Shown: piece by piece, positions 1 to 64,000 of the stretch | Numbering within the stretch: the first letter of the stretch is position 1 | Layout: every line of letters starts with the position of its first letter | Source: Pseudomonadota bacterium | GTDB taxonomy: Bacteria; Bdellovibrionota; Bdellovibrionia; Bdellovibrionales; JACTMU01 | Length of the DNA stretch: 64,000 nt | Direction: 5' to 3' | NCBI GenBank assembly: GCA_014584465.1 | Contig: JACTMU010000079.1 | Span: 8,065-72,064, forward strand | Notes under the pieces: generated by a model | Seen by the model: only the letters and a program-made list of their open reading frames with translations | Told to the model about the DNA's origin: nothing | Databases searched by the model: none | Made by a program: the position numbers and the translations under genes

Positions 1-1656
1 CCTTGCCGTGGCACTACCAAGGGACTCTAGACTCTCTTCCACATGGAAGCCCTCCAAGATGTCCCGCAGTGAATTTATGATCTTCAGTTCGATCCGAATC
101 AACGTTCGCGCTGAATCTACCATGCTAGTGTAGCGACGGCAGAATGTAAAATGAGTTTCTGCTAAACCTTGACTCCTCATCCACTCCCTCAGTTCGTGAT
201 CAAAACGAACTAGACCTCGGTCCGCGGCATGAAGGATCTTTTCTCGTCGTTTGGATTTGAGTTGCATCCACAGACGTAAAAACCTCAAGATACCTCTCTT
301 GGTCATCTCACGCACAAATGTGAGAGCTAGACTTCCAACTTCGGAAAACTCCCCACCCGAGTGTTCCTGATTCAACGCCGCCGCCTGCGCCCACTGAAGA
401 ATCCATTGTCCCACCCAATCCACATTCCTACAAAAGGGGCGAAGGGCCCAAAATCCTCCCGGCATCAATGAAGAGCGATAGATCTTCACCTGTTCCTTAT
501 ACTCTTCAGCCACAGTCTGAAGCCCGATTTCGTTTCCCATAAGATGGTGATGCATGACCATCGCCACAAGTTCAGGCGCAAATTCATGGCAGTGGAACTT
601 CTCGTAAGGACAGGTCACGGAGTGGCTGCAAGGTGTGCAGGGTTGGCCACTTTGAATGAGGATGGCGTGAGGAGAGTAGGTTCCCGTCTTATCCACCTGG
701 CTGCTTCCTACGGAAATCTCTACAATCTTGATGTCAGTGGCAGAGGCCATGTGTTTGATGCCCGTGTCGCACGTTAAGAGAAGGTCCGCCCTTTTGAGCA
801 GTGCAAGCGCCCCTTCAAGAGAACAGATCAGAAGATCCGCCCAAACGGACCTCTCGCGCAAGAGCGTGCAAAGCTCCGTGAGACTCTCCTTTTCTGAAGG
901 CGCCCCAATCAACACAAAGCGTGCTTGAGGTTCCAATTGAGAGTAAACCTCCATCACCTTTGTAAATTTGAATTTGTCCCAACTCTTTTTCGGATCACTC
1001 GTGAACGGTTGAACCACGATCCACTTCGTTGGATTCAAGGAATCCAGAAAGATCTCTCCAAGTCTACCTCGTACCTCTTCCACACCGCACGCAGTCTCTT
1101 CCAGTTCAATACGGATGGATTCCCTTTCACCCAGAGACCTCTCTCTTGAACCCAAATCGTTGCCACATCTTGTGGCTCCTAGAAAGGCATCAATCCAATG
1201 AAAAAGAGCTGGTTCCGAACTTGAAAGGTTCTCATTGATGTAACGAAACCAACTGTTCAGACCGAAAATGGAGGGGTTGTGGGCTTCGTCCAATGAGATG
1301 CCCTCTCTCTGACCTCCCTCTATGATTCCCACAAGCCACCCACTGAGTCGATTGTGGGTCAGATTGAGGATCAGATCAAACTCTCTCTGATTCAACTCTT
1401 CGACCAACTCTTGAACTCTCCAGTAAGACTCTAAGATGGGCCGATCGCTCTCACCCAGGCCACTTTGAATGAGTCCATATTCAAAAAGGTGAACCTGATC
1501 CACCAACTTTCCTAACATCGGCGTCAACCCCTGGAACGAGCTGTTGATGAGGAGTTCCACTTCAGCTTCGGGCCACCGGTCTTTGATGGATCTTAAGATT
1601 GGGGTCGACATCACAATGTCCCCCATACGCAGAAGTTGAACGACCAAAACTCTCAT
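1..1656 (-). CDS. Glycosyltransferase family 9 (heptosyltransferase-like) protein. Partial: the 3' end lies beyond the window start.
   Basis: Manual translation of the minus strand from the ATG at 1656..1654 stays open to position 1, which is why the ORF track lacks it. N-terminus is MRVLVVQLLRMGDIVMSTPILRSIKDRWPEAEVELL. Later motifs VVQPFTSDPKKSW, LIGAPSEKE and ADLLLTCDTGIKHMA are typical of GT9. The ATG overlaps the upstream TGA (ATGA). Confidence 0.75.
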   Translation of the reverse strand, partial: MRVLVVQLLRMGDIVMSTPILRSIKDRWPEAEVELLINSSFQGLTPMLGKLVDQVHLFEYGLIQSGLGESDRPILESYWRVQELVEELNQREFDLILNLTHNRLSGWLVGIIEGGQREGISLDEAHNPSIFGLNSWFRYINENLSSSEPALFHWIDAFLGATRCGNDLGSRERSLGERESIRIELEETACGVEEVRGRLGEIFLDSLNPTKWIVVQPFTSDPKKSWDKFKFTKVMEVYSQLEPQARFVLIGAPSEKESLTELCTLLRERSVWADLLICSLEGALALLKRADLLLTCDTGIKHMASATDIKIVEISVGSSQVDKTGTYSPHAILIQSGQPCTPCSHSVTCPYEKFHCHEFAPELVAMVMHHHLMGNEIGLQTVAEEYKEQVKIYRSSLMPGGFWALRPFCRNVDWVGQWILQWAQAAALNQEHSGGEFSEVGSLALTFVREMTKRGILRFLRLWMQLKSKRREKILHAADRGLVRFDHELREWMRSQGLAETHFTFCRRYTSMVDSARTLIRIELKIINSLRDILEGFHVEESLESLGSATAR

Positions 1657-2273
1657 TGAATCATCTCCGAAAGAAGATTCCAGATTTTGGACTGCGAATC
1701 TTCCATTTTAAATTTGAGATCTTTGATGCTCAGAAGCTCGCTCTTTTCTTCACCAATTCGTGTGATCCCAAGTGGATCTAAGAGTTTCATCTGTGCTTCC
1801 AGCGACTTCCCATCTCGAGCGAGAAGATACTGCTGCCACTCGCTGTAGAAACGCTCCTCCTTCCTCATTGCAGGCGCATAGGGCAACACGCAATAGGGGT
1901 TGCGCAACAACAACTTCGCCTTTGAGGTGTCGAAGTAACGATGGGGTTCTTCTCCCACAATCATCGTCACTCGACTCTCCCAGCTCCTTTCAACGTGGTT
2001 GAAGACCCACTCAAGAGTTTCATTGCGGGCCTCAATCACCACAATCTGAGCTCTAGAACACTTTCTCAATAGAGCAAGAACATGATATCCACAACCGAGG
2101 CCCAAGACAAAGAGCGTCCTTTGTTTGCCCATGTAGGCCTCATCGTTGCAAATCGGTTTTTGATTCTCAATCCAACTTTGCGCTTGAGAAACGGGATCGT
2201 TGCGGGAAGCCATCAAAGTCCCGTCCAACTTGAAGATCCAGTGACCAGATCGAGAGTGACTGCTTTGAATCAT
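1653..2273 (-). CDS. Hypothetical protein with a Rossmann-like GLGCGYH motif. Function unknown; possibly methyltransferase- or MptE-like.
   Basis: 206-aa ORF with 4-nt overlaps to both neighbours, suggesting an operon. Contains FVLGLGCGYHVLALL followed by VVIEA. Confidence 0.6.
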   Translation of the reverse strand: MIQSSHSRSGHWIFKLDGTLMASRNDPVSQAQSWIENQKPICNDEAYMGKQRTLFVLGLGCGYHVLALLRKCSRAQIVVIEARNETLEWVFNHVERSWESRVTMIVGEEPHRYFDTSKAKLLLRNPYCVLPYAPAMRKEERFYSEWQQYLLARDGKSLEAQMKLLDPLGITRIGEEKSELLSIKDLKFKMEDSQSKIWNLLSEMIQ

Positions 2274-3394
2274 CCTACTGGTTGCCCCCGTGTAAGTTTG
2301 ATCTGCTCCTCAATAAGTCGACACAACTTGACTCCCCCTTCAATGTTTGGATCAAGAGCCAAAACCCTCTCCATTTCGATCAAAGCTTCGCTCAAGCGCC
2401 CCGCCAAAACAAAGACCTTTGCAAGCAAGAAGGCGATCTCCACGTCGTCACCGGACGACTCAAGGTAGACCTTCAACCGATCGATCACTAAGACCACCCT
2501 TTCCCCAGTGGTCGCCCACTCTGCAAAGAGTTTCAACGCCGTCACATTGAACGAGTTGAAATCCAGGGCTCTCTCCAAATTGGCAATTGCAAGATCACCA
2601 TCGCCCAGTTGATGGTGAATGAGCGCAAGCCCTACCCACGCTTTGTCATTTTTGGGATTGATCTGGAGTGCTTCACGAAAATGTTTGAGCGCTTCAACAT
2701 AAGATTCACGTTGAATTTCCAAGGTCCCATAGTTCACCCGAAGTGTGTCTGAGTTGGGGTCGATCGTATGGGCTCGATTGTAGTACTCCTCGGCCTGCGC
2801 AAAGTCCCCTTCTCGAAGAACAAGATTTCCAAGATTCTTGTAGATATCAAAGAGGATCGGATGAGCATCTTCAATCACCTCAAGAGCCCTGAGGTAGTAC
2901 TCCTTGGCCTGCACATCATGGTTCATCAAATAGTGCGATTCTGCGACAAGACTGAGCGTCACCATGTCAGGTTGAATCTCACAAAGCGCCAAATAACAGG
3001 TCAGCGCTTCATCCAACTTACCCATTTTCGTGAAGCAAAATCCCATCCACCGAATGGCCTCTCTCTCATAAGGATCAACGTCGAGGACTCGTCCCAAAAG
3101 ATTTTGAGCAAGCCCATACTCACCACTTTGGACGAGAAGAAGAGCATTCTTGAGATAGATGGATTCAAGTGTTGCAACTTCGATCTTCCCATCAATCTCT
3201 TGGTCCAGCTCTCGATCAAATTGGTCCAGGTACTTTTGTGAAAGCTCAAGCGGAAGGGCTGGACCTCCAACACCGTCTTCTCTACTTTGACCTTCTCCCT
3301 TTTTCTCATGCACTTCCACCTCCGCTCTGCCATTTGCTCTGCGACTCTTTCTACTCAATTCCAACTGAATTTGATCTCGATCCATAAACTTCAA
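2270..3394 (-). CDS. TPR repeat protein
   Basis: 374-aa ORF with repeated A..Y...G/A..A...Y..AL..P 34-residue-like units, for example EALKHFREALQINPKNDKAW and AEEYYNRAHTIDPNSD. Confidence 0.75.
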   Translation of the reverse strand: MKFMDRDQIQLELSRKSRRANGRAEVEVHEKKGEGQSREDGVGGPALPLELSQKYLDQFDRELDQEIDGKIEVATLESIYLKNALLLVQSGEYGLAQNLLGRVLDVDPYEREAIRWMGFCFTKMGKLDEALTCYLALCEIQPDMVTLSLVAESHYLMNHDVQAKEYYLRALEVIEDAHPILFDIYKNLGNLVLREGDFAQAEEYYNRAHTIDPNSDTLRVNYGTLEIQRESYVEALKHFREALQINPKNDKAWVGLALIHHQLGDGDLAIANLERALDFNSFNVTALKLFAEWATTGERVVLVIDRLKVYLESSGDDVEIAFLLAKVFVLAGRLSEALIEMERVLALDPNIEGGVKLCRLIEEQIKLTRGQPVG

Positions 3395-3448
3395 CCACCT
3401 TCGAACCCCGATTCGGGTTTTGAACTCATATGCCTTTGATGAGAAAGA

Positions 3449-3463
3449 GCAACTCGAGTGCCA
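3449..3463 (-). promoter_or_regulatory. Sigma-54 (-24/-12) promoter for the TPR / Rossmann-like / GT9 operon
   Basis: The minus strand reads TGGCACTCGAGTTGC, an exact TGGCAC-N5-TTGC match. It sits about 55 nt upstream of the ATG at 3394. Confidence 0.6.
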
Positions 3464-3710
3464 ACACCGACTTTAGGTGAGATGATCCGGTGAGATAGAG
3501 TCCAAAACTCATGCAGCCGGAAGAGAGCCTATTTGACGAGGCACTCCGTCACCTCGATTCGCCAAAGAGTTGACTTTTCAATTTGGTACTTCGTCAAAGA
3601 TTTGACGATTGAAACTCTGTCAAGATCGACAGCATGAGGTCCGGGTTGAATCGGCAGATTCATTGTTGGCGATGCCCAGATCTCTAGGTTTTATCTTTGG
3701 ACAGAGCTCC

Positions 3711-4352
3711 TTAGAAATAAGAATCCAACTCTTCTTGAGAGATCCCTTCTGGCCACGTTGACGAATCACCCGAATCAAACCCATCACCACCAGAGGTGTC
3801 ATTGGAATCCAAACCATCTGTCACTGGCTCTTCAAGGCCTTCGTCGATGGGTTCTCCACCATCGTCTTCAATATTCTCTACAGGTGTCTTTGCAAATGAT
3901 GGCAATTTAAGAACGGGCTTGAGGAGACATCCTCCATTTCCCTGCTGCACAACTGATCTTTCAGCGTCAAAGTCGATCACCAAAGAATAGGAGTATCCAT
4001 TTTCAAATGTGACAGGCTCTGAGAGCACAATTTTGATTCCCGTTTGCTGTGCGCTGGGAGTCTTCATTGAGCAAGTTGTTCCATCTGCCTTCAGACCATA
4101 ATGACCCTCGTCATCTAAGACGACTCGAATCTTACTCACTTTCAGATCCGTCATATCTTCGAGATCTGCCAGTGGCAAAAGCACACCATCCCTTAAAGTC
4201 ATAAGGTCTACATCACCTAAGTTTTCTGCAATGATCAGCCTGGCCTCTTTCCCCTTTCCCTCCAGCCAAAGCTCAACATGATGAACGCAAAATCGTCTCA
4301 AGCTTTTACAGAATGCGTCTCTCTTCCAAACAGATGGTTGTCGGTGAAACAT
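3711..4352 (-). CDS. DUF4382-like protein, apparently lacking an N-terminal signal or lipobox
   Basis: 213-aa ORF. The pattern DLMTLRDGVLLPLADL...IRVVLDD...GLKADG...IKIVLSEPVTFENG..YSLVIDFDAERSV resembles DUF4382. An in-frame TAG lies immediately upstream of the ATG. Confidence 0.5.
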   Translation of the reverse strand: MFHRQPSVWKRDAFCKSLRRFCVHHVELWLEGKGKEARLIIAENLGDVDLMTLRDGVLLPLADLEDMTDLKVSKIRVVLDDEGHYGLKADGTTCSMKTPSAQQTGIKIVLSEPVTFENGYSYSLVIDFDAERSVVQQGNGGCLLKPVLKLPSFAKTPVENIEDDGGEPIDEGLEEPVTDGLDSNDTSGGDGFDSGDSSTWPEGISQEELDSYF

Positions 4353-4650
4353 CTTTTGACTCGACTTGAAGCGCTAACTTTTCAACATGACAACTTTTTT
4401 TACTCTTTTTGCAAAAGTTGAAATCTTCTTTAAGAAATCAAGAGTTTACCTGCTCAATGAGGGACTGAATGATCCGAGTGACCAAAAGTTCTACAAAATA
4501 TTACAAAAACAAAAATAGATGAATTCTGACCCCGGATTTGAATATGGTCCCAATTTCTTTTTTACACACTCTTGAATTTGACCATAGCACATGTCTCAAA
4601 ATGTGATAAACTTGCCATCAGTTCTAACTTAACTTAGAGGAGCATGACCT

Positions 4651-5148
4651 TTGAGCCGACCTATCCACATCTTGATTTTGACTCTCTGTTTTGGAATCTA
4701 TCTCGGAACCGCGCATGCCAGAAAGGACTCTGCAGAGAGATGGGTGACGACTTGTGAAGGCCGACAGGAGATATTTGGTAAGAGTGGAATCTCCAAAGTG
4801 ATCTTCTATTCTGTGGGTCCGAAAGCCGTCCTTATGGGGACCTCCTTCACGGCTGAGGGTGAAGAGATTTCGTCAGCAAAGCATCTCTTTGAAGCCCATG
4901 AAATTGAAACTGAGTTGATTCAGGGGCTTCCCTCTTTCAACCTCCTTTTTGAAGGGGGTTACCTCTCAACTTTTCAGATCACCCGTCGATTTGAAAGCAG
5001 TGCATTGACATGGGACGAAAAGATGTTTCTTGCAGAATCATTTGACGCCATCGGCACAAAAGGGGAAAATTCAGTTAACTATTTGTGCTACTCGAAGGCT
5101 CTCAAGCAGCCTCTTCCCTCCGGAAGTGAACTTTTGGAGTCGCTGTAG
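4651..5148 (+). CDS. Hypothetical secreted protein
   Basis: 165-aa ORF with a TTG start, preceded by GAGGAG. Signal-like N-terminus ILILTLCFGIYLGTAHA. Confidence 0.55.
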   Translation: MSRPIHILILTLCFGIYLGTAHARKDSAERWVTTCEGRQEIFGKSGISKVIFYSVGPKAVLMGTSFTAEGEEISSAKHLFEAHEIETELIQGLPSFNLLFEGGYLSTFQITRRFESSALTWDEKMFLAESFDAIGTKGENSVNYLCYSKALKQPLPSGSELLESL

Positions 5149-5175
5149 AGTCCGGCATTCACATGATGGGGATCA

Positions 5176-5931
5176 ATGCTAAAGAAATTAAAGAGCCTTT
5201 TACAAGGTGGAGAAGAAGAAAAGTCCCAAGACAACTTGACGCACCATGAAGGAGAACGAAATTCTCGAAGAGAGCCTCGAGTTCGCCTTGATGGGGGGCC
5301 GATTCAGTTTCACCGGACAAGTGATGATAAGCCACTTGAAATTTACAATCTATCTGAGTCGGGAATCGGACTTAGCTTTGCACAAATGCAACCTCCCCCA
5401 AAACCAGGTTCTCAACTTGGAGGACGATTTACGATTGCTTCGACTGAGTTCGCCGTTGTTTGTGAAGTGGTCCATGTCACCGACCCCATTGTGGGATGCA
5501 GGCTTCTCAATCGATCCGAGGAGTTGAAGCATGCCATCAAGAAGGCCTTTGAACTCGAACTTAGAGCTCACAATTTGGTCAAAATTCGCCCCGATGTGCT
5601 TGCACCTCGTAGCGATGGAACTCCCTACTATTTTCAAGGATCTCATAAGGAAGAACTCTTCTTTGTCGTTCAAGACAAGAAGATCATCTCATTGAACCTC
5701 ACCTTTGCACCTCACTCCGTTGAGTGGAGTCATGAAAAGGGTTTGAGGGCAGGAAAGATTGTTCAACTTGCGAAACTTCGCGTGACCGATTCGAGCCACT
5801 CCAACCCGATTGACTATTTTGATCCAATTCCAAATGAGCTCTTATCCCAAGCTCGCAATTTCATCAATAACGTTGATTTTCTCTCATTTTCTCATAAGAG
5901 GGATCTTTTTGAGATTTTAAAAAATGTCTAA
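5176..5931 (+). CDS. PilZ domain protein (c-di-GMP receptor)
   Basis: PilZ signature RREPRVRL (RxxxR) followed by YNLSESGIGL (D/NxSxxG). Confidence 0.7.
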   Translation: MLKKLKSLLQGGEEEKSQDNLTHHEGERNSRREPRVRLDGGPIQFHRTSDDKPLEIYNLSESGIGLSFAQMQPPPKPGSQLGGRFTIASTEFAVVCEVVHVTDPIVGCRLLNRSEELKHAIKKAFELELRAHNLVKIRPDVLAPRSDGTPYYFQGSHKEELFFVVQDKKIISLNLTFAPHSVEWSHEKGLRAGKIVQLAKLRVTDSSHSNPIDYFDPIPNELLSQARNFINNVDFLSFSHKRDLFEILKNV

Positions 5932-7306
5932 ATTAAAATCCAAATCTCTCTTCGTCTGTCAGAGTTGTGGCTCTCAACGACCGAAGTGGGAGGGACGATG
6001 TACAGATTGTGGCTCGTGGAATTCGCTTGTGGAGGAGGTCGTGGAATCGGGTTCCTCCTCCGGTTCGCGTGGCTGGATGAAGGAGTCCTCCGCGACACAA
6101 ATTCTCTCTCTCGATCAGGTCGTCACAGAGACCCAACTTCACCGTTGGACCACCTCCATCAAGGAGATGGACCGAGTGTTAGGAGGTGGAGTCGTCCCAG
6201 GCAGTTTTGTACTTGTGGGAGGCGATCCGGGAATTGGAAAGAGCACACTCCTTCTTCAAATGGCGGGCTCCTTTGCGACCACTCATCAACGATCCGTTCT
6301 CTACATTTCAGGTGAAGAGAGTGTTTCGCAGACAGCCCTTCGCGCCCAACGCCTGGGCGTTCGTTCCACCTTCGTCAAGGTCGCATGTGAAAGCAACCTT
6401 GAAATCATTGATGGTTTGATCCGAGACCACAAGCCTGATCTTCTCATCGTGGATTCGATCCAAACTCTCTTTTTGCCTGAACTTAGCTCAGCGCCTGGCA
6501 GCGTTTCTCAAGTTCGTGAAAGTGCAGCCCATCTTATGAGTATTGCAAAATCCAATGATACGGCCATTTTCCTTGTGGGGCATGTCACCAAGGAGGGGAA
6601 TCTCGCTGGTCCTAAGGTTTTAGAACACATGGTCGATACCGTTCTCTCCTTTGAAGGGGAGAGAGGGCACCCCTTTCGACTGCTTCGTTCCATCAAAAAT
6701 CGCTTTGGGGCCACTCATGAACTGGGGGTCTTTGAGATGCGAGAAGCGGGCCTGATGGAGGTGGTCAACCCCTCAGAGCTCTTCTTGCAAGAGCGCGGGG
6801 AACAGCCTATGGGCTCATCAATCTTTGCAACCATTGAGGGAAGTCGACCACTCTTGTGTGAAATTCAGGCCCTCACCACCTCCACCCACCTTGCAATGCC
6901 ACGGAGGACCTCGGTGGGTTTTGACCTCCAGAGAGTTCATCTTCTCTCCGCAGTCCTTGAAAAGCATCTCAAGCTGAAACTTTCCAGTTGTGATCTTTTC
7001 GTCAATGTGGTTGGAGGACTCAAGATCTCAGAACCCGCAGCCGATCTCGCCGTCTGCGCCGCCATCATCTCCACCCAGACCAACAAAACGCTTGGCCCTC
7101 GCTCGATCTTCATGGGAGAGGTGGGTCTTACAGGAGAAATTCGCGGAGTTTCTCAGATTGAACAGCGACTTCGAGAATCGCTCAAACTGGGTTTTAATGA
7201 ATTTGTCCTCCCAGAGTCCAACCACAAACATCTTGAGCCATCTTTGGAAAGAGAGCGAGTAAAGTACCGTTGGGTCAAGCATGTCAGGGACCTCAATCTT
7301 GGATGA
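5924..7306 (+). CDS. radA: DNA repair protein RadA/Sms
   Basis: N-terminal zinc ribbon CQSCGSQRPKWEGRCTDCGSWNS, Walker A GDPGIGKST, KNRFG motif and a Lon-like C-terminus. Confidence 0.95.
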   Translation: MSKLKSKSLFVCQSCGSQRPKWEGRCTDCGSWNSLVEEVVESGSSSGSRGWMKESSATQILSLDQVVTETQLHRWTTSIKEMDRVLGGGVVPGSFVLVGGDPGIGKSTLLLQMAGSFATTHQRSVLYISGEESVSQTALRAQRLGVRSTFVKVACESNLEIIDGLIRDHKPDLLIVDSIQTLFLPELSSAPGSVSQVRESAAHLMSIAKSNDTAIFLVGHVTKEGNLAGPKVLEHMVDTVLSFEGERGHPFRLLRSIKNRFGATHELGVFEMREAGLMEVVNPSELFLQERGEQPMGSSIFATIEGSRPLLCEIQALTTSTHLAMPRRTSVGFDLQRVHLLSAVLEKHLKLKLSSCDLFVNVVGGLKISEPAADLAVCAAIISTQTNKTLGPRSIFMGEVGLTGEIRGVSQIEQRLRESLKLGFNEFVLPESNHKHLEPSLERERVKYRWVKHVRDLNLG

Positions 7307-7925
7307 TATGAATCAAGAGCCTCCTCTGCTGCGACGTCGTCTCTCCGCAGAATTGACCCAGTTGGAATTTCTTTGTCACAGTGAGAAGCTCACTTTGGGA
7401 ACTCTCATTGAGCAGATGACTCCAAGAAGCCATGCCATTTTGACCTTTTTTATCTCATTGCCGTTTTTGCTCCCCATCCCGCTGCCAGGGCTTTCGACTC
7501 CCTTTGGGCTCATGATTGCGGCACTTGGGATTTCGTTGTCTCTGCGCAAGAAGCCATGGCTTCCCCGATTTTTGAAGAGGCGTGAGATCTCACCGCGCTT
7601 TCTTGAAAAGGTCTTCCACAAATCTTCTGAACTCTCGATGAAAATGGAGAGATGGATACACCCGAGAGGGGCCTACATCGTGACTCACCCTTGGATTCGA
7701 CAACTCAATGGCGTATGGATTGCTCTTTGCGGTCTTCTTCTGGCTCTGCCACTTCCTCCAGGCACCAACGCCCCACCTGCACTTGCGATCGTTCTCCTCT
7801 CGATCGGCCACCTTGAAGAAGACCTTCTCGTATTGGGACTCGGATACATCGCAATGGCCATCAATCTCATCTTGTTTTTTCTTCTTTTTTTCTTTGGAGT
7901 CTCTCTACTTCCCACTCAAACGTGA
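7281..7925 (+). CDS. ExoD-family exopolysaccharide synthesis membrane protein
   Basis: LPFLLPIPLPGLSTPFGL...KKPWLPRFLKRR pattern with C-terminal transmembrane segments, typical of ExoD. Confidence 0.65.
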   Translation: MSGTSILDDMNQEPPLLRRRLSAELTQLEFLCHSEKLTLGTLIEQMTPRSHAILTFFISLPFLLPIPLPGLSTPFGLMIAALGISLSLRKKPWLPRFLKRREISPRFLEKVFHKSSELSMKMERWIHPRGAYIVTHPWIRQLNGVWIALCGLLLALPLPPGTNAPPALAIVLLSIGHLEEDLLVLGLGYIAMAINLILFFLLFFFGVSLLPTQT

Positions 7926-7936
7926 CGAGTGCCTGG

Positions 7937-8659
7937 CTAATTTTTTGGAATATAAGATGTTGGTTTGGTCTTTGCAATGACTCCCAAGATGATCTGCAGC
8001 GAATGTTTCTTGAGATTGACAAACTCAACACCGAAGCCAATGGGTTCCGTTTTTCTTCGCACCCAACGCACGACTCCCTCGCCCACAATGGAGCCTTCAC
8101 TTCCGTCAAAGGTGATTGAAAAGCCGATCTCCTGATCCACTTTTGGAAGTGAGTCCCTCATCTGGACAAACATCCCCCCTTGCCCTATGTTAAGTACATG
8201 GCCGCCAAGAGCACTCTGAAGATTCGAGAGTGAAAGTGCCACAGAACAGTCACAGACGTGTCGGTCCGGGCGCTCCTTCCACCGTTCCTCTTGCACAAGC
8301 AGCAATCTTCGAACCGTTGAAAAGATGTTGGCCAAATCAGGAGGCTTGTCAAATATCGCAGCAGCTCCTCGGTTGTAGGCCTCTTCAGGGGTAATGTCAC
8401 TGATCCCTGTAAGAAACAGGAGAATGGCAGCATTGCTATTTCGTCTCTTCACCTCATCAAGAAGAAAAACACCGTCCCCGTCAGGCATCCTTATATCAGT
8501 CAATATCACTTGTGTATCTGGATTCTCATCAAGTCGCCTCAGGGCATCCTTTCCTGAAATTGCGGTCACGGGCACAAATCCCTCCTCTCGAAACTCCTCT
8601 TCAAGACCCTCCAGGAAATCAACATTGTCGTCCACTAAGAGAACTTTTGCTGCACCCAT
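7937..8659 (-). CDS. Response regulator: receiver domain fused to a C-terminal PilZ domain
   Basis: REC motifs KVLLVDDN, ILTDIRMPDGDG and a conserved K-P region. C-terminal RPDRH...NIGQGGMFV matches the PilZ pattern. Confidence 0.75.
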   Translation of the reverse strand: MGAAKVLLVDDNVDFLEGLEEEFREEGFVPVTAISGKDALRRLDENPDTQVILTDIRMPDGDGVFLLDEVKRRNSNAAILLFLTGISDITPEEAYNRGAAAIFDKPPDLANIFSTVRRLLLVQEERWKERPDRHVCDCSVALSLSNLQSALGGHVLNIGQGGMFVQMRDSLPKVDQEIGFSITFDGSEGSIVGEGVVRWVRRKTEPIGFGVEFVNLKKHSLQIILGVIAKTKPTSYIPKN

Positions 8660-8687
8660 CTCGCTCCTCCCAAAAATGCAAGTTTCC

Positions 8688-9677
8688 TCATCCTGTGGCC
8701 TCCACAGCCTGAATCGGTCGATTGTGTGGCAACGTCACACAAAAGCAGGTCCCCTCTGGCCCACTCTCAACGTGAATGGCCCCTTTGTGACTCTCCACAA
8801 TCTTTCGTGTAATGCTTAGGCCTAGGCCCGTTCCAAGACCTATGGGTTTCGTTGTGAAGAAGGGCTGAAAGATCTTTGCTTGCAAATCTTTGGGAATGCC
8901 TGGTCCATTGTCGCAAACTTGAACCTCAACTTTGTCACCATCTCGCGATTTAACTTCAATCAATATCTTCTTGATCGTTTGACTGGTTTCTCGAAGAGCA
9001 TCAAATGCATTGTTGATCAGATTGATCAAAACCTGAGAAAGCTCAACGTAGCGCCCATAGAGAATGCAAGAGTCATCGTACCCATCCTTGTTCACAATCA
9101 CATCAACACCACTGCTCATGCTCCTTTCATGACACATCACTAGCACCTCACTGATCATGGCCGGCAGATCAATCGCCTCAAATGGGTCATCAGCCCCTCC
9201 ACGAGAAAATTTTCTCATCGAACGAGTCACCTCCATAATCTGATTGATGGTGCGGTCAATCACATCCAGTGGTTTTGTAATCTCGCTCTGTAGATCTTCC
9301 GGGAGTGAACGCCGGATCTTACGACTGTTGAGGAGGATGGTGCTGATGAAGTTGTTGATCTCGTGAACGATTCCACTGGTCATTTCACCTAAACTTGCCA
9401 TCTTTGAGGCAAATTCGCTCTTGGCTCGCTCCTCCAAGAGCAACTGGTGACCCCTTTCAAATGGAACCAGAATCGCATGATAGAGAATTGGAGTCAGGGT
9501 CACCACGAGCAATATCGAATCGACAATCGCCATCTCGATTCCACTTAGATGGGTGAGTTGACCCAAAATGAGCATATTGATCATCTCCACCACAAAGACA
9601 ATGATTGCTATGACCAACATGGATCTGTAGGCGACTCGTTTTTCCAAAAGAACCTCTCCCCCACACAAATGGATCAA
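8688..9677 (-). CDS. Sensor histidine kinase
   Basis: Transmembrane N-terminus, H-box SGIVHEINNFIS, N-box LINLINNAFDA and G-boxes DNGPGIP / GLGTGLGLSI. Confidence 0.85.
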   Translation of the reverse strand: MIHLCGGEVLLEKRVAYRSMLVIAIIVFVVEMINMLILGQLTHLSGIEMAIVDSILLVVTLTPILYHAILVPFERGHQLLLEERAKSEFASKMASLGEMTSGIVHEINNFISTILLNSRKIRRSLPEDLQSEITKPLDVIDRTINQIMEVTRSMRKFSRGGADDPFEAIDLPAMISEVLVMCHERSMSSGVDVIVNKDGYDDSCILYGRYVELSQVLINLINNAFDALRETSQTIKKILIEVKSRDGDKVEVQVCDNGPGIPKDLQAKIFQPFFTTKPIGLGTGLGLSITRKIVESHKGAIHVESGPEGTCFCVTLPHNRPIQAVEATG

Positions 9678-9737
9678 TCACCATTTTTACTGTCGCACGT
9701 GAACTCGCTCGTGATAACATCTTATCAATAGGACTCT

Positions 9738-11558
9738 ATGAAATGGAGTCCTAAAGGGAGACAAAACGTGAGTTTAAAACATAGGTACAGATGTGGAATC
9801 ATTGGAAACTGCGCATTCATTGCCCATATCGACGAAAGTGCAGACGTCAACTGGCTCTGTTGGCCCCGATTTGACAGCAGCTTCATCTTTGGAAATCTCC
9901 TCGACTCAAAACGAGGAGGTAGCTTCTACATTCGCCCCGAGGGCGAAAATTTTCTCTCTCATCAGACCTACCTCCAAAACACCAACGTTTTGGTCACAGA
10001 ATTTCATGCCGCAGATGGAAAATTTCGAGTGATTGATTTTGCTCCAAGGTTTCTTCAGTTTGAACGCTACTTTAAGCCCCTTATGCTTTGCCGAAAGATC
10101 GAGCTCCTTGAAGGACATCCCCGAATTCGCATCGTCTGCCAGCCTCGAGGAGAGTATGGTCAGACCACCCCTGAGGTCCAGGTTGGTAGCAATCATGTGC
10201 GATACAGTGGCTTAGGGGCTCAAGTTCGACTTACAGCCAATGTCCCTATCACCTACCTCGTTCAAGAACAGCCCTTTGTCCTTAACGAAACACGATATCT
10301 TGTGATGACTTGGGGCGCACCACTTGAAGCACCACTTGAAGCAACCTGTGAAGATTTCCTAAGAAAGACGATCAACTATTGGCGCCTGTGGGTGCTTCGC
10401 TGCTCCATTGGGAACTTCTTTCAAGATGCCGTCATTCGATCTGCTCTTGCTTTAAAACTTCACCAGTATGATGACACCGGAGCCATCATTGCCTCTGCGA
10501 CCACAAGTCTCCCTGAACATCCCCACAGTGGTCGAACGTGGGACTATCGTTACTGTTGGATGCGCGACGCCTACTACACGCTGACCGCTCTGAACAACAT
10601 CAGCCAGTTTGAAGAACTTGAACTCTACGCAAGCTATCTTCAAAACATCGCCACCTCAGAGCATGGACGTTACCGCCCCGTCTACTCGATCTCCGGGGAC
10701 CACAACCTCACTGAGAAGACCTTATCACTTGATGGATATTTGGGAAATCAACCCGTTCGCATAGGCAACCAGGCCTCTCTGCACATCCAAAACGACGTCT
10801 ATGGGCAGATGCTCGTCTCGATTCTTCGCTTCTATGTCGATCGAAGATTCATTGGCAACCACAGTCTCTACTCAAAAAAGCTCATTCATCATCTTCTCAG
10901 TTGCATTGAAAGTACTATGGAAGAACCTGATGCTGGTCTATGGGAGTTTCGAAATCGTGCCCAAAAGCATTGTTACACCTTCCTTTTTCACTGGGCTGGC
11001 AGTGCCGCGGCTGAACGAATCGGCGTTGCTTCACAAAACCTTGAGATGGTTCGTCTCGCACGAAAACTCAAGTCACTTGCTGCAAACCAGATTGAGTCCG
11101 CCTACAATCCGACTCTTCAAGCCTACACTCAATCGGTGGGAGGCGAAAATCTCGATGCAAGCCTTCTTCAACTGATTACGATGAACTACCTTGAGCCTCA
11201 ATCCCCTAAGACCGTAGCCCACCTCAGCCGACTTGAGAAGGAGTTGATGACTCCAGAGGGCCTCTTTTTTCGCTACAAACATCAGGACGACTTGGGCAAA
11301 CCTGAATCCACCTTTCTGGTCTGCTCCTACTGGTATGTCGAGGCATTGGCGTGCATGGGACGAATCGACGAGGCAATGAGTCATTTTGAAAATCTTCAAC
11401 AATATGGAAATCATCTCGGACTTTTGAGCGAAGATGTCGATGCCTCCACAGGAAGTCAGTGGGGAAATTTTCCACAAACCTACAGCCATGTAGGGTTGAT
11501 GAATGCGGCATTTCGTATTACAAGAAAGATTGATCGTCCCGATTTTCTGATTTCGTGA
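9738..11558 (+). CDS. Glycoside hydrolase family 15 (glucoamylase / trehalose-pathway associated)
   Basis: 606 aa. Contains TTSLPEHPHSGRTWDYRYCWMRDAYYT and a C-terminal LSEDVD...G.QWGNFPQTYSHVGL, both typical of bacterial GH15. Confidence 0.85.
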   Translation: MKWSPKGRQNVSLKHRYRCGIIGNCAFIAHIDESADVNWLCWPRFDSSFIFGNLLDSKRGGSFYIRPEGENFLSHQTYLQNTNVLVTEFHAADGKFRVIDFAPRFLQFERYFKPLMLCRKIELLEGHPRIRIVCQPRGEYGQTTPEVQVGSNHVRYSGLGAQVRLTANVPITYLVQEQPFVLNETRYLVMTWGAPLEAPLEATCEDFLRKTINYWRLWVLRCSIGNFFQDAVIRSALALKLHQYDDTGAIIASATTSLPEHPHSGRTWDYRYCWMRDAYYTLTALNNISQFEELELYASYLQNIATSEHGRYRPVYSISGDHNLTEKTLSLDGYLGNQPVRIGNQASLHIQNDVYGQMLVSILRFYVDRRFIGNHSLYSKKLIHHLLSCIESTMEEPDAGLWEFRNRAQKHCYTFLFHWAGSAAAERIGVASQNLEMVRLARKLKSLAANQIESAYNPTLQAYTQSVGGENLDASLLQLITMNYLEPQSPKTVAHLSRLEKELMTPEGLFFRYKHQDDLGKPESTFLVCSYWYVEALACMGRIDEAMSHFENLQQYGNHLGLLSEDVDASTGSQWGNFPQTYSHVGLMNAAFRITRKIDRPDFLIS

Positions 11559-11595
11559 AAGGAGGTGCACTATCCACTCGAACGATCGATGGATC

Positions 11596-13770
11596 GTGGT
11601 CAGCAACCGGCTGCCATTTTCAAAGGACCCGCTTACGGGAAATCTTCAACCCTCTTCTGGTGGTCTTGTCTCTGCTTTGAAGGGCATCAAATGGGACCAA
11701 GGGAAAATCTGGGTCGGAATTCCTGGTGGCCTGACTGAAGCGGAATGGAAGGACCTTCCCCGGGAGCAAGTAGAAAATTATGAGCCCCTCTTCATCTCAA
11801 GTCGCACCTACAGTCGCTACTACAATGGAATCTCAAACAATGTGCTTTGGCCTCTTTTTCACTACGAAAGTGATCTTGTTCGCTTTCGTTGGGAAGATTG
11901 GACGGCCTACAAGAGAGTCAATGAGGAGTTTGCCGAAAAGATTGCGGATCTTGCCCAACCCAACGATCTTATCTGGATTCATGACTTTCACCTCTTTTTG
12001 CTCCCTCAACTTCTGAAGGAGAGACGAGCTGAACTGCGAATCGGGTTCTTTCTACACATTCCTTTTCCAAGTTCTGAAATCTTTCGTCAACTCCCCGTGC
12101 GCCGCGAAGTTCTTGAAGGATTGATCGGAGCTGATCTGATTGGGTTCCACGACTATTCCTACCTTAGGCACTTTTGCAGCTCACTGCGCCTTCTTCTGGG
12201 CCTGGACTCCAACCTCGTTTCTGTCACACGAAGAGATCATACCACTCTTCAGCTCGGTGTCTTTCCTGTGAGCATTGAATCTGATGAACTCATGAAGAGA
12301 GCCATGAGCAAAGATGTGAGCTTCCACTTTAGAAAGTTCAAACACCACAAACAGACCCAACAACTCATTCTTGGAGTTGACCGACTCGACTATACCAAGG
12401 GGATCGACCTCAAGCTGGTCGCATTTCGAGAACTTTTGCGTGAACATCCTGAACTTCGAGAAACCGTTTCTCTACTTCAAATCGCGGTTCCAACCCGTCA
12501 CGAAATTCCAAGATACAGAGAGCTCAAGGGCAACATCGAACAGATGGTGGGTGAGATCAATGGAGAATTTGGAAGTCCAAATCATGTCCCCATTCAATAC
12601 CTCTACACCTCAGTGTCTCTGGACCAGCTTCTCGCCCTCTATCGGCTGTCCGATGTCCTTATGGTCACAAGCAAACGCGACGGGATGAATCTTGTCTGTT
12701 TGGAGTACATCATTTCTCAAGATCGTCATGATCCTGGCGTAGTCCTTTTAAGTGAGTTCGCAGGTGCAATCTCCAATTTGAGCCATGTGATCCCCTTAAA
12801 TCCTTGGGATATCCCCGACACAGCAGAACGATTGGCCAAGGCTCTATCCATCTCGAAGAAAGAGCGTATCCTACTTCATGAACCTATGGCTCAATATCTC
12901 AAACGATACACCTCCTCCCACTGGGCCCAATCTTTTATGGGCGCTTTGGATCGATGCAAAGCACGGACCACCCGAATTGTCGACCTTCCCATAAAAGGAG
13001 CCGATGTCCTTCTCCCCGATTCAGCACTTAAGATCATTTCCGATCGAGACATTCTTGTTTTTTGTGATTTTGATGGCACGCTGGTCCCTATTCATGAGAA
13101 TCCCTCCCAGGCGCTCCTGACCAAAGATCTAAAGGGAGAACTTGAAGCGGTTTTAGGAAGCGGGCGAATTTCGCTGGTTGTGGTGAGCGGTCGAAATGCT
13201 CCCTTTTTGCTCGATCAGTTTTCAACTCTTCATGTGGGTTTGGGTGCAGAACATGGGGCAAAATTTTATGACACTCAACGTGCCCGCTGGAGCTCACTTG
13301 TGCGATCGGACCGCCACTCTTGGATGCCACACGCGCGAAAGATTATGGAGGACTACACAGAGCGCGTGCCCGGAAGCCACATTGAGAAGAAGGAGTATTC
13401 TCTGGCTTGGCACTTTCGAAAATCACCAGAGGAGTTTGGAACCTACTTGAGTCATAAGCTAATGGAAGAGCTTCAGATTGGCCTCTCCAATCTTCCCGTC
13501 ACGATGGTGTATGGAAAGAAGGTCGTGGAAGCTCGCTCCATCGAAGCCAACAAAGGAAGCTTTGCAAGATGGTTCATCGAAACGCAATCCTCTGCCAAAG
13601 GTAAGTTCTTTGTTGCCATTGGAGATGATCAAACCGATGAGGACCTCTTTTCAGCGTTGCCAGAAGGAAGTCTCACTGTAAAGGTTGGAGAAGGAACAAC
13701 ACTTGCAAAATACCGCCTTCACGATCAAGCCAACGTCTACAACCTACTTCGCACCCTCTCCAGAATGTGA
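11596..13770 (+). CDS. Bifunctional trehalose-6-phosphate synthase / phosphatase (OtsA-OtsB fusion)
   Basis: GT20 N-terminus VVSNRLP...SGGLVSAL and WIHDFHL. C-terminal HAD phosphatase motifs FCDFDGTL and GDDQTDEDLF. The start codon is uncertain (see findings). Confidence 0.9.
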   Translation: MVSNRLPFSKDPLTGNLQPSSGGLVSALKGIKWDQGKIWVGIPGGLTEAEWKDLPREQVENYEPLFISSRTYSRYYNGISNNVLWPLFHYESDLVRFRWEDWTAYKRVNEEFAEKIADLAQPNDLIWIHDFHLFLLPQLLKERRAELRIGFFLHIPFPSSEIFRQLPVRREVLEGLIGADLIGFHDYSYLRHFCSSLRLLLGLDSNLVSVTRRDHTTLQLGVFPVSIESDELMKRAMSKDVSFHFRKFKHHKQTQQLILGVDRLDYTKGIDLKLVAFRELLREHPELRETVSLLQIAVPTRHEIPRYRELKGNIEQMVGEINGEFGSPNHVPIQYLYTSVSLDQLLALYRLSDVLMVTSKRDGMNLVCLEYIISQDRHDPGVVLLSEFAGAISNLSHVIPLNPWDIPDTAERLAKALSISKKERILLHEPMAQYLKRYTSSHWAQSFMGALDRCKARTTRIVDLPIKGADVLLPDSALKIISDRDILVFCDFDGTLVPIHENPSQALLTKDLKGELEAVLGSGRISLVVVSGRNAPFLLDQFSTLHVGLGAEHGAKFYDTQRARWSSLVRSDRHSWMPHARKIMEDYTERVPGSHIEKKEYSLAWHFRKSPEEFGTYLSHKLMEELQIGLSNLPVTMVYGKKVVEARSIEANKGSFARWFIETQSSAKGKFFVAIGDDQTDEDLFSALPEGSLTVKVGEGTTLAKYRLHDQANVYNLLRTLSRM

Positions 13771-13812
13771 ATGAAAATCAAAGAACAAAAAAACCCGGAT
13801 GTGCAGTGCACG

Positions 13813-14220
13813 CTACAGCTGATAGCCTTTCATTGCACGACGAGCTTTTTGAACTGAGGTTAAGTCTTGGATCATCTGTGTCTTCTCTTTTTCAACAAGT
13901 GAAAGAATTCTTAGATCCTGATCCACAATTCCAGCCACAAGGCTCTCTTTTTCGGAGACGAGCTTGGAGATCCTTTCGTGAAGGTCATTCTGATCCAGGT
14001 CTTCAACAGCAAGGTTCTTGAGGGCCAAATCAAGTTTTTGATCAATCTCCCCAATTACCTTCAAAATCTCATCACGAACTTCATAGAAGCGTTCAAGATG
14101 ATCAAAGTTTCCCTGTTCAAAGTTGAGCATTTCAACTTCGTTGAGAAGAAAGAATCTCTCTAAGAAGTGATTCTTGTTCTTTAGTAACACGATGATTCGA
14201 TTCATCTTGGACTCCCCCAA
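13813..14220 (-). CDS. Hypothetical helical protein. Proposed as a FliT-like export chaperone from its position only.
   Basis: 135-aa helical, charged ORF immediately downstream of fliS. The order flaG-fliD-fliS-X mirrors the Bacillus flaG-fliD-fliS-fliT arrangement. Confidence 0.4.
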   Translation of the reverse strand: MGESKMNRIIVLLKNKNHFLERFFLLNEVEMLNFEQGNFDHLERFYEVRDEILKVIGEIDQKLDLALKNLAVEDLDQNDLHERISKLVSEKESLVAGIVDQDLRILSLVEKEKTQMIQDLTSVQKARRAMKGYQL

Positions 14221-14246
14221 TATTTGTGAGTCGATCTACCGACTCG

Positions 14247-14639
14247 TTACAATCCAGAACTGTTTTCTCTCTTCAACTGTTCGACGGCGCGGCTCCATCC
14301 ATCATAGAGTGTTTCGAGCAACTTCAATACATGCTGCAATGGAACAACATCATTTTTAATGTTTGCTTGAGTCAGTTGACTTGTCATAAACATGTAAAGC
14401 TGTTCTAAGTTTGCCGAAAGCTCGCCTCCTGCCTCATGATTTAAGGTGTTGTTGAGCTCGAGAATGATATCATAGACGCGACCAACGTTCATTCCTCGCT
14501 CGCCAATATCGCCCTTTTCTACTGCGATGATTGCACGCTTGGTGAACTTGATGGCCCCCTCATAGAGCATGAGGAGAAGTTTTTCTCGACTGGCACTCTG
14601 AATGGATGTGGTTTTGTATTTTTGATATCCGCTCTTCAT
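14247..14639 (-). CDS. fliS: Flagellar export chaperone FliS
   Basis: YQKYKTTSIQSASREKLLLMLYEGAIKF... and a size of 130 aa are typical of FliS. Confidence 0.9.
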   Translation of the reverse strand: MKSGYQKYKTTSIQSASREKLLLMLYEGAIKFTKRAIIAVEKGDIGERGMNVGRVYDIILELNNTLNHEAGGELSANLEQLYMFMTSQLTQANIKNDVVPLQHVLKLLETLYDGWSRAVEQLKRENSSGL

Positions 14640-14687
14640 TGATGCTTTAAACCTCCGTGTGGTCGGATCAGTTTGACCTTAACCACT

Positions 14688-14715
14688 TCATCGGAATCTC
14701 TATTTCCTATCTTTA
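14688..14715 (-). promoter_or_regulatory. Candidate sigma-28 promoter between fliD and fliS
   Basis: The minus strand reads TAAAGATA-N12-TCCGATGA. The consensus is TAAAGTTT-N11-GCCGATAA, so the spacer is 1 nt long and each element matches at 6 of 8 positions. Confidence 0.35.
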
Positions 14716-14730
14716 AAATACAATTTCCTA

Positions 14731-16131
14731 TCATCCTGCCGTCAAAGATCCTGCACCTAAGTTAAGTCCTGTCGATGCCCCAGCAGAGGCCGCAAATGAT
14801 GCCATCGCGCTGCCTTGCGACTTAAGCTTGGACATGGACTGCTCGAGTCGAGAAAACTTCTGTCGCAACTGCACCTCTTTCTTTGCCAGCTGCTCCTCTT
14901 TTCTTGCAACACTTTTATCAAATTGTGAAATTCTGTTTTCCAGACTCTGCTTTCGATTGGCAATCGGACCAAAGGTTTGGTTGAGAATTGAATCAATGTC
15001 GCGCTTCAAGGTGGGAATGAAACCAACTTTGAATCCGTCTCCTGCAAAGAAGGCTTGAACATCACCAGGAGTTCGAGATGTGAGCGCATGAAATTTATCT
15101 GCATCAAAGTCAAGTAAGCCATTGCGATTGAAGGCAATTCCTAGTTGATTCAACCGTGTGATGGATCCTTGCACACCATACTGTGGGTCCAGAACCAACC
15201 TTCGAAGCCTCGCCTCAATGGTTCGAAGGATTGAGTCACCTCCTAGAGTGCGAGAGGTGTCGGTGTGTTCATTCATTTTGTTTTGACTCTGAATGAATGA
15301 GAAAACCTCGTTCATTGAGCTTACAAAATCCTTAACTTTTCCTGTGACGGCATCGATATCCTCTTTGACTGTGACATTCACTTGACGTCCGGGCGAAGCT
15401 TGTTTTAGATCTAGAGTTACTCCAGGAATGAGATCAACGATCTTGTTGTCCGAGATCTCCATCTCAAAGCCGTCCAGCTTGATCACACCATTTTGAGCCG
15501 AACGCTCTTCATCGAAGTAGAGATCCATATCTCCATCTAAGAAATAGAGCCTCGGATATTCGATCTGATTGTCATCACCCACATTTTCACCGGATAGAAC
15601 CAGACGAAATGGGTACTCTTTATCCTTTCGATCATTGATGACCGTTGCACGAATTCCGATGTTGGCCCCATTGATGGCCTTTGCCGCTCCATCCAGCGTG
15701 TTGTTGTCTCCATTGATGTAGACTTCACGTGTTCCTTCAGGAGTCTCAAATGAAAAATAGCCTACCCCGATCTCCGTTCGATCTTTATCCGGAAAGCCAT
15801 TGGTCACGGCCGCTGCCTTTTGGGCCAGCTGAAGAACTTCGATGTTCCAACTTCCCGGCGCCGCAAACTCTGGATCCACAGTCCCTTGAACAATGTTCGT
15901 ATCACCTGAAATGAATTTGATGTCCGAGAACCCTCGCGTTCCAGCAAGTTCTGCAATGGAGGCTTTGATTTTGCGCGTACTCTCTTCGAGCTTGTTGACA
16001 AGTTCTAACTTCGTGCTGCTTTGCTCACGTTTCTTTTCAATGTTTTTAATCGGAATCTTTTCAACTTCGATCAGCTGCTCGATCAAATTGGGCGGCAACC
16101 CCGTATTGATTCCTGAAAAGGCTATTGGCAC
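14731..16131 (-). CDS. fliD: Flagellar filament capping protein FliD
   Basis: GTG start preceded by AGGAGG. N-terminus PIAFSGINTGLPPNLIEQLIEVEKIPI, and the C-terminal coiled coil is typical of FliD. Confidence 0.9.
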   Translation of the reverse strand: MPIAFSGINTGLPPNLIEQLIEVEKIPIKNIEKKREQSSTKLELVNKLEESTRKIKASIAELAGTRGFSDIKFISGDTNIVQGTVDPEFAAPGSWNIEVLQLAQKAAAVTNGFPDKDRTEIGVGYFSFETPEGTREVYINGDNNTLDGAAKAINGANIGIRATVINDRKDKEYPFRLVLSGENVGDDNQIEYPRLYFLDGDMDLYFDEERSAQNGVIKLDGFEMEISDNKIVDLIPGVTLDLKQASPGRQVNVTVKEDIDAVTGKVKDFVSSMNEVFSFIQSQNKMNEHTDTSRTLGGDSILRTIEARLRRLVLDPQYGVQGSITRLNQLGIAFNRNGLLDFDADKFHALTSRTPGDVQAFFAGDGFKVGFIPTLKRDIDSILNQTFGPIANRKQSLENRISQFDKSVARKEEQLAKKEVQLRQKFSRLEQSMSKLKSQGSAMASFAASAGASTGLNLGAGSLTAG

Positions 16132-16207
16132 CCTCGTCCTCCTGACACAGGTGTTTTCTCATTTTATTATGGCAGATCTTTTTTAAAACTGTGAGTCAAT
16201 AATCCGT

Positions 16208-16618
16208 CTAGCCTACTCGATGGTAGAGAGAACCCGGACGATCCTCTTGTGAGTGAAGAATGGACCCGAGATCTTCCTCTTCGATTCTTCGCACAACCTT
16301 TCCCTGAAGATCTTCAATAACGACAAATCGTCGTTTTCCCACAAGGGTCACATGGACCTTGAGATGGTTGTTCTTCACTCCGGGATGAGATTCGATCATT
16401 CGTACAGCTTCTTGAAATTCCTCCTCGGTCAGAGGTCTACGCTGTTCTTCTTCCTTTTGGTCTTGCTGATAGGCTTGTCCACCGCCATCGCGATCGGTCG
16501 CAGACTGAAGCCTTGATCCTTCACGAAGGTTTTCTACACGATGATCCTGTTGAAAGGGGATCGGGTATTTGGGCAATATCTTAAAGTCCATGGCATCTCT
16601 CTTTCGGTCAAAATTCAA
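16208..16618 (-). CDS. flaG: FlaG-family flagellar protein
   Basis: The C-terminal VHVTLVGKRRFVVIEDLQGKVVRRIEEEDL matches the FlaG fold pattern. It sits directly upstream of fliD. The start is uncertain (TTG, or an internal ATG). Confidence 0.7.
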   Translation of the reverse strand: MNFDRKRDAMDFKILPKYPIPFQQDHRVENLREGSRLQSATDRDGGGQAYQQDQKEEEQRRPLTEEEFQEAVRMIESHPGVKNNHLKVHVTLVGKRRFVVIEDLQGKVVRRIEEEDLGSILHSQEDRPGSLYHRVG

Positions 16619-16657
16619 AATCTCTGAAGTCCAGTACTTCTACAGTTCACAAAGTAC

Positions 16658-16724
16658 CCCAGAGGGCTTTAGATAACCCTCTGGGTAGGTTGGGATACCC
16701 GGGAGACCTAAGGAGTATCTCCCG
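16658..16724 (-). terminator. Two stem-loops downstream of flagellin 1
   Basis: First hairpin: CCCAGAGGG-N10-CCCTCTGGG (16658..16685). Second hairpin: CGGGAGA-N11-TCTCCCG (16700..16724). Both follow the stop at 16741. The U-tract is weak. Confidence 0.5.
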
Positions 16725-16740
16725 TAAGACCACCTGGAAC

Positions 16741-17574
16741 TTAGCTGAGAAGCTTAAGTGCCATGGATGGTTGAGAGTTGGCTTGTGTCAAAACTGAAGT
16801 TGATGCATTTAACAAGATGTTATTGCGTGTCAGCTCTGCACTGGATTCTGCTATATCTGCATCTCGGACCCGCGAATTGGCGGCTGAGATGTTTTCTATC
16901 GAAATTCCTAAATTGCTATCTGCTGAGATGAGGCGATTTTGAACGGCTCCCAAGGTCGCTCGATAGCCATTGACCTTTCCGAGCGCCTCTTCGATGGTCG
17001 TAAGTGCGCCTCGTGCCCCATCTTTGGTTGTAAAGTCGAAACCGTCAGTGCCAAGCACATCATTGGTTGCAACCTGTTGTCCTGCATTGAATGTAATGCG
17101 ATCGTTGAAGTCATCATTCCCGATATCCACCTGAAACTCAAAAGAGTCAGCAGATCCATCCAGGAGATGAATGTTTCCAAATCGAGTCGCCTTTGCAATA
17201 CGTTGGGATTCGTTTTTGAGCTCTTGCACCTCCATGTCAATGAACGCTCTCTCTTCTTTACCTACGGTATCACTTGCCGCCTGCACACCGAGCTCTCTCA
17301 GTCGAATGAGAATGGTGCTGATCTCGTTAAGACCACCCTCTGCGGTTTGCACCATGGACATCGCGTCCTGCGCGTTTCGTTGCGCTTGGTGGAATCCACG
17401 AATGTGGGATTTTAAGGTCTCACTGATCGACAGCCCTGCAGCGTCGTCTGCAGCTTTGGTGATTCGATCACCAGATGAGAGTTGAGCAAAGCTCTTACTG
17501 ATGTTGCGTTGGCTGTTGGCAAGTGCCCTTTGGGCATTGATCGATGCCATGTTGGTTGTAATTCGTAAGCCCAT
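16741..17574 (-). CDS. fliC: Flagellin (paralog 1)
   Basis: N-terminus MGLRITTNMASINAQRAL...LSSG.RI..AADDAAGL and C-terminus TQANSQPSMALKLLS. Confidence 0.95.
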   Translation of the reverse strand: MGLRITTNMASINAQRALANSQRNISKSFAQLSSGDRITKAADDAAGLSISETLKSHIRGFHQAQRNAQDAMSMVQTAEGGLNEISTILIRLRELGVQAASDTVGKEERAFIDMEVQELKNESQRIAKATRFGNIHLLDGSADSFEFQVDIGNDDFNDRITFNAGQQVATNDVLGTDGFDFTTKDGARGALTTIEEALGKVNGYRATLGAVQNRLISADSNLGISIENISAANSRVRDADIAESSAELTRNNILLNASTSVLTQANSQPSMALKLLS

Positions 17575-18035
17575 TTCTTCTCCTCCTCAGAGTAGAAAAA
17601 TCCCTTTACCCTCAAAGAGAGTCCGACCTACCTCGGATCTTTTCTTTAGGAGCGCCGATTCCTGGCACATTTGGTTGAATACGTTGAAGTCTTTCAGGCT
17701 CAAACTCGCTTTGATCTCTCTGCAAACGATGATCTTGAAGCAGTCACTCTTCATGATCCTCTTGAGGGATCCAGTCGAGTTTTCACTTGACCGACACCAA
17801 CTCTTTCGGCGAGGTCGCGCTCTTCTGAAGTCTCGTCGAGCGAAACTGGACTAAAGGAGGAGAATATCTAGACTTAGGAATTGAAATCAAGACGAACAAC
17901 GCGTTCTTTTCAGGGCGAAGGTCGAGACTGACACTTTGTCTATGCCGACCTTATATCGATGGACATGAGACCAATTGGACGTTTTGCCAGTCTGGCAACG
18001 GAGCTTCACCATTTTGAACCCAGATCTTGGCATCA

Positions 18036-18068
18036 ATAAAGAAAAAACCCAGGGGATGATCCCCTGGG
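18036..18068 (-). terminator. Rho-independent terminator of flagellin 2
   Basis: CCCAGGGGA-TGA-TCCCCTGGG forms a perfect 9-bp stem (18048..18068). On the minus strand it is followed by TTTTTTCTTT. Confidence 0.8.
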
Positions 18069-18128
18069 CGGGCTTAAGAGTAGTTTGTCTGTGGGCTACT
18101 ACTCCAGTTTAAATATGCGACTGTGGGC

Positions 18129-18953
18129 CTAAAGCAGCTTGAGCGCCTGACTGCCTACGGTGTTCGCTTGCGCCAGAACACTGATCGCAGCTTGTTGAAG
18201 GATCTGAGATGAAGCAGCTTCAGCTGTCTCATAGGCAATGTCTGCGTCTGAGAGCCGCGAAAAGGCCGCAGCCATATTTTCATTTTGTATATCTAAGTTA
18301 CTTACAGTTGCTTGAAGTCGGCTTGACACCGCACCAAAATCGGCGCGGAGCTTACCAAGATCAATGAGTGACTGGTCCACGGCATCCAGAGTGGCCCGCG
18401 CGGCACTCTTTGATTCTACAGAGAGTCCAGAATATCCAAGAGTGCTTCCAGTGGCATCTGCCGTGATTTGGTAGCGAATGATATTTTCTTCACCGCCAAA
18501 AGCGCCTACATGAAATTCCATTTCATCACCAGCTCCATTAAGTAAAACCTTGTTTCCAAATCGGGTTGTTTGGGCAATTCGATCAGCCTCCATGATCAAC
18601 TGTTGCGCTTCCTGATCTAAGAATCCACGCTCCACCTCTCCAACGTTGTCACTGGCAGCCTGAACACCAAGTTCTCGAAGTCGAATGAGAACGTTGTTGA
18701 TCTCACTCAAGCCACCTTCACTGACTTGAATGAGCGATTGGGCATTGAAGGCGTTGTTTCGAGCTTGCACGAGTCCGCGTCTCTGTGCCTGAATGTTTTG
18801 TGAGATGGCCAGTCCAGCGGCATCATCTGCAGCTGTGACAATTCGGTTACCTGAAGACAAAGATGCCAATGCATGTTCGCTTCGCTTTTGCTGTTTCCCC
18901 AATTGCCTCTGTGCATTGATGGATGCGATGTTTGTGTTGATTCTTAAGCCCAT
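18129..18953 (-). CDS. fliC: Flagellin (paralog 2)
   Basis: The true start is taken at the internal MGLRINTNIASINAQRQL, whose ATG at 18953 is preceded by GGAGGTTTGAA. The track ORF extends to 19115 without flagellin similarity. Confidence 0.93.
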   Translation of the reverse strand: MGLRINTNIASINAQRQLGKQQKRSEHALASLSSGNRIVTAADDAAGLAISQNIQAQRRGLVQARNNAFNAQSLIQVSEGGLSEINNVLIRLRELGVQAASDNVGEVERGFLDQEAQQLIMEADRIAQTTRFGNKVLLNGAGDEMEFHVGAFGGEENIIRYQITADATGSTLGYSGLSVESKSAARATLDAVDQSLIDLGKLRADFGAVSSRLQATVSNLDIQNENMAAAFSRLSDADIAYETAEAASSQILQQAAISVLAQANTVGSQALKLL

Positions 18954-19197
18954 TTCAAACCTCCAACGGGTTGAACACATTTTCCCTGTGTCAAATCCGT
19001 CCGCCCCTTTGGTGCCCACCGGCCCAATGAAAAAGGGATGCAGCTCTGCTCTTCCGTAAGTGGTTATTAATTTTTTCTTGCTGGAGATGGGCCGGCGTTC
19101 AAGTGGTGACTGCACTTAAATCGCCGGTTTGACTTGATTGGCACTTCGAGTGACTGCTGAAATGCTTCGATCAAGAGCTCCAACGTATTCAAGCAAC

Positions 19198-19224
19198 TTC
19201 TCGGCCTTGGTCTAGAAAACTTTA
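19198..19224 (-). promoter_or_regulatory. Sigma-28 promoter of flagellin 2
   Basis: The minus strand reads TAAAGTTT-N11-GCCGAGAA. The -35 is a perfect match and the -10 matches at 7 of 8 positions. It lies about 245 nt upstream of the ATG. Confidence 0.75.
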
Positions 19225-19319
19225 GCCTTTGGTCTAGGCTGAAGTGCTACGCAAAGCGTCTTGTCATTGATATGAATGAGAGTTTATGGAAAATATTTTT
19301 TTTGCACGATGTCCTGAGG

Positions 19320-20144
19320 CTACAATAGCTGAGCAATCTTGACGGGCGAGGCGTTCGCTTGAGCCAAGACGGCCACCCCAATGTCGGTCAGCACCTGCCC
19401 CTGCACCAGCTCGGAAATCTCGTGGGCCACATCGGCATCTGAAATTCTCGACTTGGCTGTGGAGATGTTCTCATACTGATTGTCTAGGTTGTTCATGGCA
19501 ATCTGAAGGCGGCTCTGGATCGCCCCAAAATTGGATCTTACGCCCGCCAACTGCTTGATGGCCTCGTCCAGATCGGTGAGGGTTGCGCGAGCGGCGTCTC
19601 TCTTTTCGATGCTCAAATTTTCAATTCCCATAGTGGTGGCTGTTGTATCTGCATTGAGGTTGTACCTAAGCACGTTGAACTCATCGATATTGGCACCAAT
19701 ATGAAACTCAAATTCTCCACCATCGCCGGTCAGAAGTTTCTTTGTACCAAATTGAGTCGTGCGAGCAATACGATCGGACTCTGCAATGAGTTGGGTAAAC
19801 TCTTCGTTCAGAAACTCCCTCTCCACATCGGAGACCGTGTCGCTGGCTGCTTGAACAGCAAGCTCTCTCAAACGAATGGCGATGTTGTTCTGTTCATTAA
19901 GCCCACCCTCGGCGACTTGAATCAAGGACATGGCATTTTCCGCATTGCTTCTGGCCTGCTTGGTTCCACTCAACTGCCCTCGAAGATTTTCAGCAATGGC
20001 AAAGCCCGCGGCATCGTCCTGAGACGATACAATGCGCGAACCGGTTGCAAGTGCCTTTAGGGCGTGCTCCGTCCTCATTTGTGCCTTCCCCAACGCCCTT
20101 TGCGTCGAGATGCTGGCCGTGTTTGACCCAATTCGAATACTCAT
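19320..20144 (-). CDS. fliC: Flagellin (paralog 3)
   Basis: N-terminus MSIRIGSNTASISTQRAL...DDAAGFAI and C-terminus LAQANASPVKIAQLL. Confidence 0.93.
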   Translation of the reverse strand: MSIRIGSNTASISTQRALGKAQMRTEHALKALATGSRIVSSQDDAAGFAIAENLRGQLSGTKQARSNAENAMSLIQVAEGGLNEQNNIAIRLRELAVQAASDTVSDVEREFLNEEFTQLIAESDRIARTTQFGTKKLLTGDGGEFEFHIGANIDEFNVLRYNLNADTTATTMGIENLSIEKRDAARATLTDLDEAIKQLAGVRSNFGAIQSRLQIAMNNLDNQYENISTAKSRISDADVAHEISELVQGQVLTDIGVAVLAQANASPVKIAQLL

Positions 20145-20148
20145 GTCG

Positions 20149-20186
20149 CTCTCCTTGTTGCCCCTCAGTGCAAGGGGTTAGGAGAG
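20149..20186 (-). promoter_or_regulatory. Hairpin in the flagellin 3 leader that sequesters the Shine-Dalgarno sequence
   Basis: The mRNA reads CUCUCC-UAA-CCCCU-UGCACUG-AGGGG-CAACAA-GGAGAG-CGAC-AUG. The anti-SD CUCUCC pairs with the SD GGAGAG. The SD context ACAAGGAG resembles a CsrA site. Confidence 0.5.
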
Positions 20187-20248
20187 TAGCCCACAGATCT
20201 CTCGCACCAGACCCTTTGGGTCCAGTTGCATTTCAGCAGTCACACTCT

Positions 20249-20275
20249 ATTTCGGCGCTCTGCATCATAACTTTA
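20249..20275 (-). promoter_or_regulatory. Sigma-28 promoter of flagellin 3
   Basis: The minus strand reads TAAAGTTA-N11-GCCGAAAT, about 105 nt upstream of the ATG at 20144. Confidence 0.75.
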
Positions 20276-20303
20276 GGGATTTTTTACTTCTTGCGTTATT
20301 TTC

Positions 20304-21017
20304 TTAAAATGATCCATACCGAGAAAATGTATCTCTGTAGATCTCCATAACAAGAGCCATCATCTGTTTCTCAGGATACTGGGAGAGCATGATCCCCACA
20401 CGTGCATGAGTTTCGTTTCGACCTCCGGGTCGAGTTCTCTTGACCAGGCGAACTTCACCTTTGATTCGAAAGAGAACCTCGTCACTTCCTCTCATCAAAA
20501 GAGCTTGGACCTCATCTCCCTTCCCAAAGAGAGGATGATCAGGAAAATCCGCACTCTCCTTAACCAAAATCGCAAGTCCCGCACGACTCAAATCCAAAAC
20601 GGGAAAGACGATGGGTTTTGGCGAACGAATGCGATCCATATAAAGCCTCAGATCGCGACTCGAATGAACTTCAACCCGAAAATCCTTCCTTCTCTGCAAT
20701 CGAAAGATGGAGTCCGAAAGATCCAACGAAAACTGACCATCGTGACGTCTCTCTAAATTGGACTTTAAAAAGAATTGATCCGACTTCAACGAAAACGTGA
20801 CGACGACTTTTCCGAGTTGACTCTCTGAAAAGGCAGGACCGGTTGGTTTGACCACAAGCTTATTGTTGCTCACTCGAACTCCACGGACGGACAGACGAGA
20901 TCGATCTGCACTGGTGCAAGTCAGTTCAACTTCCCCACTACTTATGGCAGTTCGAATCTCTTCAATCTCACTTTGATGTGAGACAGGGACAAAGTCCGCC
21001 TTCTTGCGTTCACCCAA
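20304..21017 (-). CDS. YcgR-like flagellar brake protein (PilZN plus PilZ domains)
   Basis: PilZ motif LQRRKDFR ... VLDLSRAGLAIL with an N-terminal YcgR-type domain. It sits next to the flagellin genes and has a TTG start. Confidence 0.65.
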   Translation of the reverse strand: MGERKKADFVPVSHQSEIEEIRTAISSGEVELTCTSADRSRLSVRGVRVSNNKLVVKPTGPAFSESQLGKVVVTFSLKSDQFFLKSNLERRHDGQFSLDLSDSIFRLQRRKDFRVEVHSSRDLRLYMDRIRSPKPIVFPVLDLSRAGLAILVKESADFPDHPLFGKGDEVQALLMRGSDEVLFRIKGEVRLVKRTRPGGRNETHARVGIMLSQYPEKQMMALVMEIYRDTFSRYGSF

Positions 21018-21174
21018 TGCTCCTCCTAAGAAAAAGATTGAGGTACCACCACCGCCTTGCCATTTCCGTTCTCATGGCAGTTCGGCCATACCACAATTTT
21101 CCAAACAGCCTTCATTGTATTGAGGAGAACGATGGACAGCAACTTGATCTCGATGGCAAAGATACATCGCAGCA

Positions 21175-21522
21175 CTAGGCCGCATGATCGATATAAAGAC
21201 CTTTTGTTTTGATCATGGTGGTCTCAATGGCTTCCATGGTCTGCTGGTACCTTTTCATACCAAGCTCGTGGATGCTGGTCCCCTTGCGTTTGACCTGCTC
21301 TTTTGACCGATCCTTGAACTGCCGACGTTGCTCCTTTAAAAACTCAGCAAAACGCAAAAGTCCATCCTGGGACTCTTCCTCAGTGACATCATCCAAACCC
21401 TCTTGAGATGACGACTCAGAGACCGGTTGAGTCCCCCCACCTGTAAGTGAAGATGGTGCCTCTTGGAACTCACCATCTGGAGCCTCAACCACAAAAAAAG
21501 GGGTGACCTCAGCAACTCTCAT
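21175..21522 (-). CDS. Hypothetical acidic protein with its own sigma-28 promoter
   Basis: 115-aa ORF with an acidic, low-complexity middle and a basic helical C-terminus. I recognise no family for it. Confidence 0.55.
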   Translation of the reverse strand: MRVAEVTPFFVVEAPDGEFQEAPSSLTGGGTQPVSESSSQEGLDDVTEEESQDGLLRFAEFLKEQRRQFKDRSKEQVKRKGTSIHELGMKRYQQTMEAIETTMIKTKGLYIDHAA

Positions 21523-21561
21523 TGCAAAGGCACCTGGATGTTCGTCGACCCATAGTTCTAG

Positions 21562-21588
21562 GTATCGGCAACTATTTCAATAACTTAA
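21562..21588 (-). promoter_or_regulatory. Sigma-28 promoter upstream of the 115-aa acidic protein
   Basis: The minus strand reads TTAAGTTA-N11-GCCGATAC. The -10 lies about 40 nt upstream of the ATG at 21522. Confidence 0.6.
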
Positions 21589-21619
21589 TGCTTAGCATTA
21601 GTTTGGACGCAGGATGGCC

Positions 21620-23524
21620 CTAGATTGATCCACGACCGGAATCACCCACTTGATTTGAGACATTCCATTTCAGATCCGGGTTAAGAGGCCTCACGATCTT
21701 CCCCAAAGAGATCGCCCCCAAAAGCTCCTCTTTTCGAAATGGCTTTGAAATGATTCCATCAAATCCACAGGCCAAGATCTTGTTGCGCTGGAGGGGGTCC
21801 TCAATCCGGTGGGCCGTCAATGCTACTACATAATGACGTTTAAGCTGATTTTCCTCTTCCCACTTGCGAACCATTTTGATGCTCTCATAGCCATTGACGA
21901 CCGGCATTTCGATATCCATAAAGGTGATGTCGATCTCATTTTCTCGAAGTTGCCGAAACCCTTCAAAACCATTTCGGGCCGTGATGATCCCCTTAACAGA
22001 ACTCCCAAGGAAACTCTTCATCAAAATATGCATATCCGTGCTGTCATCCACGACGAGCACCACTTTGTCACTCAAATTGGTCAGGGTGCTCCAATCGCCA
22101 GGAATTGAGTTCCTCCTTTGCTCCTTGAAACCTTTCAACGCCGTTCCTGCTGATGAGCCAAATGGAATTACAAATAAGAAACAGCTACCTTTACCGAGAG
22201 TCGACTCCACATGCAATTGACCTCCATGGAGCTCCACCATCTTTCGAACAATGGCAAGTCCCAGTCCCGAAGAGCTCTCCCCCATGGTGGGTTTATTGGA
22301 CGGACGATGACCCTTTTCTATAAGATTCTTCAACTCCTTCTCTGAAATACCAGGTCCCTCATCCTCAACCCAACATCGAATCGACTGATCTTCACAAAGT
22401 GCCCCCATCACAATGGTGGTCTGAGTCTGAGAAAACTTGATGGCATTGGAGAGTAGATTGTTGAAGACCTGACCCAATCGCATCGGATCTACGAGGACCT
22501 CACCTATTTTTTCGCTCTTCTCCAGACGCAGAACGACCCCCTTAGCCTCTGCCAAAATACGATTGTTTTCAAAACAGTCCTCCACGAAGTGATCAAAATT
22601 CACCATCGATCGTTCGAGGTTCACCTTCCCCTGCTCAATCTGATTCAAATCAAGAAGATTTTCGATCAGATTCAACATGTAGCGCGAGTTTTCCCTCATT
22701 CGGCCCAGGGCTCTTTGAGCCTCCTTGTCAAAACTCTCTGATTTGTTAAAAAGCAAATCACCATAGAGCAGGTTGCTCGACAAGGGGCTGCGCAGATCGT
22801 GCGCAACCATTCCAATAAACTGATTCTTCCGATCATTGAGATCCATAAGTTTTCCATAAAGTAGGCTCTTTTGCACTGCCACCGCGATCTGACCTGCCAA
22901 CCTCTCAAAGTAATCGACGTGAGCAGGTTTGTAAGTATTTTTGGCAAAACTTGAGAAAAAGACGAATCCGATGGGTTCCTCACCTGAAAAGAGAGGACAC
23001 GTCATGCTCGAACGAATCCCCTCGCGTAAGATCAATCGGGTCGAACCCGAACCCGGATTTTCCTTAAGATAGGCTTCAAGATCACTGATGATGCGAGGTC
23101 CACCTTGAGTCAATATCGACTCAAGACTGCTTCCTCTAAGCGGAGCCGAATATCCCTTATCAATGAAGACCGAATCGTTTCGAGTCCAATGCCCTAGCGA
23201 AACCACACGGTCCTTCTTCTCATCAATGATCGCAATTCCAACGCGATCAAAGGGGATTCTTGAAGGAAAGTGTTCCACTAAATACTCCAACACTTCATCC
23301 AAAATAAGTGCCCTATGAACTTTCTCCGACACTTTAAAGAACTCCTGCATCTCACTTTTGCACTCCTGAAATGCAAGCACCATCTTGCGAAGAGCTGTTG
23401 CGATCTGACCGACACGATCTTTACCTCGAACCGCTTCAAGCAATCCTAGATCAGGCTCCCCCTGAATTGCCTTTTGAAAAAAGTCATCCAATATTTGCCA
23501 ACGCCCCTCATCCATTGTTTCCAC
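21620..23524 (-). CDS. Hybrid sensor histidine kinase / response regulator with a GAF-like sensor region
   Basis: H-box MVAHDLRSPLSS, HATPase motifs DEGPGISEKE and GLGLAIVRKMVELHGGQLHVES, and a C-terminal REC domain (VLVVDDSTDM...FMDIEMPVVNGYE). Confidence 0.9.
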   Translation of the reverse strand: METMDEGRWQILDDFFQKAIQGEPDLGLLEAVRGKDRVGQIATALRKMVLAFQECKSEMQEFFKVSEKVHRALILDEVLEYLVEHFPSRIPFDRVGIAIIDEKKDRVVSLGHWTRNDSVFIDKGYSAPLRGSSLESILTQGGPRIISDLEAYLKENPGSGSTRLILREGIRSSMTCPLFSGEEPIGFVFFSSFAKNTYKPAHVDYFERLAGQIAVAVQKSLLYGKLMDLNDRKNQFIGMVAHDLRSPLSSNLLYGDLLFNKSESFDKEAQRALGRMRENSRYMLNLIENLLDLNQIEQGKVNLERSMVNFDHFVEDCFENNRILAEAKGVVLRLEKSEKIGEVLVDPMRLGQVFNNLLSNAIKFSQTQTTIVMGALCEDQSIRCWVEDEGPGISEKELKNLIEKGHRPSNKPTMGESSSGLGLAIVRKMVELHGGQLHVESTLGKGSCFLFVIPFGSSAGTALKGFKEQRRNSIPGDWSTLTNLSDKVVLVVDDSTDMHILMKSFLGSSVKGIITARNGFEGFRQLRENEIDITFMDIEMPVVNGYESIKMVRKWEEENQLKRHYVVALTAHRIEDPLQRNKILACGFDGIISKPFRKEELLGAISLGKIVRPLNPDLKWNVSNQVGDSGRGSI

Positions 23525-24413
23525 CTTTGCTCACGGTCGCACTTTGAAAAAGCACTTCCAAATCCTCAACCGTTTCAACGGCAGCCACCTGCCTTTGAAT
23601 CTCCTGCTCATAAAGCCGCCGAAGGAGAACTCCTGCTTCACCTCGAAGGCGAACCACCGAATTTCGAAACGCCACATCGACCGCGAAATCTCTCTGTGAC
23701 ACAATCCACTGCGCAACCTTGTCGACCCCCTCACCACGTGTGGCCACAGTAGAAAAAATGGGAGATCCTTCGCGATAGATCTTGAGCTCCTGAATGAGAG
23801 ACTCGGCCCCCTCAAGATCACTCTTGTTCACTATGATCAGATCGCCGATCTCCTGGATCCCTGCTTTGATCAATTGAACTGAATCCCCGGCACACGGATT
23901 TAGCACCAGCGCCGTACGGTCGGCCAAGTGGACAATGTCAATCTCACTCTGACCCACTCCAACCGTCTCCACAATGACAAAATCAAATTCGATCGCATCG
24001 AAAACACGAGCCATTAGAAAGGCCGATGCCGCAACTCCGCCAAGATTCCCACGACTTCCAAGGGAACGTGCAAAAAAAATTCTCTCCCACTTTGAACTTC
24101 GATCCGCAAATCGCAGACGATCCCCAAGAAGTGCCCCCTGGGAAAAGGGACTTGAAGGGTCAATTGCCAAAACTGCAACTTTGAACCCTCTTCCACACAG
24201 ATGATCAATCAAACCCGCAAGCAGAGTGGATTTACCCACACCCGGAGCTCCTGTAAGTCCCAAACGAAAAGCCCTTCTCTGAGGACGGAGCATACAGGCC
24301 TCCCGCAACGAAGTCGGACCCATCTCATCCACTAGCGACAAAAGACGACCCAAGCAGGCCTGATCGCCCCCTTTGGATCGCTCAAAAAGGGGCCCAAATT
24401 GGTCACTCATCAA
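23508..24413 (-). CDS. meaB: MeaB/ArgK-type G3E GTPase (methylmalonyl-CoA mutase accessory)
   Basis: P-loop GLTGAPGVGKSTL, IVETVGVGQSE and NKSD motifs. Confidence 0.85.
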   Translation of the reverse strand: MMSDQFGPLFERSKGGDQACLGRLLSLVDEMGPTSLREACMLRPQRRAFRLGLTGAPGVGKSTLLAGLIDHLCGRGFKVAVLAIDPSSPFSQGALLGDRLRFADRSSKWERIFFARSLGSRGNLGGVAASAFLMARVFDAIEFDFVIVETVGVGQSEIDIVHLADRTALVLNPCAGDSVQLIKAGIQEIGDLIIVNKSDLEGAESLIQELKIYREGSPIFSTVATRGEGVDKVAQWIVSQRDFAVDVAFRNSVVRLRGEAGVLLRRLYEQEIQRQVAAVETVEDLEVLFQSATVSKGGNNG

Positions 24414-24619
24414 AGCTCCTCTCTTGTTTTCCTAGCATACTCTAACCTATAGAAATTGCGACCATTTTATGGATCTCACCCCGTTCCTGTCAAACCCATA
24501 GGCAGGGCCCTCCTGTGGGACCTCTCTTAGCCTATTTGAAAGACAATTCAATTCAACCACTTATCCCCTTGGTTCGACGGCACACTTTGTGCGTTCATGA
24601 AGACAGGTAGAAAGGAAGA

Positions 24620-25771
24620 ATGGAGAATAAAAGGTGGATCATAGTCATATTATTTCTCGTCGTTGGTATCGCCACGATTCGTGAAGGACTAAAGAATATG
24701 TCTTGGATGCATCCTGATTCCGCAGCCATTCAAATTGATCTTGGAATGCAGCCCTTTCTGAGCCCCGCAGTCCCTCGAAAAACCAAATACCAAGCAATTC
24801 GAGATGAGGTGGTGGCCAAAAATCTTGAGGAACCTTGCAACGATCCCGCTGGATGCGGAACCCTAACTCCAGAAGGGGATCTTGACGCCCACAAAGAGTC
24901 CGAGGAAGGACCAAAAAAAAAGAAGGGCAAGAACGAGACCGACAAAAAAAAGAAAAAGAAAAAGAAAAACGACAAGGACAAAAAGAAGAAAAAAAAGAAA
25001 AAGAAGAGTTCAAAAAAACGAAAAAAACGTTCCAATGAAGAGATCGCCAAATCAGATGATCCATCTGGAACTTCTCCAAAACAAGATGGCGAGACCGCTT
25101 CACCACGACCTCAAGGCGTGAGCACCATCGTTATCCACAATCCAAAGGACAAAAAAGATCAACAGGACAAGGAAGAGAGCGAGGAGGAACTTATTGAAAA
25201 ATGGAGGGCCGACCTCCTGTCCAAACCCAACCCAGAGAAGGTCAATGAGTTCATTGATCTCTATCTGATTCGCAAGATTCCTGAAAATGTCTTCTATACA
25301 TTGGCCCTTGAGATGGCCTTTGATGAGCGGACCGAAATGGTGGGTTACGGAATTCTCTGTCTCGGGTCCACTCCAAGTGTCAGAAGCTTTCAAGAACTGG
25401 TAACCATTGAATCCAGTTCCGAAATTCCAGATTGGGCCAAATCAGATGCCACTCGTTACCTCCAAGGCTACACCCAACTTCACCATGTGAGACTGCTCAC
25501 ACGCATTCTTACTCAAAGCAAATCCAGTTCCATCACGATCCGTGCGACTCAATTGCTTATGAGTTCAGCCCAACGAAACATTTCAGCTCTGCGATCCCCA
25601 ACAAGCCAATCCTCAGAGGGGAGTATGGATCGCGAAACTCAGACCCGCTCCATTGAGAGTTACAACAATGCCCTTTCAACTCTGGCAAGACTAAGGGAGA
25701 GTCAAGACGGTGACGTGAAAGAAGCAATGGGACAAGCCTATGAGACCATCTCATCCCTTTTGAATGGCTAA
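24620..25771 (+). CDS. Membrane-anchored protein with an extreme poly-lysine tract
   Basis: N-terminal transmembrane segment WIIVILFLVVGIATI. Contains KKKKGKNETDKKKKKKKKNDKDKKKKKKKKKSSKKRKKR encoded by A-runs. The C-terminal half is helical. Confidence 0.6.
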   Translation: MENKRWIIVILFLVVGIATIREGLKNMSWMHPDSAAIQIDLGMQPFLSPAVPRKTKYQAIRDEVVAKNLEEPCNDPAGCGTLTPEGDLDAHKESEEGPKKKKGKNETDKKKKKKKKNDKDKKKKKKKKKSSKKRKKRSNEEIAKSDDPSGTSPKQDGETASPRPQGVSTIVIHNPKDKKDQQDKEESEEELIEKWRADLLSKPNPEKVNEFIDLYLIRKIPENVFYTLALEMAFDERTEMVGYGILCLGSTPSVRSFQELVTIESSSEIPDWAKSDATRYLQGYTQLHHVRLLTRILTQSKSSSITIRATQLLMSSAQRNISALRSPTSQSSEGSMDRETQTRSIESYNNALSTLARLRESQDGDVKEAMGQAYETISSLLNG

Positions 25772-25840
25772 CGAACCGCTTGGCCATTTCCCCCCAAACA
25801 CAAACTACCCAATGAAATGAAAATGGACTAACCTTAAGAG

Positions 25841-26659
25841 ATGAGGCTCCAAAGTGTATCCCACATTCCACTCACTTTTCTCGCTCCTAAAGGATGCACT
25901 CGGAAGATCAGCCTCTTGCTCTTTGCTCTGGGGTTGACTCTTGCTCAAGCTCCAGCAGAGAAGAGCCTTGCCGCCATCGACATTCCTCGAAATCTTGACT
26001 CCACTGACCGAAAGCTTCTCCTTCACAACCTTGGCCTCGGATCCAGCAGCAAAGTGCTCTCCAACCCCTATCCACTCGGTGGATATTCAGGGTTTGAAAT
26101 CGGACTCACTGTGGAGTCCATTTCCATCCGTGACCTCTCTGCACTGGGCGATCAGGCGGACAATCCCAGCACCTTTTCCTTTCCAGTGATTTCCATCGGC
26201 AAGGGGCTCTACAACAACATCGATGTTTTTGTCCACTTCTCACCACTTACAGAGTCCTTTGGATTTTCCGAATTCGGTGCCCTTTTGCGATGGGTCTTCT
26301 TTCAAGCCAAATTCTTTCCCACCACATTTGCGCTTCTCGCTCACGGGAACAGTGCCAATTTCTCAAACAAAGTATCAACCGAAACATCGGGAGTTGATCT
26401 CGTTGCCGGAATCACCATTCGCAGGGTGGCAATGTATCTCGGAGCAGGACAGACAACATCCATTGGAAATTTCGTCGGAGGTGCAAGTGGTGTCACCGAC
26501 ACCGACCTCAGCGGCGAAAGGCCCGACCGCAAAGAGCAGGTTGCCTCTTTCCACTCAGTCATTGGGATGTCGATCCAGTTTGACCGTCTCTTCCTTGCTT
26601 TTCAAATTGATCGGTACCTTCAACCCGCGTATGGGCTCAAGCTCGGACTTCGATACTGA
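25841..26659 (+). CDS. Putative outer-membrane beta-barrel protein
   Basis: Signal-like LLLFALGLTLAQAPA, alternating beta-strand-like pattern, and a C-terminal GLKLGLRY ending in an aromatic residue. Confidence 0.5.
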   Translation: MRLQSVSHIPLTFLAPKGCTRKISLLLFALGLTLAQAPAEKSLAAIDIPRNLDSTDRKLLLHNLGLGSSSKVLSNPYPLGGYSGFEIGLTVESISIRDLSALGDQADNPSTFSFPVISIGKGLYNNIDVFVHFSPLTESFGFSEFGALLRWVFFQAKFFPTTFALLAHGNSANFSNKVSTETSGVDLVAGITIRRVAMYLGAGQTTSIGNFVGGASGVTDTDLSGERPDRKEQVASFHSVIGMSIQFDRLFLAFQIDRYLQPAYGLKLGLRY

Positions 26660-26671
26660 CTGGTTGAACCA

Positions 26672-27154
26672 CTAATAGGAACGAGAACCCGACTGCTTTT
26701 TCCACTCGTCAAAGAGAGCTGAACACTCTTTGGCCATAAAACCAGAGACGATCTTCAAAGGACTTCCACCCTGAGCCGCCATGTCATGATTCGAGATCGA
26801 AAGTTCCGAAAACCCAGCTTGATGGGCATTGCCTATGGAGGCACCAAAGATGACCGCGTCCAATTTGGCCCAGTGACAAGCCGCAAAGCACATGGGGCAG
26901 GGTTCACAGGTCGAGTAGAGCACCGCGCCTGTAAGATCGATGGTATGGTTCTGTTGGCAGCACATTCGAATGCAGGTCACTTCGGCATGGGCCGTCGGGT
27001 CCGAGGTCGCCCACACCTGATTGTGAGCTGCCATCAGGAGCTCGGAACCACGAACAATGACACTCCCAAATGGAGATTGGCCACAGAGAATCCCTCTTCT
27101 GGCAACTTCGATCGCCATCATCATGTATTGAGCATTCGGTGCCAACAGTAACAT
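26672..27154 (-). CDS. CMP/dCMP-type zinc deaminase (TadA / guanine deaminase family)
   Basis: Zinc-binding motifs HAEV and CEPCPMC. Confidence 0.8.
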   Translation of the reverse strand: MLLLAPNAQYMMMAIEVARRGILCGQSPFGSVIVRGSELLMAAHNQVWATSDPTAHAEVTCIRMCCQQNHTIDLTGAVLYSTCEPCPMCFAACHWAKLDAVIFGASIGNAHQAGFSELSISNHDMAAQGGSPLKIVSGFMAKECSALFDEWKKQSGSRSY

Positions 27155-27332
27155 CTGAGGACCAGGCTAGCAAATGAGGACTCCATTGGCAAAGCAAAAG
27201 ATCCGTCTCAAAATGGAACATCGAGGTTTCAAATGAAATATCGTGGATGGATCCTACCCAATTTTGCAACCTTTTCTCTCCCAAAACGTTTCACCCTCAA
27301 GGATCAATACTCTTTTCTCTGGGAGATCTTTT

Positions 27333-28349
27333 ATGAATTCAAGAACTCTACATCTCATCTTGGCCTGCCTGGCTTCTCTGCTCCTCACCCGATGTTCCTC
27401 AAGTGACGGCGGCTTTGAACCCCCCTCAACCGACCCCAAGGTGAATGAGTGCAGCGAAACGGGAGACTCTTCTTGCGGCGATCCATGCACTGAGAATCCT
27501 GATTCTGAAGATTGCAAGGAAGATCCTAAAGATCCCGAGGTCACTGCGAAGAGCTGCAAAGAGCTCTATGAAGATGACAACACCCTCAAAGACGGTGACC
27601 ATAAGATCCTGATCAATGACACAGAAGTGACTGTCTATTGCGATATGACCAACGGCGGTTGGACGGGCATCACCAGTTCCATCGCAGAGGAGCACCTGAG
27701 TGGAACAGCGAATCTGATTGCGGGCAAAACAAAACATGTCTCCTTGGACACGAGCTCAGGCTCATCCGATCAACTCTGTGCCTACGGAAAGAAGGGGTTC
27801 ACCTATCGATATGCATTCAATGTTCCATTTGGATACACTCAGTTCTATTTGAGCGAATATCAAATCAAAGCCAATGGTCAGACCAAGAAATCTTCGAAGG
27901 ACAAAAAGACAACGACGTCGACCACCACCACCACCAGTCCGAAGACCTCCTCATCAACCCAAACCAACACCTGTACTAACGCTGACTGCATGTCTACAAA
28001 ATCGACGACTCTTTCTAAGAAGGATTCCACAAAGAGATACAAGAGTGAAATTGTAGGAAAGAAATTCCAACAGACTGAGTGGGCCGTGGCCTACTCGAAG
28101 AAGAAGGGGGGAACTGGCGATGTCTCCTTTGGATCACCAACCAACTCAGGACCAACCACCTCATTTGCAACCGAAAATGAAGAGAATCAACAATGCGAAG
28201 ATTGCGAGCTCAGTTGGCCTAAAGGTTCGACCCAATATACAGTCTCCACGAGTGAACAGTCCACATTTCAAATCGAGTGGGGTGAATACAGCAAAAAACA
28301 GGTCGAGGGCTGGTGCGCTTGGCACAGTGGAACCATCTTCTTCTACTAG
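27333..28349 (+). CDS. Secreted protein with a fibrinogen-like YCD...GGW domain and a Thr/Ser-rich linker
   Basis: The start is taken at MNSRTLHLILACLASLLLTRCSS (signal peptide). Contains SCKELYEDDNTLKDGDHKILINDTEVTVYCDMTNGGWTGI and the linker KKTTTSTTTTTSPKTSSSTQT. Confidence 0.65.
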   Translation: MNSRTLHLILACLASLLLTRCSSSDGGFEPPSTDPKVNECSETGDSSCGDPCTENPDSEDCKEDPKDPEVTAKSCKELYEDDNTLKDGDHKILINDTEVTVYCDMTNGGWTGITSSIAEEHLSGTANLIAGKTKHVSLDTSSGSSDQLCAYGKKGFTYRYAFNVPFGYTQFYLSEYQIKANGQTKKSSKDKKTTTSTTTTTSPKTSSSTQTNTCTNADCMSTKSTTLSKKDSTKRYKSEIVGKKFQQTEWAVAYSKKKGGTGDVSFGSPTNSGPTTSFATENEENQQCEDCELSWPKGSTQYTVSTSEQSTFQIEWGEYSKKQVEGWCAWHSGTIFFY

Positions 28350-28446
28350 TGGTTCAACCACTAGCACTTCGAAAGCAGTTTTACAGTCCATTTCCATAAT
28401 TCTGCGACACAAATTGCGACGAGATTTCTTGCTACAACTCCAGTCT

Positions 28447-28908
28447 CTATAGACCAAGTTTTTCAATGGTTCGGGTCGTCGATCTTCCCTCGACCAACGG
28501 AAGCGACCGCGCCTCCCCTCCGTAAGATCTTACAAAATCACTTCCCACAATCTTCTCAACGGGCCAGTCGCCCCCCTTCACCAAAACATCGGGGCGAATC
28601 AGCTTGATAAGCTCTAATGGAGTGTCCTCATCAAAGAGAGTTACAAAATCGACGCATCTTAAGGCATCTAGAATCTCACATCGATCGACTTCGCTCTGAA
28701 TGGGACGCTGTTCGCCCTTAAGACGCTTCACACCTTGATCACTATTTACAGCCACGATGAGGACTCCTCCAAGTCGAGAAGCCTCTTGCAGGAGTCGAAT
28801 GTGTCCAACATGAAGTAGATCAAAACACCCATTGGTAAAGACAATTTTTTTACCTTGAACTCGCAGAGTCTTTAAGATTTCAGTTAAGAAAGTTTGATTG
28901 ACGACCAA
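28447..28908 (-). CDS. D-beta-D-heptose 1-phosphate adenylyltransferase (RfaE domain II-like cytidylyltransferase)
   Basis: FTNGCFDLLHVGHIRLL, VAVNSD and DVLVKGGDW motifs. Confidence 0.85.
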   Translation of the reverse strand: MVVNQTFLTEILKTLRVQGKKIVFTNGCFDLLHVGHIRLLQEASRLGGVLIVAVNSDQGVKRLKGEQRPIQSEVDRCEILDALRCVDFVTLFDEDTPLELIKLIRPDVLVKGGDWPVEKIVGSDFVRSYGGEARSLPLVEGRSTTRTIEKLGL

Positions 28909-28963
28909 CTTCCCCTCCTCAGAATCAATGAGCTGATCTTACAACAGCAGTGAGCCTCATAAC

Positions 28964-29851
28964 TTACGACTGAAAGCCATAGAGCGAAAGGCCACAGATG
29001 GTGCCGGCCAAGTCTCGTCGAAAGATGATGGAAAGAAGAGGTAAAAAGACGAACCCTGTCACAACTTGAATCACCATGCGAGCCAAAACTCGAAACGGAT
29101 AACTCAACTTCTTTTGATCTCCATCCTGTCCCAGTTGCAAATCAAATGCCCACTCACCCAGTGAGGCTCCAAAGAAACTTCGAGAGAGCACCATGTACAT
29201 CCCCCAAACTGCAAAAAGCAGAAGAGCAAGACTTGCTTGAGTCATCCGATCCACTTGAATATGTGAGAGAACAGTCGCAAGATTGAGATCCGTCACAAAG
29301 AGGAGCGACGCCACAAACATCAGAGAAAGTGCAAAGATCAAAATCCCATCAAGAAGGGCTGCAGATAGTGAACAGGGAACCATCTGAAGCCGAACCCTTC
29401 GAGGGCTCTGAGGACTCCCCTTTCTTGTTTGATCCTTTGTGGACGCACTGGGCAGCTTATCTAAGATGGTTGTGCTCAAAGGTAAAGAGGGGTTGTAGCC
29501 CACAGTTGCAGCTGAAGCTGTCTTGCTGGATCCAAAAATTTGACTTTGCGCAGGCGCACCCTCAACGGGCGATTTACGGGGAAGGGGAGCACTCCTTTTA
29601 CGACTGTAGTTCCGACGTTCACGCAAAGGATCGACGGCGGGGCTTGCCAAATCCTCTCGCATCTCAGAAAGGAGCGACTTCGCACTCGGAACATCCTCCT
29701 TGGGGAGTCCCTCAAAGAGTGGTGGAACAACAGCTGGCTTGAGCTCTCCATCCGAGAGCGAGGAACTCTCCTCTTTGAGTTTTGCGCGCTTCTTATGAAA
29801 GCCTAAACCTTGAGTCAGTGGTTTAAACTCAAACTCATCAAATGGATCCAT
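28964..29851 (-). CDS. Probable RDD-family membrane protein with a disordered N-terminal half
   Basis: The C-terminal half has three transmembrane segments and ends with FRRDLAGTICGL, as in RDD domains. The N-terminus is Pro/Ser-rich. Confidence 0.45.
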   Translation of the reverse strand: MDPFDEFEFKPLTQGLGFHKKRAKLKEESSSLSDGELKPAVVPPLFEGLPKEDVPSAKSLLSEMREDLASPAVDPLRERRNYSRKRSAPLPRKSPVEGAPAQSQIFGSSKTASAATVGYNPSLPLSTTILDKLPSASTKDQTRKGSPQSPRRVRLQMVPCSLSAALLDGILIFALSLMFVASLLFVTDLNLATVLSHIQVDRMTQASLALLLFAVWGMYMVLSRSFFGASLGEWAFDLQLGQDGDQKKLSYPFRVLARMVIQVVTGFVFLPLLSIIFRRDLAGTICGLSLYGFQS

Positions 29852-29916
29852 AGATCAAACCTCCCGAGGTTGGCCCTTCACGATCTCAAACCAAAGAGCG
29901 TCGCGTTACATAGCGA

Positions 29917-30687
29917 CTAGCAACGCATGAGATCGAACTCATATTTTATGATGCCTATCAAAGCCACGCAAGCCGTTTCCACACGAAGGACCTCCCGGCC
30001 CATTGTGACTGGGCTCAGCGAAAATTTCGAGAAGAGGGAAACCTCGCCATCGGTAAAACCACCTTCGCTTCCCACAAAGAGCCAAATGGCCTCAGTTTTC
30101 GATCCTTGGGCCAGACCGGGCCCCGGCTCTCTCAAAAAATCCTTGATCGCAAGCGCCTCCTGACCCTCATAGGCAAAGAGACCCCTCGTACGCTCAGCCT
30201 GGTTAAACTCCGTCAAAACATGACTCAAATCTTGAGGACTTGAAACCTCCATCAGGTGTCCGCGCCCACATTGACGACTGGCCGAAAGGACAATTCTCTC
30301 CCATCTCTCTCTTCTATTCTCCAAGACTCGACGATCCTTTGAGAAACAACGCTCAGTGCACACAGGCAAAAGCCGAGTCACCCCGAGCTCGACCATCTTC
30401 TCCACAACGTCATCCATAACCGGAAAACGTGAAATCCCTAACGCCAAGTGGATCAAAGGCTTTCGAGCATCCCCCAAATATCGAGGCGACTCCATCACGA
30501 TCGCCAGAGCCTCCCTCTTTCCAACCTTTTTCAACTCAACCAAGTAGATGCGATCACCGTCGGTCACCATCTCAAAACGATCGCCTACCTCATGACGGCA
30601 GACCACGCAGATGTGGTGAAAGAGATCCCCCTCAATTCGAATCCCATCCTGTCCGATCGCCTTTTGCTCAATCCAATAGCGCCTCAT
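29917..30687 (-). CDS. rsmE: 16S rRNA (uracil1498-N3)-methyltransferase RsmE
   Basis: The start is taken at MRRYWIEQ..., an ATG that overlaps the prmA stop (ATGA). C-terminal SPOUT motifs LFVGSEGGF and LRVETA. Confidence 0.85.
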   Translation of the reverse strand: MRRYWIEQKAIGQDGIRIEGDLFHHICVVCRHEVGDRFEMVTDGDRIYLVELKKVGKREALAIVMESPRYLGDARKPLIHLALGISRFPVMDDVVEKMVELGVTRLLPVCTERCFSKDRRVLENRRERWERIVLSASRQCGRGHLMEVSSPQDLSHVLTEFNQAERTRGLFAYEGQEALAIKDFLREPGPGLAQGSKTEAIWLFVGSEGGFTDGEVSLFSKFSLSPVTMGREVLRVETACVALIGIIKYEFDLMRC

Positions 30688-31544
30688 CCCCGCCCTTTTT
30701 GCAAACAATAGGAGACCCACTCTCCACATTCTTGCTGTTCTACCAACTTGAGTGAAGTCCCTGCCATGAACTCCTTCAAGAAAACCTCTCCATCTGCGAC
30801 CAGCAGACCAGAGAGAATGAGATGTCCATTGGTTTGCACTGCATTTACAAGATAGGACTTTAACTCTCGAAGGGTATTTTCAACGATGTTGGCCACAACC
30901 AGATCAAACTTCTCCCCGATTCTCTCGATGGGGGTGTCACAGATCTCGATGGAACCGAGATGATTCTTCTCCACATTTTCCCGACAGACACGCAGAGCCT
31001 CAGGATCATGGTCAATGGCCAAAACTCGTGAGCTTCCCTCTAAAGAGGCCACCATGGCCAAAATCCCAGTTCCCGTTCCTACATCAAGAACCGTACGACC
31101 ATGGGCCCTTCCCAGAAGAAGAGCCGCCGCCATCTTGGTCGTCTCGTGCGTTCCAGTACCAAACGCCATTCCAGGATCCATCCTTAAAGCCACGGTCGCC
31201 TCATTGGGGAGATCACACCAACTCGGAACAATCCAATAGGGCTCCTTCAAAACAAAAGGAGAAAAACTCTCCTTCCACTCGGCGAGCCAATCGCGAGAGG
31301 TCTCAACACTCCCCTCACACCTGAGGTTTGCAGTGATCGCTCTTAACTGAGAATAAAACTCCGCTTCTGGAGCATGAGCAAAGTAGATGGTCAGGTTGGT
31401 CGTCAAACCAGAAGCCTCCACAAAGGCCGAGGCACTCACCTGCTCTTCGATCCCCAAAGCACTCCACTCAAAACAGAGCTGTGAAACCCTCTCGTAGGCC
31501 TCCTCCTCAACTCCAAACAGGGTCAACCGATAAAATGATTCCAT
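30684..31544 (-). CDS. prmA: Ribosomal protein L11 methyltransferase PrmA
   Basis: DPGMAFGTGTHETT and VLDVGTGTGILA motifs. Confidence 0.9.
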   Translation of the reverse strand: MESFYRLTLFGVEEEAYERVSQLCFEWSALGIEEQVSASAFVEASGLTTNLTIYFAHAPEAEFYSQLRAITANLRCEGSVETSRDWLAEWKESFSPFVLKEPYWIVPSWCDLPNEATVALRMDPGMAFGTGTHETTKMAAALLLGRAHGRTVLDVGTGTGILAMVASLEGSSRVLAIDHDPEALRVCRENVEKNHLGSIEICDTPIERIGEKFDLVVANIVENTLRELKSYLVNAVQTNGHLILSGLLVADGEVFLKEFMAGTSLKLVEQQECGEWVSYCLQKGRG

Positions 31545-31604
31545 AATAGAGATGGGAAATAGCAGAGTGGAGCAAAGAGATGCAAGCTAAAACCCAGATC
31601 CGGA

Positions 31605-32171
31605 TCAAATCTCCATCATGGAAGAGGCCACAGTGTCTGATTCTGGCAGTTGAGGTAAGGACTCCTCAATCGAACCCTCATCATCATTCAGAGCTCCCTT
31701 CGTTTCTTTTACGGGCAACTCTATGGCGACACTGGAAAGATCGACACTATCGCCGATCATCACAGTCGCATAATCGAGCATGGGCAGGTTTTGCCTCGAT
31801 ATGGTCGAGAAAAAACGAGCCACCGCGATTCGTTTTTGGACAAAAATGATTTTGAGTTTCCCAACCGGGACGACCAAATCTCCCACAGGCTTATTTGCTG
31901 GGCCGTTATGAAGGGTCAATTTTCGAGTCAACGTCACGATCATCCCCTCTTTGAGACCAACTTCTGCCCCACCGTTGAGGTAGTAATCCTTGTAGGAGAT
32001 ATCTGCAGCGTCCAGCAAAAGGTTCTTTCGAATCTCAATCACTGTGACCTCGTCGGCAACGGCCGTTTTAAAATCACCGAGAATAAGTGCCCCTAGAATG
32101 AGGCCAGATCGAAGAAGAATATCGGGAAATTTCAAGCGATTCGTCATCGTCACCCTCCTTGGACGAATCAC
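31605..32171 (-). CDS. Hypothetical exported protein
   Basis: 188-aa ORF with a hydrophobic N-terminal segment GLILGALILG. It lies downstream of fliW. I recognise no family for it. Confidence 0.5.
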   Translation of the reverse strand: MIRPRRVTMTNRLKFPDILLRSGLILGALILGDFKTAVADEVTVIEIRKNLLLDAADISYKDYYLNGGAEVGLKEGMIVTLTRKLTLHNGPANKPVGDLVVPVGKLKIIFVQKRIAVARFFSTISRQNLPMLDYATVMIGDSVDLSSVAIELPVKETKGALNDDEGSIEESLPQLPESDTVASSMMEI

Positions 32172-32282
32172 CTTCCGTGGCCTCTGTTTTCACGTCATCC
32201 TGACGATGATAACAGCCTATCGGCTCAATGGGACGTGAAGTTTAACCACAAAAAAGAATCAAGCTTGAAATCAGGCTTCCGT

Positions 32283-32822
32283 CTATCCCTCAACCATTGG
32301 TGGTCGAGTTGCAGAATCAGGAATACGAATGGCAACAGATCGATCCTCAGAGTGACCCTTAAGAGCTTTGCTGGGACTTTGAACCACCCTCTGTTGAAGA
32401 CGAGCAAAAATGGGTTCTCTGATGGCAAGGCTGTTGTCCTGAAGGACACATTGACGAGCGCGTCGTTTGGCCACATTGATCACGACTGGGGCCTTGAAGT
32501 TGGCCGTCATCTGAGTAGGATCAGCGGGAATGGTGATGATCAAGAAACTTCTGGCCTTCATCGGATCGTCCAAACCAAGAACCTCAAGGTCACTCTTGAC
32601 AAGGTCCACGTGGTAATCCGTCGCAAAAAGTTCTGGCTCCAAAACAGGAAAGGCAACGTCGGGCTCCTCACAACTTTGAAGCCACGCAAATATCTCATCA
32701 TTGGGATCATCGAGGAGGACAAATTTTCGAAGGTTTCCAAAGCCCAAAAGACCCTCTGGGAATTGAAGTAGGTCTTCCTCCATAAGTTCCATGCTCCCAA
32801 ATCGAGATGTCACTACCTTCAT
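32283..32822 (-). CDS. fliW: Flagellar assembly factor FliW (CsrA antagonist)
   Basis: FPEGLLGFGNLRKFVLLD...FAWLQS...AFPVLEP..F..DY and NFKAPVVIN motifs. It has a C-terminal extension of about 35 aa. Confidence 0.9.
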   Translation of the reverse strand: MKVVTSRFGSMELMEEDLLQFPEGLLGFGNLRKFVLLDDPNDEIFAWLQSCEEPDVAFPVLEPELFATDYHVDLVKSDLEVLGLDDPMKARSFLIITIPADPTQMTANFKAPVVINVAKRRARQCVLQDNSLAIREPIFARLQQRVVQSPSKALKGHSEDRSVAIRIPDSATRPPMVEG

Positions 32823-32997
32823 CGAAGCCCCCCCTTATGAGTTATCTCTCGCAATCCAATAACCCTACCTCTCTTGAGGATGCACACAAAAGGTAGACAC
32901 CGCAAGACATAATATCGGGAAACTGCCGCTGCGTGTTATTTTAAATGGAGTGAACCTCTCCCGTTTTTGGCCCTCAATGGAACCAAAAAGCGGGTTG

Positions 32998-33225
32998 CTA
33001 CGACTTCAGCAACTTTGCAACGGCCCTGGTACTGTCCGAGGTCGCCTGAACGGAGACCTTGTTTTGATCCTGAATCGCTAAATAGACCTCTTCACGATGG
33101 ATCTTCGTTTCGCGTGGAGCCTCAATTCCTAATCGGACCTGCTTTCCTTTAATCTGAACCACACGAATCTTAATGTGATCATCGATGGCAATGCTTTCAC
33201 CAAGTTTTCGAGTTAATACAAGCAT
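32998..33225 (-). CDS. csrA: Carbon storage regulator CsrA
   Basis: The start is taken at the internal [48 protein letters not shown], whose ATG at 33225 is preceded by AAGGAGAAG. Confidence 0.92.
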
Positions 33226-33348
33226 CTTAGACTTCTCCTTCAACATCCTAGTCAAAGTTCCAACCCAAATGTCCCATTTGCATCTAAGCTGGCGCTTTTT
33301 CCTATCCTCTTCAACGGCAGAAAAAGAGCAGAACATTAGCTATTATTT

Positions 33349-34425
33349 CTATCTAAGAAAGTCAAGTAGACTTGGCTGGACCATTTTCCCGGAAGTGGCA
33401 AGAGTTGCCTTGAGAGTTGTTTCCGACTTATTAAGATCATTGACCGTGGAAAAGAGATCTGCGTCTTCAAGTTGAGACTGAGTGATCTTTGAGTTGATTT
33501 TCGATTTATCTAGAGTTTCCGATGCATTATTTAAGCCCATGATCCGAGCCCCGAGCTGTGAACGAGAAAGGATCACCTGCTCCAAGGCCTCGTCCAAGAA
33601 ATCAAGGGATTCATGAATGGTTCTCTTATCGCCAGTCCGAAGGCCCGCCTCAAGCTCCTTGAGCACCTTAAAGAGATTCACTCCTTGAGAAGAGTCCTCC
33701 TCTTCTTTGAAACCAGCGGGAGGACTCTCAACGCTCGAGCTAGCTGGTCCTCGAAAAACGAGCTCTTCACTTTGTTCTGGTGAAACCTCTCCATTTGGTT
33801 TTGGGCTGCGATCCCCGAGAGCCCCATTTCCTGGTGGCTGGGAACCACCCTGATTTCGCAGTCGGGCCGACGCCAACGATTCTCCATGAAAGAGCTCACT
33901 CCCTGGTATGTTGATATGAACAAAACCATCTTTATTGGTCTGAATCAAAATGGTTCCATCATCACCGCGATAACCACCTTTGGAATCAAATGGCGCCTCT
34001 AAAGTCTTGTACCCTCCGAACAAAAATCGATCACCCAATTTTCGATTCCCTATCTGCACAACCTGTGCGAAGAGCTGCTCCACCTCAGTGGCTGAGACCT
34101 TTCGTGTGGTCTCGTTGGAACTTGCATCGTTTGCCTGGCTCAATGCGAGTTCCTTGGCCCTGAGCAGTGTTTCCGTCAACTCGCCCATCGATTGATCGGC
34201 ATACTCCAAGAACGAACGAGCGTAGTCAGCGTTCTTCTTGTACTGATCCATTCCGGACACTTCAGTTCGCTCTACAAGCACGCGAGCTGCTGCAAGAGGA
34301 TCATCGGCAGGGCGATTGACACGCTTTTGTGTGGATGCCTGTGTTTGAAGCTTGGAAAGATCACTTCGATTCTTTGAAAGACTTGAATTGATCTGATCAT
34401 AAATCGACTTATCTGCAATTCTCAT
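33349..34425 (-). CDS. flgL: Flagellar hook-associated protein 3 FlgL
   Basis: Flagellin-like N-terminus (MRIADKSIY...RPADDPLAAARVL) and C-terminus, with a Gly/Pro-rich central insert. Confidence 0.85.
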   Translation of the reverse strand: MRIADKSIYDQINSSLSKNRSDLSKLQTQASTQKRVNRPADDPLAAARVLVERTEVSGMDQYKKNADYARSFLEYADQSMGELTETLLRAKELALSQANDASSNETTRKVSATEVEQLFAQVVQIGNRKLGDRFLFGGYKTLEAPFDSKGGYRGDDGTILIQTNKDGFVHINIPGSELFHGESLASARLRNQGGSQPPGNGALGDRSPKPNGEVSPEQSEELVFRGPASSSVESPPAGFKEEEDSSQGVNLFKVLKELEAGLRTGDKRTIHESLDFLDEALEQVILSRSQLGARIMGLNNASETLDKSKINSKITQSQLEDADLFSTVNDLNKSETTLKATLATSGKMVQPSLLDFLR

Positions 34426-34441
34426 CGACTCTTACCATATT

Positions 34442-35866
34442 CTACCGTTTGATATTCAAAACCGTTTCGAGCATCTCATCAGCTGTGCGAATCAGTCGTG
34501 CTGAGGCATCAAAAGTTTTCTGATACTCAATCATCTTGGTTGTCTCTTCATCAAGACTCACACCACTGATGCTGTCCCTGATCTTGTCCAGTTGGGCCAC
34601 AATTGACCGCTGCGACTCCACCAATCCATCGGCCTTTCTCGACATGATTCCAACTCGACCCACAATGCTATTGTAATGATCATCCAGGGTGGCCGTTCCA
34701 CCATTCATAATCTTCTGATATTGAATGGAGGAGATCGCATTGGCAATACGATTATCCCCTGGGGCCCCCATCTGGGTGGCGGAGGCGATGTGACGTACAT
34801 CCTTTGCGATGAGAGGATCAATACTCAACCTTTCGGCAGCATCATGGACCCCCTGCAGTGGTGTAAAGAAGGCTCTCCCTCTTTGATCGAAGCTGTCATA
34901 TCCCTGCACATGAAGCTTGTTGACCTCTCTTGCAAGTGAAAATGCCATCTCATCAACTTCTGAGATCAAGCCGTTGATAACCTCATCGCGAACATCCAAA
35001 ATCCCCCCAATGGTTCCACCTCGAATCTGTCTGGTAACGACGAATGGAGTACCTTGATCTCCCATCGTCATATAGACATCGACATTTCCCTCCCGCTTTC
35101 CTTCTCGACCTGTAGAGGGACGCACCTTAAGCTCCATAGCGTCATATCCCGACACCAAAACCACGGAGTCACCGGCCATCACGGTCACCTGCCCCGTATC
35201 ACTTTCGGCGTATCGAATGTTCAATCGTTTCGACAACTCTTTTAAGAGAAGCTCTCTGCGGTCACGCTCATCATTGGCAACGCCTCCTGTGAGTTCTGCC
35301 ATTTGAATCTTTTCATTCAAAGTTGCGATCTCAGATCCAATCTCGTTCACCTCGGAAATCTGCGAGATGATTTGACGATCAATGTCGTCCTGAATGCTCT
35401 TGAGCTGTCGGCTGACTCTCTGAAAATCCTTAGACATGTAGAACCCGGACTCTTTGACCAATGTTCGTGTTGCAAGACTCTCAGGATTGACCGACATCTC
35501 CCGAAAGGCATTGAAGAAATCAGATATGAACTGATTGAGCCCTTTGGTAATCTGTTCATTGTAGACATCCTCGACTCGAGCAAGAGTTTCGGCACGGCCT
35601 TCCGCCATCCCCATATGGTTGGCCTCCTTCTGGATCTGCTTTTCGAGGTATTCGTTGTTGATCCGAGTGATCGAAGATGTGGTGGCACCGGTTCCGACAC
35701 GAAGACGGCCTGACCCTATGGGGGGATTGCTCTGTTGTTCCACTCTTTGCCGTGAATAGCCTTCCGTCGATTTGTTGGCGATGTTGTGACCCACGACTTG
35801 AAGTGCCGTTTGGCTGTTCATGAGGGATCGTCTGCCAACGTCAAGCATTCCTGAGATTTTAGACAT
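34442..35866 (-). CDS. flgK: Flagellar hook-associated protein 1 FlgK
   Basis: N-terminus LDVGRRSLMNSQTALQVVGHNIAN and C-terminus EETTKMIEYQKTFDASARLI. Confidence 0.92.
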   Translation of the reverse strand: MSKISGMLDVGRRSLMNSQTALQVVGHNIANKSTEGYSRQRVEQQSNPPIGSGRLRVGTGATTSSITRINNEYLEKQIQKEANHMGMAEGRAETLARVEDVYNEQITKGLNQFISDFFNAFREMSVNPESLATRTLVKESGFYMSKDFQRVSRQLKSIQDDIDRQIISQISEVNEIGSEIATLNEKIQMAELTGGVANDERDRRELLLKELSKRLNIRYAESDTGQVTVMAGDSVVLVSGYDAMELKVRPSTGREGKREGNVDVYMTMGDQGTPFVVTRQIRGGTIGGILDVRDEVINGLISEVDEMAFSLAREVNKLHVQGYDSFDQRGRAFFTPLQGVHDAAERLSIDPLIAKDVRHIASATQMGAPGDNRIANAISSIQYQKIMNGGTATLDDHYNSIVGRVGIMSRKADGLVESQRSIVAQLDKIRDSISGVSLDEETTKMIEYQKTFDASARLIRTADEMLETVLNIKR

Positions 35867-35962
35867 CCTGTCTCCATCTTGAGTCTTACCAAATGATGGT
35901 TAGAATGAGGAGACCCTAGGCTCCATTGCCGAGCAGGCCATCACACCAACCACCCATCGACT

Positions 35963-36493
35963 CTATGCTTCGCGACTCACTAACTTTCCCGAGGGCTGAG
36001 ACAGAGCCGCCTTCTCACCTTGACGTTGATAAACGGAGCCACTCCCCTTGAGCGTGTCGCGAATCGACCCCAGTGCCCCTCGCACATGATTCAAACCTGA
36101 CTGTGCGAGAACACCATTTCGTGCATTGTTCTCATTCACCCGTCTCACCAGGAGATCCAAAACCGAATGGAGATTTCGAAAGCGATCCCCTTGCATTGGA
36201 TCAAGGCCCTTCGCCAAATCCATCAATCGCGGGGCCTCATCTTGAATTCCCAAGAGCTTACCAAGCTCGCGACTCTGCTTGATTCTCAATGATTCCAAAG
36301 ATCGGATCTGCACCAACAAGCTCTCTTTGCCTTCGTTGAGCTTGTCGAGTTCTGCAATGTTGGCCTCTGCAAGAAGATCATATTCTTGCCGAACCAGATC
36401 TAGAAGTCCACGATAGTACTTCACCATCATCTCAAGTGAGGCAATCAACCTTTGACACGCTTCGGGTTTATCTATTGGCTCCATACTTTTCAT
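35963..36493 (-). CDS. flgN: FlgN-family export chaperone
   Basis: 176-aa helical protein between flgM and flgK. The LLDLVRQEYDLLAEANIAELDKL pattern is typical of FlgN. Confidence 0.7.
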   Translation of the reverse strand: MKSMEPIDKPEACQRLIASLEMMVKYYRGLLDLVRQEYDLLAEANIAELDKLNEGKESLLVQIRSLESLRIKQSRELGKLLGIQDEAPRLMDLAKGLDPMQGDRFRNLHSVLDLLVRRVNENNARNGVLAQSGLNHVRGALGSIRDTLKGSGSVYQRQGEKAALSQPSGKLVSREA

Positions 36494-36543
36494 TCCTGTC
36501 CTATCTGTTGATCTATTGCTTCACACGACTTCCTCTAATAAAA

Positions 36544-36864
36544 TCACGAAGGAAACTTCAGATGTTCTTCCACCAATCGATCTGCAACTTTGGATGCATC
36601 CACCTTGTACTCTCCAGCATCAATCATCTTTTGCAATTGAGCCACTTTCGCCTCATTGACGTCGTCGCTCTCTTTAATCAAATCCTTCACCCTCTGAAGT
36701 TCCTTGGCACGATCGGACAGATTGACTTGAACCGAAGAGGATTTTTCAAGATTGGACGCCGGCGCCTCCATTCCTTCCTTCTTCCCAAGTCGTGTTGATG
36801 ACTTCTGCTTTAAACCGTTTAAACCTTGAACCTCAGATCCTAAACTCTCTTTACTGATTTTCAT
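36544..36864 (-). CDS. flgM: Anti-sigma-28 factor FlgM
   Basis: The C-terminal VNEAKVAQLQKMIDAGEYKVDASKVADRLVEEH is typical of FlgM. Confidence 0.85.
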   Translation of the reverse strand: MKISKESLGSEVQGLNGLKQKSSTRLGKKEGMEAPASNLEKSSSVQVNLSDRAKELQRVKDLIKESDDVNEAKVAQLQKMIDAGEYKVDASKVADRLVEEHLKFPS

Positions 36865-37042
36865 ATCTACCTCCTAAGGGTAGTTCTATTTCTACCATTG
36901 TATCATAATGAGACAAATCAACCTAACCCTATGGAGTCGCCTAGGCCTTCGTCGGACTCTCCTGCACCCCTTGACTCGTCGTTCGTCACCAGGCCCTCTT
37001 GCTCCAAAAAGCGGCGCGACCCTGGACCTGAAGCTAGGGATG

Positions 37043-37438
37043 CTACGGATTGGACTTTCGGTTAGCTCCATAGATCGCTAAACCTTGACTGGCCTTCGCT
37101 GGAGATTCCTGCGGTGAAGTTTCCTTAGGAATTCCGAGATGGGAACCATACCGCTCGATGAGCTGATCATAGATCATGTCGGCAAGGCCAACTCCTCCAT
37201 GCTCAGTCCAACTCTCTACATATTTGTTATCCAGTTCACCTTCAAAGATCTTTTCCGCCATTCCTTTTTCAATGAAACCTGACTCACCCACATTCTTTCT
37301 CATCTGACGAACCATCTCCTTGAGGAACTCTCCCTCATAGAGCTTCGCAACCTCTCGAAGTTGACCCTTCTTAGATTCAATCTCGTTTTCGACTTTCCTC
37401 TGAGCACTTAGCATAGACGGCGGTGAATTGATTTTCAT
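37043..37438 (-). CDS. flgJ: Rod-binding protein (FlgJ N-terminal domain-like; no muramidase domain)
   Basis: AKLYEGEFLKEMVRQMRKN and GGVGLADMIYDQL motifs. Confidence 0.75.
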   Translation of the reverse strand: MKINSPPSMLSAQRKVENEIESKKGQLREVAKLYEGEFLKEMVRQMRKNVGESGFIEKGMAEKIFEGELDNKYVESWTEHGGVGLADMIYDQLIERYGSHLGIPKETSPQESPAKASQGLAIYGANRKSNP

Positions 37439-37685
37439 GATATAAGAAAAAGGGGAGTTGAGTCAAAGCACGTCGTGCGTCCTGCACTACACTCTACAAA
37501 GTTTGTCTGTTGCCAATCCTTGGCCACTCTGTGACGAGATACTTTGTTTCCTGCGAAGAAAGAATGTAAAACCTTCCTTGGCTTTCCGACCATGAACCCA
37601 GCCTCCCCCGGCCTCAACACGTCCTGTGTTGATTTGATACACTTTAATTCTATATTCATTTTTGAATTCTAAGAACTTCTTTTTT
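37439..37685 (-). promoter_or_regulatory. Non-coding spacer between flgI and flgJ that is rich in GGA hairpins. Candidate CsrA-binding leader or sponge RNA.
   Basis: There are seven GGA motifs in 145 nt of the minus-strand RNA (37480..37624), and five are in a CA(N)GGA context. Four sit in the loops of short hairpins. The only ORF here (74 aa) lacks a Shine-Dalgarno sequence. Confidence 0.4.
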
Positions 37686-38702
37686 TCATAATATCTCTAA
37701 ATCACCGTGCAATGCCCCAACTGCCTTTAAATTTTGAAGAATTACAATCAGGTCTTTAGGTGAGACGCCAAGTTGATTCATGGCTTTCACAAGCGTACCC
37801 ACACTTACGTCTCCCTCAATGATCGCAACACGGTCTTGAGTCTGGCCCTTCTCTTTGCCTTTCGTCTGGCCCTCAACCCGAACCGACAGATCTCCGTGGC
37901 TGATGGCCACACGACTGACCCGCACTCTCTCTCCAATCACAACTGTTCCTGTCTTCTCATTGACCACAACTTTAGCTCGAAAATCAGGTTGAACCTCAAT
38001 CGTTTCAATTGCTGCCAGAAGATCCACTCCTTTGCCCTCATAAGTTGAAGGCACTACAACATCAATCGTTGCAGCATCACCCGCAGTTGCATACTTTCCA
38101 CCCAAATCCAGATTCACCTGCTTGGCCACACGGGCTGCAGTGGTGAAATCTGGATTGTGCAGGGTCAATCGATACATCTCGCGTTGGGCAAATCCTTGCC
38201 CTACATCTCTTTCTATGATCGCTCCGTTGGAGATTCTTCCAACCGTTGGATGTGAAGACTCGCCACCAACCAGAATCGCCCCCTGAGCCACAGCATAGAT
38301 CTGTTGATCGGCCGCACGAAGCGGAGTTTGCACGAGAGTTCCACCCATCAAACTTGTTGCATCTCCAATGGAGTTGACCGTGATGTCCAGCGGATTTCCA
38401 GAGCGAGCAAATGGCGGAAGGTTTGCCGTAATCAAAACCGCAGCCACATTCTTACTTGAAGCCTCTTTCCCTCCAAGCTTCATTCCTAGTTGATCCAGCA
38501 TTCGAACCATGCTCTTGTTGGTAAACTCGAGTTTGCTATCTCCAGTCCCCTTCAAACCCACAACCAACCCATAACCGATGAGTTGATTTTCTCGAACGCC
38601 ACGAATGCTTGCAATGTCTTTGAGTCGAGCAGCTTGACTCAAAGATGACATGATGATGGCAAGGATCGATATCAGAGTTTGAAGAATCAAGAACTCTCTC
38701 AT
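37686..38702 (-). CDS. flgI: Flagellar P-ring protein FlgI
   Basis: RLKDIASIRGVRENQLIGYGLVVGLKGTGD and the C-terminal LKAVGALHGDLEIL. Confidence 0.95.
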   Translation of the reverse strand: MREFLILQTLISILAIIMSSLSQAARLKDIASIRGVRENQLIGYGLVVGLKGTGDSKLEFTNKSMVRMLDQLGMKLGGKEASSKNVAAVLITANLPPFARSGNPLDITVNSIGDATSLMGGTLVQTPLRAADQQIYAVAQGAILVGGESSHPTVGRISNGAIIERDVGQGFAQREMYRLTLHNPDFTTAARVAKQVNLDLGGKYATAGDAATIDVVVPSTYEGKGVDLLAAIETIEVQPDFRAKVVVNEKTGTVVIGERVRVSRVAISHGDLSVRVEGQTKGKEKGQTQDRVAIIEGDVSVGTLVKAMNQLGVSPKDLIVILQNLKAVGALHGDLEIL

Positions 38703-39499
38703 TGTCGAATGTTTCTCCTTAAGCTTACAACATCAAAAGAAGGCTCCAACAGTTGCGATGCGCTAACGCCTTCGATACTAAAATCCTCAGATCGAACAAT
38801 GCCAGAGACCATCACTTTGTATTCACGATTTCCAATCATAAATGACTCTGAACCTCGTATCTTGTAATTGCCGTCGGACATTCTTTCGATGATCTTCGAT
38901 GGAACAGATTCCACTTCAAACTCGCTCTTCTCAACCTCGTGGCTCATCTCTTCTTGCTGAGCTCGTGCATTCTTCTCCTCTTCGGAAGGCTCCTTCTTCT
39001 CCTCAGCTTCAGATTTTGAACCCTTCTCCTTCTTTCCGGAATCCTTCTTCTTTTTGTCCTTCTCCGAAGCACTTGCAAGTGATCTCACAGGAGGTGGAGG
39101 CTGATAGAGGCGTTTAAGAAGTTTTTTGATCACCGCAACTTTCGTCTCAACCTGTTTTCGTGGAGCCCCCTCCAGTCGCACGTTGATGGAGTCCCCAACC
39201 ATTCTCATGATGTTTTCTGAAAAAAGATAGGCACCTTGACCCTCCATCACCCAAAGCGAACCTGATTGACTGTCAAGATGAGCCTCTCTTTCTAGCCTTT
39301 CTCGATTCATTCGACCATAGTTCCGTTTGACGGGCGTGCCCACATTCCTTTGTTGTGAGTACTTCACCTCCTGCCTATTTTCCGTTGGAGCAGGGTCACT
39401 TCCTGACAACCAGCTCTTCATCTTTTGGCCAAAACTGCCACAACCTGATTGAACAATGAGAATAAGAAAGAGAATGATGTGGGTAATCCACCATCTCAT
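38699..39499 (-). CDS. flgH: Flagellar L-ring lipoprotein FlgH, with a Lys/Glu-rich insertion
   Basis: Lipobox IVQSGC, GSLW...LFSENIMRMVGDSINV, and C-terminal GNREYKVMVSGIVR. The insertion spans roughly residues 133-195. Confidence 0.85.
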   Translation of the reverse strand: MRWWITHIILFLILIVQSGCGSFGQKMKSWLSGSDPAPTENRQEVKYSQQRNVGTPVKRNYGRMNRERLEREAHLDSQSGSLWVMEGQGAYLFSENIMRMVGDSINVRLEGAPRKQVETKVAVIKKLLKRLYQPPPPVRSLASASEKDKKKKDSGKKEKGSKSEAEEKKEPSEEEKNARAQQEEMSHEVEKSEFEVESVPSKIIERMSDGNYKIRGSESFMIGNREYKVMVSGIVRSEDFSIEGVSASQLLEPSFDVVSLRRNIRQ

Positions 39500-40452
39500 T
39501 GTTGAACCCTCACCACTCCCTCTTGAATGAGCTCTCCGGAGAAGATCCTCTTCGTTGCGGGGTTCATAACTCGTACGACGTCACCAATGAACCCCCCATC
39601 CATCGCGATGGCTGTAATGGTGACCTGCCAGTTCTCTTCGCCCAGAAGTGCTCGGACTGATTGATTTCTTTGGGTCCCGCGAATTCGTTCCAGATGACGA
39701 CTCCACAAAATCTGATTGGCCACCAGATTCTGCTTTGCTTCTCGCTTGATCCACTCATCCTCTTTGGGAACTCCCTCCAAACTGAAGGTGACATCTCGCT
39801 CCTCCCACTTCACATCCCCTGTTTGAAACTTCTGAGATGCTGCCACAGAACGAGTCAATACTGCCACCTTGAGATATGTTCGCATCTCTCCTGTAACTTT
39901 TGCATTGGCCTCTCCACTTGGTCCTACCAGATGATAGATAAAATTTCCCTTTGGAAGTTGCACAATGCGGGGCAAACGATAAGCTGAAAGATCTGTGGTC
40001 AGTGCCACACCGACGATTTTGACATTGGACACCACAAACCTACACTCTGGGCAGATCTGTTTTGCCCGTTCCTGAAGCTGGTCCACTAAGCCTGACACTT
40101 CAAACTGCTGTTCACGAACCAGGATACGAACGCGAGAGGGAATCTTTAGTTCAACTCTCTTCTTTGTAAATTTAGGGATCTCTCGTCTCAGTGTTTCAGA
40201 GAGAACCAGATTGGAAAGTACCTTGGACTCACCTCCGTTAAACCCTTCAAGAACCAAGATGTTTTTGATCTGATTTCGTTCGACCAATGACAATCCATCA
40301 ACTTTGGCCATCGCTCCGAGCAGGAGAGGAGTCCCAGGGGTTGCATAGACCTCGGACTGAATTTCAATGGTTGGCAGATTGGATTCTGCTCCCGCTTTAA
40401 GAGCCGCAAAGAGCAAAATGGTTAGAACTGCTGCTCTCATCTCTTTCATCAC
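39496..40452 (-). CDS. flgA: Flagellar P-ring assembly chaperone FlgA
   Basis: Signal peptide, C-terminal G.IGDVVRVMNPATKRIFSGELIQEGVVRV, and a position between flgG and flgH. Confidence 0.8.
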   Translation of the reverse strand: MMKEMRAAVLTILLFAALKAGAESNLPTIEIQSEVYATPGTPLLLGAMAKVDGLSLVERNQIKNILVLEGFNGGESKVLSNLVLSETLRREIPKFTKKRVELKIPSRVRILVREQQFEVSGLVDQLQERAKQICPECRFVVSNVKIVGVALTTDLSAYRLPRIVQLPKGNFIYHLVGPSGEANAKVTGEMRTYLKVAVLTRSVAASQKFQTGDVKWEERDVTFSLEGVPKEDEWIKREAKQNLVANQILWSRHLERIRGTQRNQSVRALLGEENWQVTITAIAMDGGFIGDVVRVMNPATKRIFSGELIQEGVVRVQQ

Positions 40453-41234
40453 CTCAGGTTGTTCACATTCTGTAACATCTGATCAGCTGCTTGAATGACT
40501 TTGGAATTTGTTTCATAGGCACGCTGAGCTGTGATCATGTTGACCATCTCATCTACGATGTTGACATTGCTCATTTCAAGTTGACCCTGTGCTAAATAAC
40601 CCATTCCATTACTTCCGGGAACACCTTGAGTTGGAAGTCCACTTGCTGTGGTCGGAAGAAAAAGATTCTTTCCAACAGGTTTAAGACCTGCAGGATTCAC
40701 AAAATTGACGATTTCAATCTGACCGATGGTCTGCGGCATTGTATTGGACCCCGTGGTTACGGACACCTCTCCTCCCGGAGAGATGGAGATGCCTGTTGCT
40801 CCCACTGGAATGACAATCTCTGGTTGCATTGGATTTCCATTTCCATCGACAATCCTGCCATTAGGATCCTTCTTAAAGGATCCACTTCGCGTGTAGGCAA
40901 TTTGAAGATCTGGCGTTTGAACAGGAAAGAAACCGTTGCCCTCAATCATAAGATCCAAAGGAGCCTTGGTCTCTTTGGGTGAGCCAATCGAAAAGTCCTG
41001 TTGAATCGCGCTGGTGCGAACCCCTAGGCCCGTTTGAACTCCCGTTGGAGTGATGGTGTTTTCTCCGGTCCGGGCTCCGGGTTCTTTGATGGTCTGATAG
41101 AGTAGATCTTCAAATTCGGCTCTGGCTTTCTTGAATCCGCCGGTCGAGACGTTTGCCATGTTGTTGGCGATGACATCCATGTTGGCCTGTTGTGCCTGCA
41201 TTCCCGTGGCGGCTGTGTTCAGCGACTTAATCAT
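40449..41234 (-). CDS. flgG: Flagellar distal rod protein FlgG
   Basis: N-terminus MIKSLNTAATGMQAQQANMDVIANNMANVSTGGFK and C-terminus MSNVNIVDEMVNMITAQRAYE. Confidence 0.93.
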   Translation of the reverse strand: MIKSLNTAATGMQAQQANMDVIANNMANVSTGGFKKARAEFEDLLYQTIKEPGARTGENTITPTGVQTGLGVRTSAIQQDFSIGSPKETKAPLDLMIEGNGFFPVQTPDLQIAYTRSGSFKKDPNGRIVDGNGNPMQPEIVIPVGATGISISPGGEVSVTTGSNTMPQTIGQIEIVNFVNPAGLKPVGKNLFLPTTASGLPTQGVPGSNGMGYLAQGQLEMSNVNIVDEMVNMITAQRAYETNSKVIQAADQMLQNVNNLR

Positions 41235-41245
41235 ACACTCTCATC

Positions 41246-42058
41246 CTAACCGAGGACTGGCACCTCGTTCACAAGCTTCTCATCGATCTGGTCATACGCC
41301 TTAATGGCCTTCTGGTTGGCTTCAAACGCGCGTGAGGCCTCAATCATTTCGGTCATCTCTTGAATCACGTTCACATTGCTTGTTTCCAAGTAACCTTGAT
41401 GAACTTGATTGTCGTTGGAAACGACCATCTCTGCCCCTATGTCTTCTCTCAAACCATAGAGAGACTGGCCAATCTTTCGAAGTGCATCCTTTCCCGATGC
41501 TTCCACCAAACTTAACTTCCCAATCCGATCGGGACCGCGGAAGATCTCTCCATTGGGCGTTATCGTTAAATTGATGGAATCAACTTTGATTGCACGACTT
41601 GAAGGATCTGCCTGTGCCGATCCATCGGCCAAAACAAGAAAGCCGCCCTTTGTGATCAGCCTCCCTTCGGTGTCAATCGTCAAGGCTCCGTTGCGAGTGT
41701 AACGCACTCCCTGTGGAGTGAGCACCTCAAAGAACCCCTTCCCCTCGATTGCGATGTCAAGTGAGTTCCCCGTCGCCTTCAGACCTCCTTGGGTAAAATC
41801 AGTCGCCGTTCCATTCAGATCCACATAGCCTCGATCTCCGCCTTGCAAATCATAAAAGCTCTCTAGGGAAGCCGTGACTCTGGGAACCACGATCACCTCT
41901 GGAGCCTTCTCTGCAGCGGTGAGATACTCACGAAAAAGCTGCTTGTCTTTCTTAAATCCAGGAGTGTTGACATTGGCAATGTTATTGGCAATCGTATCAA
42001 GACGAGTGTTTTGGGCCATTGCCCCACTCAGAGCTGAATAAATTCCTTTGCTACTCAT
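41246..42058 (-). CDS. flgF: Flagellar proximal rod protein FlgF
   Basis: Rod-protein N-terminus (SGAMAQNTRLDTIANNIANVNTPGFK) and C-terminus (TSNVNVIQEMTEMIEASRAFE), directly upstream of flgG. Confidence 0.85.
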   Translation of the reverse strand: MSSKGIYSALSGAMAQNTRLDTIANNIANVNTPGFKKDKQLFREYLTAAEKAPEVIVVPRVTASLESFYDLQGGDRGYVDLNGTATDFTQGGLKATGNSLDIAIEGKGFFEVLTPQGVRYTRNGALTIDTEGRLITKGGFLVLADGSAQADPSSRAIKVDSINLTITPNGEIFRGPDRIGKLSLVEASGKDALRKIGQSLYGLREDIGAEMVVSNDNQVHQGYLETSNVNVIQEMTEMIEASRAFEANQKAIKAYDQIDEKLVNEVPVLG

Positions 42059-42079
42059 ATTCCCTCCAACCTAGGATAA

Positions 42080-42094
42080 GCAATCCCCGTGCCA
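42080..42094 (-). promoter_or_regulatory. Sigma-54 promoter of the flgF-flgG-flgA-flgH-flgI operon
   Basis: The minus strand reads TGGCACGGGGATTGC, an exact TGGCACG-N4-TTGC match. It lies 22-36 nt upstream of the flgF ATG, with the SD GGAGGGA in between. Confidence 0.65.
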
Positions 42095-42224
42095 CCCATT
42101 CTCAGTACATTTTTGATGTAGGTGAGGTCTATTTCTCTATAGAGGTCGAGAATTTGATGTCAGCAAAATGGCAATGCGCCAAAAACTCCACAGGACTCAA
42201 AATAAAGTTTCGCGTAGAATTCCA

Positions 42225-43577
42225 CTACTTCCCATCGACGGGAAACTCGACGGCCATCAATGCCTTGCGAAAGGTCCCAACGGTGTGATCCTTTGTGTAT
42301 CGGAACTGTCGTACGAACTGATTGAACCCCGCCTTCTCCGGCTCTGCAAAGGTCGTAAATTTGACCAGATCGTGAGCCACAATGAAGAGTGCCGCAAGAG
42401 GTGCAATGTGATGCCCCGTAAGCCCCTTTGGAAACCCTGTACCATCAGGTCTTTCATGATGCTGAGACACAATCAGATCCACATCAGGAGGAACCTCTTT
42501 CATGTTGCGAATCATGGTCGCCGCGGCCAGGGGATGACCCTTGAACGTCTCCACATCTTCATTTGAAAGAGTCGCTGATTTTTGTTGCAGCTCCTCCAAA
42601 GTATCAATCTCAGAGAGCATGCCACCTCGCAGATGAATGTCATGAAAAAAGGCTGCCAGTGACAGTTTATAAAATGTGGATTCTGAGGGCCACTCAAGCT
42701 TCGCGGCCAAAGCACATGCCACGTGCGCTGTCGCAATGGAATGAAACGAAAAATAGGACCCCGCCTGATCCCGAATCATCGAATAGATCTCCTTCAATTG
42801 AGGGTCTTTACCTACACTCTGAACGGTCATATCCACTGCAGCTTTCGCAATCTTTTGAACCTCTGGACTAAAGCCTAGCTGAGAATGAAGTTCTGAAACC
42901 ACTTCGGTGATCGCCGCGGCCGTGATTGCCCGCTCAAACCGTGACCCCTTCTCGGTTAAGACCATCGCAGTGATCTTCTCTTGAAATTGTCCGATAAATC
43001 CGGCAACTTCCTCCATCTTCAGATAGAAGTAGTCGATCTTCTTTCTCCCCTGATACTTATCAAGATCTTCCTGCCCAAAAACTCGACCTTTTCGAAACAT
43101 CTTGACATATTTGATCTGAGAAAGTCGGATGTAGACGTCGGCTTCCAAAGGGATCACCTTCAAAAGAAGCTCCGTCTTGATCCGGCAAAATGAGTCATCA
43201 CTTTGTCGATCCTCGATAGCTCCTGATTCAATCGACCTCTCAATGAGATCCACAATCTCCCCAAGTTCTTTAAAAGAGGTGACCTCTCCAAGTTTGACGA
43301 GGTCAGGAAAGGCCTGAGAACCACTTGCAGCCTTTCCTTGCCCTAGGACGAGTATGTACGGAATCTTGCCTTCGACCGAGAGAAGGTACTTGAGAAGTTT
43401 GGTTCCATCAATCCCCTCCTGACAGAGGATCAACTGGACGGCGTTGTCTTCTAGAAGATGATCGACTGCTTGCACATAGTTTGTAACCCAATGCACTTTG
43501 CCATGAAATTTTCCTTCCAAGTTAAAGCGCGCCATCTCCCAAAGTTCAAACTTATCATGCAAAACCAATATTTCCAT
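42225..43577 (-). CDS. HD-GYP domain c-di-GMP phosphodiesterase with a degenerate receiver-like N-terminus
   Basis: Contains AAFFHDIHL, KGHP and HHERPDGTGFPKGL (HD-GYP signature). Confidence 0.85.
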   Translation of the reverse strand: MEILVLHDKFELWEMARFNLEGKFHGKVHWVTNYVQAVDHLLEDNAVQLILCQEGIDGTKLLKYLLSVEGKIPYILVLGQGKAASGSQAFPDLVKLGEVTSFKELGEIVDLIERSIESGAIEDRQSDDSFCRIKTELLLKVIPLEADVYIRLSQIKYVKMFRKGRVFGQEDLDKYQGRKKIDYFYLKMEEVAGFIGQFQEKITAMVLTEKGSRFERAITAAAITEVVSELHSQLGFSPEVQKIAKAAVDMTVQSVGKDPQLKEIYSMIRDQAGSYFSFHSIATAHVACALAAKLEWPSESTFYKLSLAAFFHDIHLRGGMLSEIDTLEELQQKSATLSNEDVETFKGHPLAAATMIRNMKEVPPDVDLIVSQHHERPDGTGFPKGLTGHHIAPLAALFIVAHDLVKFTTFAEPEKAGFNQFVRQFRYTKDHTVGTFRKALMAVEFPVDGK

Positions 43578-43710
43578 TTAAGTCCATTATTTAGTAATCT
43601 TATCTGTGACGTCTAGAGAAAATATTGATAGACTCAACAGCTGGGCAGAAGTCTATGAGAGGTCAAGACATGGACCACCAAAAGAAAAGTAAAAAGGCGG
43701 ATGCAACTGT

Positions 43711-44472
43711 ATGAAGTGGTTTACAAATGTCAAGCGAGTTGTACTTTCGCTCAGGCGCCGACGAAGTAAGATGGACAAAGATCAAAGACGGACGCCGCGA
43801 ATTCAGATCAAGGCGCTTCGTAAGATCTTCTTTCGCCCACAAGATCCCTCTTTGGGGAAAAAGATGATCGTGTTGAATGTCTCGACCACAGGGATTGGCT
43901 TAAAACCGCCGTCCTCGTTTGCTCTGATCGAAGAGGGAGAAGAGATTGTTGGGACGTTGGAGAGTCGAAACAAGAAGATCAATGTGACCTTACTTCCTGT
44001 GCATAAATCTGCTCACTTTATTGGATGTGCATTTGTCAAGCCTTCAATCGAATTGCAAAATTGGATCTCTCTCTACTTCGATGTGGAACTTGCGGCCATG
44101 AAGCTTGTGGGAATATCACCGTCCCATCTTTCACAGAAATCCACTCCAGGTGAGGAGGTGAGGTGGTTCTTTGGTAAAGAAAATTGTGAACTCTACTATG
44201 TTCATAGACAAAACGCCCTTAACCACTTTCATCTCTCATTTTTTGGAAACTATTTTGAGGGAGGAGCCAACCTTCCCGTACGATTCGGATATCTCATCGA
44301 AGATCTTGAAATTCAACGCTTTAAAAGATCATCGATGATTCGACTTATGACCAAGATCCCTCCGGATCTCTTGAACAAGGCCATTCATTTTGTGGAAGCC
44401 ATTGAGGACCTTGATCCTCACATCCGAGGAGAGATTGTTCGGCATCTCAAAAGTTTACCTGGAGAACTCTAA
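43711..44472 (+). CDS. PilZ domain protein
   Basis: QRRTPRIQI (RxxxR) followed by LNVSTTGIGL. Confidence 0.7.
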   Translation: MKWFTNVKRVVLSLRRRRSKMDKDQRRTPRIQIKALRKIFFRPQDPSLGKKMIVLNVSTTGIGLKPPSSFALIEEGEEIVGTLESRNKKINVTLLPVHKSAHFIGCAFVKPSIELQNWISLYFDVELAAMKLVGISPSHLSQKSTPGEEVRWFFGKENCELYYVHRQNALNHFHLSFFGNYFEGGANLPVRFGYLIEDLEIQRFKRSSMIRLMTKIPPDLLNKAIHFVEAIEDLDPHIRGEIVRHLKSLPGEL

Positions 44473-44474
44473 CA

Positions 44475-44650
44475 GTGATGGACCGAAAGGAATTTGACGT
44501 CCTGGAGGATTTCAGAAGATGACCTGGCTTAAGGGTTTGATGCTTCTTCATGGAGTCGGAGTTGGTGGGGGAAGTTTGGTCTATGCCAACACACTGATGA
44601 CTCCAAAGGAGGAGATCTTTCAGACCTCAATTTGGAGTCTTTGGAGGCGT
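44475..44650 (+). pseudogene. Remnant of a GMC-family (cholesterol-oxidase-like) FAD oxidoreductase gene
   Basis: Two frames carry fragments: ...KEFDVLEDFRR* and then TWLKGLMLLHGVGVGGGSLVYANTLMTPKEEIF. The second is a signature stretch from the interior of GMC oxidoreductases. There is no N-terminal FAD motif and no downstream continuation. Confidence 0.4.
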
Positions 44651-44799
44651 GCTCTCCAAAACGGTGGAGGCGACATCCCTTGCTCATTTCCCATTGCCCA
44701 AGAGTCCACAAGGATTTTCTTTGAATGTCCTTGGCGAGGTTCTGGCGAAGATAGTGTTTGGATCTTTCCCAGCTTGACAAAGCCGCATTGCTTTTCACA

Positions 44800-44839
44800 A
44801 AATAGTGCCTGGTGCGAAATAGTGCCTGGCGCGAAATAG
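44800..44839. repeat. 17-bp tandem repeat, about 2.3 copies
   Basis: AAATAGTGCCTGGTGCG / AAATAGTGCCTGGCGCG / AAATAG, located just upstream of the start at 44872. Confidence 0.85.
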
Positions 44840-44871
44840 ACGTGTCTTTTTCTCTTGAGGAGCTCAATCCT

Positions 44872-46050
44872 ATGAATCCCATCCTTTCTCAGCTCTTGAT
44901 TTTCTCATTTTTCACTACCCTTGCTGTGCACCAAGTTTGTGTTGCAGAACAGCTGATCGAAGAGCACATCAAAGGGACCTCTAAGGCCTCTCAACCTGCC
45001 GCCGCAAAACAGGAGATTTTGGATGAGGCGGTCGAAAGAGTCGCTCACACCTACTTCACCAAATTCCTCGGCGAGGAGAAGGTGAAAAAGAATCGAACTC
45101 TCATAAAAACCCGAATCCTCAGTCAATCTGGAAAATTCATTCCCTACATTAAATCGAGTGACTTGAGTAAGAATGGGAATCTCTTTGAAATGGAGGTTCA
45201 CCTTCAAGTTTCAACGAAGAATCTCAAAGAACTTTTGCTGAACCTTGGCCTGCTTTACGAAAGTGATGGCCCGATCCGCATTCTCCCACTTGTCTCCTTT
45301 TTTGATCGACGCAGATTGACCAACCTCCAGTGGTGGTCAACACCAGCCTCCGTGGTCGATTCAAGTCTCAGGCAGATCAACCTCTTACTCGATGATGAAT
45401 TGGAGACTCGATTTCGAAAAGAGAGTTTTTTTGTATTCCAGCCTTTCGAAAACAGGTTGGGAGATCTTTTGCCACCTCCATTTAAGGGCGGCGGACTGAG
45501 TGAAGGGGACGCCAGCTTCGCCACTCACTATTTTGAGGCTCACGTTGGCCTTGTGGGGAAAGTTGTGCTGGAACCAGACCCCGATCTTGTTGGGCAGAAT
45601 CTTGTGATCCTACAGATCGAGGCACGCCACAGTAGAAACGGTCGAGTCCTAGGACAAGTTTTCCGAAAGGAGTCCTTTGCACACTCCCACAATGAGGAGA
45701 TTCGTCGAGAAGATATGACCAACTATTTCAAAGAGGTCGCCGAAGGACTGGCAACTCAAGTGCTCCAATCTTGGAAGAGTGGAACCTTCGAATCAATTCC
45801 TTTACGACTCACCCTGCGCGGTCCTGCGACCTTTTCTCGAACTCAAAACTTCAAGTCCGAGCTCTCCAATCTGCCACAGATCAAAGCCATTCGGGAGCGC
45901 CGTCTCTCCGCTAAGGAACGCGTCTATGAGGTGGACTCGTCAGTTGAAAGCACTCTACTGAAGGATCTCCTCACTCAAGTTCGATTCGATGGATTCACCG
46001 TAAGAGCTTTGGAAACCTCTTCCGACTCTTTGATCCTCGAACTCTACTAA
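44872..46050 (+). CDS. Hypothetical secreted protein
   Basis: The start is taken at MNPILSQLLIFSFFTTLAVHQVCVA (signal-like). The ORF is 392 aa. I recognise no family for it. Confidence 0.55.
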   Translation: MNPILSQLLIFSFFTTLAVHQVCVAEQLIEEHIKGTSKASQPAAAKQEILDEAVERVAHTYFTKFLGEEKVKKNRTLIKTRILSQSGKFIPYIKSSDLSKNGNLFEMEVHLQVSTKNLKELLLNLGLLYESDGPIRILPLVSFFDRRRLTNLQWWSTPASVVDSSLRQINLLLDDELETRFRKESFFVFQPFENRLGDLLPPPFKGGGLSEGDASFATHYFEAHVGLVGKVVLEPDPDLVGQNLVILQIEARHSRNGRVLGQVFRKESFAHSHNEEIRREDMTNYFKEVAEGLATQVLQSWKSGTFESIPLRLTLRGPATFSRTQNFKSELSNLPQIKAIRERRLSAKERVYEVDSSVESTLLKDLLTQVRFDGFTVRALETSSDSLILELY

Positions 46051-46988
46051 TAGAGTTCGACGCGATCATTTTCTTTGAAGGCCGATCCTGAATGCACAAC
46101 CGCAATGGCACCGTCTTGACCAAAATAGGAGATCACTTCGAGAGTTCCCTTCATTCGACCCGGAACCTCTCCGATCAAGAGACCTGTCTCAGGATCGAAG
46201 ACCTCTTCGGACTCTTCGGTCACCTTGAGAAGGTCTCCCACCTGAATTCCCGAAAGTCTACCTGCATTGATGTAGATCTTTTCTCCGCTGACCAGTGCGA
46301 CTCGACCCTCCCAAGAGAGTTTCTCGACGACACGGACAATGTGTGGGACCATCTGTGCAAAGGCTTTCGTCACAACCTGATCCACCAACTGCGGCTCCTC
46401 TTGAAGAACAATTTGATCTAAATCGTGATCGCCAATCCTGACTGTGCTTGACTCTTCTGTGGCCGAACGGTCTTGATTGAGGACCTCCTTGCCATTTTTG
46501 GTCGAAAAGAGGCGAATTCGAACGGTGGTTTGAACTCCCACTTTGATGTTCCTGAATATTCCTACCGGATCCCCAAGTTTTCGAACACTGATCTCCTGAA
46601 CTCTTCCTTCAAGAACAGCTGCAACACCCATTCCGGCTGCAATCTTTGCTATGGATTCAAGATCATATTCTTGATTTGAAACATATTTAGACAAATCTTT
46701 GGGAAAGTCACTGTTTCGAACAATGACAAATTGGCCTGTCCGATGTATGGAGCGAACGACACTCATTCGGGCGACATCGGCTACCTTCTGAGAACGTTTC
46801 ACGTCTGAATTGAGAAAGGGGAGCACCATGATCCTCTTTCTCAGCTGATTGGTGGATCTGGCCTGAAAAGGAATGTCTCGCACTTCGCCCTCAGGACGCT
46901 TCCCTCGACTGAAGAGACTGCACGAAGTGGCGGTAAGTGCCAGTAAAATAGAAAGACCGACTTTCAATCTCATACTAGAAAGTTTCAC
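46047..46988 (-). CDS. Lipoprotein of unknown function
   Basis: Lipobox LALTATSC. The central RIMVLPFLN...GMGVAAVLEGRV stretch resembles periplasmic CsgG/LpoB-like lipoproteins, but only weakly. Its start overlaps the 3' end (stop region) of pilQ. Confidence 0.55.
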   Translation of the reverse strand: MKLSSMRLKVGLSILLALTATSCSLFSRGKRPEGEVRDIPFQARSTNQLRKRIMVLPFLNSDVKRSQKVADVARMSVVRSIHRTGQFVIVRNSDFPKDLSKYVSNQEYDLESIAKIAAGMGVAAVLEGRVQEISVRKLGDPVGIFRNIKVGVQTTVRIRLFSTKNGKEVLNQDRSATEESSTVRIGDHDLDQIVLQEEPQLVDQVVTKAFAQMVPHIVRVVEKLSWEGRVALVSGEKIYINAGRLSGIQVGDLLKVTEESEEVFDPETGLLIGEVPGRMKGTLEVISYFGQDGAIAVVHSGSAFKENDRVELY

Positions 46989-48993
46989 TCTTCAAAAAGG
47001 CCTTGTCTTGATTTAAAATTCGCGGAGTGAGAAAGATCAAGAGCTCATTTTTGTTGTTCGTATCTTCATCCACTCGAAAGATTCGACCTATGATTGGAAT
47101 CTTTGAGAGCCAAGGAACACCAGTTTCACTGGTCGTAACGTCGCTCTGATAGATTCCACCGATGACGGCGGTCTGAGCGTCCTTGACCAAAACCTTTGTC
47201 TTAGCTTGCCTTGAATTCATAGGTCGCGCCTGCGTATCTTTGTCCTGGATCTCCCCTAGAAATTCTCGAACAACATCAATGTCCATCATGACTCCACCAT
47301 CTGGCGTGATCTGTGGTGTGACTTCAAGCTGAAGTTTTGCGGTCTTAAAGGCAACGCTCTTGGTGGTTGTTCCCCCGCTGTCCGTCTGATATTGATAAAG
47401 TGGAATCTCGGTACTTTGACTGATCGTTGCCTTCTCGTTATTAAGTGCGACGACACGAGGTGAGGAGATGAGCTTGACGTTGCCTTCGGTCTCTGACAAC
47501 GCAAGACGTGCGGAAAGATCACCAATCACGTCTAACGTCCCCACATTGAGGAAGAGATCAAGCCCATCGGACTTCACAGCGGGTCCAACATTCAAACTCG
47601 AAGTGAATGCCGCCGAATTCCCCATGTCGACTTGAAATCCACTGTTGCTCCACTGAATTCCCACAGACTTCTTGAAGTTCTCCTGAGCCTCGACAACCTT
47701 ACCTTCAATTAACACTTGAGCTGGCGGAGTGTCTAAGTATTTGATGAGTTTGGTGACCCGCTCAATCGTCTCAGCTGTATCCTTCACAATGAGAGATGCG
47801 GAACGGGCGTCTGCCGAAACGGTTCCACGACCTGTCGTAAGAAGTGGCTGAACCTGGGTCGCCATATCCTTGACTTGAGTGTAGCTGATGGGAATGATCT
47901 TCACGACCAACTTTTCAAGCTTCTCTTGTGAATCCACAATTCTTTGAGCCTCTTCCGTTTCTCGTCGAATGGCCTCAAGTGGGGCAATACGGATCACAGA
48001 TCCTTGTCGTACATATCCGAGGTTTTTCGAACGCATGACCACCACCAAGGCCTGATCCCATGGAATGTCTCGCAATTTCAATGTGATCGTGCCCTTGATT
48101 TCATCCGCCAAGACGATGTTGGCACCACTTTGCTCAGCGATCATGTTGACCACATCTGCAATCTCAACCTCTTTCACCTGAATTGAGATCTTCTTTCCGT
48201 AGAAGCGGGTTTGACTGGTCAAAAATTCATCCAAAGTCCTTGGTGCAAAGGGTTCCTCCACTCTTGCAGCACCGGATGCTCCATTGATGTCCGAAGCTCC
48301 TCCACCACCCTGGGCGAGACTCTGACTTTGGATTCCTATCCCCGTAAGATCTCCCGTCGCCGACACGTAGATCGTCGTGCCTTCCTGACGAACTTTAGGC
48401 TCAATGCCAGGTTGAACTTGCAAAACCACCTTAGCACCCTTGGATTCAAGACTCTGATAGGCACGGATCCCGTCGATCTTTCCACCAAACTCCTTAGTGA
48501 TGTAGGGGCGCTGAAACTTTTGTGGAACTGACGTCGCTTCCAGTTCTACGATGAACTGCTTTCGTTCAGGCACTCTACGCGTTGTGTACTTCACTTCGCG
48601 GTCCGTTCGAATGACCACCGTTCCTGAGCCAACCTTGGATTGATATTGAAGATCCACAACTTGTCGATCCAGGACTGAAGGGGTTGAAATGCCCGACTTG
48701 GTCTGGCCACGCTTTGAAGTTTGTGACTCAAACTCCTCATCTTGATTAAAAAATTCATCACCGCCGGCTTCTTCGTCTCCACCAAAGTTCTCGTCATCGG
48801 CCCCATTGGACGCCGTTTCACCATCATTGGCATCACCGTCGAACGAATCGTCATCGCCTTCAAACTCAGCAATATCCTCCTCGCCCATCCCCGATTCATC
48901 TTGTGTACCTTGATTCGAAGCGCACGAGCCCGTAAGAATCGATCCTGCAAAAAGCAGACAGATAATAAATATTTTCATGAATAGTTCCCCCAC
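46975..48993 (-). CDS. pilQ: Type IV pilus secretin PilQ
   Basis: Acidic N-terminal region, an AMIN-like domain, secretin N domains and the C-terminal secretin core (VPWLSKIPIIGRIF...NELLIFLTPRIL). The start is probably the MKIFIICLL ATG at 48978. Confidence 0.92.
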   Translation of the reverse strand: MGELFMKIFIICLLFAGSILTGSCASNQGTQDESGMGEEDIAEFEGDDDSFDGDANDGETASNGADDENFGGDEEAGGDEFFNQDEEFESQTSKRGQTKSGISTPSVLDRQVVDLQYQSKVGSGTVVIRTDREVKYTTRRVPERKQFIVELEATSVPQKFQRPYITKEFGGKIDGIRAYQSLESKGAKVVLQVQPGIEPKVRQEGTTIYVSATGDLTGIGIQSQSLAQGGGGASDINGASGAARVEEPFAPRTLDEFLTSQTRFYGKKISIQVKEVEIADVVNMIAEQSGANIVLADEIKGTITLKLRDIPWDQALVVVMRSKNLGYVRQGSVIRIAPLEAIRRETEEAQRIVDSQEKLEKLVVKIIPISYTQVKDMATQVQPLLTTGRGTVSADARSASLIVKDTAETIERVTKLIKYLDTPPAQVLIEGKVVEAQENFKKSVGIQWSNSGFQVDMGNSAAFTSSLNVGPAVKSDGLDLFLNVGTLDVIGDLSARLALSETEGNVKLISSPRVVALNNEKATISQSTEIPLYQYQTDSGGTTTKSVAFKTAKLQLEVTPQITPDGGVMMDIDVVREFLGEIQDKDTQARPMNSRQAKTKVLVKDAQTAVIGGIYQSDVTTSETGVPWLSKIPIIGRIFRVDEDTNNKNELLIFLTPRILNQDKAFLKSETF

Positions 48994-48997
48994 TTCC

Positions 48998-49576
48998 CTA
49001 CTGTGAAATCTGCATGACTCGGGTTACAAAGGAGACCTTTCGGTCCGCCATGAACTCCTCAACCACAACAATCTCTCCTTCTCGGATGACCGCAATGTAG
49101 CCATTGTTACGCCCCATCCTTTGACTTACCCCGACCAGATGAATCCCACCCGAAGGATCCTTGATCATCGCCTGAGGCTTTGAGACGTCCCAAAGAATGC
49201 CAATAAGTATCAGCTGCGACAGATTGAAATTCTCAAGAGGATGATGATCCCCCTCTTCCTCAACGATTTTGACGTACGGAGAAAAGGGGTCTCGTCTCCC
49301 ACGAGGATCGTAATGAAAGGGTTCCATGAAATTGCGTGGCAAATAGGAACTTATGATCTGATCTAAGCCCTCACCCTCAGCATTGGACATATCCGGGATC
49401 ATCTCCTCTTCCGTAACGCCCTTTGCCTCCTCGATCTCTTTCTCAACATTGCCACCAGAACCCTGGGCCGCAACGAACGACGAGTTCAAAACGATCTTGA
49501 AAAATAAGATCAGTGCTCCTCGTATCGATGATCGTGAAATGATCATGGAATGTCTCCCGTCGCCGAAACCATCCAA
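48998..49576 (-). CDS. pilP: Type IV pilus assembly protein PilP
   Basis: It lies between pilO and pilQ. RDPF motif (RGRRDPFSPY) and a C-terminal beta domain. Confidence 0.75.
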   Translation of the reverse strand: MDGFGDGRHSMIISRSSIRGALILFFKIVLNSSFVAAQGSGGNVEKEIEEAKGVTEEEMIPDMSNAEGEGLDQIISSYLPRNFMEPFHYDPRGRRDPFSPYVKIVEEEGDHHPLENFNLSQLILIGILWDVSKPQAMIKDPSGGIHLVGVSQRMGRNNGYIAVIREGEIVVVEEFMADRKVSFVTRVMQISQ

Positions 49577-49607
49577 GAGTTCCCTATCTTGGCCAGAATC
49601 TCCTTTC

Positions 49608-50234
49608 TCAATGAGTTCCTCCTTGAGCTGTTGGGTCTTTATTTACAGGAACGCTTGGTTCAACATATCGATAACCTGCCACCGTCGAAGTAAATCCTAA
49701 AATTGGCGGCAAAGCCGTTCCCTGTTTAACCTTGTACGCCATCTTGGTGACATTGACGATGCGACGAACTCGTGAAATATTTGCAAGAAACATTGCAAGC
49801 TCCACAAATGTTCCCTCAAGCTCGATATTGACCGTGAGCTCCTCGTATCCATCTGAATTGTTGAGCTTTACTCCCTCTTTGTTTGGTTCCAACTTTATGA
49901 TATTGGTTCCCGAAGCTTTTGCTTCATTGGAAATGGTTCTCATAAGTTCCGCAATGCTGAATTCATTGGGCATGAAGTTTAGAGCTTTCCTGTATTGAGC
50001 TCCCATCTGAGAGATCTCTTCCTGGTACTTTTCTCGATTGGCAATCTGACTCTTGATCTGATTGAGCCGATTTTTTTTTGTTTGAAGTTCTGCCTGAGTT
50101 GCCTGAATTCGACCTTCGATGGCCGACCCATCATTGTAAAACATAAAAAAGTAGAGAACGGCGACGATAACACCTATTCCAGCGGCAACTCCTCGAGTGA
50201 GATTGTTGATCTCTTGAAGCACCTTCTCCATCAA
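49608..50234 (-). CDS. pilO: Type IV pilus assembly protein PilO
   Basis: Single transmembrane segment, coiled coil and ferredoxin-like C-terminus, in pilN-pilO-pilP order. Confidence 0.8.
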   Translation of the reverse strand: MMEKVLQEINNLTRGVAAGIGVIVAVLYFFMFYNDGSAIEGRIQATQAELQTKKNRLNQIKSQIANREKYQEEISQMGAQYRKALNFMPNEFSIAELMRTISNEAKASGTNIIKLEPNKEGVKLNNSDGYEELTVNIELEGTFVELAMFLANISRVRRIVNVTKMAYKVKQGTALPPILGFTSTVAGYRYVEPSVPVNKDPTAQGGTH

Positions 50235-50842
50235 CCCTTCTCCAAAACGAAAATAATCTCAAATCGTTTGATTACACCTGTGTTCGTTTTCACTTCTACA
50301 GCACTGGTCAGCACCACATCAGAGAAGTAGACATTGTCTTCAATTCCCTTGACAAAGTCGAGAATGGCATTGTCCTCCGTTGAATCGCCTTTCAATTTGA
50401 CGTTCTTGCCCTCAAAGGTCACCTCGGTGAACCAAACTTTCTCCGGAAGCAAAGTTTGAAGAGTATCGACGGCCTGCACGTAGGAGGTTCTTTTTTCTGC
50501 AAGTTTGCCAATGATTTCAAACTTTTTAATTAGACTCTCTCTTTCCTTGATGAACTGTTCCACCTCTGCTACCAGAGAACCAAGCTTACCAATCTCTACG
50601 TCATACTCGGCCTTCTGTTTGGTAAGGACACTCAACTCATCTTCCCTTTGCATGATGTGAAGAAATTCATATCCAACAAGAATCACCATAAAGCTCACTA
50701 TCAAACCGATCTTGATCGAGAGCTCTTTTTGATCCAGAGGCCCTGATGCCGACTTCATTGAGCCAAACAAGGAAAATTTCTTCTTAGCCAAGGAACCATG
50801 GGCGGAGGCTCCAATATTCTTAAGTAGATTGACTGTGATCAT
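50231..50842 (-). CDS. pilN: Type IV pilus assembly protein PilN
   Basis: MITVNLL N-terminus, one transmembrane segment, and 4-nt overlaps with both pilM and pilO. Confidence 0.8.
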   Translation of the reverse strand: MITVNLLKNIGASAHGSLAKKKFSLFGSMKSASGPLDQKELSIKIGLIVSFMVILVGYEFLHIMQREDELSVLTKQKAEYDVEIGKLGSLVAEVEQFIKERESLIKKFEIIGKLAEKRTSYVQAVDTLQTLLPEKVWFTEVTFEGKNVKLKGDSTEDNAILDFVKGIEDNVYFSDVVLTSAVEVKTNTGVIKRFEIIFVLEKG

Positions 50843-51885
50843 TCAGGCTTCCTTAGAGCAAGTCCTATCGCAACAGGAGCGTAGTTACGAATTCTCTCAA
50901 GATGTTCCAACGAAAACTTGTTACGATCGACGGCGATCTTTTCAAAGGGGTCCATGAGTTCATACGGGATGCTCAAGGTCTGACTGATCTGCTCCAACAG
51001 ACCCGGAACAAACGCGCCCCCCCCAGTAAAATAAATTCTTGAAAGTGATCCTTCCGCGGCGGTCGCACCGTAAAAGTCAAACCCGTGCTGAATCTCTTCA
51101 CTGATCGACTCACTCACTGAAGAGATAATGCTGTGAACCTCTTGAGGCACCTCCTGATTTTGAACCGCACTGATCTTAAGGGCTTCAGCTTCCTCAAGAC
51201 TGATGCCAAGATCCTTATTGATCTCTAAAGTGTAGTTCATTCCACCAACTGAAATGTCTCGACTGAAAACAACATTGCCATGCTCTACAATCACAAAGTT
51301 GGTCGTTGTTGCTCCAATGTTGATCAAAGCCACGATCTCAGACTTACGTTTCCCATAGTTAAACTCAAAGCAGTTTGCCAGGGCAAACCCCGTGACATCC
51401 ACAATATTTGTTGTAAGATCCGCCGCCACCATCGTTTCGACGTATCGAAATACAAAATCCTGCCGAGCGGCCACAAGAAGGACATCGATCCCATCACGAC
51501 TGCTCCCAGAACTGATGATATGATACTGGAGGTTGATCTCATCAAGCCCAAGTGGAATGTACTGCTCGGCCTCCCACTTGACCTGCTCTGCAATCAACGC
51601 TGAATCAATGGGTGGCATGCTGATTTTTTTGACAATGACGGAGGTTCCCCACATACCCGTTGCAACATGACCGCGCTTGATCTGCAATCGGTCAACCAGG
51701 GAACGAATGGCTTCTCCCAAAGATTCAGGCTCAACAATTTCACCACCCGATATGGAATTGGGCGGAGTTGGAGCAAATCCAAAGTTAAGAAGTTTGGCTT
51801 CCTTCTTACCTACATCCAGTTCCGCAAGTTTGATCGAACTGGAACCGATGTCGAGGCCAAGAAGTTTTTTTGATTTAAAAAACAT
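50839..51885 (-). CDS. pilM: Type IV pilus assembly ATPase-fold protein PilM
   Basis: The start is taken at MFFKSKKLLGLDIGSSSIKLAEL. Actin-like fold motifs are present (DIGATTTN, GGGA). Confidence 0.9.
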   Translation of the reverse strand: MFFKSKKLLGLDIGSSSIKLAELDVGKKEAKLLNFGFAPTPPNSISGGEIVEPESLGEAIRSLVDRLQIKRGHVATGMWGTSVIVKKISMPPIDSALIAEQVKWEAEQYIPLGLDEINLQYHIISSGSSRDGIDVLLVAARQDFVFRYVETMVAADLTTNIVDVTGFALANCFEFNYGKRKSEIVALINIGATTTNFVIVEHGNVVFSRDISVGGMNYTLEINKDLGISLEEAEALKISAVQNQEVPQEVHSIISSVSESISEEIQHGFDFYGATAAEGSLSRIYFTGGGAFVPGLLEQISQTLSIPYELMDPFEKIAVDRNKFSLEHLERIRNYAPVAIGLALRKPE

Positions 51886-52008
51886 CGCTCGGAAGCCCCC
51901 TCCTCCATGAAGGTCTAAAGATTTCATGCTGCAGCACGAGTATCGACCTGAGGATTAACCCTTAGGTCTACACTGGCTTTAGTCTATCACCATAATTAAC
52001 TTAGACAA

Positions 52009-52953
52009 TCATGGACCCAGAGTTTCAGGACTTGGGGTGAGGTAACGTAGATCACCGACAAAAAAACTCCAATACCAATCTGCGACCTCATGCCCGACAA
52101 AGAGATAAACCAGAGCCCCAAACACCAAATAGGGGCCAAATGGGATTGCAACCTTAAGCCCGCCTTTCGTCTTGATCGCAAAAAAAAGACCCACAAAACT
52201 TCCAAACACGCTTGAAACCAAGATCACAAACGGGATGCTCGGCGCTCCAAGAACTGCACCAATCCAAGCCAAAAGCTTGATGTCGCCTCCGCCCATCCCC
52301 TCCTCTTTTCGAACAAGCCAGTAGAGGTAGGCCGTAAGCCAAAGAAAACCACCGCCTAGAAGAACGCCCAACAGAGCGCTCAAGAACTCTCGTTCCGGAT
52401 TCAATAGGGCGCCCATCAATCCCATCACAATGCCCGAGAGCGTGAAAAGATCTGGCAAAATCATGTGGTCAAAGTCAATGAAGGTCACCACCACGAGTCC
52501 AAAAATAAAGATCTCAGCCTCCAAAAGAGACCAACTCCAACCCAACTTCAAAAAAGCAGCCATAAAGAGAGTTGCCGTCAAAAGCTCCACAAAGGGGTAA
52601 CGAAAGGAAAACGATCCCCCGCACTCGCGACACTTTCCACGAAGAATGAACCAGGAAAAGATCGGAATGTTGTCAAACCATCGGACCGCCTTACCACAAT
52701 GGTTGCACCGACTGCCCGGCACGATGCTCTCTTTTTTAGGAAGCCTTAAAATCAAAACATTTCCAAAACTTCCAAAAATCGCGCCAAGAATAAAGAAAAA
52801 GATGGTAAAGATGGAATCGAGATCAGACAAAATCTTTCCTCTCAAAGAGAAATCCTGTAAGTGAAAGGACGATGACCAACCACAGTCCGGCATGAATCGT
52901 CGACCAAGCCATCTCAGACCACGGAACAAGGTCTCCATAGGCCACAAGATCAC
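52009..52953 (-). CDS. pilD: Prepilin peptidase / N-methyltransferase PilD (A24 family)
   Basis: GSFGNVLILRLP, CNHCGK...RGKCRECG, GGGDIKLL. The ORF overlaps the upstream gene by 131 nt. A TTG at 52830 with GAGG upstream is a plausible true start. Confidence 0.88.
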   Translation of the reverse strand: MILWPMETLFRGLRWLGRRFMPDCGWSSSFHLQDFSLRGKILSDLDSIFTIFFFILGAIFGSFGNVLILRLPKKESIVPGSRCNHCGKAVRWFDNIPIFSWFILRGKCRECGGSFSFRYPFVELLTATLFMAAFLKLGWSWSLLEAEIFIFGLVVVTFIDFDHMILPDLFTLSGIVMGLMGALLNPEREFLSALLGVLLGGGFLWLTAYLYWLVRKEEGMGGGDIKLLAWIGAVLGAPSIPFVILVSSVFGSFVGLFFAIKTKGGLKVAIPFGPYLVFGALVYLFVGHEVADWYWSFFVGDLRYLTPSPETLGP

Positions 52954-53587
52954 GCCAATTGAATCTCTCCAAATTGGGAAGGATCACCTTGAGGACCATT
53001 TCAAACGCCTTGAAGAAAAATGCATCTGATTTTTCCGCAAAATAGTGCATGCTGTCCATCCAATGTCCAATGAGAAAAATTCCAATCACAAACATCATGG
53101 ACAAAAGAGGTGCGGTCAAAACCCCAAACAACACCGTAAATGAGAGGAGCACGAGAGACTCCAAAAGAACACCAAATCCCGCTTGAAAAAAGATGAGATC
53201 TGGAGATCGCCCTACAAACCCCAAAACAAGACCTAGGACTAGGAGTAGGCCAAACTCAAGAATCACCAAAACAAAACTCATCCCCAAAAACTTACCCAAT
53301 ATAAACTGAAATCGAGTCACAGATCTGGCCAGAACCGTCAAGATCGTCTGCTTCTCGAGCTCCTTCCAAACCAGCTGACTGCCCACAAAAAGTGATAGAA
53401 TCACGCACGATAGGTGTATACCCGTAAACCCAAAATCAATGGTGATACGAGCATTTTCCGCATAGCTCAACTCCCCTAAGGCGATGCTTAAACCAAAGAG
53501 AAGAAGTGCGAAGACACCTATTCCGATCAGAATGCGATCTCGAATGATCTCTTTAAATGTGTTGGCCGCGATGGTCAAAACAATCAC
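52823..53587 (-). CDS. ABC-2 type transporter permease
   Basis: 254 aa with six predicted transmembrane segments, directly downstream of the ABC ATPase. Confidence 0.7.
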   Translation of the reverse strand: MIVLTIAANTFKEIIRDRILIGIGVFALLLFGLSIALGELSYAENARITIDFGFTGIHLSCVILSLFVGSQLVWKELEKQTILTVLARSVTRFQFILGKFLGMSFVLVILEFGLLLVLGLVLGFVGRSPDLIFFQAGFGVLLESLVLLSFTVLFGVLTAPLLSMMFVIGIFLIGHWMDSMHYFAEKSDAFFFKAFEMVLKVILPNLERFNWRDLVAYGDLVPWSEMAWSTIHAGLWLVIVLSLTGFLFERKDFV

Positions 53588-53595
53588 AACTTACC

Positions 53596-54459
53596 TCAAA
53601 ATGCGAGTTTCACAAAGACATCCTCAAGAGAACTCCCCTCTTTACGAACCTCCAGAATCGACAATCCCTCACCTCGAAGACGATCAATCTCTTGCTGCAA
53701 CTCTTCGGCATTCCCACACTTAAATTGGTCCATTTTCTTGCTCTTGTCAGAAAATCGAATTACAAATTCACCTTGAACTCGACTCAAAAGATCTTTGGTG
53801 GCACCTTGATAAGCAACCTCGCCCGCCTTAAGAATCACAACCTGATCGCAAAGCACCTCTACGTCATGCAGCAGATGACTGCTAAAAAAGAGGGTTGTCC
53901 CCCCATTTGCAGTCTCACGAATGATCCGGGAAACCTCAGCACGACCGTCCGGATCAAGCCCCGTCATCGGCTCATCAAGGATCACAAAATCGGGTCTATG
54001 AATGAGTGCCTGTGCAATGCCAATTCTTTGAAGCATTCCTTTAGAATAGCCGCGAAGTTTGCGCTCCTTTGCATGGCTGAGCCCAACCCTCTCCAAAGCC
54101 AAATCGATCTCCTGCCCAAGATCTCCCTTCATATCTGAAAGGCGACAATAAAAGCGTAAAAACTCCTCTCCTGTCAGATATTCATAAAAATAGGGACGCT
54201 CAGGAAGAAAGCCAATCCGGCGTTTAAGGTTCCGATCGGGGCTCTGGGAACCAAAAATCTCCACACTCCCACTGTCAGGAAATATGAGCCCAAGAATGCA
54301 CTTGATCGTGGTTGTCTTTCCCGAACCATTGGCCCCCAAAAAGCCTGTTACACTCCCACGTTCAATTTGAAATGAGATGCCTTTGAGGATCTCCGTTCGC
54401 GGCGAATAAAAGTGGGTCTTAAAGCTCTTTCGTAAATCCGACACCTTGACCATGGACAT
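53596..54459 (-). CDS. ABC transporter ATP-binding protein
   Basis: Walker A GANGSGKTT, signature YSKGMLQR, Walker B FVILDEP. Confidence 0.9.
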   Translation of the reverse strand: MSMVKVSDLRKSFKTHFYSPRTEILKGISFQIERGSVTGFLGANGSGKTTTIKCILGLIFPDSGSVEIFGSQSPDRNLKRRIGFLPERPYFYEYLTGEEFLRFYCRLSDMKGDLGQEIDLALERVGLSHAKERKLRGYSKGMLQRIGIAQALIHRPDFVILDEPMTGLDPDGRAEVSRIIRETANGGTTLFFSSHLLHDVEVLCDQVVILKAGEVAYQGATKDLLSRVQGEFVIRFSDKSKKMDQFKCGNAEELQQEIDRLRGEGLSILEVRKEGSSLEDVFVKLAF

Positions 54460-54582
54460 GGTCTAAATTTAACCATGCTACCTGGGCTCGTTCAAGTCGT
54501 TTTCACTAAAAATGAAAGAACCATATCACCTGCGATTCCTTTGCTCCACCGAACAAGACTCAAATCCGCAACAATTTCCTCA

Positions 54583-55923
54583 CTACTTCTCAAAAACTCG
54601 ACCATCCCTGTAGGTCACCGAACTTAAGTCATTAGAAAAATCAAAGTCTTCGGAGTTGAATGATTCACTCTGTTTGTCCTTCGAGGATTGACACTTATCG
54701 CCGAAGAAGATCGTTTTTGGCTCACCATTCTTGGTCACAAACTTGATCTTGGACTTGTAAGATTTAATTTTACGACCTTTGGAGTTCTTGCATTTGTAGC
54801 CCTCTTCGTATTCAAAGTAGACGCGACCGTCAATCTCATCAAAGTCAGGTTCCGCCAGATCAAATTCATCTGAAATGTGTGATAGGATCTGTTGAATCTT
54901 TGTCACGCCCTCTCCAGTACAACCATCTTCCTCACATCGATTGGAGACGTAACACGCAAATCCGGGCTTCTGAGCAAAATCTGTTTCACCGGACACGAGA
55001 ATCCCTTCGACTCTAAAAGTGCCTTCACTAAAAACTGCGGACCCAGAGTTGCCACCATAAGTATCAGAGTTCAAATAGTAGATTTCTGATCCAACGCTTC
55101 GAACTTCTGCATTGTCCGTGATCTTGGACGGAATTCCTGATGGATGACCTACGACAAAAACCTCATCTTTCACCTTTGCCTCTTCTGCACGATTCAATTT
55201 CAGTGGCGATCGATTTTCCACACTTCGGTCAAGCCGAACTATTGCAAAATCAGATGAACTGGTTTCAATCCACTGCTTACCAATCTGAGCATACTCGACA
55301 TCTTTATCGTAGAGGAGTTCTTTGCATTTGTAGACGTCGCTCTCAGGAAAGCTCTTCGGTCCTTGAGAATCGGATTCACTTTGAAGCAGAGCAAAATCAA
55401 AAACAAATCTGGTATTGTCACAGTTATTTAGGTTCTGAACACATGAAGCATAGTTTGCAGATGAAAGACAATCCTCTTCATCACTAAAGCAGTGACCGGC
55501 TGTTAATACCAGATCTGGCGCGATCAGGAAACCTGAACAGTATCCGAGAGAGTACTGTTCATAAAAGCGTACGTCAGAGCACAAGAGCTGAGATTCACCA
55601 AAGGTCATGCTGTCGTGACTGTAGGTCATTGTTGTCGAATCGTATGTGAGATCCTGATCTTGCACCAATATAGCCGTTGAACGTGCAACCTCCTTATGCT
55701 CTTCGCTAGGCGCTTCATAAATCTCTTTTCGGTCGTCCTCACCGTAAATGACATGAGAAATCTGATTATCAATCGATTTCGTTCCAGAACTTGTTGACGA
55801 CGATGAGTTGGCTCCACTGCGCTCTTTCTCTGTAGCTAGATCTTGACTGCAACCCAAAAGCATACCCGAAAGACCCACAACGACAGACATTACGAAAATA
55901 AGTGAATTGGTTCTATTTTCCAT
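54583..55923 (-). CDS. Secreted trypsin-like (S1) serine protease lipoprotein with a C-terminal extension
   Basis: The start is taken at MENRTNSLIFVMSVVVGLSGMLLGC (lipobox LLGC, with GGAGG upstream). Catalytic motifs LTAGHC and GGNSGSAVF. Confidence 0.8.
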   Translation of the reverse strand: MENRTNSLIFVMSVVVGLSGMLLGCSQDLATEKERSGANSSSSTSSGTKSIDNQISHVIYGEDDRKEIYEAPSEEHKEVARSTAILVQDQDLTYDSTTMTYSHDSMTFGESQLLCSDVRFYEQYSLGYCSGFLIAPDLVLTAGHCFSDEEDCLSSANYASCVQNLNNCDNTRFVFDFALLQSESDSQGPKSFPESDVYKCKELLYDKDVEYAQIGKQWIETSSSDFAIVRLDRSVENRSPLKLNRAEEAKVKDEVFVVGHPSGIPSKITDNAEVRSVGSEIYYLNSDTYGGNSGSAVFSEGTFRVEGILVSGETDFAQKPGFACYVSNRCEEDGCTGEGVTKIQQILSHISDEFDLAEPDFDEIDGRVYFEYEEGYKCKNSKGRKIKSYKSKIKFVTKNGEPKTIFFGDKCQSSKDKQSESFNSEDFDFSNDLSSVTYRDGRVFEK

Positions 55924-56004
55924 ATTGAGCACCTCCGAAGAGAGGTGATTGCAAACCCGTGCCAAGACAGATGATCGGCTCAATGCCTAGAAATACTTGA
56001 AATG

Positions 56005-56029
56005 ACTCCCATATTCATACATTGGGAGT
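56005..56029 (-). terminator. Stem-loop at the end of the long helicase 3' region (possible terminator)
   Basis: ACTCCCA-N11-TGGGAGT (7-bp stem), followed on the minus strand by CAUUUCAAGUAUUUCU. Confidence 0.35.
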
Positions 56030-56119
56030 GACTAAATCTTATTCAATCCAAATTCCGCAGATGAGTGACCAAAACTTCAACACCATCCGATGGTCACAAC
56101 CTCCCATTTCACCTTGCAC

Positions 56120-56201
56120 TGGTCCATTTGAGATTCGAACCACCAAATTGCCTCTGACGGCCTATAGAGGCGCTCAGACCCTTGCAAAATGCCCTTGGAC
56201 C
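56120..56201 (-). other. tRNA-like remnant or structured element; not a functional tRNA
   Basis: On the minus strand a 6-bp acceptor-like stem GGUCCA/UGGACC encloses 82 nt. It contains a canonical T-loop string GGTTCGAATC, but the T-stem and anticodon arm do not fold canonically. Confidence 0.3.
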
Positions 56202-56339
56202 TCATTGAGAGTTAGGATCTTTCCAAAACTAGAAATGGATTCTAAGCAACGTGCAACTCATTTGGTATCTCACAGAACTGGAAATTGAGAAGAGTTACAA
56301 TTGGGATGACCACAACAGTCGCAGTCACCTTCACATTGT

Positions 56340-57626
56340 TTACCACGATCCGGTCGACCCAGCTACGCTGCGGGATGTTCGCTTCGGACGTGAACCGTAT
56401 GAGCTGGGTGAGGAGCGATTCGAACCAGACCTTTGTTCTGGGACTCTTTTACGCAAAGGGCGCTTGCCACTTCGTCTTCTCTTTGCACCCGGCAGCGCCG
56501 ATCTCATCCCTTCACCGATAAGAGCATCAGGAATATCATACTTTCTCACGAGATTGTTCCAGGCACGACACTCCTGCAAAGTCACAAAACTTACAGCTTC
56601 GCCTAGGGCACCATTACGTGCCGTACGACCCACACGGTGAACGTAGTCCTCATCGAACATCGGTAAGTCAAAGTTTATTATGTGTTCCACGTGGGGCACA
56701 TCGATGCCACGTGCAGCGACGTCCGTTGCGCAGAGAATTCGAGTTTCACCACTCTTAAAGGCCTTGAGTGCGCGATCCCTTTGCCCCTGCGTCCGTCCAC
56801 CATGTATGAGGTCTGCAGCAAAGCCATACTCCACCAAATGCTTTTTGAGTCGTTCCGTGCGAGATTTGGTCTTTAAAAAAACAATGACGGACCCTTTACG
56901 GCTATTGAGTTCATCCACAATGCGGTCAGCTTTGTTCTCCAATTCAACCCTCACAACAAACTGTTTGACCGTCGAAACGGGTCGAGATTCATCAAGCAAG
57001 AGCGAAAGTGGATTGTTCAGATATTTCTGAGCAAGACCCGTGACTTTCTTGTCCAACGTCGCCGTGAAAAACGACGTTTGTCTTTCACTGGGCAGATATT
57101 TGAGAATCTGTTCAAGCTGAGGCGCAAATCCCATATCAATCATGCGATCACCCTCATCAAGAACGAGATGGCCCACATTGTGGATCTGAACAGTGTTTCG
57201 TTTTAAGTGATCAATGAGCCGTCCCGGCGTGGCCACAATGATTCTGGGTCTACGCTGAAGGGATTTGAACTGTTTCCGAATGTCCTGCCCGCCAATCAAT
57301 TGGGCCGAGTAGAGGTCTTTCGGATCGGCAACCAGAGAGCGCAAAAACTCCGTGATTTGCTGGGCCAGTTCACGTGTTGGCACCAACACCAGTCCCTGCG
57401 ATTTGGGATCTTTAAGGAGTTTTACGATCATAGGGATCAAATAGGCTCCTGTTTTCCCAGAGCCGGTTTCCGCACGGGCCATAAGATCACGCCCTTCCAG
57501 CAAGAGCGGGATTGCCTTCTTCTGAATTTCGGTGGGATGGATGAAATTTACTTTCTCAAGGCCTCGCACAAGAAGCTGAGGAAGATCGAGCTCTACAAAA
57601 CTTTGCATAGGGAAGTTCCTTTTCAA
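56340..57626 (-). CDS. DEAD-box-family ATP-dependent RNA helicase (RhlE-like) with a variant DEGD motif II
   Basis: Q-motif PTEIQ, motif I AETGSGKT, PTRELA, motif II LVLDEGDRM, ATDVAARGIDV, HRVGRTAR, and a basic C-terminal tail. Confidence 0.9.
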   Translation of the reverse strand: MKRNFPMQSFVELDLPQLLVRGLEKVNFIHPTEIQKKAIPLLLEGRDLMARAETGSGKTGAYLIPMIVKLLKDPKSQGLVLVPTRELAQQITEFLRSLVADPKDLYSAQLIGGQDIRKQFKSLQRRPRIIVATPGRLIDHLKRNTVQIHNVGHLVLDEGDRMIDMGFAPQLEQILKYLPSERQTSFFTATLDKKVTGLAQKYLNNPLSLLLDESRPVSTVKQFVVRVELENKADRIVDELNSRKGSVIVFLKTKSRTERLKKHLVEYGFAADLIHGGRTQGQRDRALKAFKSGETRILCATDVAARGIDVPHVEHIINFDLPMFDEDYVHRVGRTARNGALGEAVSFVTLQECRAWNNLVRKYDIPDALIGEGMRSALPGAKRRRSGKRPLRKRVPEQRSGSNRSSPSSYGSRPKRTSRSVAGSTGSW

Positions 57627-57834
57627 CGGGTCCGATCACGAAAAGAGAACTCAGAACAACCCAGATTCCCTTAAATGATCTAAAGCTCTTACCCTAGTTT
57701 ACCGCACGATGCCAACGAAAAAGAGTCTAAATCATGATTTTTCAATATAAAGCCTTGATTTTCCGCCTTGATCCCGCAAATTTCGCCTCCAAACCGGGTC
57801 TGAAATTGGCCAAGGGACAAGAGGGATACGGGCC

Positions 57835-60800
57835 CTACTTTCCACTTATGGAGTATGCCCACACGGTCACTCCCGATACAACCCCATCTGTGAAGATGCA
57901 GGGCTGAAGAAGAGCTCCTTCACCCTGAAATGAACCCATATTGGGCGCATAGATGCAGGCCTCACCACTTTCGCACAGGGAGTTGTTGTTTCCGATCTGA
58001 TCCCCATTGATTTCGATGGCATGAAGTAAGAATGTCTTTGAAGCCATGGTCGTAGAATCGCTCCCACTCACTCCGTCTGGACAGCTGCTCCCAGAGGTAA
58101 AGGTCGCGTTGGACGCAGTTCCAGTGACACTGCGATTGTGGAGTGGCTTTCCCGTAACCACACGCCAGTCCCAAATGCGACATGTACCCGAGATGCAAGG
58201 ACCTTGATGGGACGAATTTGGAAAAGTTAGCCCATCCATCCCAAACCCCCTAAAAAACGAGTCAAAGTTCATCCAATCCACAATTGAAGCGTAGGAGGAC
58301 GTGCCGGCCGGTGCGCTCCCGTTTGTTGTGTCCGAACTTACCTTGCCTAGAAAAGTTGACGAGAGATCTGTTGCAATCGTTGTGACCGATCCAGAAGCAC
58401 ACGCAGTGTCCAATCCGCCACCACTGCAACCATTTGCAGTGCTTCCTTTGTGAAAGAATCCAGTGAAGCTCACCGACTGACTGCCACTTAGATCCACCGC
58501 AAAGGAGCCGTGATTGGCTGAGACCGTATCATGGAAGACATTGCCGGTACCACCACCGCCTGTGGGCGACTGAATTCCCTTATCCGTGTTCATAGTCACC
58601 AGCGAGTGAACATAGGTCCCATTCACACTCCCCGAAAGGTAGATCCCATTGTAGGTGTTGTTCACGGCCGTCACATATTGGATGATGTTGTCGGTCAACG
58701 ATGTGGTCCCATCGAGGAAAATTCCCGCATCGCTACCCCCAAACAGCGTTGCCTGACTTATGATGTTGCCCGAAGAAGCAATATAAATCGCCGAACTGGC
58801 ATTTGCACTGACTGCAACCTTTATATTTGAGATCGTGAGACCCGAGAGCATGTTGTTGGGGCCTAAGACCTTTAGACCATGGCTCGAACTGCCTGCATTC
58901 ATCTGAGACAGGCGAACCTCTTCCAAACGATTGAAGCTAGAGGAACCCGTGAGCATAAGAAGCGTCTGGCTTATCGAACTTAAATCAGTATTTCTACTCA
59001 CCGAAAAATCGTGCAAGATATTTTTACTGCCTGAAACTCGAGCCCCTCCCATCTTTCCCACACCCTCCGCATTTGATGATGTGATCAGATTCGAGTTGGA
59101 TAAGTAGCCGGTGGTACCCAGTTCAATGGCTGCCATTGAGTTGCTATTGTTCTTGAGATCCTTGATTATGACTTTATGAAGCCGACTGAATTTGGTCCCT
59201 ACGAGATTCATTCCAACCACAAGAGGCCAGGTCCCATTCGTCCCGTTGATCTGCGTTTCCAACCACAAGAAGTTTTGATTGGCCGAACAGATCATCTCTG
59301 CCAGCGCCGAGGAACTCGCGTAACAATCGCCCGATGCAAAGTTGTTGGTCGTCGCACCTGTTGATCGAAGGATCCCACCCCCAAGCGAGACCACTGCAAC
59401 ACGGTGAGCTGAAATCTTAATTCCCAGAGTCGTAAGTCCACCTGGTGGAACGAAGTAGATTGTTCCCGCACTGTTAAGATCGGTAAGACTTGAAGGGTTT
59501 GCTCCGAGAGCGGAGATAGGATTTGTCCACCAACACGTTGGAACACTCTGTCCCACGACGTTTCCACCCTGGTGAATCGTCACGCTGTTCGTCTTCCATG
59601 TGCCTCCACTTGCAATCAGATCGCCAAGTCCAACACCTGGCTTCAAGCCCTTTGAAAAGAAGGTCGCTGTTCCTGAGACATCTTCACAAAACCAATCCAA
59701 CGCATTCAAACTCTCAACCAGTGTGAGACCTGAGCAAGATTCAAAACCTGCCACCTCCACCATACGTTTTTCACCACCATGAATGCAGCCATTGATTTCT
59801 CCATAGTATCCGACCTCGGTCCCATCACAAGAGGCATTGGGTTGTTCGTGAACCTCGCTGTTTGAATCTGTGAATCTTACATAACTATTCCAATCACTAT
59901 TCCCGACATAAACTGGCTCAACCAGAACCGTTACAGGAGCGCTCACCACCAAATCGTGGTTCGCCCCAAGGGAGCCAGCACCCGACACTGCCGGTAAAAT
60001 CAAATTTGCACTGTTGCCAGCATGGTCCACCAGGGTCCCCGAGAGGGCGAGCGAACCCGAAGTCAGGTAATCAAGATCTGAGGAAAATTCCCCCTCTGCG
60101 ATCGTGTATTGAAAAGTGAGTGTACTGGAGCCAGACCCTGAAACGTAGGAGGCAGCTCCTGAAGAGTTGAGTGCCAAGATCATCGATCCACTTAAGGTCA
60201 CATCTTCACTGAAATGCACGTTGATCTCGATGTCATTTCCTGCTCCGTAAGTGCCATCGGAATTGGTCGACGTGACCTGTGTGACGGTCGGTGCTGTGGA
60301 GTCGTAGGTTCTCAACAGCGGATCAGATGCGAGATTTCCATTCCCCGCCAGGTCGACCAACATCGCCTCGGCAACAGAAATGCTCACACTTCCCTCAGAC
60401 GTTGGCGTTACAACTGCCGCAAATGAAGTATGGTCTGTGGTCGTCAGCGAACTCAACGTCCCACCAACCGCAGTGAGGTCACTTAGTGAAAAGCCACTCA
60501 CCTCTTCGGACGCCACAATGGAAATGGCAAAAGACCCATTGACCGCAGAGTCGCTGGTGGAACTCAAAGAGAGAGTGGGGGCCGTCGTATCAAGAACGTA
60601 GATCGCAACCGAAGAGCTGCAGGTTGAACTCCCATGATCGTTGGATTGCCTGCCACTAAAGAGATGAGACCCCTCAGACAACGAGGAGATGTTAAATAGA
60701 ACCGAAGCCCCTGATGCGACTTGCGTGCCGATTTCGGTTTCACATCCACCACCTAGATAGAGGTGGACTGTGTCTCCTTGAGAGACACCATTGACCTGAA

Positions 60801-61827
60801 TCGTAGGACTCACGACGTAATTTGGAGAAGTTGAAGGAGAATAGAGCACCACCGAAGTTGGCGGGGTAGGCGGAGCAGATGCCGTGGGTGGATTGGGATC
60901 AGGTGCCGGAGGTGATGTCTCAGGAATTTCACTCGAATCATCATCAACAATGTCAATCAAAACTGAACTTGTAAGGAGTCGAGAATTGATCGTATTTGAA
61001 AAAACGACACTGAAAGATTCCAAAGCTTCTGCCACGAGGTCATCCACAAGAGAAATTGAGATCTGTTTCAAAGTTTCCCCAGGGGCAAAATCAAGTTGCC
61101 CTGAACCACTCAAGAAATCAGATGAAGCAATGGCGGTTCCATCCACACTCTTCCATCCAATGGATACCACCGACGAACTCACCCGGTCCAGAGCCACACT
61201 TAAAATGACATTTCCAGTTTCACCTGACGGTTGTTCTAAAACAGAAATCGAGACCTGTGGCAACACTTCATGGTCAGAAATGCCAAATTGAAGCCAGTTA
61301 CAGTCATCAAGAATCTTCGAACCCACGATCGACGCCGTAATATCCACAGATTGGTCTGCAGCTCGAACATCCACAGTTGCCTCTCCCACCACCACTGGGG
61401 CCGAGAGATCTGTTCGGTCCATCTTTCCAGGGGCACAACGATAGTTGGCCGAGGTCCCTTGGCCTATAAGCACAATGCGTCGTCGATCCCCTGAAGTGAC
61501 TTCTAAAGAGACTGTCTCCCCTGAGAAATGGGGACCAGAGATCACTTCGGGCTTTAGATGGACAGCACCTTGAATATCCAAACAAGAACCTTTCGAAGCT
61601 TCTGGATACTCAACCGCGACCAGCCAGCAACGAATCTCCTCCATACCTTGAGGCGCAACGACGCCCCACTTTGACTTTGTGGAGGACTGAAGGCGTCGAA
61701 TCTTTTGATCGTTGGTACGAGCAATCTGATCGGGAAGTCGAATGGAAATGGTTGACGAGGTCTCCTTCTTTTGGCAGGAGACAATCCCTACAAACAAAAC
61801 AAGTCCCAATAGAGCGCGTGTCACCAA
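57835..61827 (-). CDS. Giant secreted surface protein: Calx-beta, Ig-like repeats and a beta-helix region
   Basis: 1330 aa with a signal peptide. The Calx-beta-like segment reads SVDGTAIASSDFLSGSGQLDFAPGETLKQISISLVDD. It also has a Pro-rich linker, Ig-like repeats (AGN.N...) and a Ser/Gly/Asn-rich beta-helix-like C-terminal half. Confidence 0.8.
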   Translation of the reverse strand: MVTRALLGLVLFVGIVSCQKKETSSTISIRLPDQIARTNDQKIRRLQSSTKSKWGVVAPQGMEEIRCWLVAVEYPEASKGSCLDIQGAVHLKPEVISGPHFSGETVSLEVTSGDRRRIVLIGQGTSANYRCAPGKMDRTDLSAPVVVGEATVDVRAADQSVDITASIVGSKILDDCNWLQFGISDHEVLPQVSISVLEQPSGETGNVILSVALDRVSSSVVSIGWKSVDGTAIASSDFLSGSGQLDFAPGETLKQISISLVDDLVAEALESFSVVFSNTINSRLLTSSVLIDIVDDDSSEIPETSPPAPDPNPPTASAPPTPPTSVVLYSPSTSPNYVVSPTIQVNGVSQGDTVHLYLGGGCETEIGTQVASGASVLFNISSLSEGSHLFSGRQSNDHGSSTCSSSVAIYVLDTTAPTLSLSSTSDSAVNGSFAISIVASEEVSGFSLSDLTAVGGTLSSLTTTDHTSFAAVVTPTSEGSVSISVAEAMLVDLAGNGNLASDPLLRTYDSTAPTVTQVTSTNSDGTYGAGNDIEINVHFSEDVTLSGSMILALNSSGAASYVSGSGSSTLTFQYTIAEGEFSSDLDYLTSGSLALSGTLVDHAGNSANLILPAVSGAGSLGANHDLVVSAPVTVLVEPVYVGNSDWNSYVRFTDSNSEVHEQPNASCDGTEVGYYGEINGCIHGGEKRMVEVAGFESCSGLTLVESLNALDWFCEDVSGTATFFSKGLKPGVGLGDLIASGGTWKTNSVTIHQGGNVVGQSVPTCWWTNPISALGANPSSLTDLNSAGTIYFVPPGGLTTLGIKISAHRVAVVSLGGGILRSTGATTNNFASGDCYASSSALAEMICSANQNFLWLETQINGTNGTWPLVVGMNLVGTKFSRLHKVIIKDLKNNSNSMAAIELGTTGYLSNSNLITSSNAEGVGKMGGARVSGSKNILHDFSVSRNTDLSSISQTLLMLTGSSSFNRLEEVRLSQMNAGSSSHGLKVLGPNNMLSGLTISNIKVAVSANASSAIYIASSGNIISQATLFGGSDAGIFLDGTTSLTDNIIQYVTAVNNTYNGIYLSGSVNGTYVHSLVTMNTDKGIQSPTGGGGTGNVFHDTVSANHGSFAVDLSGSQSVSFTGFFHKGSTANGCSGGGLDTACASGSVTTIATDLSSTFLGKVSSDTTNGSAPAGTSSYASIVDWMNFDSFFRGFGMDGLTFPNSSHQGPCISGTCRIWDWRVVTGKPLHNRSVTGTASNATFTSGSSCPDGVSGSDSTTMASKTFLLHAIEINGDQIGNNNSLCESGEACIYAPNMGSFQGEGALLQPCIFTDGVVSGVTVWAYSISGK

Positions 61828-62223
61828 ACATTCCCCTTTTCAGTTATCTTCTCTACGTCTTATCGGAAAGTCTTGCGGTTCTGAAGATCACTTGGAAAAA
61901 TATCTTTTGAGAGTTCTCAAAACGTGTCACGACTTGAATCAATCTGACTCAAGGACCCAATCGTTCCTTTTAGGATTCCATCCAACACTCAACTAAACCT
62001 AGAATCGCGCTCCATTCAATCATCCATTCTTGGTTCAAAATTGATGGCCATGTTGTCTCAGAAAGAGAACCCACACAAAGGAAGCATCGGCAAATCCACA
62101 GTAGGCTGGTTTGAAGGTGGTTGGCACCTGGATCCGAAAATCCTCTCTTTGGGAATTCGTCCTAGATTTTGGACCGACGATTCGTAGAAATGTTCTCTAA
62201 ATGGAATTGAGGCGTTAAATTAG

Positions 62224-62239
62224 TGGCACCGTATTTGCT
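62224..62239 (+). promoter_or_regulatory. Sigma-54 (-24/-12) promoter upstream of the heptapeptide ORF
   Basis: TGGCACCGTATTTGCT is an exact TGGCAC-N5-TTGC match. It lies about 50 nt upstream of the ATG at 62288. Confidence 0.6.
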
Positions 62240-62287
62240 TGAAGCTCATCGTTCGTTCAAACCGGGCGACGTTGCTTAGGAGGCACT

Positions 62288-62311
62288 ATGAACTCAACAG
62301 CACGCAATTAG
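62288..62311 (+). CDS. mccA: Microcin C-like heptapeptide precursor, MNSTARN
   Basis: ATG AAC TCA ACA GCA CGC AAT TAG, preceded by AGGAGG (62278..62283, 4-nt spacer). The peptide ends in Asn, as E. coli MccA (MRTGNAN) does. The ORF sits directly upstream of an MccB-like gene and is too short for the ORF track. Confidence 0.7.
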   Translation: MNSTARN

Positions 62312-62317
62312 ATGTAT

Positions 62318-62361
62318 TGGGAGCTTGAGTCCAGCAAAGGATCGATCAAGCTCCCATTTTT
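62318..62361 (+). terminator. Intrinsic terminator / attenuator between the heptapeptide ORF and the mccB-like gene
   Basis: TGGGAGCTTGA-N17-TCAAGCTCCCA forms a perfect 11-bp stem followed by TTTTT. It starts 7 nt after the TAG. Confidence 0.8.
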
Positions 62362-62444
62362 GAGGGACTCTGTTTCCAAAAGAGAAAACTGCAAGACCCA
62401 ACCATGTGGCATTTGCTTGCCAATACCGACGAGGGGGATGATCT

Positions 62445-63518
62445 ATGGATAAGCATAAAGTACTTCAACTGGCCAGGTACGTCCGATCTGGTGTTCAAAA
62501 CGGCATACTCTATTTTGGATTTGGATCCGTTCAACAAGCCATCCGTTGTCCAGAAATGCAACTTCAGGTTGCTGAAGTGGCCAAGCGTTGGGTGACCCCC
62601 TCTACGATCCTAGAGATCCAGAATCATCTGAGTGACTTAGGTGATTCCAAAGATTACAAACCCGCAATCGACTTCTTGATTGAACATGATTTTGTGAAGC
62701 CGGTCGAGTTTTTTGACCAATCTCACAGGTTCAGCCGTAGCCACCTGTTCTATTCAATGTACAAGGGAAACCCTCTTGAAATACAACGAATGATCTCTGA
62801 CAAATCCGTTGCGATCTTAGGATGTGGAGGAATTGGCAATATTGTGAGTGTCAATTTGGCAACCGCTGGGATCAATCGACTCATTCTAGTTGATCACGAC
62901 GAGATCGAGCTTTCGAATTTGTCAAGACAGATATTGTTCGTCGAAGACGACGTGGCAAAGAAAAAGGTGGATGTATTAAGTCATGAGCTAAGACGCCGTA
63001 ATTCTCAATTAGAAATCACCACCCAGTGTTCTCAAATTTCAACTTATGAAGATATTGAAAAGATAGGCCACCCCGACTTGATTGTTCTCAGTGCAGATGC
63101 GGGAGATATCTTCAATATTGTCAACCACTACGCTCTAAAGAACAACATTCCTTATCTTAATGTCGGTTATGTAGAGGATATCGCTGTGTTCGGACCATTT
63201 GTCATTCCAGGAGTGACAGGCTGTATGTTCTGTCAGGATACAACAGCAACAGTTGATGAGAGTGGTCACAATCCACTCACACCCTATCTAAAGCACATCA
63301 ACGAAAGCTATCAAGCCCCGTCCGTTGGGCCCGTCAACATGCTTGCTTCCTCATTAGCCACCTTGGATATTCTAAAGTATTTTGGAAAATTTGGCTCTAT
63401 TCTGTCGCAAAATCGCCGTGTCGGACTTTGGAGTCACGATCTACACTTTGAGTATCAGGATTACCAACGCAATCCAGAATGCAGGCAATGTGGCTTTCTT
63501 AACAATACAACAAGGTAA
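62445..63518 (+). CDS. mccB: MccB-like peptide C-terminal adenylyltransferase (ThiF/MoeB E1-like with an N-terminal peptide-clamp domain)
   Basis: 357 aa. Nucleotide-binding VAILGCGGIGNIVSVNLATAGINRLILVDHDEIELSNLSRQILF. Zinc CxxC pairs GCMFCQ and ECRQCG. YLNVGYVEDIAVFGPF, and an N-terminal extension of about 115 aa that ThiF and MoeB lack. Confidence 0.85.
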   Translation: MDKHKVLQLARYVRSGVQNGILYFGFGSVQQAIRCPEMQLQVAEVAKRWVTPSTILEIQNHLSDLGDSKDYKPAIDFLIEHDFVKPVEFFDQSHRFSRSHLFYSMYKGNPLEIQRMISDKSVAILGCGGIGNIVSVNLATAGINRLILVDHDEIELSNLSRQILFVEDDVAKKKVDVLSHELRRRNSQLEITTQCSQISTYEDIEKIGHPDLIVLSADAGDIFNIVNHYALKNNIPYLNVGYVEDIAVFGPFVIPGVTGCMFCQDTTATVDESGHNPLTPYLKHINESYQAPSVGPVNMLASSLATLDILKYFGKFGSILSQNRRVGLWSHDLHFEYQDYQRNPECRQCGFLNNTTR

Positions 63519-63530
63519 AGGTCGGCGGCA

Positions 63531-64000
63531 ATGAAAACAGTCCATCAGATTGTAAGACGATACTATTGTGTTAGCGCTCTCTTTGAGATGGCGAGAATGG
63601 GAATAGGGGCCACAAGTGTTCTCTTTATGCTCCATCATAATGTTACACTTTCAGATCTTGCATCCATCAAGATGATACAATGCTTTACCATGCTCATCGC
63701 GGAAATGCCTACCGGTCTATTCGCAGATGCATTTGGCCGAAAGAAGAGTATTGTATTGGCAAGTGTTTGCTCGCTACTTTCATTCACAATGTATTTACAA
63801 GCATCTGGATTTTCTGGCTTTTGTATCGCTGACATCTTCAATGCACTTGCGATATCTTTTTGGTCCGGAGCTTTTGATGCTCACGCCATCGAAACACTTG
63901 ACCAAAAGGGAGTCCCTCGGTCATTCTTAAACGTCTTCTTTTCTAGGGTGGCGAGCTATGACGCTGTAGGGGTCATGGTGGGCGGATTCGTTGGAGGCAT
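63531..64000 (+). CDS. MFS transporter, partial (runs off the window). Candidate MccC-like exporter / immunity protein.
   Basis: Manual translation from the ATG at 63531 stays open to the window end: MKTVHQIVRRYYCVSALFEMARMG...MPTGLFADAFGRKKSIVLA (MFS motif A-like), with successive transmembrane segments. Confidence 0.7.
   Translation, partial: MKTVHQIVRRYYCVSALFEMARMGIGATSVLFMLHHNVTLSDLASIKMIQCFTMLIAEMPTGLFADAFGRKKSIVLASVCSLLSFTMYLQASGFSGFCIADIFNALAISFWSGAFDAHAIETLDQKGVPRSFLNVFFSRVASYDAVGVMVGGFVGG

Follow-up and report, generated by a model that had tools for sequence, protein, structure and literature searches.

The 64,000-nt stretch of Bdellovibrionota DNA analyzed here (the window) contains the P-ring gene flgI (37686–38702, minus strand; Pfam FlgI, 1.8e-113) and, downstream of it on the same strand, a FlgJ-like rod-binding gene of 131 amino acids (37043–37438; Pfam Rod-binding, 1.9e-13). 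Pfam also confirmed the identities of flgM and flgN and the presence of both csrA (32998–33225, minus strand; Pfam CsrA, 5.9e-26) and, directly downstream of it, fliW (32283–32822, minus strand; Pfam FliW, 9.2e-38), as had been annotated. The gap between flgI and flgJ (37439–37685) would be filled by a small-RNA gene, whose predicted product of about 198 nt (37444–37641, minus strand) was recognized by a covariance model, R1, and by homology as an ortholog of APsRNA1 from Bdellovibrio bacteriovorus HD100. Its 5′ end was set by homology to the start site mapped in HD100, and its 3′ end was placed after a U-run. The initial annotation had described this spacer as non-coding and operon-internal and proposed a CsrA sponge or leader. 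The spacer does appear to be non-coding, but instead of being an internal part of an operon it looks like a separate gene with its own promoter and terminator, and the computational tests that were run (conservation, covariation, GGA loops, –10 box, U-run, and the HD100 transcript) favor a sponge.

The minus strand of the spacer holds exactly seven GGA trinucleotides (37624, 37606, 37587, 37577, 37551, 37519, and 37482). Our recount agreed with the initial annotation that all seven lie within 37480–37624 and that five stand in a CAGGA or CAAGGA context; the expectation of about 2.3 GGA per 145 nt given there was too low, the actual minus-strand background being 3.3. At least seven GGA occur in 3.6% of segments of equal size, and the raw count is thus only mildly unusual. 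The stronger signal is CA(N)GGA, which was observed five times versus 0.55 to 0.68 expected and makes the spacer the top one among the 200-nt segments of either strand of the 64 kb (the runners-up have four). All four GGA-loop hairpins described earlier were recovered at the same positions in the minimum-free-energy (MFE) fold of the minus strand, with unpaired probabilities of 0.8 to 1.0 for their loop GGAs: H1 (CAACAC-AGGAC-GUGUUG, 37631–37615; GGA 37624–37622, P = 1.0), H2 (AAGCC-AAGGAA-GGUUU, 37584–37569; GGA 37577–37575, P about 0.8), H4 (GCCAAGGAUUGGC, 37524–37512; GGA 37519–37517, P = 0.94–0.98), and H5 (GUGC-AGGAC-GCAC, 37487–37475; GGA 37482–37480, P about 1.0). The folding z-score was −1.83 for the spacer and −1.08 when only the RNA was folded; these values show no unusual stability, and stability was left out of the evidence. 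With seven or more GGA in 3.6% of segments and z-scores of this size, the case from the window sequence alone is weak, and it is the comparison with relatives that decides it.

For this comparison, model R1 was built from 15 seed orthologs, the window sequence among them. It matched the window once, at 37439–37644 (131.8 bits, E = 4e-32, full model length), and revealed no second copy in the 64 kb. Strong matches (E < 1e-15) were found in 35 GTDB species genomes, one copy each and directly 3′ of flgI, two of these copies being truncated by the end of a contig; 20 strong matches came from outside the seed set, which indicates that the model generalizes. Eleven weaker matches (two of them partial) occupied the same post-flgI position, and a marginal one was found in Bacteriovorax. 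Among the 80 metagenome loci listed from a pattern scan, 10 matched R1, with the order flgI, RNA, flgJ wherever both neighbors were visible; these ten members added context and no new genomic location. The other 70 gave no R1 match and are probably chance pattern matches. As a conserved structured RNA of about 200 nt, the family thus spans 55 or more genomes and contigs. In eight related genomes, flgI and flgJ were adjacent with no RNA between them, which counts against the sponge proposal. Searched against Rfam 15 with gathering thresholds, the full 64 kb gave no match, and a cutoff of E ≤ 10 gave none for 37300–37800.

The stems of the RNA covary in the orthologous spacers, and both the hairpins and their GGA loops are kept, so that the loss of these features in relatives, named in the initial annotation as grounds for refutation, was not observed. 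In the family alignment, 93.6% of the cells are paired, and compensatory changes were seen in 29 of 38 pairs (17 of 38 in a MAFFT-only alignment), with a covariation score of 0.45 versus 0.15 for shuffled and at most 0.09 for slid alignments. A GGA is present in the loop of H1 in 46 of 47 sequences, of H2 in 43 of 44, of H4 in 41 of 44, and of H5 in 43 of 45. CA(N)GGA reaches a density of 4.55 per 200 nt inside the RNA versus 0.47 outside, and the RNA is the top segment in each of 41 loci.

The individual elements of the RNA differ in how they have been conserved (coordinates refer to the minus strand of the window). H1 is a 12-pair helix in the family, with compensatory changes in 10 pairs and a loop that is mostly ACAUGGAUGU, and this commonest loop fits A/UCANGGANGU/A, reportedly the consensus for CsrA/RsmE (Dubey 2005; Schubert 2007). 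It is followed by the 5′ arm of a closing stem, GGGGGAG (37603–37609), which contains a paired GGA and pairs with 37457–37451 in the MFE fold; three of its four modelled pairs are changed on both sides in the family, including GC to AU, and a variant group has GAGAGGAGUUCUU/AAGAACUCUUCUC at this place. The next GGA (37585–37587, within UCGGAAAG) lies single-stranded between helices, with an unpaired probability of 0.39 to 0.89, and is less conserved. The loop of H2 takes the form ACCAUGGAAGGU or ACCAAGGAAGGU among the orthologs. In the H3 region (UUUCUUCGCAGGAAA, 37547–37561), the GGA at 37551–37549 is located at the border of loop and stem; the corresponding family motif GCAGG(A/G)AAC is nearly invariant and is accompanied by a GUUUC/GAAAC stem, and the GGA is largely paired when the window RNA is folded. 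The two remaining hairpins show compensatory changes in five of five pairs each: H4 (GCCAA-GGA-UUGGC in the window) is replaced, for example, by UCACGGAGUGA and CCUCAGGAUGAGAG, and the commonest loop of H5 is GCAGGAUGC. The 3′ arm of the closing stem, CUCCCC, together with the U-run (UUUUUCUU, 37444–37457), forms a terminator-like 3′ end.

Upstream of the RNA, a predicted –10 box, TAGAAT (37647–37652, minus strand), was recognized by its spacing and by ortholog comparison. It stands 5 nt from the start site, as does TACAAT in HD100 and in ortholog L018, and a TAnnnT hexamer is found at the same offset from the start in about 20 of 36 orthologs. Most orthologs also carry a dyad, TGTTTC-N5-GAAACA, just past the flgI stop codon; its distance to TAnnnT is 30 nt in 20 of the 21 orthologs that match the dyad as a regular expression, and 29 nt in the other. 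The window copy that aligns to it (AGTTCTTAGAATTCA, 37663–37677, minus strand) is degenerate, so its function is uncertain. At the opposite end of the gene, a T-run follows the CUCCCC-type 3′ arm (variants ACCCCC, CGCCCC, and UUCUC) in all 24 aligned orthologs, and the read coverage of APsRNA1 in HD100 stops at the equivalent ...CTCCCCTTT. A simple terminator scan of the spacer detected no local terminator hairpin, since the terminator stem is long-range. The sole match of a sigma-70-like scan of the minus strand was rejected, because its –10 element overlaps the flgJ ATG. Inspection by eye upstream of the RNA disclosed no convincing sigma-28 or sigma-54 promoter, in agreement with the APsRNA1 entry of Karunker et al. 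2013 (PMC3627812), which gives no FliA promoter. No GacA/UvrY box (TGTAAG-N6-CTTACA) with up to three mismatches was present near 37640–37760, and the window-wide count equaled chance. The conserved –10 box and U-run suggest that the window RNA, too, is made as a discrete transcript.

In B. bacteriovorus HD100, such a transcript has been reported. APsRNA1 is a 207-nt primary transcript with a start site mapped by TAP enrichment (Karunker 2013, PLoS One 8:e61850, PMC3627812), encoded at 499,375–499,581 on the plus strand between flgI (Bd0535) and flgJ (Bd0536). Its RPKM reaches 50,451 in attack phase versus 3,181 in growth phase, a 16-fold induction in attack phase, with corresponding attack/growth values of 15/9 for flgI and 7.7/41 for flgJ (PMC3627812). 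The RNA thus exceeds its flanking genes in abundance about 3,000-fold, and in attack phase it exceeds flgJ about 6,500-fold. APsRNA1 is 99.5% identical to the L018 sequence and 77% identical to the window RNA, with which it shares the flgI-flgJ locus, strand, hairpins, terminator, and R1 match; the window copy differs in its degenerate upstream dyad and in that flgJ directly abuts it. In Karunker et al. 2013 (PMC3627812), APsRNA1 was given no function, neither CsrA nor GGA motifs were mentioned, and homologs from beyond B. bacteriovorus were not described, and our literature search found no publication linking APsRNA1 to CsrA. The transcript itself has been known since 2013; the present analysis adds the reach of the family and a proposed link to CsrA. 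Among the seven HD100 attack-phase RNAs that we compared (APsRNA6 was left out), only APsRNA1 had GGA in several small hairpin loops.

The proposed partner of the RNA, the window CsrA, has its best solved-structure match in 5DMB chain D, labelled carbon storage regulator homolog. The match spans the C-terminal extension of the window protein, and N55 is conserved; judged by its sequence, this CsrA is of the FliW type. Co-occurrence of csrA and fliW with the RNA was confirmed in the window and in two metagenome loci (L092 and L097), the only loci where this could be done, as the 4-kb flanks of the GTDB loci end before csrA. The CsrA of B. bacteriovorus is active as a repressor of hag when assayed heterologously (PMC13443453). 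Three flagellin genes are located in the window at 16741–20144, apart from the RNA. Their leaders contain a GGA in or near the Shine-Dalgarno (SD) sequence in three of three cases, which is no evidence either way, since any GGAGG-type SD sequence has a GGA.

These findings led us to propose that the RNA probably represents a new family of small RNAs that titrate CsrA. Transcription would start near 37641 from its own sigma-70-like promoter (–10 TAGAAT, 37652–37647) and would end at the U-run (37451–37444), after the long-range closing stem GGGGGAG/CUCCCC(U). The resulting RNA of about 200 nt would consist of a 5′ hairpin followed by the closing stem around a multi-branch domain of short hairpins, and would present GGA in a CA(N)GGA(N)G context in four loops, with one or two more single-stranded or at a helix edge. 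As a CsrA dimer bridges two sites, about two or three dimers could be accommodated per RNA. Titration is proposed because of the high attack-phase abundance of the HD100 ortholog: at such levels the RNA would draw CsrA off mRNAs, most likely the flagellin leaders, and thereby relieve translational repression, acting alongside FliW, the protein antagonist encoded beside csrA. We infer the binding and sequestration of CsrA, as well as its targets and the physiological role of the RNA. A broader reading, to which we give even chances, is that FliW and a multi-site sponge RNA both antagonize CsrA, with the dyad as an input and the GGA-containing terminator as a gate for flgJ. The dyad of the RNA promoter recurs in front of flgM, and through it life-cycle or flagellar-stage information might be fed into CsrA activity via the RNA, while the GGA in the closing-stem terminator might make read-through into flgJ sensitive to CsrA.

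We consider it extremely improbable that the spacer instead encodes a small protein, be it the 74-aa ORF (37659–37435) or the open frame of the orthologs. The 74-aa ORF indeed has no SD sequence, but contrary to the initial annotation the spacer holds further ORFs, one of 51 aa on the same strand and two on the plus strand. A stop-free frame of 66 to 79 codons does run over almost the whole RNA in most orthologs, each such frame is longer than in 94 to 98% of shuffles, and tblastn with the 74-aa ORF gave weak matches (best E = 1e-6). However, stop trinucleotides are depleted in all frames (4–9 observed vs 11–14 expected), which alone explains the long open frames, and a coding signature is missing: column diversity is 0.31, 0.35, and 0.36 and identity to the window 0.57, 0.61, and 0.54 at codon positions 1, 2, and 3, with no third-position bias. 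The conserved segment from H5 to the terminator is read in all three phases among species, because the indels between H4 and H5 have lengths not divisible by three; the window frame is out of phase with the frame open in most orthologs; and in the more divergent members no frame is free of stops. Nor do the start codons fit, as the ATG at 37659 precedes the predicted start site and has no SD sequence, and the AUG of the ortholog frame falls within the H1 stem, right after a GGA. Since there was no Pfam match either, the 74-aa ORF was rejected as protein-coding on codon-position, phase, start-codon, and Pfam evidence. With an ORF persisting across the RNA in many orthologs, a dual function is possible.

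If the spacer acts as an RNA, it might still do so without titrating CsrA in trans. It could serve chiefly as a 5′ leader or attenuator that acts in cis on flgJ, and perhaps on flgM and flgN, with CsrA bound to the hairpins, including the GGA in the 5′ arm of the closing stem, controlling either flgJ translation or termination at the U-run. We regard this as unlikely, although the window itself is suggestive: the flgJ ATG (37438) is situated 5 nt past the U-rich tail and lacks an SD sequence, very short SD-less gaps also occur in L010, L020, and L028, and the terminator stem has in its 5′ arm (GGGGAGG) a GGA for which CsrA could compete. Against it stand the roughly 6,500-fold excess over flgJ and the end of read coverage at the U-run in HD100, and the distance from the U-run to flgJ, which is 40 to 400 nt in most orthologs and sometimes includes a second terminator and a separate SD sequence, as in L018. 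Moreover, the spacing of the RNA to flgI is conserved, whereas that to flgJ is variable. A leader function is in any case compatible with a sponge role, and in the window genome, where flgJ may need read-through for want of an SD sequence, the RNA may have a secondary leader or attenuator role. Quite unlikely, in our view, is a regulatory RNA that works by base pairing or through another protein, its GGA loops serving as a seed, a kissing loop, or an SD mimic. We know of no other bacterial RNA-binding protein that reads ANGGA hairpin loops. The loops do resemble SD sequences, the literature yielded no CsrA binding data for this RNA, and Karunker et al. (PMC3627812) suggested base pairing, generically, for attack-phase small RNAs. 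Yet five separate loops share a short motif of the CsrA consensus while the rest of each hairpin drifts, a pattern that fits a repeated protein-binding site and not one seed region, and the RNA is located in the very gene cluster that encodes CsrA and FliW.

The titrating RNA proposed here resembles RsmX/RsmY/RsmZ of Pseudomonas and CsrB/CsrC of Enterobacteria in being non-coding, with several short hairpins carrying (A)NGGA loops, a predicted Rho-independent terminator, and, in the HD100 ortholog, high abundance; binding of several CsrA dimers and relief of repression are here proposed by analogy. The genome of the window also carries a gene for a CsrA-family protein, and the motif content of the class is found as well: seven GGA, five CA(N)GGA, and four looped sites, kept in 41–46 of 44–47 relatives. 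Its 5 to 7 GGA sites are at the low end for a sponge, close to the number in RsmY/RsmZ and far below that of CsrB. It is unlike these RNAs in that (i) it has no Rfam sequence or covariance match and the dyad TGTTTC-N5-GAAACA instead of a GacA/UvrY box, (ii) its host belongs to the Bdellovibrionota and has a FliW-type CsrA with a C-terminal extension and N55, (iii) its gene is fixed within the flagellar cluster, and (iv) its terminator stem is a long-range helix around the whole multi-hairpin domain. With the B. subtilis hag and C. jejuni flaA leaders it would share CsrA-binding GGA hairpins and FliW antagonism. These leaders have two CsrA sites, one of them overlapping the SD sequence, and are coding mRNAs, whereas the present RNA is non-coding, offers at least five sites, and lies apart from the three flagellin genes of the window. 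The C. jejuni flaA mRNA has been proposed to titrate CsrA too (PMC4894983).

Current reviews divide CsrA antagonism by lineage into sponge small RNAs in Gammaproteobacteria and FliW elsewhere, as mutually exclusive solutions, and a 2026 paper describes FliW-type systems as having no Csr small RNAs. The statement of the initial annotation that no RNA sponge is known in such systems agrees with reviews of 2020 and 2026. If our broader reading is true, this would be the first RNA sponge beside FliW and the first Csr-type sponge family outside Gammaproteobacteria, and the orphan small RNA APsRNA1 would gain a function. Almost nothing is known about CsrA regulation in the predator B. bacteriovorus (PMC13443453), and the RNA would offer a way into it. 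The family is a concrete, testable candidate for the coexistence of a sponge with FliW; HD100 is a cultivable model organism with high expression of the RNA in attack phase already on record, and model R1 can be used directly for annotating further members.

The minus strand of the window carries flgG, flgA, flgH and flgI (flgI at 38702-37686), a 247-nt gap (37685-37439) that contains the RNA, and a 131-aa rod-binding FlgJ-like gene (37438-37043), followed in this order by flgM, flgN, flgK, flgL, csrA and fliW. The initial annotation had proposed this spacer as a CsrA sponge or leader. The minus strand of the spacer holds exactly the seven GGA motifs it had counted, all within 37480-37624 and spaced 10-37 nt in the RNA, five of them in a CAGGA or CAAGGA context, and the four hairpins it had named (37475-37487, 37513-37523, 37569-37584 and 37615-37631) all occur in the minimum-free-energy fold, with their GGAs unpaired at a probability of 0.8-1.0. 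While the count of seven stands, the expectation of about 2.3 does not: the minus strand has a background of 3.3 GGA per 145 nt, and at least seven occur in 3.6% of its same-size windows. For CA(N)GGA, five were observed versus about 0.6 expected, the highest count of any 200-nt window on the two strands, though others reach four. Fold stability was not unusual (z = -1.8 for the spacer and -1.1 for the RNA alone), and an Rfam search gave no match. Judged on the window sequence by itself, the GGA spacer was a lead.

The relatives settle the point: the spacer holds a conserved structured RNA. The window FlgI is at most 72% identical to that of any GTDB species representative, its nearest relatives among these being Bdellovibrionaceae and Pseudobdellovibrionaceae. 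In 42 related genomes flgI and the flgJ-like gene lie 240-680 nt apart, and the sense strand of all 42 gaps carries 6-21 GGA, 4-7 CA(N)GGA and few TCC motifs; in outgroups and eight relatives the two genes are adjacent, with no spacer. Across 41 orthologous loci the CA(N)GGA density was 4.55 per 200 nt in the RNA versus 0.47 outside it on the same strand, and the RNA was the top window of its locus in 41/41. A search with R1, a covariance model built from the orthologs, found one copy per locus, in every case directly 3' of flgI: 35 strong matches (E < 1e-15; a contig end truncates two), 11 weaker ones in a variant subgroup and a marginal one in a Bacteriovorax stolpii MAG, these E-values being rough as they come from a shortened calibration. 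The window gave a single match (37439-37644, minus strand). Among 80 loci listed by a metagenome pattern scan, membership was decided by R1 and 10 were true members, with the order flgI, RNA, flgJ wherever the contig was long enough. Two long metagenome contigs run on to flgL, csrA (81-84% identity) and fliW; the RNA and csrA co-occur in the loci checked, namely the window and these two contigs.

Alignments of the orthologs revealed a shared architecture in which a 5' hairpin, H1 (ACACAUGGAUGUGU), is followed by a long-range closing stem (GGGGAG...CUCCCC) and a U-run, the closing stem enclosing H2 (ACCAUGGAAGGU), H3 (GUUUC-UCGCAG-GAAAC), H4 (CCAAGGAUUGG) and H5 (GUGCAGGAUGCAC). RNAalifold on a MAFFT-only alignment predicted 38 pairs, with compensatory changes in 17. 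In the model-fitted alignment of 47 sequences, which by the tool's own warning is biased toward the structure, 93.6% of cells were paired, 29 of the 38 pairs showed both-sided changes, and the covariation score was 0.45 versus 0.15 for shuffled alignments (0/500 reached 0.45) and at most 0.09 with partners slid. We consider the signal real because the MAFFT-only result agrees and the stem sequences visibly differ among orthologs, as in H4 (UCACGGAGUGA, CCUCAGGAUGAGAG, GCGAAGGAUUCGC). The variant subgroup and the Bacteriovorax copy fold in the same way, their closing stem having another sequence (GAGAGGAGUUCUU/AAGAACUCUUCUC). GGA is in the loop of H1 in 46/47 sequences, of H2 in 43/44, of H4 in 41/44 and of H5 in 43/45, and GCAGG(A/G)AAC of H3 is nearly invariant; the GGA loops are the conserved part of the RNA, while the stems drift. 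The commonest H1 loop, ACAUGGAUGU, matches the CsrA/RsmE recognition consensus, reportedly (A/U)CANGGANG(U/A) in the work of Dubey 2005 and Schubert 2007. Loss of motifs and hairpins in relatives would have spoken against the initial annotation; both are kept, and the stems covary. The comparative data exclude chance as the origin of the GGA hairpins.

The RNA had been reported before as a transcript. Among the eight attack-phase small RNAs of Bdellovibrio bacteriovorus HD100 described by Karunker et al. 2013 (PMC3627812) is the 207-nt APsRNA1 (499,375-499,581, + strand), whose position falls between flgI (Bd0535, 498,325-499,332) and flgJ (Bd0536, 499,642-500,349; Table S1). Its sequence (Figure S1) is 99.5% identical to the copy in B. 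bacteriovorus strain kdesi (L018) and 77% identical to the window RNA. Its start site was mapped via TAP-dependent enrichment. Its attack-phase and growth-phase RPKM values were 50,451 and 3,181, with flgI at 15 and 9 and flgJ at 7.7 and 41 (Table S1). In HD100, the one relative measured, the RNA is therefore an independent, abundant transcript. The authors listed no FliA promoter for APsRNA1, gave it no function and reported no homologs outside B. bacteriovorus; our search of later literature, thin on subscription journals, found no mention of it. Among seven HD100 attack-phase RNAs scored (APsRNA6 left out), several small-loop GGAs were found only in APsRNA1. The cyclic-di-GMP riboswitch RNA of HD100, merRNA, has 15 GGA, one of them in a small hairpin loop.

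The mapped HD100 start lies 5 nt past a TACAAT box, and the window has TAGAAT at equal spacing (37652-37647), which places its start at about 37641; the 3' end is predicted at the U-run 37451-37444. A TAnnnT hexamer occurs at the same offset in about 20 of 36 orthologs. A dyad, TGTTTC-N5-GAAACA, is conserved upstream of the RNA in many relatives, 30 nt from TAnnnT in 20 of 21 dyad-matched orthologs and 29 nt in the remaining one. At least 17 loci (L003:6008, L009:5983, L016:5965, L024:5955 and others) have the 17-bp dyad TGTNTC-N5-GANACA again in front of flgM, 20-35 nt from its start codon; in the window it lies at 36899-36915 on the minus strand (TGTCTCATTATGATACA), with the flgM ATG at 36864. 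Often a second upstream copy, TGTCTCAGAATGATTTGG, accompanies it. The 29 matches in 484 kb of loci and two in the window, against a roughly estimated 0.5-1 by chance, fall nearly all at the RNA or flgM position, which suggests that the RNA and flgM, the anti-sigma factor gene, share a regulator.

Could the spacer instead encode a small protein? Most orthologs have a stop-free frame of 66-79 codons across nearly the whole RNA, and tblastn with the 74-aa ORF of the window gave weak matches. However, over the three codon positions in turn, column diversity was 0.31, 0.35 and 0.36 and identity to the window 0.57, 0.61 and 0.54, with no third-position excess. Because of indels between H4 and H5, the conserved H5-to-terminator segment falls in all three frames, depending on the species; the window's open frame is out of phase with the one common to the orthologs, and in divergent members every frame is interrupted by stops. 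The window ATG (37659) precedes the predicted start site and lacks a Shine-Dalgarno (SD) sequence, while the in-frame AUG of the orthologs sits inside the H1 stem. The long frames are explained by depletion of stop trinucleotides in every frame (4-9 observed versus 11-14 expected in 37444-37644 and in orthologs, e.g. L018:5048-5266), which may reflect the purine-rich, GGA-rich composition. Coding by this ORF, which the initial annotation had named as refuting its proposal, is hardly credible, and with no coding signature, mixed phases and no Pfam match to the spacer ORF we rejected it. It appears unlikely that the RNA acts chiefly as a leader or attenuator for flgJ, a reading that leaves room for a dual role: the window flgJ ATG stands 5 nt past the end of the U-rich tail (CUCCCCUUUUUCUUAUAUCAUG, 37438-37460), without an SD, and the 5' arm of the terminator stem contains GGA, but the RNA:flgJ abundance ratio in HD100 and the varying RNA-flgJ distance among relatives both speak against this as the main role.

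We propose that the RNA is probably a CsrA-titrating sponge. Four to six GGA sites whose context fits the CsrA consensus are accessible in its predicted fold, its gene is conserved with its own promoter and terminator, and it shares its cluster with csrA and fliW; a small RNA acting independently of CsrA seems quite improbable. Both proteins are encoded as annotated, csrA (33225-32998, minus strand) being a clear family member with fliW (32822-32283, minus strand) directly downstream. The best solved-structure match of the window CsrA is 5DMB chain D, labelled carbon storage regulator homolog, which we take to be from the Geobacillus thermodenitrificans CsrA-FliW complex; the alignment extends through the C-terminal extension, with N55 conserved. 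This residue is cited as key for FliW binding (PMC13407953), and the CsrA of B. bacteriovorus acted as a repressor of hag when assayed in B. subtilis (PMC13443453). CsrA dimers would bridge pairs of GGA sites, two or three dimers being held per RNA molecule, so that abundant RNA would lower free CsrA and relieve repression of targets such as flagellin mRNAs; FliW would provide feedback from flagellin secretion and the RNA a transcriptional, life-cycle input.

Such a mode of action would resemble that of RsmY, RsmZ, CsrB and CsrC, which are not homologs: the RNA has no Rfam match and no GacA/UvrY box, carrying the TGTTTC-N5-GAAACA dyad upstream instead. According to reviews, Gammaproteobacteria lack fliW, which is anti-correlated with BarA-UvrY, and whether FliW and small RNAs act jointly anywhere "remains to be determined" (PMC7652899). 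A 2026 paper describes FliW-type systems as without Csr small RNAs, and both sources agree with the earlier statement that no RNA sponge is known there. The RNA family, its structure, breadth and CsrA link appear to be new, as judged from searchable literature with few subscription journals.

Three tandem flagellin genes (17574-16741, about 18952-18129 and 20144-19320, minus strand) adjoin fliD (16131-14731, minus strand). A GGA in or near the SD occurs in all three leaders but is not diagnostic; as CsrA targets these genes are plausible, though unproven. The third gene carries a sigma-28-like promoter (about 20276-20249, minus strand; CTAAAG-N14-GCCGAAAT) and an SD in ACAAGGAGA context. Flanking the flagellar clusters, at 20304-23524 and 42225-43577, are genes for a weak PilZ-domain protein, an HD-domain protein (Pfam HD_5, HD) and a hybrid histidine kinase that contains GAF and receiver domains; the weak PilZ domain hints at cyclic-di-GMP signalling. 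Among the relatives, L010, L020 and L028 resemble the window at the SD-less flgJ start, and others have a spacer with GGAG. The B. stolpii MAG (L056:5161-5330; R1 E = 0.096) has a shorter version of about 160 nt directly after flgI, built on the same plan from a hairpin resembling H1 (CACACAGGAUGUGUG), an inner one (ACGCAGGAUGCGU) and a long closing stem; the RNA is absent from L058, a second locus from the Bacteriovoracaceae. Two Bdellovibrio isolates (L023:5261-5650 and L025:5222-5570) have 350-390 nt extra between the RNA and flgJ, containing a long inverted repeat (e.g. gtgaggtaagtgaagggttgcagcagccc ... gggctgctgcaacccttcacttacctctcac), which looks like an inserted palindromic element.

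Follow-up and report, generated by a model that had tools for sequence, protein, structure and literature searches.

Among the closest described counterparts of the locus considered here is the plasmid-borne microcin C7 operon of E. coli (mccABCDE plus mccF), whose precursor MccA is the heptapeptide MRTGNAN. Minimal mccABC operons, for which mccD-, mccE-, and mccF-type genes are not defining, have been validated in Helicobacter pylori, Streptococcus thermophilus, Lactobacillus johnsonii, and Bartonella washoensis, and in vitro, the MccB enzyme of each of these four species adenylates its cognate peptide (Bantysh et al., 2014; PMC4010828). Minimal clusters with seven-codon precursors are known from many phyla, and some of them have been validated (PMC4010828; PMC6495379 Table S1). 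A strong Shine-Dalgarno (SD) sequence before mccA is a feature of the family (PMC6495379). In addition, clusters with “MN....N” precursors have been predicted in Nocardiopsis, Thermobifida, and Murinocardiopsis (MNDDGNN and MNGDGSN; Zukher et al., 2019, Table S1; PMC6495379), a HIT-type immunity gene, mccH, is present in some of the Nocardiopsis-group clusters (PMC7157772), and a microcin C-type cluster has been studied in a predatory lineage, the myxobacterium Hyalangium minutum (PMC7157772).

At the end of the 64-kb stretch of DNA that we analyzed (hereafter the window) lies a three-gene cassette without prior annotation, comprising a seven-codon peptide gene, an MccB-type enzyme gene, and the gene of an MFS pump. 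It is very probably a chromosomal RiPP operon of the minimal mccABC (microcin C-like) type in an uncultured bacterium related to the Bdellovibrionales. Its features are as follows.

62278 to 62283, plus strand: Shine-Dalgarno sequence AGGAGG, read directly, 4 nt 5' of the mccA start codon.
62288 to 62311, plus strand: mccA-like precursor gene, ATG AAC TCA ACA GCA CGC AAT TAG, seven codons plus TAG, encoding MNSTARN.
62318 to 62361, plus strand: intrinsic-terminator-like hairpin (62318-62356) and T-run (TTTTT, 62357-62361) between mccA and mccB.
62445 to 63518, plus strand: mccB-like gene for a 357-aa E1/ThiF-type nucleotidyltransferase with an N-terminal peptide-clamp (RRE) domain, starting 133 nt past the mini-ORF stop.
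63531 to 64000, plus strand: mccC-like MFS exporter gene, N-terminal 156 codons, starting 12 nt past the mccB stop and running off the window.

The initial annotation had already picked out the SD-preceded seven-codon ORF, an 11-bp-stem terminator behind it, a 357-aa ThiF/E1-like protein about 130 nt downstream with two CxxC pairs and an N-terminal extension, and an MFS gene leaving the window; all are present, the terminator role of the hairpin being a putative one.

With the E. coli C7 operon, the locus shares the A-B-C gene order, a seven-codon precursor gene with a strong SD and a C-terminal Asn codon, a terminator-like hairpin between A and B, an MccB that is alignable over its full length and has the same fold, and an MFS pump gene directly downstream. 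[quoted passage not shown] The peptides MNSTARN and MRTGNAN are unrelated except for Met1 and Asn7. The validated minimal operons resemble the window locus, as far as the latter can be read from its sequence, in having three genes, a heptapeptide ending in Asn, and no D, E, or F genes, whereas the window host belongs to another phylum (Bdellovibrionota-like) and its peptide differs. Like MNSTARN, the Nocardiopsis-group precursors begin with Met-Asn and have Asn as residue 7; however, these peptides are acidic and, in Nocardiopsis, mccA comes immediately after mccB and is encoded on the other strand.

The MNSTARN ORF has no longer in-frame start, and no other SD-preceded, seven-codon, Asn-terminal ORF exists on either strand of the window. 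When homologous loci were searched for ORFs of seven codons with an SD core and a terminal Asn, such an ORF was found within 300 nt 5' of mccB in 11 of 14 loci, a conservation on which the initial annotation had staked its reading, and none was found elsewhere in those 14 loci (~400 kb, both strands counted). Across these loci, the mini-ORF is kept in position, length, SD, and terminal Asn, and the SD of the equivalent mini-ORFs is likewise strong. The three closest MccB homologs (60, 51, and 47% identity) are accompanied by MNASVKN, MNASLKN, and MNGFSSN, with an MFS gene following each; further positional equivalents of MNSTARN are MNTVPGN, MNTISKN, MNSVVRN, MNDQSWN, MRKYVHN, MDHTEYN, METEIGN, and MLKLGGN, in addition to E. 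coli MRTGNAN. Judged by this conservation and the empty background, the MNSTARN mini-ORF is not a chance ORF. It was also said to escape standard gene callers, and indeed the seven-codon ORF appears in none of the called-gene lists of the homologous contigs.

The SD-ATG spacing of mccA, at 4 nt, is short, and we counted this against the preferred explanation.

The hairpin between mccA and mccB consists of an 11-bp outer stem (UGGGAGCUUGA/UCAAGCUCCCA) and four inner pairs. In its 101-nt context, it folds with a minimum free energy of -32.1 kcal/mol (centroid -27.3; z = -2.7 against shuffled sequences). Stable hairpins also occur 3' of mccA in most of the homologous loci and in E. coli, and those of E. 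coli and H. pylori work as terminators under the control of the ribosome (PMC4231749). By analogy, the element at 62318-62361 may act as a terminator. A generic terminator scan missed it, probably because its inner loops are unlike the simple stem with a 3-8-nt loop that the scan looks for, and an Rfam scan of 61700-62500 gave only sub-threshold matches of plant miRNA precursors on the hairpin, which we regard as noise. No sigma-70-like promoter upstream of mccA was picked up by a generic promoter scan. We also considered whether a 46-codon ORF (62312-62452), which opens immediately behind the mccA stop codon and whose end overlaps the start of mccB, could serve as a translational-coupling bridge. 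This was rejected: the ORF is not conserved in the homologous loci L083 and L084 or in E. coli, and we estimate that roughly every third spacer would contain an open frame this long by chance.

The 357-aa protein is a full-length MccB homolog. Its Pfam ThiF domain covers residues 112-346, which leaves an N-terminal extension of ~110 aa. Against solved structures (HMMER), the best match is E. coli MccB (E = 6.5e-75, 256 bits), with residues 9-350 aligned to residues 8-350, clamp included; the motifs that the initial annotation had likened to E. coli MccB match residue by residue in this alignment. The next best matches (PaaA, ThiF, E1, and MoeB, ~1e-14) cover the adenylation domain only, and PaaA, ThiF, and MoeB score 53-57 bits. 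In the reciprocal search, E. coli MccB matches only the 62445-63518 ORF in the window (E = 7e-75), and the two enzymes share 38.5% identity by BLAST (E about 1e-65 to 1e-75). The window enzyme is nearer to E. coli MccB (230 bits) and Bartonella MccB than to H. pylori MccB (94 bits), and E. coli MccB also far outscores the Staphylococcus ThiF-like homolog tested (58 bits). An AlphaFold model of the protein (pLDDT 91.4) retrieved MccB structures as all of its top 24 matches (TM 0.84-0.93); TM scores to MccB structures were 0.87/0.90 over ~350 columns, versus 0.72 for PaaA and 0.55 for ThiF.

At the residue level, the four zinc cysteines of the CxxC pairs (C260/C263 and C346/C349) are invariant in an alignment of 27 homologs, as are the GCGGIG loop, D218, and G27. 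The equivalents of E. coli MccB residues G23 (Gly27 in the window enzyme), S212 (Ser216), D214 (Asp218), V240, and I243 are conserved; the roles of these residues, including the fMet pocket formed by Gly23, Val240, and Ile243, have been described (PMC6385645). Two peptide-contact residues of the E. coli MccB clamp are changed, Tyr14 to Gln18 and Glu26 to Gln30, which we counted against the preferred explanation. Such changes are to be expected with Asn in place of Arg as the second residue of the peptide. A covariation between MccA residue 2 and the Glu26 equivalent was nevertheless considered and dropped, as Asn2 is found alongside Gln, Arg, and Ile alike.

In a neighbor-joining tree, the window enzyme forms a clade with the MccB of E. 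coli and Bartonella (100% bootstrap), and H. pylori/Borrelia MccB, PaaA, MoeB, and ThiF fall outside this clade. Alignment scores, equivalog cut-offs, fold, and the tree thus agree in placing the enzyme with MccB and not with ThiF/MoeB, as had been proposed from the sequence. Within MccB, a subclade with 99% bootstrap unites the window protein with the MccB of Nocardiopsis, Thermobifida, and Murinocardiopsis, and spans Bdellovibrionales-like bacteria, Oligoflexales, Chlamydiae, Alphaproteobacteria, Planctomycetota, and Nocardiopsis. The distribution of homologs is patchy over unrelated phyla among the matches listed; a metagenome scan recovered only distant ThiF proteins.

The third gene of the cassette gave weak matches to Pfam MFS_1 and to NCBIfam MFS efflux profiles, all below cut-off because the protein is truncated at the window end. 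Its fragment shares 27.5% identity with E. coli MccC (E = 4e-14) as well as 60, 48, and 43% identity with the MFS proteins encoded directly 3' of the MccB homologs in loci L083, L082, and L084, respectively. The MFS of the window is therefore the same MFS that accompanies MccB homologs elsewhere, and it co-diverges with MccB, for which the identities at the same loci are 60, 51, and 47%. The closest homologous loci hold only A, B, and MFS; in the Oligoflexales metagenome-assembled genome, for example, the module consists only of A-B-MFS, followed by a gene on the opposite strand. Searches of the window with E. coli MccD, MccE, and MccF (tblastn) gave no match at E ≤ 1, and Pfam scans of ~40 window ORFs revealed no HIT/MccH-type or S51 peptidase domain, such that no aminopropyl decoration, acetyltransferase, or peptidase immunity, and no MccH like that of the Nocardiopsis group, is visible in the window.

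The gene content was read directly, and the mechanism that we propose from it is modeled on the characterized E. coli, H. pylori, and Bartonella systems. A promoter within the 460-nt upstream region would transcribe mccA, and the strong SD and seven-codon ORF would yield abundant fMet-Asn-Ser-Thr-Ala-Arg-Asn. The hairpin and U-tract (62318-62361) would end most transcripts, leaving mccA mRNA in large excess over the read-through mccB-mccC message. An MccB homodimer may then grip the formylated heptapeptide in its N-terminal clamp and, at the cost of two ATP, convert the C-terminal Asn via a succinimide to an isoasparaginyl-N-P-AMP phosphoramidate. The most likely product, fMNSTARN-AMP, has a predicted monoisotopic mass of 1149.40 Da (MH+ 1150.41); the same calculation reproduces the published E. 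coli values of 1,091 and 1,119 Da (PMC4010828). The MFS pump would export the product, and export would be the only visible self-protection. In a susceptible cell, import by an oligopeptide transporter and degradation by deformylase and aminopeptidases would free a non-hydrolyzable aspartyl-adenylate mimic that blocks aspartyl-tRNA synthetase. By this analogy, peptide synthesis, nucleotidylation, export, and the aspartyl-tRNA synthetase target are all expected, rather than observed, properties of the locus, with fMNSTARN-AMP predicted to be an aspartyl-tRNA synthetase inhibitor.

It is possible, although unlikely, that the cassette is instead a horizontally acquired, unproductive remnant without an antibiotic role, owing for instance to a truncated or pseudogenized exporter or to a silent operon. 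A search of a protein database found no full-length protein identical to the 156-aa MFS fragment, which suggests that the pump may be truncated at the contig end or be a pseudogene, and the database does hold the MccB and a helicase of the source contig. The missing record is, however, equally explained by a contig end at or near window position 64000, as partial genes are often not recorded. The lack of a predicted promoter, the patchy distribution among the matches listed, and the lack of a visible dedicated immunity gene in the window would also fit a remnant; immunity genes are nevertheless missing from the validated minimal mccABC operons too (PMC4010828). The GC content of the last 2 kb is mildly low (44.6% vs. 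~48% for the whole window), but lies within the spread of the other 2-kb bins and thus provides no evidence for or against recent transfer. Against decay, mccA, its SD, and the putative terminator are intact, as is mccB, which is full-length and retains every invariant residue of the family, and the visible 156 aa of the MFS form an open frame that is well conserved with its orthologs.

A cluster of the same type whose enzyme adds CMP, or another NMP, as in the peptidyl-cytidylates of Bacillus amyloliquefaciens and Yersinia pseudotuberculosis, is quite improbable. Both AMP and CMP classes exist in the family (PMC12250964), nucleotide specificity is not readable from the sequence with the methods used here, and a stand-alone carboxymethyltransferase or MccS may be encoded past window position 64000. 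However, in most cytidine-class clusters MccB carries a fused methyltransferase domain and an MccS homolog is encoded as well (PMC12250964), whereas Pfam finds only ThiF and clamp in the 357-aa window enzyme and no C-terminal methyltransferase domain, and the nearest homologous loci contain A, B, and MFS only. Validated cytidine-class precursors are also longer than the 7 aa found here (PMC6495379 Table S1), and the precursors recorded in the survey for Staphylococcus MccB homologs have 19 aa (class features in PMC12250964 and PMC4010828). Finally, the MccB enzymes of E. coli and B. washoensis, representing the two lineages with which the window enzyme forms its fully supported clade, are validated as adenylating (PMC4010828), and its score to E. 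coli MccB is far above that to the Staphylococcus ThiF-like homolog. The initial annotation had left the product as a peptidyl-AMP or -CMP; given the lack of an extra methyltransferase domain and the clustering with adenylating enzymes, its first alternative is much the likelier.

Hardly credible is a ThiF/MoeB sulfur-carrier activator, or another ThiF-like RiPP enzyme (PaaA-like, thiolactone- or indolylamide-forming), beside a mini-ORF arisen by chance: Pfam does report “ThiF” alone, homologs are publicly labeled “ThiF family adenylyltransferase,” “molybdopterin-synthase adenylyltransferase,” or “TOMM precursor leader peptide-binding protein,” an E1-like Rossmann adenylation domain is shared with PaaA (pantocin A) and ThiF/MoeB, and PaaA also has an N-terminal RRE domain (PMC12250964), but these proteins are only 20-24% identical to the window enzyme (PaaA 20%), have other chemistry and other partners (PaaP/PaaB or ThiS/MoaD), and fall behind MccB in score, fold, and tree as described above, the cut-offs of the NCBIfam ThiF and MoeB equivalogs are missed by far (TIGR02356, 92.7 bits vs. 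a cut-off of 275; TIGR02355, 74.2 vs. 376.6), no ThiS/MoaD-type (as the initial annotation implied), PaaP/PaaB-type, or YcaO gene adjoins the enzyme gene and no small ubiquitin-like ORF or thiamine/Moco gene is nearby, whereas a real MoeB locus adjoins a MoaD/ThiS gene and the Pantoea PaaA locus a TauD-like gene, and the mini-ORF is conserved across loci over a zero background.

We therefore return to the minimal mccABC-type operon. What is new here is the peptide and the host lineage (Bdellovibrionales) for the known “Trojan-horse” antibiotics of the microcin C family, and not the type of system. Bdellovibrionales-like bacteria and Oligoflexales are missing from the 2019 survey table of McC-like clusters (PMC6495379 Table S1), and in a literature search “microcin C” and “Bdellovibrio” co-occurred only in an unrelated Vibrio study. 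The novelty claimed initially was nonetheless overstated, as minimal mccABC clusters with seven-codon precursors had already been described across many phyla and the Hyalangium minutum cluster had been studied. Nor did the analysis reveal the suggested link to predation-type surface proteins; the divergent neighbor of the cluster is simply a 1330-aa Calx-beta/Ig-like protein.

Overall, our understanding of the mechanism is unchanged, with the minimal ABC architecture, the seven-codon rule, and the A-B terminator already established. The analysis brings to light a genuine cassette for antibiotic biosynthesis with a precursor gene that escapes gene callers, supplies a cognate pair in the form of a directly synthesizable new heptapeptide, fMNSTARN, and its enzyme, and adds Bdellovibrionales-like and Oligoflexales bacteria to the lineages in which McC-like clusters are known. 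A more speculative reading, to which we give little credence, is that the “Met-Asn-x4-Asn” cassettes, the window locus included, form a distinct, widely transferred sub-family in which the conserved Asn2 reflects a different clamp or importer recognition, and that a predatory Bdellovibrionales host uses the compound against prey or rival predators with export as its sole self-protection. If true, this would be an ecological role so far undescribed for McC-like compounds.

The distal end of the window carries a compact microcin C-like (mcc) cluster on the forward strand. Rereading of the sequence from 61800 to 64000 showed the coordinates and description in the initial annotation to be right to within a base or two. 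The features are as follows:

62278-62283, +, Shine-Dalgarno (SD) sequence AGGAGG, read from the sequence, 4 bases to the ATG
62288-62311, +, mccA-like ORF, ATG AAC TCA ACA GCA CGC AAT TAG, encoding MNSTARN, read from the sequence
62318-62356, +, hairpin of 11 outer pairs and 4 inner pairs, followed by a TTTTT tract (62357-62361)
62445-63518, +, mccB-like ORF of 357 codons, beginning 133 nt past the mini-ORF stop
63531-64000, +, MFS transporter ORF, 156 aa visible, twelve bases past the mccB stop and running off the window

The product of 62445-63518 is a member of the MccB family. Its top three matches among solved structures are E. coli MccB (E = 6.5e-75, 256 bits), with query residues 9-350 aligned to chain residues 8-350, a span that takes in the N-terminal peptide-clamp domain, while the next matches, to PaaA, ThiF, eukaryotic E1s and MoeB (1e-14 to 1e-13), cover the adenylation domain only. 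Pfam returned ThiF alone (residues 112-346), the NCBIfam ThiF and MoeB equivalog models scored 74-93 bits, below their cut-offs of 275-376, and no MccB-specific NCBIfam model was returned for this protein. An AlphaFold model (27 homologues used, mean pLDDT 91.4) had MccB chains as all of its first 24 Foldseek matches in the PDB (TM 0.84-0.93 over about 350 columns), compared with TM values of 0.72 for PaaA and about 0.55 for ThiF or MoeB. Reciprocally, E. coli MccB found this ORF as its sole match in the window (E = 7e-75).

The initial annotation had proposed a tree to separate MccB from ThiF and MoeB. The PaaA, MoeB and ThiF genes in the neighbor-joining tree (100 bootstraps) came from annotated plasmids, on which each is accompanied by the partner gene expected for it. 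The window protein grouped with the MccB of E. coli and Bartonella at 100% support. The MccB of H. pylori and Borrelia, a ThiF-like protein from Staphylococcus, PaaA, MoeB and ThiF all fell outside this clade. The window enzyme keeps the GCGGIG loop, Asp218 (Asp214 in E. coli), all four Zn cysteines, and the N-formyl pocket residues Gly23, Val240 and Ile243 in E. coli numbering (residue roles from PMC6385645). At the positions of Tyr14 and Glu26, the E. coli residues in contact with Arg2 of MccA, it has Gln in both cases. Public names of proteins in the MccB clade are inconsistent, and include "ThiF family adenylyltransferase," "molybdopterin-synthase adenylyltransferase," "TOMM precursor leader peptide-binding protein" and [quoted passage not shown] In one homologue (P0088, 597 aa) the MccB part is joined to a Peptidase_S51 domain (PF03575). 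As peptidases of the S51 family have been reported to confer McC resistance (PMC9239234), this protein looks like a biosynthesis-immunity fusion.

No longer in-frame start was found for the MNSTARN ORF, and it is the sole match on both strands of the 64-kb window to an SD core 4-14 nt upstream of seven codons ending in Asn. The hairpin context (101 nt) has a fold energy of -32.1 kcal/mol (z = -2.7 against dinucleotide shuffles). An ATG abuts the mccA stop (TAGATG) and opens a 46-codon ORF (62312-62452, +) that crosses the putative terminator and ends 8 nt inside mccB; since it has no counterpart in E. coli or in L083 and L084, two of the loci that house the closest relatives, its reading frame is probably fortuitous.

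Homologous loci were drawn from a genome scan with the 27-sequence profile (matches listed), from the contigs of the three closest MccB homologues (P0002, 60% identity; P0003, 51%; P0015, from an Oligoflexales MAG, 47%), and from E. coli plasmid pMccC7-H22. The conservation of an upstream, Asn-terminal 7-codon ORF, on which the initial annotation had staked its reading, was borne out: an ORF of the strict definition lies ≤300 nt upstream of mccB in 11 of 14 loci, the scan loci being among the matches listed, and none of the same definition occurs elsewhere in these 14 loci (about 400 kb of two-strand sequence, again with scan loci from the matches listed). Two of the three exceptions have Asn-terminal ORFs of 8 and 12 codons, and one has a weaker SD. 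The 7-codon ORF is not a chance occurrence. Stable hairpins are found 3' of mccA in most homologous loci. The precursors upstream of mccB are as follows:

MNASVKN, MNASLKN, MNGFSSN: the three closest homologues
MNTISKN: L002 9921-9944, Parachlamydiaceae bacterium HS-T3, BBPT01000001.1
MNTVPGN, MNSVVRN, MNDQSWN, MRKYVHN, METEIGN, MLKLGGN: homologous loci
MDHTEYN: Bartonella
MRTGNAN: E. coli, positive control, recovered

The Nocardiopsis gene already known to encode MNDDGNN/VNDDGNN is on the opposite strand, just past mccB. The SD-preceded MNTISKN ORF lies 57 nt upstream of a tblastn match to the HS-T3 mccB homologue, and Table S1 of PMC6495379 enters HS-T3 MccB (WP_052469479.1) without a precursor peptide.

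Asn as the second precursor residue (Met-Asn-x4-Asn) is a recurring feature across the whole MccB subclade closest to the window protein, a subclade that has 99% bootstrap support and takes in Nocardiopsis and Salinactinospora. The Asn2 precursors are located at:

window 62288-62311
L083 205-228; L082 6369-6392; L084 7922-7945 (loci of the closest relatives)
L001 6615-6638; L002 9921-9944; L006 464-487; L007 3735-3758
Nocardiopsis loci L003-L017

With more distant MccBs, position 2 is Arg, Asp, Glu or Leu, and a 2019 survey reported these peptides to be unconserved except for Met1 and Asn7 (PMC6495379). The recurrent Asn2 may reflect clamp recognition, fMet retention, or second-codon effects on translation.

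Family hits for the MFS protein were sub-threshold because only 156 aa are visible. These residues share 60, 48 and 43% identity with the MFS genes that directly follow the mccB homologues of L083, L082 and L084, a parallel to the 60, 51 and 47% found for MccB, and 27.5% identity with E. coli MccC (E = 4e-14). The Oligoflexales MAG has the minimal arrangement, A-B-MFS followed by an opposite-strand gene. A protein search found no identical full-length protein for the fragment, although the database contains the MccB (P0001) and a helicase (P0121) encoded on the same contig. This points either to a contig end close to position 64000 of the window or to an MFS gene that lacks annotation as an intact protein. 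Overall, the 100% bootstrap of the MccB clade, the conserved mini-ORF and the adjoining MFS gene support the microcin C-like cluster first proposed from the sequence.

The window is chromosomal, and its other genes include:

5176-5931, 7937-8659, 20304-21017, PilZ-domain proteins
16741-20144, -, three tandem flagellin paralogues
33349-42058, -, flgF/G/A/H/I and flgK/L block
46975-52953, -, pilMNOPQ and prepilin peptidase block
56343-57626, DEAD-box helicase, best named relatives 65-72% identical ("MAG: Bdellovibrionales bacterium" entries)
57835-61827, -, 1330-aa Calx-beta and bacterial Ig-like (Big_12) protein with a long C-terminal region that has no domain assignment, divergent from the mcc cluster

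The flagellar and pil genes fit a Bdellovibrionales-like organism that is motile and has type IV pili. No functional tie between the mcc cluster and the 1330-aa protein, put down in the initial annotation as a predation-type surface protein, was found, and no MccD, MccE or MccF homologues occur within the 64-kb window. The cluster has a GC content of 44.6%, a little under the window average and inside the window range.

Gene content, enzyme family membership, and the conservation of precursor, hairpin and pump are shown by the sequence and its comparison with homologues. By analogy, the 7-codon ORF would be translated reiteratively at a high level (PMC6495379), and the A-B hairpin would terminate transcripts to give excess mccA mRNA, an action demonstrated in E. 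coli and H. pylori (PMC4231749). MccB would then act on the N-formylated heptapeptide, spending two ATP to turn its C-terminal Asn into a phosphoramidate-linked AMP (PMC6385645; PMC12250964), and the MFS pump, judging from characterised relatives, would export the product. In target cells, import and proteolytic processing would lead to AspRS inhibition (PMC4010828). AMP is favoured over CMP as the predicted nucleotide because the enzyme has no methyltransferase domain of the kind typical of the cytidylating class, groups with adenylating enzymes, and has a 7-aa precursor (PMC12250964). The calculated mass of the predicted product fMNSTARN-AMP is 1149.40 Da, and this calculation also returns the published E. 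coli masses of 1,091 and 1,119 Da.

The initial annotation overrated the novelty and interest of the locus, as the family was already surveyed in 2019, with precursors predicted for dozens of genera and characterized by a strong SD, an invariant terminal Asn and a conserved length of 7 (PMC6495379), and a myxobacterial mcc-like cluster has been studied (PMC7157772). Table S1 of the survey contains neither a Bdellovibrionota or Oligoflexia entry nor MNSTARN, and in the literature library searched, "microcin C" and "Bdellovibrio" occur together in just one paper, an unrelated Vibrio study. The locus has every property of an mcc cluster that can be assessed in silico and therefore belongs to this known family, to which it adds a peptide and a host lineage that are both new, rather than a new kind of system.

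What the first reader, a model, noticed from the sequence alone, without database searches (positions are those of the whole stretch)
62224..62239. The mccA-like ORF appears to be driven by a consensus sigma-54 promoter
TGGCACCGTATTTGCT matches TGGCAC-N5-TTGC exactly and sits about 50 nt upstream of the heptapeptide ATG.

Ten fixed bases give roughly 0.1 expected chance hits across both strands of a 64-kb window. I found three exact hits (3449, 42080, 62224). Each is correctly oriented and lies 20-60 nt upstream of a start codon.

The E. coli mcc operon uses a sigma-70/CRP-dependent promoter. Enhancer-dependent sigma-54 control of a microcin C-type cluster would be unusual. It also implies a dedicated bEBP and an activating signal.
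Basis: partly seen in the sequence, partly recalled or inferred. Interest (0 to 1): 0.6.

Follow-up and report, generated by a model that had tools for sequence, protein, structure and literature searches.

The report
Sigma-54 promoter before microcin C-like operon
A gene cluster for a microcin C-type "Trojan horse" antibiotic in a Bdellovibrio-related bacterium is preceded by a textbook sigma-54 promoter that recurs in its closest relatives, so its production is probably switched on by an enhancer-binding activator, unlike the CAP-cAMP-dependent E. coli cluster.

Summary
TGGCACcgtatTTGC lies at 62224-62238(+), 49 nt before the ATG (62288) of a 7-codon ORF, MNSTARN. After the ORF come a terminator-like hairpin, a full-length MccB homologue and an MFS exporter.

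The window holds three exact motif hits against 0.12 expected. All three are intergenic and co-oriented with the gene downstream; one precedes flgF.

All four closest MccB relatives (51-60% identity) carry a GG-N10-GC element 30-49 nt before their own heptapeptide ORF, although one of them scores only 7/10. Strong motifs also occur on other MccB branches: two Oligoflexales MAGs (one of them weak), a Planctomycetota MAG and a "Proteobacteria" MAG.

Across 56 non-redundant heptapeptide loci:
- 10/10 matches: 4 sense, 0 antisense, 0 inside mccB.
- At least 9/10: 6 sense, 1 antisense, 0 inside mccB.

Loci from Chlamydiae, Bartonella and Pantoea/Brenneria, and loci with the E. coli peptide, lack the motif.

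No sigma-70-like promoter was found upstream of mccA. No enhancer-binding protein gene lies in the window or beside any related locus, so the activator is probably encoded elsewhere. I found no paper linking microcin C clusters to sigma-54.

Verdict: a real, conserved, probably functional sigma-54 promoter. It is a new regulatory variant of a known system and has not been tested experimentally.

The parts
62224..62239 (+). Sigma-54 (-24/-12) promoter element TGGCACcgtatTTGCT. GG is at 62225-62226 and GC at 62237-62238. The predicted transcription start is near 62250.
   Evidence: Exact match to the pattern. It is intergenic and conserved at the equivalent place in L001, L164, L002, L163, L055, L018 and L003. 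The start position is inferred from the usual 12-nt distance, not mapped.
62278..62283 (+). Shine-Dalgarno AGGAGG, 4 nt before the mccA ATG
   Evidence: Read from the sequence. GGAGG or GGGAGG stands at the same place in the related loci.
62288..62311 (+). mccA-like ORF encoding MNSTARN plus the TAG stop
   Evidence: M-x5-N heptapeptide ORFs lie upstream of the MccB homologue in 56 non-redundant loci, including the E. coli peptide MRTGNAN.
62319..62361 (+). Terminator-like hairpin. The arms are GGGAGCTTGA and TCAAGCTCCC, followed by A and TTTTT. It lies between mccA and mccB.
   Evidence: RNA fold. A GC-rich hairpin directly after mccA is present in all nine motif-bearing loci. E. coli has a terminator in the same place (PMC4231749).
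62445..63518 (+). mccB homologue, 357 aa: a ThiF/E1-like peptide adenylyltransferase with an N-terminal peptide-binding domain
   Evidence: Pfam ThiF 4.5e-38. Residues 9-350 align with residues 8-350 of E. coli MccB 3H5N at E 6.5e-75. The four Cys of the two CxxC pairs are invariant in 38 homologues.
63531..64000 (+). MFS transporter gene (mccC-like exporter), cut by the end of the window
   Evidence: Pfam MFS_1 at 1.6e-4, below the gathering score, on the 156-aa fragment. Full-length MFS genes follow mccB in L002, L163, L165 and L167.
62115..62129 (+). Palindrome AGGTGgttggCACCT, about 120-135 nt upstream of the predicted start. It is only a candidate activator site.
   Evidence: A 5+5 palindrome is not statistically unusual, and it is not shared with related loci.
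42080..42094 (-). Second exact sigma-54 motif, TGGCACggggaTTGC, 21 nt before the flgF ATG (42058). It heads a run of flagellar rod and ring genes.
   Evidence: FlgF TIGR02490 1.8e-57; FlgI further downstream.
3449..3463 (-). Third exact sigma-54 motif, TGGCACtcgagTTGC, before the TPR-repeat gene 2270-3394(-)

Best explanation
The motif is a functional sigma-54 (RpoN) promoter. RNA polymerase carrying sigma-54 binds GG (62225-62226) and GC (62237-62238) as a closed complex. It starts transcription near 62250 only when an ATP-hydrolysing enhancer-binding protein, encoded elsewhere in the genome and responding to an unknown signal, remodels that complex.

The transcript has a leader of about 38 nt with a strong ribosome-binding site and the 7-codon mccA (MNSTARN). 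As in E. coli, the hairpin with its T-run after mccA probably stops most transcripts. That would give an abundant short mccA RNA, with a read-through fraction expressing mccB and the MFS exporter.

MccB would then adenylate the C-terminal Asn to give a peptide-nucleotide inhibitor of aspartyl-tRNA synthetase.

What is shown: the motif, its position, its statistics, its conservation in relatives, and the identity of the cluster. What is inferred: the start site, rpoN and bEBP dependence, terminator function and the chemistry of the product.
For: - **Motif in the window.** It is an exact 10/10 consensus. There are three hits against 0.12 expected, all in the ~10% of the window that is intergenic and all co-oriented with the downstream gene. 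One heads the flgF rod operon, a classic sigma-54 target in many bacteria.
- **Conservation within the window's clade.** On the MccB tree the window groups with L001, L163, L002 and L164. All five carry GG-N10-GC 30-49 nt before their heptapeptide ATG, with scores of 10, 10, 7, 8 and 9 out of 10. In the 5-sequence alignment only T-GG, TGC and a few other columns are invariant upstream of the ATG.
- **Recurrence on other branches.** L018 scores 10/10, L003/L087 10/10, L055 9/10 and L056 8/10.
- **Controls.** In 56 non-redundant heptapeptide loci, motifs of 9/10 or better occur in 6 loci on the sense strand, 1 on the antisense strand and 0 inside mccB. For 10/10 the counts are 4, 0 and 0. The background rate over 2.5 Mb predicts 0.04 exact hits in the roughly 11 kb of upstream sequence scanned.
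- **No alternative promoter.** No sigma-70-like promoter of 9/12 or better lies in 61700-62600. Loci without the motif show clear TTGACA-N17-TAxxxT promoters instead.
- **Sigma-54 in the lineage.** RadA places the window in Bdellovibrionota, with best hits of 60-65% identity to Bdellovibrionales and Bdellovibrio. rpoN is reported in B. bacteriovorus HD100 (bd0843, PMC3464611) and Bacteriovorax marinus (PMC3526173).
- **Cluster identity.**
Against: - There are no expression data.
- rpoN is not in the window, so its presence in this genome is inferred from the lineage and from the three consensus sites.
- No bEBP gene is in the window or in any related locus. The probe was validated as PF00158 and gave no hit in 168 sources totalling 1.32 Mb.
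- No upstream activator site is shared between loci.
- Motifs scoring 7-8/10 are no more frequent than in the controls. L163 and L056 therefore count for little on their own, and L002 counts only because it aligns with the L164 site.
- Taxon labels of the MAG contigs may be unreliable.
Confidence: 0.75

Rival explanations
1. The motif is a chance or relic sequence. mccA is transcribed from an unrecognised sigma-70-type, or other sigma, promoter in the 460-nt intergenic region.
For: Sigma-54 consensus matches can be silent. No bEBP, rpoN or clear enhancer was found locally. The promoter scanner uses a strict E. coli-type consensus, which may not fit this phylum.
Against: An exact hit is expected 0.12 times per window. 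The same element recurs at the same place in 5 of 5 clade members and on other branches, with 10/10 counts of 4 sense, 0 antisense and 0 intragenic. Loci that lack it show obvious sigma-70 hexamers, whereas this one shows none.
Confidence: 0.1
2. The promoter is a real sigma-54 promoter but produces essentially only the short mccA RNA. mccB and the exporter are transcribed separately, from a start in 62362-62444.
For: A strong hairpin with a T-run follows mccA. A -24/-12-like sequence, TGGCATttgcTTGC, lies at 62405-62418 just before mccB.
Against: That second motif has a spacer one nucleotide too short for sigma-54. No sigma-70-like site was found up to 62600. In E. coli one promoter serves both transcripts by partial read-through (PMC4231749).
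Confidence: 0.12
3. The conserved TGGCA...TTGC sequence is the operator of another DNA-binding regulator, or part of a leader RNA structure, rather than a sigma-54 promoter.
For: The motif has partial dyad character (TGGCA/TTGC-like). No activator was found nearby.
Against: The conserved positions are exactly the sigma-54 contact bases at the exact 10-nt spacing, while the 5-nt spacer and the flanks vary freely. The same consensus heads flgF in the same window. Rfam finds no RNA family there.
Confidence: 0.04

Closest known systems
E. coli plasmid mccABCDEF operon (microcin C / C7 / C51)
   Same: Both have a 7-codon mccA ending in Asn with a strong ribosome-binding site, a terminator hairpin between mccA and mccB, and an MccB adenylyltransferase (38-39% identical over its full length). 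An MFS exporter follows (PMC4231749).
   Different: The E. coli Pmcc promoter is CAP-cAMP dependent, starts 29 nt before mccA and was transcribed in vitro with sigma-70 holoenzyme. Here the only recognisable promoter is a -24/-12 sigma-54 element. The peptide sequence differs (MNSTARN against MRTGNAN). No mccD, mccE or mccF is visible before the window ends. The locus is chromosomal, in a Bdellovibrionota genome.
Canonical sigma-54 promoters with bEBP activation (for example glnAp2/NtrC, or the flagellar rod and hook genes of Vibrio, Pseudomonas and Campylobacter)
   Same: It has the TGGCAC-N5-TTGC consensus and an intergenic position tens of nucleotides before the start codon. A sister site stands before flgF in the same window.
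   Different: The target is a ribosomal-peptide antibiotic cluster. No activator gene or recognisable enhancer lies nearby.
Sigma-54/bEBP control of secondary-metabolite clusters in myxobacteria (recalled from my own knowledge; not found in the paper library)
   Same: Antibiotic production is placed under enhancer-dependent transcription in a predatory, formerly 'delta-proteobacterial' lineage.
   Different: Those are PKS/NRPS clusters with known bEBPs. Here the cluster is a minimal mccABC-type RiPP operon and the activator is unknown.

Membership tests
Sigma-54-dependent (-24/-12) promoter | GG and GC dinucleotides exactly 10 nt apart within TGGCAC-N5-TTGCW | tested here: met
   TGGCACcgtatTTGCT at 62224-62239, 10/10 fixed bases plus W=T.
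Sigma-54-dependent (-24/-12) promoter | Non-coding position, co-oriented with a gene and a short distance upstream of it | tested here: met
   The motif is intergenic and ends 49 nt before the mccA ATG.
Sigma-54-dependent (-24/-12) promoter | Conservation of the element at orthologous loci | tested here: met
   Present in 5 of 5 members of the window's MccB clade and on three other branches. Motifs of 9/10 or better: 6 loci sense, 1 antisense, 0 intragenic.
Sigma-54-dependent (-24/-12) promoter | The genome encodes sigma-54 (rpoN) | not testable with these tools
   No RpoN-box hit in the window, and the rest of the genome is not available. The lineage is Bdellovibrionota, members of which have rpoN.
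Sigma-54-dependent (-24/-12) promoter | A bEBP (AAA+ Sigma54_activat domain) and its upstream activating sequence | tested here: inconclusive
   No bEBP gene in the window or in 167 related loci. The probe was validated as PF00158 at 4.2e-66. Only weak candidate palindromes were found, and no motif is shared between loci. An activator encoded elsewhere is not excluded.
Sigma-54-dependent (-24/-12) promoter | Transcription starts about 12 nt after the GC element and depends on rpoN | not testable with these tools
   This needs 5'-RACE or dRNA-seq and an rpoN mutant.
Microcin C-type (mcc) peptide-nucleotide antibiotic cluster | Short precursor ORF, typically 7 codons, from Met to a C-terminal Asn, just upstream of mccB | tested here: met
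   MNSTARN at 62288-62311, 133 nt before mccB. The same arrangement is found in 56 non-redundant loci.
Microcin C-type (mcc) peptide-nucleotide antibiotic cluster | MccB: a ThiF/E1-like adenylyltransferase with an N-terminal peptide-binding domain | tested here: met
   Full-length alignment to E. coli MccB structures 3H5N, 3H5A and 6OM4, E about 1e-74. Pfam ThiF. Cys260, 263, 346 and 349 are invariant.
Microcin C-type (mcc) peptide-nucleotide antibiotic cluster | Exporter (MccC, MFS) downstream of mccB | tested here: met
   A fragment from 63531 to the window end gives weak MFS_1 and TetA(P)-like hits. Complete MFS genes follow mccB in relatives.
Microcin C-type (mcc) peptide-nucleotide antibiotic cluster | Intrinsic terminator between mccA and mccB | tested here: met
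   A hairpin closed by a 10-bp GC-rich outer stem, followed by a T5 run, at 62319-62361. Its function was not tested.
Microcin C-type (mcc) peptide-nucleotide antibiotic cluster | CAP-cAMP-dependent sigma-70 promoter, as in the E. coli operon. This is a feature of the type example, not of the family. | tested here: not met
   No sigma-70-like site in 61700-62600. A sigma-54 element stands there instead.
Microcin C-type (mcc) peptide-nucleotide antibiotic cluster | The product is a peptidyl-adenylate (or cytidylate) that inhibits Asp-tRNA synthetase | not testable with these tools
   This needs biochemistry.

The most novel reading that the evidence does not exclude
Enhancer-dependent sigma-54 transcription is a recurrent way of gating microcin C-type Trojan-horse antibiotics in Bdellovibrionota/Oligoflexia-like and a few other environmental bacteria, and it has been acquired independently several times. 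It would keep a self-toxic product fully off until a specific signal, such as a nutrient, prey or competitor cue, activates a bEBP encoded elsewhere. That gives the family a regulatory logic unlike the catabolite and stationary-phase control known from enterobacteria.
Probability: 0.5. Interest if true: 0.6.

Novelty: new variant of a known kind. Interest (0 to 1): 0.5.

Why it matters
Regulation of microcin C-like clusters is only known in detail for E. coli, where the promoter is CAP-cAMP dependent. Most of the hundreds of predicted clusters are silent or unstudied.

A sigma-54 promoter has very low basal activity and needs a signal-activated ATPase. Finding one conserved in front of mccA predicts an on/off, signal-specific mode of production.

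It also gives a practical handle. Supplying or activating the right bEBP, or swapping the promoter, could switch on these clusters in environmental, possibly predatory, bacteria.

Finally, it shows that promoter class can be replaced repeatedly while the mccA-terminator-mccB architecture stays fixed.

Tried and rejected
- **Nearby bEBP or rpoN.** I ran regex scans for GAFTGA, the Walker A motif, ESELFGH and the RpoN box. No hit appeared in the window or in any locus.
- **Shared upstream activator site.** Shared k-mers and palindromes across nine loci gave nothing convincing. The window palindromes at 61906-61921 and 62115-62129 are not enriched elsewhere in the window beyond chance. The repeat finder gave only one weak inverted repeat.
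- **Sigma-70 alternative.** No site was found.
- **Known RNA element in the leader.** Rfam gave no hit in the whole window. The folding z-score of the leader and spacer is unremarkable at -0.9.
- **Rest of the source contig.** The exact MccB is in the protein collection, on a 92-kb NCBI contig, but its contig is not in the lookup index. The genome is also not among the GTDB representatives scanned.
- **Low-stringency motif counts.** Scores of 7-8/10 are not above the antisense and intragenic controls, so I do not rely on them.
- **Extra relatives.** L168, L170 and L171 added no new sigma-54 cases. L169 has only 71 nt upstream of mccB and was not examined.
- **Literature.** 'microcin C' with sigma-54 or rpoN returned only incidental co-mentions. 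Two reviews or analyses of MccB-type clusters do not discuss sigma-54.

Full report
**1. The observation**

The sequence TGGCACCGTATTTGC occupies 62224-62238 on the + strand. The pattern TGGCAC-N5-TTGC has three exact matches in the 64-kb window: 3449(-), 42080(-) and 62224(+). Dinucleotide-preserving shuffles give a mean of 0.12, and none of 100 shuffles reached three.

Allowing one mismatch adds only three sites, for 6 in total against 3.45 expected. All three of these lie inside long ORFs. The three exact sites lie in the ~10% of the window that ORFs of 120 aa or more do not cover.

Each exact site points at the next gene:
- The 42080 site ends 21 nt before the ATG of a flgF homologue (TIGR02490, 1.8e-57). 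This gene heads a run of flagellar rod and ring genes.
- The 3449 site precedes a TPR-repeat gene.
- The 62224 site ends 49 nt before ATG 62288.

**2. What lies downstream**

AGGAGG (62278-62283) is followed four bases later by ATG AAC TCA ACA GCA CGC AAT TAG, which encodes MNSTARN (62288-62311).

Eight bases after the stop codon a hairpin begins, closed by a 10-bp GC-rich outer stem (GGGAGCTTGA/TCAAGCTCCC) and followed by A and TTTTT. It spans 62319-62361.

The 357-aa ORF at 62445-63518 hits Pfam ThiF at 4.5e-38. It aligns over residues 9-350 with residues 8-350 of the solved E. coli MccB at E 6.5e-75. This covers the N-terminal peptide-binding part, and the four cysteines are invariant in 38 homologues.

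An MFS transporter gene starts at 63531 and runs off the window.

This is the mccA-terminator-mccB-mccC layout of microcin C clusters. The E. coli layout and its terminator are described in PMC4231749.

**3. The organism**

The window also carries radA, a trehalose-phosphate synthase/phosphatase fusion, flagellar genes and a pilQ secretin. Downstream of pilQ on the same strand is a pilM homologue. It is therefore chromosomal.

RadA is at most 65% identical to anything in the protein collection. The named hits among the best matches are Bdellovibrionales, Bdellovibrionota and Bdellovibrio.

rpoN is reported for B. bacteriovorus HD100 (bd0843; PMC3464611) and for Bacteriovorax marinus (PMC3526173).

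**4.

I collected MccB homologues from three sources:
- the protein collection;
- one genome per species (L003-L082);
- metagenomes (L083-L162).

I also fetched contigs for the closest proteins.

Fifty-six non-redundant loci have an M-x5-N heptapeptide ORF just upstream of the MccB gene. Among them are loci encoding the E. coli peptide MRTGNAN.

A neighbour-joining tree of MccB groups the window with its four closest relatives. All five carry GG-N10-GC upstream of the peptide:

| Locus | MccB identity | Peptide | Motif | nt from motif to ATG |
|---|---|---|---|---|
| Window | - | MNSTARN | TGGCACcgtatTTGC | 49 |
| L001 | 60% | MNASVKN | TGGCACcctaaTTGC | 39 |
| L164 | 51% | MNASVKN | TGGCACcgctcGTGC | 30 |
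| L002 | 51% | MNASLKN | TGGCATcgctcGTGC | 30 |
| L163 | 51% | MNTVVKN | TGGTCTcgtccTTGC | 49 |

When these five upstream regions are aligned, only the T-GG and TGC blocks and a few isolated columns are invariant upstream of the ATG. That is the pattern expected of a sigma-54 promoter.

The motif also appears on other branches of the tree:
- L018, a 'Proteobacteria' MAG: 10/10, 81 nt before the ATG.
- L003/L087, a Planctomycetota MAG: 10/10, 93 nt.
- L055, an Oligoflexales MAG: 9/10, 49 nt.
- L056, an Oligoflexales MAG: 8/10, 63 nt.

**5. Controls**

| Motif score | Sense, 200 nt upstream | Antisense, same 200 nt | 200 nt inside mccB |
|---|---|---|---|
| 10/10 | 4 loci | 0 | 0 |
| 9/10 or better | 6 loci | 1 | 0 |
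| 8/10 or better | 8 loci | 3 | 7 |

The background rate of exact hits over 2.5 Mb of locus sequence predicts 0.04 in the roughly 11 kb of upstream sequence scanned.

The case therefore rests on the hits of 9/10 or better, plus L002, whose site aligns with that of L164. L163 and L056 are weak on their own.

Several groups of loci have no such motif, and many of them show clear TTGACA-N17-TAxxxT promoters:
- Chlamydiae
- Bartonella
- Pantoea and Brenneria
- Legionellaceae
- loci encoding the E. coli peptide

From general knowledge, several of those hosts do possess rpoN. The sigma-54 promoter therefore looks like a specific regulatory choice and not simply a consequence of the host having sigma-54.

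**6. Other promoter candidates and RNA elements**

The consensus scan finds no sigma-70-like site in 61700-62600. Rfam finds nothing in the window.

A second -24/-12-like string, TGGCATttgcTTGC at 62405-62418, has a spacer one base too short and is probably inactive.

**7. The activator**

A sigma-54 promoter needs a bEBP. Two searches found none:
- Motif scans for GAFTGA, the Walker A motif, ESELFGH and the RpoN box.
- tblastn with an NtrC central domain. The probe scores 4.2e-66 against PF00158.

Neither found a hit in the window or in any of the other 167 loci, 1.32 Mb in all.

The response regulator next to the L002 cluster has only a receiver domain.

No upstream sequence is shared among the motif-bearing loci. 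The palindromes at 62115-62129 and 61906-61921 are only candidates.

A cluster-linked, dedicated activator is therefore not supported. A bEBP encoded elsewhere is the likelier arrangement. The 1.7 kb downstream limit of the window leaves some room for doubt.

**8. Mechanism proposed**

Sigma-54 holoenzyme sits on the -24/-12 element as a closed complex. An activated bEBP drives open-complex formation, and transcription starts near 62250.

Ribosomes load on the strong ribosome-binding site and translate mccA. The hairpin with its T-run stops most transcripts, and read-through supplies MccB and the exporter.

The last two steps are inferred from E. coli (PMC4231749). They are also supported by the presence of a GC-rich hairpin right after mccA in all nine motif-bearing loci.

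**9. Comparison with what is known, and novelty**

The E. coli promoter Pmcc is CAP-cAMP dependent and starts 29 nt before mccA.

Full-text searches for 'microcin C' with sigma-54 or rpoN returned only incidental co-mentions. A bioinformatic survey and a 2025 review of MccB-type RiPPs do not mention sigma-54.

From my own knowledge, sigma-54/bEBP control of PKS/NRPS clusters is known in myxobacteria. The library search did not retrieve those papers.

The cluster type and the promoter type are both well known. Their combination, and its recurrence across several lineages, appears to be undescribed. I rate it a new variant of a known kind.

I put 0.75 confidence on the promoter being functional and sigma-54 dependent. 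Interest is 0.5: a solid, testable prediction that is not a conceptual surprise.

Noticed in passing
window 3592-3607 (intergenic, upstream of the TPR gene 2270-3394 on the - strand): A perfect 16-bp palindrome, CGTCAAATCTTTGACG, lies about 130 nt upstream of the exact sigma-54 motif at 3449-3463. This is the typical position for a bEBP enhancer. A 12-codon ORF (ATG at 3421) lies between the motif and the TPR start.
   Followed up: no
window 62405-62418: TGGCATttgcTTGC resembles a -24/-12 element but its spacer is one nucleotide short. It lies between the mccA terminator and the mccB start codon.
   Followed up: partly
window 61906-61921 and 62115-62129; L001 141-151: Two palindromes lie upstream of the mcc promoter: TTTGAGAgtTCTCAAA and AGGTGgttggCACCT. 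The 11-mer TTTTGAGAGTT of the first also abuts the -24 element in the closest relative, L001. Neither is statistically compelling.
   Followed up: partly
L006, L007, L012, L167, L170, L171 (Chlamydiae-type mcc loci), about 30-70 nt before mccA: These loci share a sigma-70-like TTGACA promoter followed by a conserved leader hairpin (cttgttgg...ccaacaag, then atctttgaaa) before mccA (MNTITKN, MNTISKN). This may be a conserved regulatory RNA or operator.
   Followed up: no
L001 229-270; L041 about 5763-5815: L001 has about three tandem copies of a ~14-nt unit (AGTTTTCAGTGACC) right after mccA. The Bartonella locus L041 has three tandem CATATCCCTCCCGCTGT units upstream of mccA.
   Followed up: no
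L163, L165, L167, L169-L171: Relatives carry mccB-MFS-GNAT acetyltransferase. L165 and L167 add a Peptidase_S66 (MccF-like) gene, which gives the full immunity set. L002 has only mccB-MFS followed by a 1409-aa protein. The window ends inside the MFS gene, so its immunity genes are unknown.
   Followed up: no
window 57835-61827 (- strand): A 1330-aa protein with Calx-beta and bacterial Ig-like (Big_12) domains is divergently oriented from the mcc cluster. It has a lipoprotein-like N-terminus and Ser/Thr/Gly-rich repeats, and is probably a surface adhesin.
   Followed up: no
window 42225-43577 (- strand): A 450-aa HD-GYP-type protein (HD_5) lies immediately upstream of the sigma-54-driven flgF operon. 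It may link c-di-GMP signalling to the flagellar genes.
   Followed up: no
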